Shown one piece after another: positions 1-20,000 of a DNA stretch of 20,000 nucleotides. The position numbers and the translations under genes are program-made. How positions within the stretch are numbered: position 1 is the first letter of the stretch; every line of letters starts with the position of its first letter. The notes under the pieces were generated by a model. It saw nothing but the letters and a program-made list of their open reading frames with translations. It was not told where the DNA came from and made no database searches. Where the stretch lies: the IMG/VR virus record IMGVR_UViG_3300024507_000366; one strand, given 5' to 3'. The stretch comes from an uncultured virus (IMG/VR IMGVR_UViG_3300024507_000366) (Duplodnaviria; Heunggongvirae; Uroviricota; Caudoviricetes).

Positions 1-1
1 G

Positions 2-79
2 GAGATCATCCCGATCAACCCTGAGACTCCGGTCTTCCAGAGCGTCAAAAAGTTCCGCGCCACCCTCATTAAGAATTAA
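2..79 (+). CDS. 3' end of a gene truncated by the window edge (…EIIPINPETPVFQSVKKFRATLIKN*)
   Basis: Open frame from position 2 to TAA at 77-79, just before the next ATG at 85. Confidence 0.6.
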   Translation, partial: EIIPINPETPVFQSVKKFRATLIKN

Positions 80-84
80 TTAAA

Positions 85-420
85 ATGAACCGCACCGAGC
101 TATTCGCCCATCACGCCGAGCTTTGCAAGAAAGCGTTCAGCATAATGCAAGCGAAGAACAATGATTATGCTGGCAGTAAGGGAGACAACCCATTCGCCAA
201 CTTCCAACGCTGCGAGTCTATGGGCGTCTGCTCGGTAGAGCAGGGCTTTCTGGTGCGAATTGTGGATAAGGTCTCGCGCCTGTCCACGTTCGCAGCAGAT
301 GGCAAGCTGATGGTTCCTAATGAGAGCTATGAGGACGCGATCCTCGACATTATGAACTACTGCGTTCTGATGTCAGCTTACGTCAAGGACAAGAAGACCA
401 AGCTATCAAACGATAGCTGA
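85..420 (+). CDS. DUF1599/Nmad1-like all-alpha protein (nucleotide-modification associated, phage)
   Basis: KNNDYAG..NPFANF, GFLVRIVDKVSRL and ESYEDAILDIMNY motifs. Confidence 0.7.
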   Translation: MNRTELFAHHAELCKKAFSIMQAKNNDYAGSKGDNPFANFQRCESMGVCSVEQGFLVRIVDKVSRLSTFAADGKLMVPNESYEDAILDIMNYCVLMSAYVKDKKTKLSNDS

Positions 421-669
421 ACCAACGAATCGATAACCAGCATCATAAGGCTGAACTAGTAAACCTGTGGGTAGGTTCAGCTTTATGATCTTGCTGTTGT
501 ATTCCCTGATCAGGTGATCGTTGAAATCCTGATAGGTGCTAGATCCAGTTGCGTTATAGCCAGTTGCGGAGTACAAACCAGTAATTTCGGCCCGATAAGC
601 TACCCAAGCACCGGACGTTACGGTATAATCGTTATGAATCTCTGCTTGAAGAAGGCGCGGGCTGTCCAT
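406..669 (-). CDS. hypothetical protein (lone reverse-strand gene)
   Basis: 87-aa ORF filling the gap, AT-rich upstream region, convergent overlap with 85..420. Confidence 0.65.
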   Translation of the reverse strand: MDSPRLLQAEIHNDYTVTSGAWVAYRAEITGLYSATGYNATGSSTYQDFNDHLIREYNSKIIKLNLPTGLLVQPYDAGYRFVGSAIV

Positions 670-763
670 ATATTTTATTACACTTAATGTCAGTTTTCAG
701 TATTCTTTTATTTATTGTTTTTACCATATACTTGCTACAAAAACCTAATCACTTCATCAACAA

Positions 764-1117
764 ATGAACACCAGAAAGATTCTCATAAATGCGGACTACG
801 GAGGGTTCGATCTCTCGGAGCAAGCTTGCGAGCTTTACCTTAGTAAGAAAAACCTTGCGTTTTCCAAGATTCCAAGAGAAAACCCTCTGTTTGGCAACAA
901 GTGTTCGTTCCAAGTTGGAGGCGACTACTGGTCTGCCTACAAAGTTCAGCGCGATGATCCAGTCCTAATCGAAGTTGTCGAAGAGCTTGGCTTGGAGAAG
1001 TCTGCTGGCGTGTTTGCCTCGCTGAAGATTGTGGAGATTCCCCTTGACGTTGAGTGGGAGATTTTTGAGTATGACGGCGTCGAGGAGATTCACGAAAAAA
1101 AGCGCAAGTGGAGCTAA
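764..1117 (+). CDS. conserved phage hypothetical protein
   Basis: INADYGGFDLS…RDDPVLIEVVEELG…LKIVEIP…WEIFEYDGVE pattern of a widespread viral family. Confidence 0.8.
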   Translation: MNTRKILINADYGGFDLSEQACELYLSKKNLAFSKIPRENPLFGNKCSFQVGGDYWSAYKVQRDDPVLIEVVEELGLEKSAGVFASLKIVEIPLDVEWEIFEYDGVEEIHEKKRKWS

Positions 1118-1118
1118 T

Positions 1119-1337
1119 ATGTCCGAAGACGCCCATTCAGACCAGATGACAATCGTGATTTGCCAATGCTGCGAATCACAGTTCAGTCCCCAAGTTGAGC
1201 AAGTTCGTCAAGACGTTGACTTAGGTTACGTCTGCTCGGACTGCTTCATCCAACTCAGATGGGCTGGAGCGCGCCTCAAGGTCGCGACAATGAACCGCTG
1301 CACCAAGGCTCACAACAGCAGGGGCAACAACATTTAA
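1119..1337 (+). CDS. small Zn-ribbon protein
   Basis: ATG at 1119 right after upstream stop; CQCC…CSDC. Confidence 0.65.
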   Translation: MSEDAHSDQMTIVICQCCESQFSPQVEQVRQDVDLGYVCSDCFIQLRWAGARLKVATMNRCTKAHNSRGNNI

Positions 1338-1338
1338 A

Positions 1339-1641
1339 ATGAATTTTAAACCACTCCCCGAGGAACTGACCAATCACGGGTACAAGATGAAGATGGTAAA
1401 GCGCACTGATCTGGTCGCAATGTATTCCAAGTGCGGCGGCTTTGAGGTCGTTGCTGTTCAACGCCACAACGGCTATGAGATCAAGGGCGTCAAGGTCGAG
1501 CCTGCCGAATATCTCCCCAAGGACGAAGACTTTGGGACAAAGGGCTGGTTCTTCTCTGGTCCGAATGGCCGCGAAATGGCGGAAGAAAAGTTCTCCGAAT
1601 TGCAAAAAAGCCTCTTGACTAAGAGCAAGCTTTCTGATTAA
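1339..1641 (+). CDS. hypothetical protein
   Basis: 100-aa ORF tightly packed with neighbours. Confidence 0.75.
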   Translation: MNFKPLPEELTNHGYKMKMVKRTDLVAMYSKCGGFEVVAVQRHNGYEIKGVKVEPAEYLPKDEDFGTKGWFFSGPNGREMAEEKFSELQKSLLTKSKLSD

Positions 1642-1679
1642 CTCTCAGCGTCAAATCAACCTAGTCTCACCTACTAACT

Positions 1680-2048
1680 ATGTTCTACACAATCGCAAAC
1701 GAAGATCCGGTAGTCACGACGGTTCCAAACGACTACTTTTCCACTACGTTCTCCGCAACTCGACGGCACAAGGGTATCCACGTTTACATCTTGGATAACA
1801 AGGATCAGAGAATCGGCGTCCTTGCCGTCACTGATGGCTACTATGACGACAAGAACGTTGTGATTGGCTGGTCTCTCTGCAACTTCACCGCAGGCGACCG
1901 CTTCGACACTGAGCTTGGTCTGAAGATCGCCTACGAGCGTTCTGCCAAGCACTCCATCGCGCCGCTCCCGATGTCCATTCTTCCCCGCTACGAGGCTTTC
2001 CTCCATCGCGTGAAGAAGTATTACAAGAATAAAACGGTTATTTGCTAA
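1680..2048 (+). CDS. phage hypothetical protein with GxSxC…DxF…GxxIAxxR motif
   Basis: IGWSLCN…GDRFDTELGLKIAYER; phage-like codon usage. Confidence 0.7.
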   Translation: MFYTIANEDPVVTTVPNDYFSTTFSATRRHKGIHVYILDNKDQRIGVLAVTDGYYDDKNVVIGWSLCNFTAGDRFDTELGLKIAYERSAKHSIAPLPMSILPRYEAFLHRVKKYYKNKTVIC

Positions 2049-2066
2049 CCTAGAGCCTCACCTAAA

Positions 2067-2312
2067 ATGGACGAGAACGCGCCAATCGCCCAAGCGGCGT
2101 CTGACTCTTACGGCGACGGTTCACCTTCCGCCGCCGCAACGTCCGTCATCCAAACCTACAACTACATCTTCCAGAAGTACCGCAGGGAATTTGAGGAGTC
2201 GTTGACCTACGACGAGACCAAGGACCGTAAGTACCAGAAGGAGATGCGAAAGCTTGCGAGAGAAAGGCAACGTCAAGCTGAGATCGATCAGATTGAAAAA
2301 GATCGCGGCTAG
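2067..2312 (+). CDS. hypothetical protein, charged helical C-terminus
   Basis: 81-aa ORF in operon context. Confidence 0.65.
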   Translation: MDENAPIAQAASDSYGDGSPSAAATSVIQTYNYIFQKYRREFEESLTYDETKDRKYQKEMRKLARERQRQAEIDQIEKDRG

Positions 2313-2331
2313 TTTTTATTAATTATTTTTC

Positions 2332-2406
2332 GTCTCTATAGTTTAACGGATAAAACCGTGGATTTCTAATCCACTAATCAGGGTTCGATTCCCTGTGGAG
2401 ACGCCA
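2332..2406 (+). tRNA. tRNA-Arg(UCU)
   Basis: Acceptor GTCTCTA/TGGAGAC, anticodon arm GTGGA-TTTCTAA-TCCAC, T arm CAGGG-TTCGATT-CCCTG, encoded CCA. Confidence 0.93.
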
Positions 2407-2413
2407 AATTTCA

Positions 2414-2953
2414 GTGCAGCACATCTGTTTAAATTGCAAGACAGAGTTTGTTAACTCTGACAAACGAAGTAAGTTTTGTAAGCAATCCTGCGCTGCGGTT
2501 TACAACAACAAGCTTTTTCCAAAAAGGAAAAGGCTGCGTAAATGCAAGAATTGTGATAACCTTGTCAAATCTGGCCGAACTTATTGCGAGACCTGTGTTT
2601 CTAAAAAAATCCATTTTTGTAAAAACGGAATGATTAAAAATGGATTGATCGAGGACAGAACTCTTGAAGAAGAAGTTTTCTTAAAAAAGCACAGAGGCGC
2701 TAACAGATACGACCACATCAGACAGCACGCCCAGCGTGTAATGAAAGACGAAAAACGCGCCTGCCAGTGCGGTTACGACAAGCACGTTGAAGTTTGCCAC
2801 ATAAAAGCCATAAGGGACTTCGATTTAAAAACAAAAATAAAAGACATTAACTCAAAGGAGAATCTCGTTCTCCTATGCCCCAACTGCCACTGGGAGTTTG
2901 ACAATGGACTTTTGACCCTAAAAAATGTTGGTAATTCGCAGAGCAACGCTTGA
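2414..2953 (+). CDS. HNH endonuclease with N-terminal Zn-binding motifs (putative free-standing homing endonuclease)
   Basis: EVCHIK…NSKENLVLLCPNCHWEFD HNH motif; several CxxC pairs; starts 8 nt after the tRNA CCA. Confidence 0.85.
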   Translation: MQHICLNCKTEFVNSDKRSKFCKQSCAAVYNNKLFPKRKRLRKCKNCDNLVKSGRTYCETCVSKKIHFCKNGMIKNGLIEDRTLEEEVFLKKHRGANRYDHIRQHAQRVMKDEKRACQCGYDKHVEVCHIKAIRDFDLKTKIKDINSKENLVLLCPNCHWEFDNGLLTLKNVGNSQSNA

Positions 2954-3103
2954 CAGACGATCCTACACTGTGATAATGTTAAGGGGCGAAGAGCCAAAGT
3001 GGATTCCAACAACTGACTACGAGCACCAACGAATTTTAGAAATCTACAAGCAAGATAGACGCTACGACGGCATCCTTAACGACTTTTCAGACTACGACAT
3101 CAA

Positions 3104-3328
3104 ATGAATATCAAAAAAGGTTTTGTAATCGAGTTCAACGTGCGGGGCGACAATGGGAAAAAGTATCCAAACTCCGTGATGACGAGCGAAGAATTTGGCA
3201 CAGAAGTGTTCAATGACTTGACAGAAGGCGAGCAAGCTGGTAGTGTATCTACAGACAGAGATATTGAAGGCATCGTTGGCTTCAACACCCCTGTCAAATA
3301 CGACCGCGCATTCGTTATTTTAAATTAA
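3104..3328 (+). CDS. hypothetical protein
   Basis: 74-aa ORF; ATGA overlap with a short upstream ORF ending at 3107. Confidence 0.6.
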   Translation: MNIKKGFVIEFNVRGDNGKKYPNSVMTSEEFGTEVFNDLTEGEQAGSVSTDRDIEGIVGFNTPVKYDRAFVILN

Positions 3329-3334
3329 TTTTAT

Positions 3335-3411
3335 CGTCCCATAGCTCAATTGGTTAGAGCAAGCTCTTTATAAGGGCTAGGTTCTGGGTTCAAGCCCCAG
3401 TGGGACCACCA
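3335..3411 (+). tRNA. tRNA-Ile(UAU), C1:C72 mismatch
   Basis: CGTCCCA/TGGGACC acceptor, GCTC/GAGC D stem, AGCTC-TTTATAA-GGGCT anticodon arm, CTGGG-TTCAAGC-CCCAG T arm, ACCA end. Confidence 0.9.
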
Positions 3412-3419
3412 ATTTCACA

Positions 3420-3644
3420 ATGTCTTACGTTCAATTAACTGAAGCCCAACTCTATGACCTTGGAAGTCGCGGTTTACCGTATGACGACAGGAATATTCTG
3501 AGGCTTCATATCCTGCATCTTCGTCACGAACACGATATGAATGTTCGTGATATTGCGAAGAGGATGGGAATGAAAATGAAGACGGTACAAAAGTATTTGA
3601 AGTCCGATTCTGTCGAATTGCAAAAGTTTAGACCTGAGTTTTAA
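3420..3644 (+). CDS. small helix-turn-helix protein
   Basis: MNVRDIAKRMGMKMKTVQKYL HTH pattern. Confidence 0.7.
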   Translation: MSYVQLTEAQLYDLGSRGLPYDDRNILRLHILHLRHEHDMNVRDIAKRMGMKMKTVQKYLKSDSVELQKFRPEF

Positions 3645-3650
3645 AATTTC

Positions 3651-3725
3651 GGTGCTATAGCTCAATGGTAGAGCAGCGTCCTTTTAAGTCGTTGGTTCTG
3701 GGTTCAAATCCCAGTGGCACCACCA
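3651..3725 (+). tRNA. tRNA-Lys(UUU)
   Basis: GGTGCTA/TGGCACC acceptor, anticodon loop CTTTTAA, CTGGG-TTCAAAT-CCCAG T arm, ACCA end. Confidence 0.93.
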
Positions 3726-3730
3726 ATTTT

Positions 3731-3841
3731 GGCGTAGGGCTAAGACGGTTCGATTCCGTCGTCATCTTGGCCGATGTTTAATAGCCGATATGGACAAGGC
3801 AATGCATCTGCCATCAAGGTTCGATTCCTTGCGCGCCATCA
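3731..3841 (+). ncRNA. tRNA-like structured RNA with two T-arm hairpins
   Basis: GACGG-TTCGATT-CCGTC (3744-3760) and CAAGG-TTCGATT-CCTTG (3815-3831); ends GGCGT/GCGCC pair; two internal hairpins; starts 5 nt after tRNA-Lys. Confidence 0.6.
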
Positions 3842-3867
3842 ATTCTCTTAATCAAGAAATAAATCAT

Positions 3868-4056
3868 ATGGAACACCCTCTATATTATGCCATTGATTAT
3901 GATCTTAATGTGATCAAGTTGGGCTATTTTGACAACTACCATCTTGCTTGTCTTTATGCTGAAAAAAAGGAGATTGAGTTTATGAAAATTTTCAATCACG
4001 CTGAACTGGTTACTCTTTACAATAACATTGATGCTGCCACATCAGATTGGTCTTAA
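3868..4056 (+). CDS. hypothetical protein (MEHPLYYAID…)
   Basis: Internal ATG of ORF 3790..4056 after an AT-rich leader; the upstream part overlaps the tRNA-like RNA. Confidence 0.6.
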   Translation: MEHPLYYAIDYDLNVIKLGYFDNYHLACLYAEKKEIEFMKIFNHAELVTLYNNIDAATSDWS

Positions 4057-4112
4057 CCGTTAGATGATAGCGGCATAAAATGGAGCCTTCATTGGTTAGA
4101 CAACCTTTTACT

Positions 4113-4140
4113 TGACTTCCTTCAATCCTTCAAATACACT
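4113..4140 (+). promoter_or_regulatory. sigma70-like promoter TTGACT…TACACT, 9 nt before ATG 4150
   Basis: Direct motif match with 16-17 bp spacer. Confidence 0.6.
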
Positions 4141-4149
4141 GATCGCACA

Positions 4150-4347
4150 ATGAAAATCACAACCAAAAAGTCCAAGTCTGTCCGACTTGTTGCCGAAAGC
4201 TACGAAGACCGTTGCCTGCTGACCGAAATCAGCCGCAAGATGAACAACAATGCGTGCTATCACGAATACATTGACACTTCAGCATTTGACCGTCACGAAC
4301 GTGTCACTGAACTGACCCTGTGCATTACAGAGCCCGTTAACTCTTAA
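4150..4347 (+). CDS. hypothetical protein
   Basis: 65-aa ORF directly after a promoter. Confidence 0.65.
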   Translation: MKITTKKSKSVRLVAESYEDRCLLTEISRKMNNNACYHEYIDTSAFDRHERVTELTLCITEPVNS

Positions 4348-4391
4348 CGCTTTTAATGTTGACTTTCGCCGTGAATTTTTACTATTAATTA

Positions 4392-4730
4392 ATGAAGCAA
4401 TGCCGCCGCTGCGGGACCATAAAAGAAATCGAACAGTTCCCATTCTTTTCTGGTCAGCAGACGGGGCGCAAAAACACCTGTACGGAATGCACGAAAGAGT
4501 TGTCTCGGTTAAGAGCAAAGCTCAAGACCGAGAATCCTCCACCAGCAGCGGGCGAATGCCCTATTTGCAGCACTCACACCGAAATCTGGATACTGGATCA
4601 CTGTCACTTCACGAATGAGTTTCGGGGCTACATCTGCAACAACTGCAATCTCGCGCTTGGCAGATTCAACGACGACGAAAAATTGTTGAGAAAAGCTATT
4701 GACTATTTGAACGGAAAAAATAGAGTGTAG
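4392..4730 (+). CDS. endonuclease VII family protein
   Basis: CPIC…ILDHCH…FRGYICNNCNLALGRFNDD…LRKAIDYL; N-terminal CRRC…CTEC Zn finger. Confidence 0.88.
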   Translation: MKQCRRCGTIKEIEQFPFFSGQQTGRKNTCTECTKELSRLRAKLKTENPPPAAGECPICSTHTEIWILDHCHFTNEFRGYICNNCNLALGRFNDDEKLLRKAIDYLNGKNRV

Positions 4731-4736
4731 GTAAAT

Positions 4737-4813
4737 GGCCGTATAGACCAACCGGCAGAGTCAAGTCACTTAAAATGACTGTAGTGTGGGTTCGAATCCC
4801 TCTGCGGCTACCA
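4737..4813 (+). tRNA. tRNA-Leu(UAA) with short variable loop
   Basis: GGCCGTA/TGCGGCT acceptor, AGTCA-CTTAAAA-TGACT anticodon arm, GTGGG-TTCGAAT-CCCTC T arm, ACCA end. Confidence 0.88.
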
Positions 4814-4820
4814 ATTTAAA

Positions 4821-4997
4821 ATGATTAAAATTATTCTGATGCCTTTTCGCGCAGCTTTGGCTGCTGCTGTTGTCATCGCATTTTCTCCTGTTCTTTTGAT
4901 CGCGCTGATTGTCGATCACTCGATCATCAGTTCAGAATTATGGAAAGACGTTTTTAATTTTGTTATTCACGGTTCAAACGAAGCTTACTGGGACTAA
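4821..4997 (+). CDS. small membrane protein (MIKIILMPFRAALAAAVVIAFSPVLLIALIV…)
   Basis: 58-aa ORF read manually, below the track cutoff; hydrophobic N-half; abuts next ATG. Confidence 0.6.
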   Translation: MIKIILMPFRAALAAAVVIAFSPVLLIALIVDHSIISSELWKDVFNFVIHGSNEAYWD

Positions 4998-4998
4998 A

Positions 4999-5337
4999 AT
5001 GAAAAACACGACTAACACCCTCATTGGGGCAATCGCCATCTTGGCGATCATTACTATCTTCTCGCTAGAGACGAGAACGAATGCGGCTAGCGAGGTCTAT
5101 GACGAGCCTTCGCCGCAGATGCTGCTCTCCGAGGAGCACGCCGAAAGCATCATTTCCATCATTCAGACAGAAGGCTTTGATGCGGCGTTTACTCATTACT
5201 CCAACTACCGCGACATCTCCGACCCGCACTTCCACTACTTGCGACAGAACTATATCGATGCTGCTGCGGAACTTATGAGTTATCTTGCAGCTTCCTCTGG
5301 AAAGACTTTCGAGCCACCGTACTATTTAAAGAAATAA
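4999..5337 (+). CDS. exported or membrane-anchored hypothetical protein
   Basis: ATG 4999; N-terminal hydrophobic segment LIGAIAILAIITIF. Confidence 0.7.
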   Translation: MKNTTNTLIGAIAILAIITIFSLETRTNAASEVYDEPSPQMLLSEEHAESIISIIQTEGFDAAFTHYSNYRDISDPHFHYLRQNYIDAAAELMSYLAASSGKTFEPPYYLKK

Positions 5338-5338
5338 A

Positions 5339-5761
5339 ATGAGAGATACTGCCAAAATATCCTTCGCGCTATTCTTCTGCGTAGCAATTCTGTTCTCACT
5401 AATCTTTTCACAGGAGAAGCCAACGCCAACAACCGCAGCAGTAGTATCGCCGGACACTTACTCTGCTGTTGAAGGACAAGTGGTAGAAATGAGTGCGACT
5501 GCTGAAGGGGACACTCCACTGACCTTTCAGTGGTACAAGAAAGGGTTAACGGATATTTTGGTTGGCGTCGGTCCGACATACACCATCCAAAACGCCAGAG
5601 TTTCTGATACCGGCACCTACTACGTATCTGCAACAAATTCTATTGGAGTTGCCCAAAGTAACATCGTAACGCTTAACGTCTCTCCCGCCCCCACAATCAC
5701 AAACCCGCCGTCATTCATTTACATCGAAGCCCGCGACGACATTCGCCCAACATCATCGTGA
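5339..5761 (+). CDS. secreted immunoglobulin (I-set-like) domain protein
   Basis: Signal peptide; ATAEGDTPLTFQWYKKG…TYTIQNARVSDTGTYYVSATNSIG Ig signature. Confidence 0.85.
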   Translation: MRDTAKISFALFFCVAILFSLIFSQEKPTPTTAAVVSPDTYSAVEGQVVEMSATAEGDTPLTFQWYKKGLTDILVGVGPTYTIQNARVSDTGTYYVSATNSIGVAQSNIVTLNVSPAPTITNPPSFIYIEARDDIRPTSS

Positions 5762-6297
5762 AGAAATCATTTTTTATCATTTTTATTCTCGCAGTTTTTT
5801 TTTGCTTCTCCGCGCCAGCCTGCTCACGAAAATCGGATGAGCCTCCGATGTTCAATGGGCAAACCATCAACAAGTTAAGCTTGATGGTTGCTTACAACAT
5901 CCCGACAACCGGCAAAGCTTCTTATGCTGTCGTCAATCGGGACTGGGTGCTGTGGGCCTACGACGATTACCGCAAATGGTTAGGCAGCGGAGCTTATGGA
6001 GTAACAAAGTGGGACGACCGATCCCAATGCACCCTGTTTGCAACCGCTTTTGAAGTTTACTGCCAGCTTGCGTTCTTCCGCCAAGGCTTTCACAGCGACA
6101 TTCAAGCGCAGGGAATTGCAGTTGGAACTGTATGGTATTTCACGTTCACTCCTATGCAGCAAGGAATGTTGGAAGGTCACGCAGTCAATCAGATCATCAC
6201 GCAGAATGGGATGGAATACTTTGAGCCACAAACCGGCAAGTTTATCCAGTTGACAGAGGGTCAAAGACTGTCAACTTACTTCTCAAAATTCGACTAA
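5758..6297 (+). CDS. exported papain/transglutaminase-like protein (MOA C-terminal-like, Cys-His-Glu)
   Basis: Signal or lipoprotein-like N-terminus; SQCTLFA, GHAVN and YFEPQ motifs. Confidence 0.6.
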   Translation: MKKSFFIIFILAVFFCFSAPACSRKSDEPPMFNGQTINKLSLMVAYNIPTTGKASYAVVNRDWVLWAYDDYRKWLGSGAYGVTKWDDRSQCTLFATAFEVYCQLAFFRQGFHSDIQAQGIAVGTVWYFTFTPMQQGMLEGHAVNQIITQNGMEYFEPQTGKFIQLTEGQRLSTYFSKFD

Positions 6298-6941
6298 TGA
6301 AAATCGCTGTCCTGTCTGACACTCACGGCAAACACTTTGGCATCCAAGTGCCAGACGCCGACACGGTTATTCACTGCGGAGACTTTTGTGATTTCGGGCA
6401 AATCAAAGACGCAATGTCGTTCTTGAATTGGTTTAACTGCTTACCGCACAAGAATAAAATTTTTATTGCTGGCAATCACGACCTTGCCTTTGAGAAAGAA
6501 AGCTTCATCAAAAACTTACTAAAGCACGATTATCCGCAGTTAACTTACCTTGAAGACAGTGGGTGCGAAATCGAAGGAGTAAAGTTTTGGGGCTCGCCAG
6601 TTTCCCCACGTTTCTTCAACTGGGCGTTTAACCGGACTCGCGGCGCGGAGATCCGCCGCCATTGGGATATGATCCCTGCGGATACAGACGTTTTGATCAC
6701 GCACGGTCCACCTTATCAAATTCTTGATCGTGCTCCAAGGGGAAACTCTTACGATCACGTTGGGTGCAGAGACTTGCTCGACAAGATAGTTCTACTGAGT
6801 CCGAAACTTCATTTGTTTGGGCACATCCACGCTGATGGAGGTAAAAGCTTTGTGAGCGGAATGAACACAATTTTCTGTAACGCTTCCATCGTGAGCGAGG
6901 ACTACAGCGTCACCAATCAGCCGCAAGTTTTTATTATTTAA
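6297..6941 (+). CDS. calcineurin-like metallophosphoesterase (MPPED/239FB-like)
   Basis: SDTHG, HCGDF, AGNHD, THGPP and FGHIH motifs. Confidence 0.92.
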   Translation: MKIAVLSDTHGKHFGIQVPDADTVIHCGDFCDFGQIKDAMSFLNWFNCLPHKNKIFIAGNHDLAFEKESFIKNLLKHDYPQLTYLEDSGCEIEGVKFWGSPVSPRFFNWAFNRTRGAEIRRHWDMIPADTDVLITHGPPYQILDRAPRGNSYDHVGCRDLLDKIVLLSPKLHLFGHIHADGGKSFVSGMNTIFCNASIVSEDYSVTNQPQVFII

Positions 6942-6943
6942 AA

Positions 6944-7126
6944 ATGAACCAGTTCAAAGAGGCGTCGATGGAAGATGTCAACGCTGCTGCTGTTGCTGCA
7001 ATTTCTTGCCTTGAACAGCTAAAAGTGCTTGACAGTAACGATCCGAAGCACGATGCTTTGTTCAACCAATTAACCGCAGTGATGGAAAAGTATTTCAATT
7101 ATCCCGATTACCAAGGCTTCCAATGA
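6944..7126 (+). CDS. hypothetical protein
   Basis: 60-aa ORF, ATGA-coupled to the next gene. Confidence 0.6.
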   Translation: MNQFKEASMEDVNAAAVAAISCLEQLKVLDSNDPKHDALFNQLTAVMEKYFNYPDYQGFQ

Positions 7127-7611
7127 AAACCAAGAAAGATATCCAACACTACAAAGACGAAGCTGAACGCTATCGTTACCTTTTTGGCTGGCGTTTCAAT
7201 GGCGAATATGCAGTCGCTGCTCGCGCAGCCGCAAAGGAAGACCAGCGTTTGTATCGTAAGGTTGGCAAGAAGTTCGTCCCCGTGAATGACCCCTATGCTT
7301 ACGATGGTCTTCGCAATGGCTTCTGGCTAATCCAAGTCAAAGATGGCTCCACTTCCATCCGTCAAGAGATCTATCCCGACAAGGCTTCGCTCCACGCCGC
7401 TGCTCGTTTGATGGAGGACAAGCTGGTACAGATTATTTGTAAGGCTTGTGAAGCTCGCCCTAACCAGACAGAGCTTTCTCCCCAAGAAAAGAAAGATTGG
7501 GAGGCTTTTATGAAGAAGCACGGGCAGTCTTTCAACACTCTATCTTATCCTTCGATACAAGAAAGTGCCGAAAAGATTGTGAAGACTCTGATTGGGGAGG
7601 AACAGCCGTGA
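7123..7611 (+). CDS. hypothetical protein
   Basis: 162-aa ORF; ends EEQP with GTGA overlap into the next gene. Confidence 0.75.
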   Translation: MKTKKDIQHYKDEAERYRYLFGWRFNGEYAVAARAAAKEDQRLYRKVGKKFVPVNDPYAYDGLRNGFWLIQVKDGSTSIRQEIYPDKASLHAAARLMEDKLVQIICKACEARPNQTELSPQEKKDWEAFMKKHGQSFNTLSYPSIQESAEKIVKTLIGEEQP

Positions 7612-7886
7612 GCGATACACCGAGAACGGATGCTGCGGTTGCCCTAACTAGTCAGCACCGTTATGACGATAGTTTCGGTGATCCAATCTTCGGTTGGGTT
7701 ACTGCCAATTTTGCTCGCCAACTCGAGCGCGAGATCGCTAGACTGCGAGCCGACCAACTGCGCATTGATTGGCTGGAGCTCTCTCCCGATAAAAGGCTAA
7801 ACGCCGTGCACGACCTGTGGTGCAATAACGGAGACATCAGTAATGTTCGCCAAGCCATCGACGCCGCACGAAAGGAGCAGCCGTGA
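7608..7886 (+). CDS. MSDTPRTD-family modular phage protein
   Basis: GTG start after GGAGG; SDTPRTD…FARQLEREIARLR…DWL…AIDAARKEQP. Confidence 0.75.
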   Translation: MSDTPRTDAAVALTSQHRYDDSFGDPIFGWVTANFARQLEREIARLRADQLRIDWLELSPDKRLNAVHDLWCNNGDISNVRQAIDAARKEQP

Positions 7887-7995
7887 GCGACACACCTAAA
7901 ACTGACGCTAAAGCCATCTTCTTTGGCTGGAATCCAGAAGAGGGAGAAGAGTTCGTGCAGGCTGATTTTGCCCGCGAGTTGGAGCGCGAGAACGC
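7725..7995 (+). repeat. ~270-bp ungapped imperfect direct repeat, copy 1 (copy 2 at 9035-9305)
   Basis: Offset 1310 bp; 49-nt perfect core 7854-7902 = 9164-9212; both ends fall at ERExA codons. Confidence 0.9.
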
Positions 7996-8146
7996 CGCCC
8001 TACGGGAAAGACTTCAAATGATTGCCGATGCTTATGCGTTAGACGCAAATGAATTGCGTGATATCGCACGCGCCGTTACGAGTAAGCAAACAGGAGACGA
8101 CGCTATTATGCGTCAGCACCTAACTGAAGGAGGAACACCGACATGA
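7883..8146 (+). CDS. MSDTPKTD-family modular phage protein
   Basis: GTGA overlap; FARELERENAALR; ends GDDAIMRQHLTEGGTPT. Confidence 0.75.
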   Translation: MSDTPKTDAKAIFFGWNPEEGEEFVQADFARELERENAALRERLQMIADAYALDANELRDIARAVTSKQTGDDAIMRQHLTEGGTPT

Positions 8147-8406
8147 ATACGACTGATACACCACACACTCAAAAAGTACAAGTAGTTAATCTTGGCAAGC
8201 CTTGGCATCACGCTTATAAAGAGTTATATTCTCACGCTTGTGAGCAGGAAAAGGAAATCGCCAAACTGCGTGAAGCATTGAAAGAAATCAGCACCGAAGC
8301 TCATTGTATTGCCAAAGCAGGTCCATTGAATACACCAACATTACAAGATGCTTGGGGTAAGTTTATGGCAATAGATGCTATGGCAACTAAAGCATTATCA
8401 AAATGA
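8143..8406 (+). CDS. modular phage protein (TDTPHT…EKEIAKLRE)
   Basis: ATGA overlap, GGAGG upstream, related junction motif. Confidence 0.7.
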   Translation: MNTTDTPHTQKVQVVNLGKPWHHAYKELYSHACEQEKEIAKLREALKEISTEAHCIAKAGPLNTPTLQDAWGKFMAIDAMATKALSK

Positions 8407-8819
8407 ACTACGACGAAATGATACAGCAACATTATAACGATCTTTTGGCTGGAGCCGAAGATTGGGCAATCCATCAAGTTATTGATAAAGTGTTGGAAAT
8501 GGAGAATGAAAACGCAAAACTGCATGAAGAAAAGCAGTGGTTACGAGAAACTTTATCCGATGAGGCTAAAAATTATTTCGATATGGCACAAGTTAGATTG
8601 CCAGAACTATTGCGAGAAAATGCCGCGTTGCGGGAGGCTGCACTGTTTCTTCTAAACGAGATTGATGGTGAAGCGTTCCATCAAGTAGGTCAAGCAAATG
8701 GAGAGATGCTTTACGAGGGTGTTAGCAAACTACGAGATGTCATTAACGCGACAAAAAAAGAATCGGGAGACGACGCTATTATGCGTCAGCATCTCAACCA
8801 AGGAGGAACGCCAACGTGA
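8403..8819 (+). CDS. modular coiled-coil phage protein
   Basis: LRENAALRE; C-terminus GDDAIMRQHLNQGGTPT shared with 7883..8146. Confidence 0.75.
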   Translation: MNYDEMIQQHYNDLLAGAEDWAIHQVIDKVLEMENENAKLHEEKQWLRETLSDEAKNYFDMAQVRLPELLRENAALREAALFLLNEIDGEAFHQVGQANGEMLYEGVSKLRDVINATKKESGDDAIMRQHLNQGGTPT

Positions 8820-9196
8820 GCGACCACCTGATCGCCGAGGCTAATCGACACGCCAAAGCATTACATCAAATGACACCCCCAACGACAAAACCAAACCAGC
8901 GCGACATCGACTGGTATATCGCAGAGTGCATCGATCTCAGAAGGCAACTGGAGTACGAGATTGAGGCAAAACGCAATCACCTGCGGATTGCGTGCGAGGA
9001 AATCAATGACCTCAAAGTTAAGACCGGTTTTTACGAGAGGGAAATTGCTCGGCTGCGGGCGGATAAGGAGCGGCTGGATTGGCTCGCGCAATTGCCAGAC
9101 AAACGCTTGTCTAGGGTTCACGATCTTTGGGTCAACGATGGAGACATTGCAGACGTGCGCGCCGCCATCGACGCCGCACGAAAGGAGCAGCCGTGA
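8816..9196 (+). CDS. modular phage protein
   Basis: EREIARLR…DWL…AIDAARKEQP C-half shared with 7608..7886. Confidence 0.75.
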   Translation: MSDHLIAEANRHAKALHQMTPPTTKPNQRDIDWYIAECIDLRRQLEYEIEAKRNHLRIACEEINDLKVKTGFYEREIARLRADKERLDWLAQLPDKRLSRVHDLWVNDGDIADVRAAIDAARKEQP

Positions 9197-9305
9197 GCGA
9201 CACACCTAAAACCGACGCTAAAGCACAATTTTTCGGATTCAATCCAGACGAGGGCGAAGAATTCGTGCAGGCTGATTTTGCCCGCGAACTGGAGCGCGAG
9301 AACGC
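9035..9305 (+). repeat. direct repeat copy 2 of 7725-7995
   Basis: Same alignment as copy 1. Confidence 0.9.
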
Positions 9306-9531
9306 TGCGCTGCGGCAAGCCTTGGAAGATATGCCGACTTGCAGGTGCGGCTTGAGTACCGACGAGCAATGTGCCTTGTCGGTCCAGAACGCCACACTGC
9401 GGACCGCAGCTGTCGAGGTATGCGCGCTTGCGCGCGTTTGGGTAACTGTTTGGGGAGACAAGCTCTCACCCGACACCGTAGCAAATTTTGCGGAGTTGGA
9501 AAAACAAATCTTAAAAAAGGCACAGCCGTGA
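9193..9531 (+). CDS. MSDTPKTD-family modular phage protein
   Basis: N-half nearly identical to 7883..8146, different C-half. Confidence 0.75.
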   Translation: MSDTPKTDAKAQFFGFNPDEGEEFVQADFARELERENAALRQALEDMPTCRCGLSTDEQCALSVQNATLRTAAVEVCALARVWVTVWGDKLSPDTVANFAELEKQILKKAQP

Positions 9532-9875
9532 GCAAGTCAAAACAATACTTCTGTTTCCTCCAATACTTCGCCACAGGCGAGGGACTGACTGAAAATATGG
9601 CTTTTGTCGATGCCAAATCAGAAAAAGAAGCTATCAAAATCTTTTGCAGGGACTATGTTTTAAGCAAAAACACTTGCACTTTGGAGGAAGAGGTATCTTT
9701 TTTCTCTGATGTAGTTTGCATCTACGATCTAAGCAAAAAGGAAAGCCGCGCCAACGCTCAAGAAATTTTAAATAATTTTTTTCGTCCCGAAGTCACTAGA
9801 AGCATCTTGAAGGCGAGGATGAAGAAAAACGCGATATTCGACTTCAACTTCCGATTCTATGCGAATTACAGCTAA
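9528..9875 (+). CDS. hypothetical protein
   Basis: GTG start in CAGCCGTGAGC junction. Confidence 0.7.
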   Translation: MSKSKQYFCFLQYFATGEGLTENMAFVDAKSEKEAIKIFCRDYVLSKNTCTLEEEVSFFSDVVCIYDLSKKESRANAQEILNNFFRPEVTRSILKARMKKNAIFDFNFRFYANYS

Positions 9876-9879
9876 ACCT

Positions 9880-10098
9880 ATGAAAGTCACCGTCACATTT
9901 AAACTGCCCGAGGACAAATGGGACTACAACTGCTTCAAAGCTTCCGCTGAGATGTCGAGCGTCATCTTGGACTTGGACAGTCTTCTTCGCTCTGTTTCCA
10001 AGCACGGTCATAACATCACATCAGTTACCGAGTTCGCCCACTTTATCCGGTCAGAGTACCTCTCTGAGGTTGTAAGCGATCTTCACAAAGAGAGTTAA
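9880..10098 (+). CDS. conserved phage hypothetical protein (MKVTVTFKLPED…)
   Basis: ATG 9880 just after upstream stop; FxLPED motif. Confidence 0.7.
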   Translation: MKVTVTFKLPEDKWDYNCFKASAEMSSVILDLDSLLRSVSKHGHNITSVTEFAHFIRSEYLSEVVSDLHKES

Positions 10099-10109
10099 AA
10101 TTAATTAAA

Positions 10110-10352
10110 ATGGGCTGCGATAAATATTACCTCCAAGGGTTCAATTACCCAATTATGGTAAGCGAAGGGCAAGATGAGATCAGTTGCCTTTGCACCTTCC
10201 CAGATAGCGGGGTATGCAAAGAACGGCTTCGTTCCTTGGCTTATCTTGGCGCAGCAGTCGTTCTGATGTCCCGTGACCAGCTACCGCACGGGTTTTTGCC
10301 TGCTTGCTTGCCCGAAGATGTCAGGAAGGAGATTGACCAACATTTCGTTTAA
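10110..10352 (+). CDS. hypothetical protein
   Basis: 80-aa ORF after AT-rich leader. Confidence 0.55.
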   Translation: MGCDKYYLQGFNYPIMVSEGQDEISCLCTFPDSGVCKERLRSLAYLGAAVVLMSRDQLPHGFLPACLPEDVRKEIDQHFV

Positions 10353-10380
10353 AACAAAGATTTTAAGGCTACTATAAGAT

Positions 10381-10917
10381 ATGAATCCCGACGTTAATTA
10401 TAAATCTTACGTGAACGAGACAGGCTTGTTCATCGATAACTGGCAGAATCCAGAAACAGTTTCTGCTTACGATGACGTAATGAAGTTCTCCAACTGCACA
10501 GATGTTACCGTATCTGGGGTGCTGATTATGGGCGGCAGAGAGGACTGTATTGACGCCGTAAGAGGGTCGAACTACTTCTTCACCGACCTTTCGCTTGTTC
10601 CCTTGTGGAATGGAGTAACGATTAAAGGTAGCATAGAGAACGCTACATTCAAGAATATCTCATTTGAGACTACGGGTAAGGACTACTGCATTGAACTGGG
10701 TCAATTCGATAACTATTGGACTCCAGGGCGCAAGCCTACCCGTGGAGTTAAACTCGAAAACGTACACAGTGTTTCGGGGGCCAAAGTGACCGTAAGGGTC
10801 TGGGACGCTGAAATGCCAACCATTATCAACTCTCCTAGCGTTGTCGTTAAGAAGATTCCAAAGTTCATTTGGTATCCTTACTTTTTGTTCAGACGCTGGC
10901 AAATTAAAAAGAATTAA
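10381..10917 (+). CDS. short right-handed beta-helix (pectin-lyase-like) protein
   Basis: Repeating strands CTDVTVSGV, GGREDCIDA, NATFKNISF, GVKLENV. Confidence 0.6.
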   Translation: MNPDVNYKSYVNETGLFIDNWQNPETVSAYDDVMKFSNCTDVTVSGVLIMGGREDCIDAVRGSNYFFTDLSLVPLWNGVTIKGSIENATFKNISFETTGKDYCIELGQFDNYWTPGRKPTRGVKLENVHSVSGAKVTVRVWDAEMPTIINSPSVVVKKIPKFIWYPYFLFRRWQIKKN

Positions 10918-10922
10918 AATTT

Positions 10923-11090
10923 ATGGCACAAGAAACAATGACACCAGAGATAGCTTTGGGCAATCTGATTACAGTTTACAAGCAAAGTCGCTTAACGCCC
11001 GAAGAACACGACATTATGAAGGCGAGCATCCAAACGCTCATTGACCTCATCCAGAAGGACAAGGAAGGAAAAGCGCCCAAAAAAGGGTAA
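10923..11090 (+). CDS. small hypothetical protein (MAQETMTPEIALGNL…)
   Basis: 55-aa ORF read manually, ATG 5 nt after upstream stop. Confidence 0.65.
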   Translation: MAQETMTPEIALGNLITVYKQSRLTPEEHDIMKASIQTLIDLIQKDKEGKAPKKG

Positions 11091-11117
11091 TTCAGTAAGG
11101 TTTTTAACAACAAATTG

Positions 11118-11198
11118 CTGTAATTAGTCTTGACGAGAGCGCCGAGTTTGTTCCAAATGAGACAGATTCGGCGCTTTCTATTAAATTACAGGCTTTTT
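11118..11198 (+). terminator. long intergenic hairpin, possible terminator
   Basis: CTGTAATT/AATTACAG enclosing AGCGCCGAGTTTGT/ACAGATTCGGCGCT, followed by a T-run. Confidence 0.5.
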
Positions 11199-11227
11199 TC
11201 GAATTAAAAATCAAAAAGGGGGAGAAG

Positions 11228-11518
11228 ATGACAGAAAATACACCAATTCCAGCAGCAATCGGGGTGCTTTTAGCGGGCGTTTTCCTTGGAGTTTTGGGGT
11301 CAAAAATCTACAGAAAATGGCGCAAGAAAAAACAGCACGAACAAGAGGTTTTTCATCAGGCACATTTGGATGAAATTGAGGCCAAAAAACTACACGATAA
11401 ATTGGTCGATTCTAGAGTAGAAATCGGCCTAAAACCACCCAAGGCTTTCAAGACAAAACGGAAGCCCCAAGACACCAAGATTCTCGGCAAAAAAAGCCTC
11501 AAGAAAAACCTTGACTAA
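11228..11518 (+). CDS. membrane-anchored basic protein
   Basis: N-terminal TM helix followed by a Lys-rich tail. Confidence 0.7.
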   Translation: MTENTPIPAAIGVLLAGVFLGVLGSKIYRKWRKKKQHEQEVFHQAHLDEIEAKKLHDKLVDSRVEIGLKPPKAFKTKRKPQDTKILGKKSLKKNLD

Positions 11519-11730
11519 ACCATCCCACTCCCACATAAGTGGGATGATAACGTAACACCCTATAACCACTATACCAGTAACATAGATAATGAATACAGAT
11601 AAGTATAGAGAATATAGAGAAAAGAGAGAGGTTAATGGGAATTATAAATGGGAAATGGGGAATTTTACCCATCACGGCTCTATTTTTTATTAATTTTAAT
11701 TCAATTTGGAATTTTAATTCGCCCTTTTCT

Positions 11731-11979
11731 ATGCGTTATCACCTATTCACAGCTATTAGGTATCTCATTACGACAGTTTTGTTCATCCTAGTAGGGGTTC
11801 CTGTATCAATTTTGTTTTCCCTTGTCGGAGGCGTGCTCTGCACCGCGAGCCTGTTCGTGGACTTGAACAACACGTTCCTAACCAACGTGTTAGGTAAGCT
11901 GACGGAGTTCCAGAACAGCTATTTCCTGCACAAAAACATCAGATCGGTAATGGAAAAAATGAACTCCGGGCAGGGGTAA
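11731..11979 (+). CDS. membrane protein (start uncertain, 11635 or 11731)
   Basis: Long hydrophobic segment YLITTVLFILVGVPVSILFSLVGGVL. Confidence 0.6.
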   Translation: MRYHLFTAIRYLITTVLFILVGVPVSILFSLVGGVLCTASLFVDLNNTFLTNVLGKLTEFQNSYFLHKNIRSVMEKMNSGQG

Positions 11980-11990
11980 AATACAACTTT

Positions 11991-12416
11991 ATGTACGAAT
12001 ACATTATCAAGTTAAACAGAGTAATTGATGGCGACACTATCGTAGCTGATATCGACCTTGGCTTCGATGTGTGGCTAAAAGATCAGTATATTCGCCTATA
12101 TGGAGTTGACACACCAGAACTGAAGAGTAAAGATAAGGCCCACCGAGCAGCCGGGCTGCTAGCTAAGACCAAGCTCACTGAGTTTCTCTCTTCTGCTCAA
12201 GGGCTCTCAATCAAGAGCGAGAATTTTGAACCAGAGGACGACAAATATGGGAGGATCTTAGGCACAATAATCACTGACAGGGGCGAAAACGTGAATCACT
12301 ATCTCCTAAATAACAAGTACGGTGTCGAGTACAGTGGGCAAAATAAAGGAGAAATAATGAAGGCTCACGCTGCAAATATAGAGTTCTTAACAACGAACGG
12401 GCTACTTCAATTATGA
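11991..12416 (+). CDS. thermonuclease (SNase-like) family protein
   Basis: RVIDGDTI, IRLYGVDTPE and DKYGRILG motifs. Confidence 0.92.
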   Translation: MYEYIIKLNRVIDGDTIVADIDLGFDVWLKDQYIRLYGVDTPELKSKDKAHRAAGLLAKTKLTEFLSSAQGLSIKSENFEPEDDKYGRILGTIITDRGENVNHYLLNNKYGVEYSGQNKGEIMKAHAANIEFLTTNGLLQL

Positions 12417-12928
12417 ATGTAAAAGCCCTAAATATAGCTCTTTGTTTACTGTTGGCAGGATGCTCCTCCTTCTATAAGGATAAGAACGGAGAAAATATTA
12501 ATAAAAATGCGCCGATCTTTGTAAGCCCAAAGACGAACGCGATTCCCGCTAATAAGCCAGCTGAACCCAAAGTTGAATACAAGGGCGAGAAATATATCTT
12601 GGTCAAAGAGACCGATTTAAATTTATTATTAAATCGAAAGGTGAGCGAGCCAGCGCCAAATAAGGGTGCGGTTGCGGCGCCCGCCGCCACTGGGGAAAAT
12701 TCCCCACCCCTCGCCAAAATTGGGGAAAATTCCCCACCCACCCAATCGAAGCCAGAAATCCTTTCGGTCCCTGTCATCCGCTTGGAGCCAACTGAAGAGA
12801 AAAAGCCTTCCGCTTCCAGCAGCTGGCCGCTCTTCTTTTTGGTTGTGATTGGAGTAGCGGCGCTCTTCGCTACCGCTTGGTATTATCTGTACTATAGGCC
12901 ACACAATCCTCCCCGCCCCACGAATTAA
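12413..12928 (+). CDS. lipoprotein with Pro-rich linker and C-terminal TM helix
   Basis: Lipobox LLAGC; TM WPLFFLVVIGVAALFATAWYYLYY. Confidence 0.75.
   Translation: MNVKALNIALCLLLAGCSSFYKDKNGENINKNAPIFVSPKTNAIPANKPAEPKVEYKGEKYILVKETDLNLLLNRKVSEPAPNKGAVAAPAATGENSPPLAKIGENSPPTQSKPEILSVPVIRLEPTEEKKPSASSSWPLFFLVVIGVAALFATAWYYLYYRPHNPPRPTN
12691..12739 (+). repeat. tandem pair of palindromic TGGGGAAAATTCCCCACCC (30-bp period)
   Basis: 12691-12709 and 12721-12739; the 16-mer recurs inverted at 18192-18207, variant at 11656-11671. Confidence 0.8.
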
Positions 12929-13010
12929 AATTAATTAAAAATGGGGAGTTGGCATAAGAATTGTCCGCCCACCCCCCCGTTTTTTTTTGAAAAAAAGTGC
13001 GCGAGATGGC

Positions 13011-13038
13011 TTGACGGCGGGCGAATCTGTGGTAGAGT
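13011..13038 (+). promoter_or_regulatory. promoter TTGACG-16-(TG)TAGAGT, 8 nt before ATG 13047
   Basis: Motif match; same geometry at several other genes. Confidence 0.65.
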
Positions 13039-13046
13039 GATCGCGT

Positions 13047-13286
13047 ATGAATAACACCACCTCAATCAAACGCGGTCGTGGGCGCCCTGTTGGCTCCACC
13101 TCCTTTGTCAACGTCAGCCTCGCTGACCTCGATCAGTTCATCGGCACCAAGAGCGCGATCCCTGTCTCGCGCGTCTGGCTCCAGAAGATGAACCTCACGG
13201 TCCAGCCGATCACCCGCTCGATCAACGAGGCCAGCGACACCACCGACACCACCCCCAAGGTGGAGTTCAAGATCACCAAGCTCTAA
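13047..13286 (+). CDS. small AT-hook-like DNA-binding protein
   Basis: KRGRGRPVGS motif. Confidence 0.7.
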   Translation: MNNTTSIKRGRGRPVGSTSFVNVSLADLDQFIGTKSAIPVSRVWLQKMNLTVQPITRSINEASDTTDTTPKVEFKITKL

Positions 13287-13301
13287 TTGGAGACTAATCA
13301 A

Positions 13302-14231
13302 ATGTCCCGTTTTGCTGAACTAGTTGGTCAGGCGGATGTCAAGAAGAAGCTCGACTTCTATCTCGACGCCCACGAAAAGAGCCGCAAGTTCCCGTTCCTT
13401 CTCCTCACCGGAGCCAAGGGTATGGGCAAGACCGAGTTCGCCAAGGAGACTGCCCGTGGCCTCAAGGCTGCGGACGGCGCGCCCAAGGCTTTCCTCGAAA
13501 TCAACTGCGGCACGATCAAGAATGCTCAAGTGTTCTTTGAACAGGTGTTTGCTCCAGTGATCCAAGGCAACGAGATCACTGTTCTCTTGGATGAGTGTCA
13601 CGCTCTCCCCAAGGACTTGATGACTGTTCTGCTTTCTGCGTTCAATACGGAGAAGACGGAGATCAAGCAAGTTACTTGGCGCGAGGGTATGTACGAGTTC
13701 AACTTCAAGAAGCAGACGTTTATGCTCGCTACCACCGAGCCTGATCGCCTGTTTGCCCCCTTGAAGGATCGCCTGACTCATATCGATTTCCAGACCTATT
13801 CCGTGTCGGATGTCGCGAAGATTATCCAAAAGATTCTTCCTGATGTTTCGTTCAAGGGCGAGGCTCTGGACCGCATCGCGACCACTGTCCGTGGCAACGC
13901 TCGCTCCTCCGTCCAGCGTGCGAAGCAGATCGAGATGTACTGTGAGACCAAGGCTAAAAAGGATTTCGGTTGCAAGGAGTGGGACGACCTTTGCAGCAAG
14001 ATCGGCATCAACCCCTCTGGTCTTAACAACACCGAAATTCAGATTCTCCGTGCGTTGAAGGATCGTGGCGACTGCTCCCTGAATATGCTGTCAGCTATTA
14101 CGGGAATGAGCCGCTCGTCCCTTCAGCGTGATTCCGAGGTCTTCCTGCTCCAGAAGGGGTTTATGAAGATCGAGGGTCAGCGCAAGCTCACGGTGGCAGG
14201 CGCGAAGGTGTTAGAGCAAGTCAAGGCTTAA
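13302..14231 (+). CDS. ruvB: RuvB-like Holliday junction branch-migration AAA+ ATPase
   Basis: LVGQ, Walker A GAKGMGKT, Walker B LLDECHAL, ATT…PLKDR, RGNAR, C-terminal winged-helix-like region. Confidence 0.85.
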   Translation: MSRFAELVGQADVKKKLDFYLDAHEKSRKFPFLLLTGAKGMGKTEFAKETARGLKAADGAPKAFLEINCGTIKNAQVFFEQVFAPVIQGNEITVLLDECHALPKDLMTVLLSAFNTEKTEIKQVTWREGMYEFNFKKQTFMLATTEPDRLFAPLKDRLTHIDFQTYSVSDVAKIIQKILPDVSFKGEALDRIATTVRGNARSSVQRAKQIEMYCETKAKKDFGCKEWDDLCSKIGINPSGLNNTEIQILRALKDRGDCSLNMLSAITGMSRSSLQRDSEVFLLQKGFMKIEGQRKLTVAGAKVLEQVKA

Positions 14232-14479
14232 CTTCATACCGAGACTGGGCAACCGTGCGTGAGTGGTGGCCCAACAATTTTCCCAGTCAAGTTAGAACAG
14301 CATTCCGCTGAGCCCACAAACAAAACAAAATAGTTAGTAATCAACAGTGGTGGCCCTACGCAAAACACAGGCACGGGTAAAGCCTTAACTTGACTGGGTT
14401 CCTTTTAAATAATAACGAAAGAGAAAGCAAATAATAACAAATAAGTGCGAAATAAATAAAAGCAAGCTCACAAGTGGGA

Positions 14480-14495
14480 TACGTAGTTCTACGTA
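14480..14495. promoter_or_regulatory. palindromic operator-like site TACGTAG-TT-CTACGTA
   Basis: Perfect 7-bp arms; recurs at 19890-19905 and partially at 15767-15779, each just left of the 36-bp repeat. Confidence 0.65.
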
Positions 14496-14496
14496 G

Positions 14497-14532
14497 CCGG
14501 GCCAGGCCCGGTTGTAAAAAAAATGTAAAAAA
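14497..14532 (+). repeat. 36-bp dispersed repeat R1
   Basis: CCGGGCCAGGCCCGG TTGTAAAAAAAATGTAAAAAA. Confidence 0.95.
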
Positions 14533-14591
14533 TGGTTTTCGTGCAAGATTGTTCTCGCGCAGCCACCCCTCTTCTGATCTACTTCTGGCGT

Positions 14592-14810
14592 ATGAAACTA
14601 AAGCGCGTTTGCCAGTTCAACGGGAGGGTCTACGAGATGGACTTCCCCAATATGACCGCGTCGCAGTATTACGACGCCCGTGAGAAGTGGAAGGGTGGCC
14701 TGCTGATTCAGCAGGCGTTTCCCTTCTTGACCGCCGATGAGCGGGAGTTCATTATGACCGGAACGCCCCCGCACGTTTGGAAAGAGATCTTCGCGCAGCA
14801 CGACCTATGA
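14592..14810 (+). CDS. conserved phage hypothetical protein (LIQxAFPxLxADEREFIxTG family)
   Basis: cgtATG start; recognisable phage motif. Confidence 0.8.
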   Translation: MKLKRVCQFNGRVYEMDFPNMTASQYYDAREKWKGGLLIQQAFPFLTADEREFIMTGTPPHVWKEIFAQHDL

Positions 14811-14989
14811 AGCCGATGACCCAACCCACCTACGCTTACTTGCGCGGGTTTCTCGATGCTTACAACATTGGCGCCTATCAATTCGATGCGCGCCGAAGCG
14901 AGTTGACCAGCCCCAACGCTGGAAGCGATTACAAGGCTGGATACGATAAGGGAATGACCTTCTATGCGGATGACAATAATTTAGATTAA
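14807..14989 (+). CDS. small hypothetical protein (YxxGY motifs)
   Basis: ATGA overlap; YLRGFLDA and YKAGYDKG. Confidence 0.65.
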   Translation: MKPMTQPTYAYLRGFLDAYNIGAYQFDARRSELTSPNAGSDYKAGYDKGMTFYADDNNLD

Positions 14990-15021
14990 AAAACTGGTGG
15001 GTGGGGTGTTTACCCCAGCCG

Positions 15022-15057
15022 CCCGGCCTGGCCCGGTTGTAAAAAAAATGTAAAAAA
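15022..15057 (+). repeat. 36-bp repeat R2
   Basis: CCCGGCCTGGCCCGG TTGTAAAAAAAATGTAAAAAA. Confidence 0.93.
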
Positions 15058-15087
15058 AGCGCGAACCGAAGTCCGCGCTTGACTCTC

Positions 15088-15375
15088 TCAGATTTGCCCC
15101 AGAAGCACGCTTTCCACGTACTCCTTGCCTTGGGCGAGCGTCGCCTCTGGACAGATATCGCGCACAGCCTTGATCAGGGTGATCTTGTTGGCGATGGGGT
15201 GGCTCTCCCGCGCCTGCCTCTGCGCCTCATCCCAGAGGGTGGTGAGCGCCATCCGCACCTTGGCGCTGTTGAGATCGGCGCCCCTGTCAAAGCTGATTTC
15301 GATTTCGCTATTGCACACGCCCAGCTTGGCGGCGAAGTGGTTGACGATGTCCTCGCGGTCGATGATGACTTTCAT
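15088..15375 (-). CDS. protein with ribosomal L7/L12 C-terminal-like domain
   Basis: NKITLIKAVRDICPEATLAQGKEYVES resembles the bL12 CTD pattern KIxxIKxVRxxxxxxLxEAKxxVE. Confidence 0.6.
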   Translation of the reverse strand: MKVIIDREDIVNHFAAKLGVCNSEIEISFDRGADLNSAKVRMALTTLWDEAQRQARESHPIANKITLIKAVRDICPEATLAQGKEYVESVLLGQI

Positions 15376-15376
15376 A

Positions 15377-15583
15377 TTACAGGATGTTGTGGTTTTGCAG
15401 GAAGGTGACGTATTGGTCGAGCAGGGTTTTCTTGTTCTTGGTGCGCGACCCGATGAGGTAGCGGATTTGCGGGGCAACGCTCTTGCCCGAGGAGTGACGG
15501 AGCCCGAGGGTTTCGAGCTTGAGCGCGCCCTTGAGGGCGAGCAGGCGGTAAGCGAAGATCTTGTCAGGAGTGTCAGCAATCAT
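15377..15583 (-). CDS. conserved small basic phage protein (RLLALKGALKLETLGLRHS)
   Basis: ATG at 15583; stop 1 nt before the next start. Confidence 0.7.
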   Translation of the reverse strand: MIADTPDKIFAYRLLALKGALKLETLGLRHSSGKSVAPQIRYLIGSRTKNKKTLLDQYVTFLQNHNIL

Positions 15584-15787
15584 CTTTTTGTATGGGTTAG
15601 AATTGGAGCCGCGCTGCCTGCCTCCTATGTGGCGGGTGATTAGGGAGTCTTCACGGCTTCGGTTTCTCCCCGTCAGCAAGGGAGAGAATGGAGTTTGCTC
15701 TGCGCTCTGCAACACTTTTCTGCGGACATTTTTCGTGCCAAGCCCTCCCAAAAAGCGTGTCAATGGGTAGAACTACGTATTTTTTGC

Positions 15788-15823
15788 CCAGGCCAGGCCC
15801 GGCTGTAAAAAAATTGTAAAAAA
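15788..15823 (+). repeat. 36-bp repeat R3
   Basis: CCAGGCCAGGCCCGG CTGTAAAAAAATTGTAAAAAA. Confidence 0.92.
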
Positions 15824-15960
15824 TCGCCCATCAGAAGAAAAGTCTCGCCAGCGCGCGCCGTTCGGGCATTCTTCCGCGCTTTTTCGCCCCCCTCCCCCCC
15901 CTCAAAAAAAAGCAAAAAAAGGTTTGCACGCGCGGTCCCGAGCGCCCAACCTCCTAGCGT

Positions 15961-16734
15961 ATGAACTCCATCAACCTCCGCATCTGCGGCTCAGACAATT
16001 CCGAGGTCAGCGTCGCTGAACTCGCCGCCATCAAGTCGCCCGAGAAGACGGCGACCTATCAGCCCATCCCGCACTCTGATCTCGTTTCGATCTTCCGCGA
16101 CAATATGCGCGCGGCGGATTTGACCATCAAGCAGGAACTGCACACGGTTTCCCGCTTCGGTCAGCGTTACTTCGGCCTTTTCGAGATTGACCTCGGCAAG
16201 GCTGGCACCGCTGGCACCGTCGTCGGCTTGCGTAACTCGCACGACAAGAGCTTCCCCGCTGGCATCTGCGCGGGCAACGCTCCTTTCGTTTGCAGCAATC
16301 TCGTTTTCCACAACGAGGTTGTGTTCACCCGTCGCCATACGTCGAACGTGCTGCGCGACTTGCCCCAGATTGTCGGGCGTGCGATTGGTGCCTTGTCCGA
16401 TATGTGGACGAAGCACGAAACCCGCGTCTCGACCTATCAGGGGCGCGAGCTTTCCGATGAGGAGGCTGGCAATCTGATCCTGCGTAGCTATCGGGCCGGT
16501 GCAATCGGCAAGACGATGATCGCGGATGTTCTCGATCAATGGGAGAAGCCCGCGCACGAAGAGTTTGCCCCGCGCAACCTCTGGTCCCTGCACAACGCCT
16601 TCACCGAGGTGTACAAGGGGAACTTGCTTGCGCTCCCCAAGCGCAGCCAAGCCCTGCACTCCATCTTCGATCCGTTCGCGGGTCTGAACCTCACGGTTGA
16701 CATCAAGCCCGAGGTGGAGGTGGCGACGGTCTAA
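15961..16734 (+). CDS. DUF932 family protein
   Basis: TYQPIPH, RYFGL, GLRNSHDKS, FVCSNL, RRHT and NLWSLHNAFTE motifs. Confidence 0.85.
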   Translation: MNSINLRICGSDNSEVSVAELAAIKSPEKTATYQPIPHSDLVSIFRDNMRAADLTIKQELHTVSRFGQRYFGLFEIDLGKAGTAGTVVGLRNSHDKSFPAGICAGNAPFVCSNLVFHNEVVFTRRHTSNVLRDLPQIVGRAIGALSDMWTKHETRVSTYQGRELSDEEAGNLILRSYRAGAIGKTMIADVLDQWEKPAHEEFAPRNLWSLHNAFTEVYKGNLLALPKRSQALHSIFDPFAGLNLTVDIKPEVEVATV

Positions 16735-16740
16735 GCTATC

Positions 16741-16767
16741 GGGGGCGGTGACAGCGCCCCCTTTTTT
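16741..16767 (+). terminator. rho-independent terminator
   Basis: GGGGGCG-GTGACAG-CGCCCCC followed by a T-run, right after the stop. Confidence 0.8.
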
Positions 16768-16834
16768 CCCCTTTGCTATATCAAATTTTGCTTATTGTTC
16801 TGCTATTGTTTATTTTGCTTAGAAAAAAATTGCG

Positions 16835-17128
16835 ATGAATATCCAATCTATCGACTTTCTGAACGAACGCCTGAAGGGTTCGGAACTTTATGTAAACAAG
16901 ACGCCCGAGGAGGCTCAAGCTATGTTTGATCAGGAGGTGCAAGTTGTCACTCCGCGCATCAACGGCTGGCTGACGCGCAGCGAAAGGTGGAAAGTCGCCT
17001 TCTATGCTCAGAAGCTGCCGCGCCTTACTGAACGCAAGAATTGTTCCGTTCACCTTTACAACATCGCGGTGAAACTCAACATCTCACTCGCTACAGTAAA
17101 CAACTATAGATACTATAGCGGCTGGTGA
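16835..17128 (+). CDS. protein with C-terminal HTH
   Basis: LYNIAVKLNISLATVNNYR. Confidence 0.65.
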   Translation: MNIQSIDFLNERLKGSELYVNKTPEEAQAMFDQEVQVVTPRINGWLTRSERWKVAFYAQKLPRLTERKNCSVHLYNIAVKLNISLATVNNYRYYSGW

Positions 17129-17169
17129 TATAGCAAGTCCCGCCCACTAGGGGGAAACCCCTAGGGGGG

Positions 17170-17205
17170 CCGGGCCAGGCCCGGTTGTAAAAAATTTGTA
17201 AAAAA
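17170..17205 (+). repeat. 36-bp repeat R4
   Basis: CCGGGCCAGGCCCGG TTGTAAAAAATTTGTAAAAAA, preceded by hairpin CTAGGGG-GAAA-CCCCTAG. Confidence 0.95.
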
Positions 17206-17333
17206 TCCCCCTCCCTCAGAAAAGCCTTGACGCCCCCGCCGCCCGCCGCGCCGCCGCCGTGTCAAGCAAAGAAATTGGGGCCATTGCATTTTTTTTGTTT
17301 ATTTATCTCCGCGCGCGCCTATTCTTTCCCCGT

Positions 17334-18029
17334 ATGAAACTTAACTTGCTCTCCTGCAATTCCGATGCGAAAACCTCCAAGGGCGAGGCTTTCGGGTGGC
17401 TGACGGCAATCCTTTACCTTGCGCCCGCGCGCCTTGCGGGCCGTGGCGAGGTTTGCAAGTGGCGCTCAAAAAACTGCACGCTTGCGTGCCTTTACACCGC
17501 CGGACGCGGTCAAATGAATTCCGTGCAAGCTGCGCGCGTGCGCCGGACGCAACTGTTTTTCGATGATTTCGCCACCTTCAAGGCTCTTTTGCTTGCCGAT
17601 ATCGCCGCTTTCGTCAAGTACGCAATCGCGAACGGATTGAAGCCTTGCGTGCGTTTGAACGGAACGAGTGACATTTCGTGGGAGCGCCTCGGCATTTTCG
17701 ACAAGTTCCCTTCCGTGCAATTCTACGATTACACAAAGTCACCTATCCGCGCGCTTCAATTTGCCAAGGGCGCGATGCCTTCAAATTATCACTTGACTTT
17801 CTCGCGCAGCGAGGAAAACGAGAGTCAGGCGCTCGATGTCCTTTGCAACGGCGGTAACGTGGCGGCGGTCTTCCTTTCTTCAGTCTTCCCGAAAACTTGG
17901 AACGGTTTCCAAGTGGTGGACGGTGACCGGCACGACTTGCGCTTTCTTGACGGCGCGAACAAACTGGTTGCCCTAAAGGCAAAGGGCAAAGCAAAGCAAG
18001 ACGTTTCCGGCTTTGTCATCCGTGCGTGA
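17334..18029 (+). CDS. phage Gp88-like protein (Cys-rich, radical-SAM-like fold suspected)
   Basis: ILYLAP, VC…SKNCTLACLYTAGRG, VRLNGTSDI, FYDYTK, NYHLTFS, DGDRHDLRFLD, LKAKG. Confidence 0.75.
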   Translation: MKLNLLSCNSDAKTSKGEAFGWLTAILYLAPARLAGRGEVCKWRSKNCTLACLYTAGRGQMNSVQAARVRRTQLFFDDFATFKALLLADIAAFVKYAIANGLKPCVRLNGTSDISWERLGIFDKFPSVQFYDYTKSPIRALQFAKGAMPSNYHLTFSRSEENESQALDVLCNGGNVAAVFLSSVFPKTWNGFQVVDGDRHDLRFLDGANKLVALKAKGKAKQDVSGFVIRA

Positions 18030-18150
18030 CGCAAACTTTTTCTTTTCTGTTCTACTGTTTCTCCTAGTAGTAGCTTTTCTACTGACAAAGCGAAGTTTGA
18101 AGAAATAGCGCCGCCGAGAGCCCCCGCCCCTTGTCAAGGGGTGGGGACGA

Positions 18151-18185
18151 TTTTTACATAATTTTTACAACCGGGCCAGGCCCGG
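18151..18185 (-). repeat. 36-bp repeat R5 (inverted)
   Basis: Minus strand reads CCGGGCCTGGCCCGG TTGTAAAAATTATGTAAAAA. Confidence 0.95.
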
Positions 18186-18219
18186 CCAAAGTGGGGAATT
18201 TTCCCCACCCTGCCGCCCC

Positions 18220-18390
18220 TTAACTTACTTCAAAAGGCAATTCGGTTTGATAAGTCTCCCACTTAGCTTCCGCCTCGTCTTTATCGGTATTTTCAAGGTC
18301 AAGGTCAATGATCTCAACCTCTATGTCAACAGAGGAGCGGATGCCTTGAATGGCGCCGCCCTCAACCCAGATTGCAATTTTGTTTTTCAT
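18220..18390 (-). CDS. small acidic phage protein (MKNKIAIWVEGGAIQGI…EVEIIDLD)
   Basis: 56-aa ORF read manually; ATGA overlap with the hydrolase stop. Confidence 0.7.
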   Translation of the reverse strand: MKNKIAIWVEGGAIQGIRSSVDIEVEIIDLDLENTDKDEAEAKWETYQTELPFEVS

Positions 18391-18830
18391 CGGTAAAAAA
18401 CGTGATTTTTTATCTTAACAGTCTTTTTGAGCTTGCTTGCCCAACTGGGGGACACCGTTCCGTTGTGGTAATGCGTGGCGCCTTTCGTGTGGTTCGTGAG
18501 CTTGCCCCGCGCAATCTCCAGAGCAAGCGCCCAATTCTTGTGACGCTTTGCCTTTTCAATTCCCGTGCCGACAGCAAGACCGTTCCAACAAGAGAATTGC
18601 TTGGGGGCGAGGCAAACGATCATCTCGCCCTTGCCCTTGGCACGATTGGCGATCACTTCGCGGACCGCCTCCATACCTTCGCGCCCCTCGCCGCCCGCCT
18701 CCATAATGAGGGTAGCGGCGACCACTTCAGTCTGGGAGACTGTAACCGTGACGCTCTGCACTTGCGGCAACGAAGCCGCCCCAGAAAAGGTCGCTGTCAG
18801 AAGCAGGAGGGAAACCATTTTGTTTTGCAT
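18387..18830 (-). CDS. cell wall hydrolase (SleB/Hydrolase_2 family) with signal peptide
   Basis: TLIMEAGGEGREGMEAVREVIANR, PKQFSCWN, TKGATHYH, PSWA, IKNHVFYR. Confidence 0.9.
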   Translation of the reverse strand: MQNKMVSLLLLTATFSGAASLPQVQSVTVTVSQTEVVAATLIMEAGGEGREGMEAVREVIANRAKGKGEMIVCLAPKQFSCWNGLAVGTGIEKAKRHKNWALALEIARGKLTNHTKGATHYHNGTVSPSWASKLKKTVKIKNHVFYR

Positions 18831-18899
18831 ATTCCTGAACTTTATCAGTGTTCCAATTGAACGCAAGGATTAATTTCGCAATTTTGAAGACATTCATAC

Positions 18900-19199
18900 T
18901 TAGACGGTGATGCCCTTATGGGTGAAGTTACTGATCTTTTCGAGGTTGAAACTCTTGTAAGCGTGGCCCGTGGGCGTGTCCTCGTTGTTCGTCTTGACGG
19001 TCAAGAACTCGTTGCCAGCCTTGGAAACCACAATCGCTTTGCTTTCGTGCTCACCCCAAACGCGGTGGCCGAAAGGCTTGTAGCCGATCACGCCGTTGCG
19101 GCGCTTAGTCGCGCCGTCCTTGTCAGGGTAGTCAAACGACACGATAGCGGCGCCGTTGGCAACGATCTTCTCGATGATGGAACGTAGGTTGTTATTCAT
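18900..19199 (-). CDS. SH3/WYL-like beta-barrel phage protein
   Basis: VSFDYPDKDGATKRR…YKSFNLEKI pattern. Confidence 0.6.
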   Translation of the reverse strand: MNNNLRSIIEKIVANGAAIVSFDYPDKDGATKRRNGVIGYKPFGHRVWGEHESKAIVVSKAGNEFLTVKTNNEDTPTGHAYKSFNLEKISNFTHKGITV

Positions 19200-19232
19200 A
19201 CGGGAAACAAGATACCACAGGCCAAGCGCCGA

Positions 19233-19769
19233 TCAAGCGTTTTCCTCATCTTCTTGCGGCTCCCACCCAAAGTGTTCGCGCACAAATTCTTGCCAATCTT
19301 TTTTGTTCGATTCTTCCAAGGTCAAGCTCACGGTCTCGATAGTTTCGCCCTCATTGAAGATTTCATAGCCCGCAAAACCGTTGCCTTCCTCGGCGTAGAT
19401 GATTTGGAAGTTCGCGGGAAACATCGCAGAAAGCTTTTTGATTGCAATGGTGGGCGGGCTCCAAGCCGAATCAAAAGAAAAAAACATCATATTTTCATTG
19501 CTCGACACCTCGTCAAACTCGGCTTCGATGTCCCATTTGGTGCCCCAATTATGCACGTTCCAGTCGTACCAGTTGTCGTAACCGTACTTCACGACAAAGG
19601 CGATGCTTTCCTCTTCTGTTCCCTTGAACGGAGCTTGACGCTCGATCAATTCGTTGGGCGTGGGGGCAATCTTGGCAAGGGTCAACTCGACATCTTCACC
19701 CAGCCACTCACGGAAGGCGGTCAAGTCTTTTCCCCAGACGAGCAATTTGTTTTGGCACCAGTTTGGCAT
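19233..19769 (-). CDS. YubB/DUF1281-like ferredoxin-fold protein
   Basis: MPNWCQNKL, NWYDWNVHNWGTKWD, FDSAWSPP, YAEEGNGFAG. Confidence 0.85.
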   Translation of the reverse strand: MPNWCQNKLLVWGKDLTAFREWLGEDVELTLAKIAPTPNELIERQAPFKGTEEESIAFVVKYGYDNWYDWNVHNWGTKWDIEAEFDEVSSNENMMFFSFDSAWSPPTIAIKKLSAMFPANFQIIYAEEGNGFAGYEIFNEGETIETVSLTLEESNKKDWQEFVREHFGWEPQEDEENA

Positions 19770-19889
19770 AGGTCGGCAAACTGACAGACTGTGGGCGCTG
19801 TGCAAGCTTTTTTTTGCTAAAAAATTAGCAAATCAGCAAATACGAAATAGACAAATAAAAGTTTGGGGGGGGCAGGGGGGGGAAGTCAA

Positions 19890-19905
19890 TACGTAGAACT
19901 ACGTA
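19890..19905. promoter_or_regulatory. palindromic operator-like site TACGTAG-AA-CTACGTA
   Basis: Perfect arms; abuts a minus-strand TTGAC. Confidence 0.65.
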
Positions 19906-19909
19906 GTGG

Positions 19910-19945
19910 CCGGGCCAGGCCCGGTTGTAAAAAAATGGTAAAAAA
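19910..19945 (+). repeat. 36-bp repeat R6
   Basis: CCGGGCCAGGCCCGG TTGTAAAAAAATGGTAAAAAA. Confidence 0.95.
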
Positions 19946-20000
19946 AAAGGGGGGCTTGCGCCCCCCCGCTCACACCCCGTCGTCCTCCCAAGGGTTGTAG

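What the first reader, a model, noticed from the sequence alone, without database searches (positions are those of the whole stretch)
3731..3841. tRNA-like RNA with two T-arms directly behind tRNA-Lys
Seen: about 110 nt with two perfect 5-bp hairpins carrying the identical TTCGATT T-loop (3744-3760, 3815-3831). The ends pair like an acceptor stem (GGCGT/GCGCC) followed by ATCA rather than ACCA. Between the T-arms lie a long imperfect hairpin (GTCATCTTGGC/GCCGATATGGAC) and GGCA-ATGCATC-TGCC. It does not fold as a canonical cloverleaf. It has the same T-rich flanks as the true tRNAs, so co-processing is plausible. Inference: a novel tRNA-mimic ncRNA (decoy for anticodon nucleases, Y-RNA-like, or interlocking T-loop module), or a rearranged tRNA relic.
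Basis: partly seen in the sequence, partly recalled or inferred. Interest (0 to 1): 0.72.

Follow-up and report, generated by a model that had tools for sequence, protein, structure and literature searches.

The report
Phage tRNA-like RNA with two T-arms
An uncultured freshwater phage carries, inside its tRNA gene array, a well conserved gene for a 108-111-base RNA that has the end stem and T-arm of a tRNA plus a second T-arm but no anticodon arm, so it is a tRNA look-alike of the poorly understood kind long annotated in phages T5 and T4, and its job is still unknown.

Summary
Window 3731-3841 holds two perfect 5-bp hairpins with the same TTCGATT loop, enclosed by a GGCGT/GCGCC end stem. ARAGORN and Rfam 15 call nothing there.

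It is a real gene, not a relic. I found five sequence types: 5 viral contigs and 12 of 28 metagenome loci. Between the two main phage types the tRNA-Lys-plus-element block is 93.5% identical, against 64-74% for the coding flanks. Ten of 13 variable columns are unpaired, and the stem changes keep pairing. Conservation stops exactly at the RNA's ends. Two types end in G-CCA, as all 21 neighbouring tRNAs end in N-CCA. A sixth relative lacks the element precisely.

It is not a decoder. It has no anticodon arm, none of 3600 single deletions gives a tRNA, and the CCA tail has decayed in 3 of 5 types.

The middle fold is unresolved: there are two equal-energy models and no compensatory changes.

The closest known thing is the annotated T5 'rna2', also a closed RNA with two T-arms, found in 437 phage records. 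It shares architecture but not sequence. Function is unknown; my best guess is a processed tRNA mimic that acts as a decoy or scaffold.

The scan reported this same element before on other DNA (e1-5835957).

The parts
3651..3725 (+). tRNA-Lys(ttt), the upstream neighbour (context, not part of the RNA); it ends in A-CCA followed by ATTTT
   Evidence: ARAGORN; Rfam tRNA 72.3 bits; 3' context
3726..3730 (+). ATTTT spacer/leader, of the same type as before the true tRNAs. The inferred RNase P cut lies between T3730 and G3731
   Evidence: TTTT is kept in all five types; the cleavage is inferred
3731..3737 (+). 5' strand of the acceptor-like stem (GGCGTAG). Five pairs form with 3833-3837. A3736 and G3737 are mismatched, or A3736 is bulged with G3737-C3832 paired
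   Evidence: pair counts. T3735.G3833 becomes T-A in type D
3738..3743 (+). G-rich linker GGCTAA (model S1), or the 5' strand of helix P2 (model S2)
   Evidence: invariant in all types
3744..3760 (+). T1: first T-arm-like hairpin, 5 bp plus the TTCGATT loop
   Evidence: invariant in 5 of 5 types
3761..3795 (+). Middle domain. In S1 it is one imperfect hairpin (3761-3771 with 3784-3795) that directly continues the T1 3' strand. In S2 it is the 3' strand of P2 (3767-3772) plus hairpin P3 (3775-3780 with 3791-3796). It holds 5 of the 13 variable columns
   Evidence: unresolved
3798..3812 (+). P4 hairpin GGCA/TGCC. The loop is ATGCATC here. In the other four types A3802 is G, which adds a fifth pair and leaves a 5-nt GG-containing loop. 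The central GCA is invariant
3815..3831 (+). T2: canonical-position T-arm, 5 bp plus the TTCGATT loop (TTCAATT in type B), abutting the 3' acceptor strand
3832..3837 (+). 3' strand of the acceptor-like stem (CGCGCC)
3838..3841 (+). Discriminator-like purine (A here, G in types C and D) plus a degenerate CCA: TCA here, CCG in type B, intact CCA in types C and D

Best explanation
It is a gene for a small non-decoding tRNA mimic. It is transcribed with the phage's tRNA array. Host tRNA-processing enzymes probably cut it out: RNase P before G3731, and 3' trimming or CCA repair after the purine at 3838. The product keeps a tRNA-like acceptor/T-arm minihelix (outer stem plus T2) and carries a second T-arm hairpin (T1) in place of the D and anticodon arms. 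I think it most likely folds into a compact body that shows two tRNA-elbow-like surfaces. It would then act in trans by occupying or recruiting a factor that recognises the acceptor/T-arm part of tRNAs, as a decoy or scaffold, and not by reading codons. Shown here: the gene is real, is under purifying selection, behaves as a modular tRNA-array unit, and has no anticodon arm. Inferred: the processing sites, the two-elbow fold and the decoy/scaffold action. My odds are about 0.85 that it is a functional processed RNA, about 0.9 that it does not decode, and about 0.35 that it works by T-arm/elbow mimicry towards a host or phage factor.
For: Conservation. There are five sequence types (A, A2, B, C, D). 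They come from 5 of 5 viral-contig pattern hits (the same five with a 3'-half pattern) and 12 of 28 metagenome pattern hits. Between types A and B the 201-nt tRNA-Lys-plus-element block is 93.5% identical, against 64-74% for alignable coding flanks and 87.6% for tRNA-Ile. Identity ends exactly at TTTT|GGCG and after the CCA-like tail plus ATT. Type A2 keeps the element although its tRNA-Lys is very different. Ten of 13 variable columns are unpaired in model S1 (about p = 0.02). G3833A in type D turns T.G into T-A, and 100% of 149 cells stay paired. tRNA-type context. The leader and trailer match those of the true tRNAs. Types C and D end in G-CCA-ATT, as all 21 of 21 ARAGORN tRNAs of the five types end in N-CCA-A. 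Modularity. In type D an HTH ORF separates the element from tRNA-Lys. Type E has the same array with tRNA-Lys-CCA running straight into the sequence that otherwise follows the element. Not a decoder. ARAGORN and the Rfam tRNA model find nothing. None of 3600 single deletions gives a tRNA. The CCA tail is mutated in 3 of 5 types. Analogue. The T5 misc_RNA rna2 is a closed stem with two T-arm hairpins. It is held by 437 phage records, and both T stems co-vary in 7 of 7 sampled sequences. Further closed two-T-arm loci with perfect 7-bp Watson-Crick end stems occur in unrelated viral contigs L033, L034, L041, L067 and L073.
Against: No transcript ends, modification or stability were shown. There is no compensatory (two-sided) change in any helix (0 pairs), because the five types are 96% alike. 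The fold of the middle third is therefore open. Models S1 and S2 have equal energy (-33.2 and -33.1 kcal/mol), and ViennaRNA prefers still other folds, with hundreds of suboptimals within 3 kcal/mol. The acceptor-like stem has only 5-6 pairs. No partner is identified and no tRNA-related enzyme gene lies in the window. Type E phages do without the element, so it is accessory. Homing-endonuclease-type genes sit in the array, so gene conversion could have added to the high identity, although it would not explain loop-only variation or the exact boundaries. The family is narrow: 0 of 15 bacterial pattern hits, and among 13 viral records reached through my loci only the type-B record itself matched.
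Confidence: 0.4

Rival explanations
1. It is a cis-acting processing or punctuation module. It is a tRNA-shaped handle whose only job is to let RNase P and 3' nucleases separate tRNA-Lys from the downstream mRNA (an EndoVII-like ORF in types B-D). The excised RNA itself would have no function.
For: It sits between tRNA-Lys and an ORF, with tRNA-type leader and trailer. Its 3' tail tolerates mutation.
Against: Only the end stem and T2 would be needed for this, yet the 5' 48 nt including T1 are invariant in all five types apart from one C deletion. In type E the tRNA-Lys 3' end abuts the same downstream sequence without the element. In type D it is not next to tRNA-Lys.
Confidence: 0.15
2. It is a Y-RNA-like (YrlA-type) RNA. 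The inner part, T1 then a sealed hairpin then the small P4 hairpin, corresponds to the T / acceptor-like / D order of YrlA. The RNA would tether a Ro60-type protein or another ring protein to a nuclease.
For: Under model S1 the order T, sealed stem, small hairpin matches the YrlA order described in PMC4201824 (sections 5 and 6 and passages read). The 5' end GGCGTAG differs from the YrlA motif GNCGAAN0-1G at one position. That paper reports YrlA RNAs in 22 phages.
Against: No Rfam family covers the element even at E<=10. None of the 34 window ORFs scanned has a TROVE/Ro60 hit, and 0 of 3 partial related records have one, while the control genomes did ring. The P4 loop lacks the D-loop signature: no A14/A21 equivalents, and only one G in this window's type. 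An extra T2 arm sits where YrlA has none.
Confidence: 0.07
3. It is an unusual chargeable tRNA or tmRNA-like adaptor that is aminoacylated through its acceptor/T minihelix.
For: It has a G1-C72-type start, a purine at the discriminator position and an intact CCA in types C and D. The triplet GCA in the P4 loop is invariant while its neighbours vary.
Against: There is no 5-bp/7-nt anticodon arm: a U33 equivalent is present in 1 of 5 types and a purine-37 equivalent in 1 of 5. Only 2 nt lie between P4 and T2. ARAGORN in tRNA, intron and tmRNA modes and Rfam are all negative. The CCA has decayed in 3 of 5 types while 21 of 21 real tRNAs keep it.
Confidence: 0.05
4. It is a decaying remnant of a rearranged tRNA or tRNA dimer with no present function, kept similar between phages only by recent exchange or homing-endonuclease co-conversion.
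For: The CCA tail decays and type E lacks the element. HNH and EndoVII-like genes lie in the array. An origin from tRNA material is plausible, as the swapped-dimer-like locus L041 suggests.
Against: Identity is 93% against 64-74% in flanking genes, with sharp boundaries at the RNA ends. Variation is concentrated in loops and stem changes preserve pairing. The element is kept in five types with different neighbours.
Confidence: 0.1

Closest known systems
Phage T5 / BF23 'rna2' (misc_RNA in AY692264 at 32962-33086 and in AJ604530), an annotated RNA with no function stated
   Same: A small RNA gene inside a phage tRNA cluster. One acceptor-like end stem encloses two 5-bp hairpins with T-loop sequences, and T1 has the same TTCGATT loop. 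T2 abuts the 3' strand as in tRNA, and there is no anticodon. In one T5-like phage it also lies directly behind a tRNA-Lys.
   Different: There is no sequence or model-level homology: R1 does not hit it, and blastn of the element finds no T5-like phage. T5 rna2 keeps a D-arm, a 5-bp co-varying anticodon-stem analogue and a 5-nt variable loop, with T1 inside the module that replaces the anticodon loop. The window element has no D-arm, and T1 starts only 6-7 nt after the 5' strand. T1-to-T2 spacing is 52-53 nt in rna2 and 71 nt here.
Phage T4 species 1 and species 2 RNAs (rnaC, rnaD; NC_000866 misc_RNA 'small, stable RNA')
   Same: Unexplained small RNAs encoded at the end of a phage tRNA cluster that also holds a homing endonuclease gene. 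rnaC has an end stem plus a canonical T-arm around non-tRNA hairpins.
   Different: rnaC has one T-arm, not two. There is no sequence similarity. Rfam has no family for them either. That they are processed with the tRNAs is recalled, not tested here.
YrlA-type bacterial and phage Y RNAs (PMC4201824)
   Same: A tRNA-derived mimic without an anticodon. Under model S1 the inner order T-arm, sealed stem, small hairpin is the same. M. smegmatis YrlA is cut by RNase P and receives CCA (passages read).
   Different: There is no Ro60 gene nearby, no Rfam match and no exact 5' motif. There is an additional outer T-arm and free tRNA-like ends.
Canonical and class II tRNAs
   Same: The acceptor-type end stem, the T-arm, the purine-73-CCA context and the leader and trailer of array units.
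   Different: No D-arm, no anticodon arm, a 5-6 bp end stem, and a length of 108-111 nt. It is rejected by ARAGORN and by the Rfam tRNA model.

Membership tests
tRNA (canonical or intron-containing) | Cloverleaf recognised by ARAGORN, including intron and low-threshold modes | tested here: not met
   only tRNA-Lys is called. At the 70% threshold a spurious overlap call spans tRNA-Lys/T1, not the element.
tRNA (canonical or intron-containing) | Rfam RF00005 covariance model at or near gathering score | tested here: not met
   no tRNA-model match over 3727-3846 even at E<=10. Only T-arm fragments match other models, at 12-14 bits.
tRNA (canonical or intron-containing) | Removal of one insertion restores a tRNA | tested here: not met
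   0 of 3600 single deletions (10-54 nt) give an ARAGORN tRNA.
tRNA (canonical or intron-containing) | 5-bp anticodon stem with a 7-nt loop carrying U33 and purine 37 | tested here: not met
   the only 7-nt loop (P4) has a U33 equivalent in 1 of 5 types and a purine 37 in 1 of 5. The stem has 4 bp here, and only 2 nt separate it from T2.
tRNA (canonical or intron-containing) | Acceptor stem plus T-arm plus N73-CCA | tested here: inconclusive
   a 5-6 bp stem, a canonical T2, G-CCA in types C and D, but A-TCA in A and A2 and A-CCG in B.
T5 rna2 family | Sequence or covariance-model homology | tested here: not met
   R1 gives no hit on rna2; no T5-like phage among the blastn hits of the element.
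T5 rna2 family | End stem enclosing two T-loop hairpins, with T2 next to the 3' strand | tested here: met
T5 rna2 family | Complete tRNA frame (D-arm, 5-bp anticodon-stem analogue, about 5-nt variable loop) with T1 inside the module that replaces the anticodon loop | tested here: not met
   One search shows this frame for rna2. In the window no D-arm and no such enclosing stem could be placed.
YrlA-type Y RNA | Match to a curated Rfam Y-RNA/YrlA model | tested here: not met
   none listed at E<=10.
YrlA-type Y RNA | Order T stem-loop, acceptor-like stem-loop, D stem-loop (PMC4201824) | tested here: inconclusive
   Met only if model S1 is the true fold. S2 is equally good.
YrlA-type Y RNA | GNCGAAN0-1G motif near the 5' end | tested here: not met
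   GGCGTAG, with one mismatch (T for A).
YrlA-type Y RNA | Ro60/TROVE gene within about 4 kb on the same strand | tested here: not met
   no TROVE hit among the 34 window ORFs scanned; 0 of 3 related partial records (36-46% complete), so absence from the whole genome is not shown.
tmRNA | tRNA-like domain plus tag reading frame recognised by ARAGORN or Rfam | tested here: not met
T4 rnaC/rnaD | Sequence homology | tested here: not met
   R1 hits only true tRNAs in the T4 locus.
T4 rnaC/rnaD | Small stable RNA processed out of the tRNA-cluster transcript | not testable with these tools
   Only contigs of RNA libraries were available. They cannot show transcript ends.

The most novel reading that the evidence does not exclude
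Phages have repeatedly built 'two-elbow' tRNA mimics from tRNA-dimer material. Examples are this family, T5 rna2, and the unrelated closed two-T-arm loci L033, L034, L041 and L073. In each, every T-loop would be paired with a nearby GG-containing loop, so that one small RNA presents two tRNA elbows. The class would target a host machine that reads tRNA elbows or acceptor/T-arms (RNase P, the ribosomal E-site/L1 stalk, a tRNA-directed defence nuclease, or a modification enzyme). It would be a general and so far unrecognised phage counter-measure or take-over tool.
Probability: 0.15. Interest if true: 0.8.

Novelty: new variant of a known kind. Interest (0 to 1): 0.45.

Why it matters
Phage tRNA clusters have recently been tied to escape from tRNA-cleaving defences. 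For example, T5 tRNA-Lys resists PARIS (PMC11464382, abstract and passages read). The non-tRNA RNAs that sit in the same clusters (T4 species 1 and 2, T5 RNA1/rna2) carry no stated function in the records seen here. This element shows that a second, sequence-unrelated lineage of closed two-T-arm RNAs is kept under strong selection in uncultured freshwater phages. Natural presence/absence variants also exist. Together these suggest that the architecture itself, not one sequence family, is what selection keeps. If a partner were found, for instance with the tractable T5 rna2, it would assign a role to a whole class of unannotated phage genes.

Tried and rejected
(1) Intron-containing tRNA: ARAGORN -i and low thresholds and 3600 in-silico single deletions gave nothing.

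(2) Rfam: gathering and E<=10 searches gave only T-arm fragments.

(3) More distant homologues:
- Two viral scans were wasted because I miscounted the Ns. Their zero hits mean nothing.
- The corrected patterns found only the same five viral contigs.
- 12 of 28 metagenome loci carry the element. The other 16 scored at most 12.8 bits.
- 0 of 15 bacterial loci carry it.
- Among 13 viral records reached through my loci, only the type-B record matched.
- Megablast and blastn against named phages gave no homologue. The Streptomyces-phage hits are a 28-nt T-arm similarity inside another unannotated tRNA-like stretch.

(4) Structure:
- The MFE z-score is -1.2.
- S1 and S2 are equal in energy, and there are many suboptimal folds.
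- A loop-loop pairing GAUG/CAUC (3773-3776 with 3805-3808) is broken in type B, so I dropped it.
- There are no compensatory changes.

(5) Expression: four metatranscriptome runs kept as contigs give low-depth pieces. One contig runs 3300-3770, from tRNA-Ile across tRNA-Lys into the first 40 nt of the element. Contigs cannot show ends or strand, DNA carry-over is possible, and the uncovered part proves nothing.

(6) A sigma-70-like site (TTGACA-18-TAGATT) lies upstream of the element in type D. It is one of 3 sites found against 1.2 +/- 1.2 expected and lies inside the HTH ORF, so it is not evidence.

(7) Coding explanation: ORF 3790-4056 overlaps the element only in type A. The same frame stops after 19 codons in type B (read).

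(8) Ro60/TROVE search and tRNA-enzyme neighbours: none found.

(9) A strict descriptor for closed two-T-arm RNAs found T5 rna2, L034, L041 and L073, but 0 hits in 283 kb of loci that were not chosen for having two T-loops. It also misses this window's weaker end stem, so it is not a census.

(10) The L033 and L034 elements have no match in named phages.

(11) Literature: the searches 'tRNA-like / two T-arms / bacteriophage', 'species 1 RNA / bacteriophage T4 / ...' and 'bacteriophage T5 / tRNA genes / stable RNAs / ...' listed no paper describing this element or a function for T5 rna2. Older subscription papers are not in the library.

Full report
**What is there.** Window 3731-3841 (+) lies 5 nt behind tRNA-Lys(ttt) 3651-3725.
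- T1 is GACGG-TTCGATT-CCGTC (3744-3760).
- T2 is CAAGG-TTCGATT-CCTTG (3815-3831).
- The end pairing is GGCGT/GCGCC (3731-3735 with 3833-3837), followed by A-TCA.
- An imperfect hairpin lies at 3761-3771/3784-3795, and GGCA-ATGCATC-TGCC at 3798-3812.

ARAGORN calls four tRNAs in the window (Arg-tct, Ile-tat, Lys-ttt, Leu-taa) and nothing over the element, also with introns allowed and at lowered thresholds. Rfam 15 reports only the four tRNAs at gathering score. At E<=10 it reports only T-arm-sized fragments of unrelated models over the element. None of 3600 in-silico single deletions of 10-54 nt produces a tRNA that ARAGORN accepts. It is therefore not a tRNA with one insertion.

**It is a conserved gene.** An exact word from T1 found 5 viral contigs. 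A degenerate pattern found 28 metagenome loci, and a covariance model (R1) finds the complete element in 12 of them at 140-156 bits. The other 16 score at most 12.8 bits.

The loci fall into five sequence types: A (this window), A2, B, C and D. The surrounding phages are well diverged. Between types A and B the alignable coding regions are 64-74% identical in DNA and tRNA-Ile is 87.6% identical. The block of tRNA-Lys plus element is 93.5% identical. Alignability stops exactly at TTTT|GGCG on the left and after the CCA-like tail plus ATT on the right. Type A2 has a very different tRNA-Lys upstream, yet the element differs from type A at two loop positions only.

Thirteen columns vary inside 3731-3841. 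The rest keep pairing: T3735.G3833 becomes T-A in type D, and A3838G keeps a possible pair with T3730. One is a single-C deletion at the hairpin/loop border. The first 48 nt, including T1, are otherwise invariant.

ORF 3790-4056 overlaps the element only in type A. In type B the same frame ends after 19 codons. Protein coding therefore does not explain the conservation.

**It behaves as a unit of the tRNA array.** All 21 of 21 ARAGORN tRNAs in the five types end in N-CCA followed by A(T) and are preceded by T-rich leaders. The element has the same ATTTT leader. In types C and D it ends in GCC-G-CCA-ATT. Type B has A-CCG and types A and A2 have A-TCA, each one substitution away from CCA. With G3731 as +1 and the purine at 3838 as discriminator, the end stem has 5 pairs plus A.C and G mismatches, or 6 pairs with A3736 bulged.

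In type D a small HTH ORF, which lies before tRNA-Lys in this window, separates tRNA-Lys from the element. A sixth relative, type E (L186), has the same array and HTH ORF. There tRNA-Lys-CCA runs straight into the sequence that follows the element in types B and D, so this is a clean empty site. The element is therefore a discrete, dispensable module, gained or lost like a tRNA gene.

**It is not a decoder.** There is no D-arm and no 5-bp/7-nt anticodon arm. The only 7-nt loop (P4) has a U33 equivalent in one type and a purine-37 equivalent in another. Only 2 nt separate P4 from T2. In four of five types A3802G closes a fifth pair and leaves a 5-nt loop. The tail has lost CCA in 3 of 5 types while the real tRNAs never have. 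This argues against an essential aminoacyl-acceptor role.

**The fold.** The outer stem, T1, P4 and T2 are compatible with all variation. The middle third is unresolved.
T1 then stacks on a sealed stem as a T-arm stacks on an acceptor stem, followed by AA and P4.
- Model S2 (RNAalifold) pairs GGCTAA(GA) 3738-3745 with (TC)TTGGCC 3765-3772 around T1, and forms a second hairpin 3775-3780/3791-3796.

The two have equal energy (-33.2 and -33.1 kcal/mol; per type). ViennaRNA finds hundreds of alternatives within 3 kcal/mol. Neither model has a compensatory change (0 pairs). S1 places all five mid-domain variable sites in unpaired positions. S2 places two of them in stems, one of which breaks a pair in type C. 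I lean to S1 at roughly 60:40, on thin evidence.

**Comparison with what is known.** A note from this scan (e1-6107528) pointed to small RNAs annotated in the phage T5 tRNA region, so I fetched them. The T5 misc_RNA 'rna2' (125 nt) has an 8-bp end stem, a D-like hairpin, a T1 hairpin with the same TTCGATT loop, and a T2 next to the 3' strand. It occurs in 437 phage records, 418 of them with at least 80% coverage, and is mostly unannotated. In 7 of 7 sampled sequences, including Acinetobacter phage ZZ1, both T hairpins are kept with different stem sequences. The T1 stems are GCTCG/CGAGT, GCTTG/CAAGT, TACGG/CCGTA and GATGG/CCATT. RNAalifold supports a normal tRNA frame for it, with a co-varying 5-bp anticodon-stem analogue that encloses the T1-containing module.

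The window element shares the idea but not the sequence. R1 does not hit rna2 and blastn finds no T5-like phage. It also does not share the frame: it has no D-arm, T1 sits right after the 5' strand, and T1-T2 spacing is 71 nt against 52-53 nt.

T4 rnaC and rnaD, annotated 'small, stable RNA' at the end of the T4 tRNA cluster, have at most one T-arm and no similarity. Rfam has no family for them either.

YrlA-type Y RNAs have the order T, sealed stem, D (PMC4201824). Under S1 the inner part matches that order. However, the 5' motif has one mismatch, no Ro60/TROVE gene was found among the 34 window ORFs scanned or in 3 partial related records, no Rfam model matches, and the P4 loop is not D-loop-like.

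**A wider class.** A viral-contig scan for two T-loop words 48-62 nt apart returned at least 117 loci, of which 80 were fetched. Most are tandem tRNAs. Five distinct loci without a matching ARAGORN pair (L033, L034, L041, L067, and L073, which equals L083) have a perfect 7-bp Watson-Crick end stem around both T-arms. L033 and L041 lie among tRNA genes. L041 looks like a tRNA dimer whose inner and outer acceptor strands are swapped. L033 and L034 show the S1-like order: linker, T1, hairpin, small hairpin, T2. These loci are unrelated in sequence, so they are analogues. A strict descriptor found none in 283 kb of loci that were not chosen for having two T-loops, so the class is sporadic.

**Context.** The window is phage DNA. 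It carries HNH and EndoVII-type nuclease genes between the tRNAs, a metallophosphoesterase, a clamp-loader/RuvB-like ATPase, an SNase-like nuclease and a GP88-family protein. There is no close cultured relative: the best protein identity is under 50%. The DNA occurs in riverine metagenomes. The host is unknown.

**How it most likely works.** Shown: a conserved, modular, non-coding, non-decoding tRNA-like gene. Inferred: it is co-transcribed with the array and cut out by RNase P and 3' trimming. Also inferred: it folds into a compact body with an acceptor/T2 minihelix and a second T-arm, and acts by mimicking the part of tRNA that processing, modification, ribosomal or defence factors recognise. 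A pure processing handle, a Y-RNA-type tether, a chargeable adaptor and a dead relic are the rivals. Each is weighed in its own section.

**Verdict.** This is a new, narrow family of a known but unexplained kind. The scan had already reported the same element on another genome (e1-5835957).

Noticed in passing
L186:2700-3000 (type E viral contig): A related phage with the same tRNA array and HTH ORF lacks the element precisely. tRNA-Lys-CCA is followed at once by the sequence that follows the element in types B and D. Both junctions share a ...CC-R-CCA-ATT word that could mediate gain or loss.
   Followed up: partly
L139:1545-1625 (-), type C: Where the other types have tRNA-Lys, type C has a stretch that ARAGORN does not call. 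It ends in ...GGCACTA-CCA-ATTTT and looks like a short end stem plus a degenerate T-like hairpin, perhaps a truncated tRNA-Lys.
   Followed up: no
window 2414-2953, 4392-4730 and 3420-3644: HNH and EndoVII-type nuclease genes and a 74-aa HTH ORF are interspersed among the tRNAs. The HTH ORF lies before tRNA-Lys here but after it in type D. ORFs 3869-4347 are absent from types B-E.
   Followed up: partly
L150 (type A2), reverse strand positions 1068-1161 and 1403-1479: Type A2 has a 94-nt tRNA-Ile(tat) call, unusually long, and a tRNA-Lys with an atypical T-loop region. The adjacent element is almost identical to type A.
   Followed up: no
L041:356-493 (-), L033, L034, L067, L073: Other viral contigs hold closed two-T-arm RNAs with perfect 7-bp end stems. 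L041 looks like a tRNA dimer with swapped inner and outer acceptor strands and two good D-arms. L067 has three T-loop-like hairpins.
   Followed up: partly
L168:340-440 (Streptomyces phage Genie2, between two tRNA-Pro genes): An unannotated stretch with a T-arm and a 27-of-28-nt match to window 3808-3835. ARAGORN and Rfam do not call it, so it may be another degenerate tRNA-like RNA.
   Followed up: partly
L192 (Acinetobacter phage ZZ1, 72322-72599): A T5 rna2-like two-T-arm element (77% identity over 79 nt) sits in a T4-like phage beside a gene annotated as an RF-1 domain peptide chain release factor.
   Followed up: no
L017:5489-5665 and 15929-16024: In a distant viral contig with 27 tRNA genes, model R1 gives weak full-length hits (10-17 bits) at places next to tRNAs where ARAGORN calls nothing. 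These may be other non-canonical tRNA-like units.
   Followed up: no
L187 (T5 AY692264 30287-33086): The T5 record annotates six misc_RNAs in its tRNA region: RNAIII, RNAI, RNA1, RNA2H, RNAIV and rna2. RNA1 has one T-arm and a tRNA-like D region. RNAI ends in GCC-G-CCA.
   Followed up: partly

Follow-up and report, generated by a model that had tools for sequence, protein, structure and literature searches.

The question raised by this locus is what a short repeat does when it recurs between small phage genes. The window, the whole 20,000-nucleotide stretch of DNA analysed here, derives from an uncultured river phage of the Caudoviricetes and carries an array of short gene units with a copy of one intergenic element at each border. 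A first-pass annotation proposed that the element might serve site-specific recombination in a cassette system resembling an integron or shufflon. The analysis described below indicates that it most likely marks the end of one transcription unit and the start of the next, rather than an integron-type recombination site.

The repeat element and the units it bounds

Searches for the core, CCGGGCCWGGCCCGG, with up to two mismatches found six matches in the 20-kb window, at 14497, 15022, 15788, 17170, 18171 and 19910, where 0.01 were expected by chance and six were reached in 0/200 shuffles. The arm, TGTAAAAA-N4-GTAAAAA, again with up to two mismatches, gave six matches against 0.13 expected, every one adjoining a core, and A-tract arms are present at 6/6 window copies. 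These searches confirmed the earlier report of six copies of a palindrome with two GTAAAAA boxes 11 bp apart and also its absence from the first 14.4 kb, as positions 1-14400 contain no core match even with two mismatches allowed. The core is an all-G/C palindrome of 15 bp for which a hairpin is predicted in 7/8 contexts, weakly at the variant copy 3. TTGT and an A-run come after it on one strand, boxes or hairpins on the other; the core by itself was rejected as an intrinsic terminator, being without a T-run and absent from the list of the terminator scan. A third part lies on the armless side and consists either of two TACGTA boxes 10 bp apart (at 14480, 15764 and 19890) or of a variable hairpin (at 14996, 17147 and 18191). 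Neither form of the 15-mer core was found in any of the papers searched, and Rfam returned a single, sub-threshold match, to HgcC (22.9 bits, gathering score 50), which falls within a gene and off the elements.

The array lies directly downstream of a gene for a RuvB-like AAA+ protein (13287-14231, plus strand), which occupies that place in every lineage examined; as a candidate sigma-54 activator this protein was rejected on its end-to-end alignment with RuvB structures. Junction copy 1 (14480-14532, plus) has TACGTA boxes at 14480-14495, the core at 14497-14511 and the A-tract arm at 14512-14532, facing the start of m1a. Unit 1 (14532-14989, plus) comprises m1a (phrog_20898), an open reading frame from 14532 to 14810 whose likelier start is the ATG at 14591, and then m1b, ending at 14989. 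Copy 2 (14996-15080, plus) combines a variable hairpin at 14996-15019, a core with one mismatch at 15022-15036 and an arm at 15037-15057, the arm being the predicted T-tail of a minus-strand terminator hairpin at 15057-15080. Unit 2 (15088-15583, minus) reads m2a (15379-15583, phrog_19182) and then g15 (15088-15375), with 1 nt between the m2a stop and the g15 start. Copy 3 (15764-15823, plus) sits between divergent units, with TACGTA-type boxes at 15764-15779, the CCAGG variant of the core at 15788-15802 and the arm at 15803-15823. Unit 3 (15961-17128, plus) encodes a DUF932 protein (15961-16734) and m3b (16835-17128), between which there is an internal terminator-like hairpin at 16741-16761. 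Copy 4 (17147-17205, plus) consists of a hairpin at 17147-17164, the core at 17170-17184 and an arm at 17185-17205 that faces the start of unit 4 (17259-18029, plus), a GP88-family protein (PF17338, E 3.4e-46). Copy 5 (18122-18208, minus) is inverted, its arm and core occupying 18151-18170 and 18171-18185 and a hairpin 18191-18208; the arm is the predicted T-tail of the GP88 terminator hairpin at 18122-18146. Unit 5 (18220-19805, minus) encodes, in order of transcription, a DUF1281_C protein (19233-19805), p99 (18900-19199), a SleB-type cell-wall hydrolase (18387-18866) and s56 (18220-18390). Copy 6 (19890-19967, plus) closes the array with TACGTA boxes at 19890-19905, the core at 19910-19924 and an arm at 19925-19948 that would tail a minus-strand terminator hairpin at 19948-19967.

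The five modules with orientations +, -, +, +, - are as first described, except that the second contains two minus-strand genes (15088-15375 and 15379-15583). Pfam likewise backs the DUF932 (E 5.6e-8) and DUF1281_C (E 1.2e-13) proteins. A cargo of DUF932, DUF1281/Api92-like and GP88 proteins together with many unknown proteins is the type of early gene set that is searched for anti-defence functions. The phage had no DNA match among 50,697 phage records, and the best match of its terminase, to Bacillus phage proteins, is 27% identical; it has no close cultured relative.

Candidate terminators and promoters, and RNA, at the junctions

A terminator scan of 12900-20000 placed the arm as T-tail in three of the best four terminator-like sites, those at copies 2 (minus), 5 (plus) and 6 (minus), and predicted folds agree. 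Flanking hairpin and arm together make a canonical predicted intrinsic terminator at 3/6 copies; the arms at the remaining three face gene starts. A consensus sigma-70 scan returned five sites against 3.5 expected, none of them strong beside the copies, and the statement that most modules carry their own promoter did not hold as worded, there being no consensus site directly before any module's first gene. Promoter-like sequences were found ahead of the units' first genes, and in relatives conserved TTGAC(A), A-rich stretches and CATTCT/TATTCT boxes precede start codons; from these conserved motifs we infer promoters at the junctions. The TTGGCAC boxes beside the junctions were rejected as sigma-54 promoters (TGGCAC-N5-TTGC, with GG at -24 and GC at -12). 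In the window's lineage 25/25 boxes matching TGGCAC-N5-WTG[TC] end in TGT, not TGC, and in a second lineage there are two TTGC-ending boxes, 6-7 nt before a core.

The RNA data were contigs from three metatranscriptomes, assembled from 31-letter words and so liable to break at repeats. Weak hints of transcription-unit junctions come from contig starts at 15976-15990, just past the DUF932 start codon at 15961, from contig ends at 17126-17135, ahead of copy 4, and from a minus-strand piece (n=1) that ends at 15040, within the T-tail of copy 2. One contig (14456-14991) crosses copy 1 and another (14607-15248) bridges copy 2, so that either these two copies are not absolute barriers or DNA was present in those libraries. 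Depth was zero in every run over 17166-17402 and nearly zero over 15744-15980, gaps that do not count as evidence in contigs of 31-letter words that can break at repeats, and with the same proviso none of the listed RNA pieces lies on copies 3, 4 or 6. The DNA contig likewise breaks at copy 6. In a low-depth DNA contig of 151 nt an arm is linked, over 63 other letters, to the terminator of copy 6; a strain variant is a likelier explanation for this than a recombinant.

Conservation of the element in related viruses

Scanning relatives for the motif, as had been suggested, revealed 3-8 cores in each of six related virus records, with eight in the nearest, and in 6/6 of them the cores form a single block. 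In a metagenome contig of 146,241 bp eight exact core matches all fall within 5331-11996. Compared pairwise, the copies are on average 94.0% identical over the core and 92.0% over core and first box together, as opposed to 29-31% in flanks 35-60 nt away, and the 11-bp spacing of the two GTAAAA boxes is kept in 88/88 distinct copies from relatives. The element is a conserved block with sharp boundaries, and between lineages the DNA identity of the genes is 66-82%. Most copies in relatives bear a second, offset arm. Among the 88 distinct copies, 32 have a second arm and TACGTA boxes, 26 a hairpin on both sides, and 30 belong to nine smaller classes. On 21 relatives' contigs, with genes called by a crude purpose-made caller, the core-abutting arm faces a gene 3' end in 49/68 cases and the offset second arm a gene 5' end in 27/33.

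Positional counterparts between genomes are 98.4% alike compared with 88.6% for copies within one genome, on which basis concerted evolution of the copies was rejected; that locus-specific variants are kept between genomes argues against frequent exchange between copies. The core alignment contains no compensatory changes. The commonest core variant, CCGGGCCAGGCCGGG, disrupts the stem and has been retained by several relatives at one junction, which together with the lack of compensatory changes fits a site read as sequence better than a plain hairpin. A new observation is that the 15-bp core persists in a second lineage (RuvB-like protein 83% identical) with different flanking boxes. There the exact core has no T-run after it, and CTATATAG boxes and other repeats replace the A-tract arms and TACGTA boxes.

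Gene reshuffling and the question of recombination

In relatives the same genes occur in other orders and orientations. The m1a unit and the DUF932-m3b unit are inverted, other genes are relocated, and element-bounded units have been flipped or swapped between relatives. Whether the changes fall exactly at the repeats received a divided answer. In four relatives colinearity with the nearest record breaks off precisely at the edge of a single core. Of 258 homology breakpoints, 68 fall no more than 75 nt from a core where 30.9 were expected, an approximately twofold enrichment; these counts represent non-independent events, in alignments that end in intergenic DNA for reasons besides recombination as well. 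The other 190, about three quarters, lie more than 75 nt from a core, and many gene-to-gene adjacencies within units are also broken between relatives. The association of breakpoints with the element is therefore partial.

The symmetric core with its directional accessory boxes, the differing order and orientation of units and the four breaks right at a core edge speak for a site-specific recombination site of integron or shufflon kind, and it was on the first of these that the proposal was built. Several observations make that proposal very improbable. A search for tyrosine or serine recombinases, among them PF00589 (tyrosine recombinase, IntI-type), found them in 0/5 related records, which cover 222 kb and at most about three quarters of a ~146-kb genome, and in none of the window's ORFs; positive controls gave matches in 14/14 (PF00589) and 12/14 genomes. 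Inversions, excised circles and mini-circles with junctions at the palindrome were looked for and none was seen, nor any alternative core junction, in the contigs of one DNA run, from which rare forms are dropped. The greater likeness of orthologous copies (98.4%) than of copies within a genome (88.6%) and the 190/258 breakpoints away from cores point the same way. Integron attC sites and shufflon sfx repeats depend on a dedicated recombinase encoded next to them and delimit cassettes that are promoterless. The likeness is that repeated sites bound gene-sized segments that change order or orientation, but here no such recombinase was found in the records searched, and promoter-like sequences precede the units. 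Instead of one-way promoterless cassettes there are units in both orientations (+, -, +, +, -), flanked by promoter- and terminator-like sequences with predicted terminators between units, and a shufflon is further disfavoured by the lack of an Rci-type recombinase in the records searched and by repeats that are intergenic rather than inside the alternative ends of one gene.

Core composition and other readings of the palindrome

It is a new finding that the core is built of CCWGG, CCGG and GGCC, words that these phages otherwise avoid. In the window CCWGG occurs seven times in the six cores and once in the other 20 kb, where ~29 would be expected. In both lineages that bear the core, CCWGG and CCGG rank with the most strongly depleted palindromes; the depletion of CATG is lineage-specific. 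A core made of words that the genome otherwise avoids has been kept against a strong compositional trend, and this make-up suggests a core that may be read by a restriction/modification-type enzyme or factor. The methyltransferases PF00145 and PF01555 were each found in 0/5 related records. It is rather unlikely that the core was purpose-built for recognition from words which the phage purges elsewhere; if it was, it might be a methylation-sensing switch for early anti-host genes, or a protected or deliberately cleavable site seeding recombination exactly at unit borders.

A possible, if less probable, account is that the 15-bp palindrome is primarily the binding site of a dedicated phage or host protein, acting perhaps as a regulator, a roadblock insulator or an upstream activating site, with phased A-tracts that bend the DNA towards a nearby promoter and terminator and promoter parts that merely surround the site. 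The near-invariance of the core (94.0%), the lack of compensatory changes, the stem-breaking common variant, the 11-bp box spacing in 88/88 copies, the avoided words CCWGG, CCGG and GGCC and the second lineage, which keeps the exact core while exchanging arms and TACGTA boxes for CTATATAG boxes and other repeats, all agree with this. The site is putative; no candidate binding protein was found, and the account is compatible with, not exclusive of, a junction between transcription units. Another reading is a role at the level of RNA, in which T-arm, core and A-arm of a read-through RNA would fold into a long hairpin that is cut by an RNase III-type enzyme or stabilises the message end. Double-armed copies are indeed near-palindromes of ~60 nt, the core is a predicted hairpin in 7/8 contexts (weak at copy 3), and one RNA contig ends mid-core at copy 5, at 18178. 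However, the second arm lies 5-7 nt out of register, the window's single-armed copies are unable to form the long stem, the core has no compensatory changes, complementary arms are absent from the second lineage, and the contig ending at 18178 has 19 unexplained extra letters there; such a role is improbable. It is scarcely credible that the element is a MITE- or REP-like miniature mobile repeat which has multiplied in this region. Its discrete block, inverted-repeat arms and sharp edges would suit one, but the copies stay in one ~7-kb block, always at unit junctions, and are orthologous between genomes. Across 185,579 species, one genome each, there were nine scattered single matches against ~17 by our own estimate of chance, and a host repeat was rejected on the same figures.

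A probable composite junction between early transcription units

Short early transcription units are probably separated by a composite junction, of which the repeat would be the conserved hub. The repeat's position at unit boundaries, the predicted use of the arm in terminators, its conservation and clustering and the reshuffling of the units support this reading. Along the direction of transcription the junction would open with a gene end and a hairpin, followed by the T-rich arm, which would make an intrinsic terminator with that hairpin, and then by the all-G/C 15-bp palindrome. Further along would come two TACGTA boxes and TTGAC, and lastly a promoter and the next gene. Convergent and divergent units, such as those of this window, would have just the matching halves of the junction between them. 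The palindrome itself is most likely an insulating stem-loop or protein site that would keep neighbouring units apart, which comes close to the alternative offered in the first-pass annotation, an insulator or protein-loading signal. With the same ~40-60 bp repeated at intervals of 0.5-1.7 kb, units could be flipped, dropped or swapped through ordinary homologous recombination between copies; this would account for part of the reshuffling and would make a dedicated recombinase unnecessary.

Comparison with known systems

The Correia/NEMIS repeats of Neisseria are small intergenic inverted repeats with promoter and terminator parts that form RNA hairpins, and in these respects the element resembles them; they are mobile and genome-wide, whereas the element here is confined to one block and orthologous between genomes. 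In the host-takeover module of the Bacillus phage SPO1, many small early genes are grouped into short operons that run both ways, and every operon has a strong promoter and a terminator of its own. The array here is similarly a block of small early genes in short two-orientation operons; no shared palindromic junction element is known for the SPO1 module.

The closest known kind, by analogy, is the PeSL (promoter-early stem-loop) promoter-terminator cassette of the T4-type phages (Arbiol et al. 2010, PMC2839356; Comeau et al. 2014, PMC4122927), which combines an AT-rich region and a promoter with a G/C stem-loop and occurs in hyperplastic regions (PMC2839356). Both are compact composite motifs of intergenic DNA in which an AT-rich stretch stands with a promoter (here a putative one) and a G/C-rich stem-loop, both cluster in plastic regions rich in small genes of unknown function, and in both cases related phages gain, lose or swap the bounded units through homologous recombination, a mechanism that is here presumed. 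A stem-loop stands beside an AT-rich stretch in this phage (hairpin in 7/8 contexts, arms at 6/6 copies), and the motif is concentrated in a plastic region with swaps at the motif, an association that is partial (68/258 against 30.9). In contrast to the PeSL, conservation here centres not on the promoter but on a near-invariant 15-bp palindrome that has phased A-tract arms, a two-sided junction allows units in both orientations, there are extra boxes (TACGTA pairs and TTGGCAC), and the core is built from otherwise avoided short palindromes. This phage also has no close cultured relative, its terminase being at best 27% identical to any match. Promoter and terminator activity and mini-circles were demonstrated for the PeSL; at the junction here promoter and terminator are predicted ones. 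The comparison would extend the idea of a cassette that organises and reshuffles accessory early genes from the T4-type phages to an unrelated group of uncultured freshwater phages. In that group the hub of the junction is two-sided and unusually rigid, its core sequence survives exchange of the surrounding boxes, and its make-up from the genome's most avoided restriction-type words is a concrete and testable oddity.

Distribution of the repeat in the window

Six copies of a 15-bp G/C palindrome, CCGGGCCWGGCCCGG, are found at 14497, 15022, 15788, 17170, 18171 and 19910 (at most two mismatches), and the same scan detected none in the first 14.4 kb of the window. Only 0.01 matches are expected by chance and none of 200 shuffles reached six. 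Every copy of this core carries on one side an arm, an A-tract with two boxes of the form TTGTAAAAA(A)-N3-(T)GTAAAAA, for which the window scan gave six matches vs 0.13 expected. The copy at 18151-18185 is in reverse orientation. On the armless side three copies have a pair of TACGTA boxes at a distance of 10 bp, and the remaining three have a hairpin of varying sequence abutting the core. One hairpin, TGGGGAAAATTCCCCA, occurs three times in the window (12691-12707, 12721-12737 and 18191-18208) and abuts three of eight cores in a second lineage of relatives, which has the exact core and other flanking boxes. The first-pass annotation had reported the repeat, its restriction to the right part of the window and the inverted copy, and these observations are confirmed and extended here. 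The five gene modules between copies and their orientations also stand, with a correction to module 2, which consists of two minus-strand genes with 1 nt between their stop and start codons.

The closest virus contig (52 kb, 36% complete by CheckV) has the same six copies and two more past the right end of the window. All eight exact core matches in a 146,241-bp metagenome contig fall within 5331-11996, and the cores were confined to one block per record in all six virus records. No close cultured relative was found by a DNA search of phage records or by terminase comparison; the stretch is contained in RNA and DNA sequencing runs that bear the label riverine or freshwater metagenome.

To the left of the array Shine-Dalgarno sites are strong, and HNH and endonuclease VII genes are present together with four tRNA genes. 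These four (Arg-TCT, Ile-TAT, Lys-TTT and Leu-TAA, within 2332-4813) all serve A/T-ending codons, and mixed in among them are genes for endonuclease VII, an HNH endonuclease and a small protein of HTH type. G+C is higher in the array, where gene starts have the context cgtATGaa without a Shine-Dalgarno site, and left-region genes have AAGGAGG. In plus-strand units the first gene starts in this way (14588-14593, 15958-15963 and 17332-17337, + strand), and its message may have no leader or a very short one. The left part also has small paralogous genes in tandem (7598-9318); two 203-nt stretches, 7806-8008 and 9116-9318, are 82% identical, and further repeats are common to the gene-start regions. 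A separate AT-rich repeat, TTAAAATTAATTAAAA-like, lies between left-part genes at 67, 10092, 10901, 12489 and 12922 and may be the promoter type of this AT-richer part.

Anatomy of the junctions

In all, 133 distinct instances were collected by scanning contigs of viruses and metagenomes, 88 of them full arms and 45 weaker second arms. The conserved block is sharply edged, with mean pairwise identities of 94.0% in the core, 92.0% in the core plus first box and 29-31% in flanks 35-60 nt away, and the box spacing was 11 bp in all 88 arms. Relatives mostly have double-armed copies, in which one arm abuts the core and the other is offset by 5-7 nt. By our own gene calls on 21 contigs, 49 of 68 abutting arms point to a gene 3' end and 27 of 33 offset arms to a gene 5' end. 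Along transcription the order at a junction is therefore gene end, hairpin, T-rich arm, core and A-rich arm, followed by TACGTA boxes with TTGAC, more boxes, a promoter-like region and the next gene. Of the four best terminator-like sites in the window, three are hairpins using the arm as a T-tail (copies 2, 5 and 6, numbered from the left), and the arms of the remaining three copies point to gene starts. Unit 3 also contains, at 16741-16761, a canonical terminator-like hairpin that has a T-run; it separates the DUF932 gene from its neighbour m3b.

Promoter-side flanks have a TTGGCAC-N5-WTGT box 16 nt past TTGACA. It is found in the window at 15724-15741 (- strand), and relatives have 25 of these boxes in 162 kb (1.2 expected). 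Its spacing is like that of a sigma-54 promoter, but GC at -12 is never present in the window's lineage and all 25 boxes end in TGT, not TGC. The second lineage has the box as an inverted repeat, GTGCCAA...TTGGCAC, and also has two versions with TTGC, placed 6-7 nt ahead of a core.

In the second lineage the core outlives its flanks. The RuvB-like protein encoded directly ahead of the array there is 83% identical to that of the window, and the eight exact cores lack both TGTAAAAA arms and TACGTA boxes. In their place are CTATATAG boxes and GTGGAACATTT repeats, with TTGACA at a distance of 1-8 nt from the core.

Contigs from three metatranscriptomes and one DNA run were placed on the window; these give weak hints, and stretches without cover were not counted as evidence. 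RNA of the RuvB-like gene was ~10x deeper than that of the array. Its contigs (13141-14394) in two runs end at 14394 and pass at once into sequencing adapter, suggesting that the RNA has a defined end some 100 nt ahead of copy 1, within a 250-nt non-coding spacer. Other RNA contigs start at 15976-15990, right behind the DUF932 start codon (15961), and end at 17126-17135, ahead of copy 4, and one RNA piece stops at 15040, within the T-tail of copy 2. Two RNA contigs speak against a strict barrier, one (14456-14991) spanning copy 1 and the other (14607-15248) bridging copy 2.

Composition of the core

The core is composed of words that the phage avoids. CCWGG occurs eight times in the window, seven of them in the six cores; the expectation under a first-order Markov model is 19.9 for the left part and, with the cores set aside, 9.5 for the array. 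The left part holds 16 GGCC sites (40.6 expected) and the array eight (30.3 expected), and for CCGG the respective counts are 14 (37.2) and six (28.7); word counts in the window revealed no depletion of GCGC or GGGG. Among palindromes, CCWGG ranked first or second in depletion and CCGG in the top ten in all three sets. Depletion of both is common to the second lineage. That of CATG (two in the 20 kb vs ~68 expected) is not; two sister lineages show it less strongly and the second lineage not at all, as would be expected if it were tied to host restriction. CGATCG is missing from the window and the nearest record together (9.6 expected). The four best terminator hairpins of the array are built with G-runs and GCGC rather than with avoided words. 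Avoidance of palindromes is, according to a review, an established way of escaping restriction (PMC8829019).

Reshuffling of the array

Cargo genes of the window are found in relatives in other arrangements. The unit of m1a (unit 1) and the DUF932-m3b unit are inverted in the window's lineage with respect to three others, while s56 and p99 (both unit 5 here) and m2a and g15 (both unit 2) are placed in different units in the compared lineages, and one further lineage has still another unit order. Colinearity with the nearest record ends exactly at one core's edge in four close relatives, in which the distal gene is absent or replaced. The association of rearrangement with the repeats is partial. 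Of the 258 homology breakpoints over all pairs, 68 are no more than 75 nt away from a core (30.9 expected). This roughly twofold excess is in counts that are not independent, and other causes also make alignments stop in intergenic DNA. About three-quarters of the breakpoints are elsewhere, and many gene adjacencies within units are broken as well.

The first-pass annotation had proposed an integron- or shufflon-like system with the repeat as its recombination site. Between contigs, copies from a given junction share 98.4% identity (n=32), and copies of one contig share 88.6% (n=142); the copies are therefore not being homogenised. Searches of five records, in which positive controls were detected, revealed no tyrosine or serine recombinase, and the contigs of one DNA run were colinear with the window, without any inversion or circle junction. 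A RuvB homologue is encoded beside the array, and the phage also has an endonuclease VII, a combination that fits ordinary homologous recombination. Breakpoints, copy identities and the recombinase searches together argue against the proposed system and leave homologous exchange assisted by the repeats as one contributor to mosaicism.

Comparison with promoter-early stem-loops

The closest known kind of element is the promoter-early stem-loop (PeSL) of T4-type phages, and the repeat is best read as a PeSL-like junction hub, a reading that is fairly probable. A core that is read by a protein would be a strong rider to it, of lower probability. The core sequence CCGGGCCWGGCCCGG was not found in the literature searched. 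A PeSL combines a sigma-70 promoter with an AT-rich stretch and a stem-loop of G/C; PeSLs are concentrated in plastic regions and mediate swaps, with promoter activity, terminator activity and mini-circles all demonstrated (PMC2839356; PMC4122927). The present element, with a putative promoter and putative terminators, has the same ingredients, location and tie to reshuffling. It differs in its rigid two-sided palindromic hub, its phased boxes, the composition of its core and its occurrence in another phage group.
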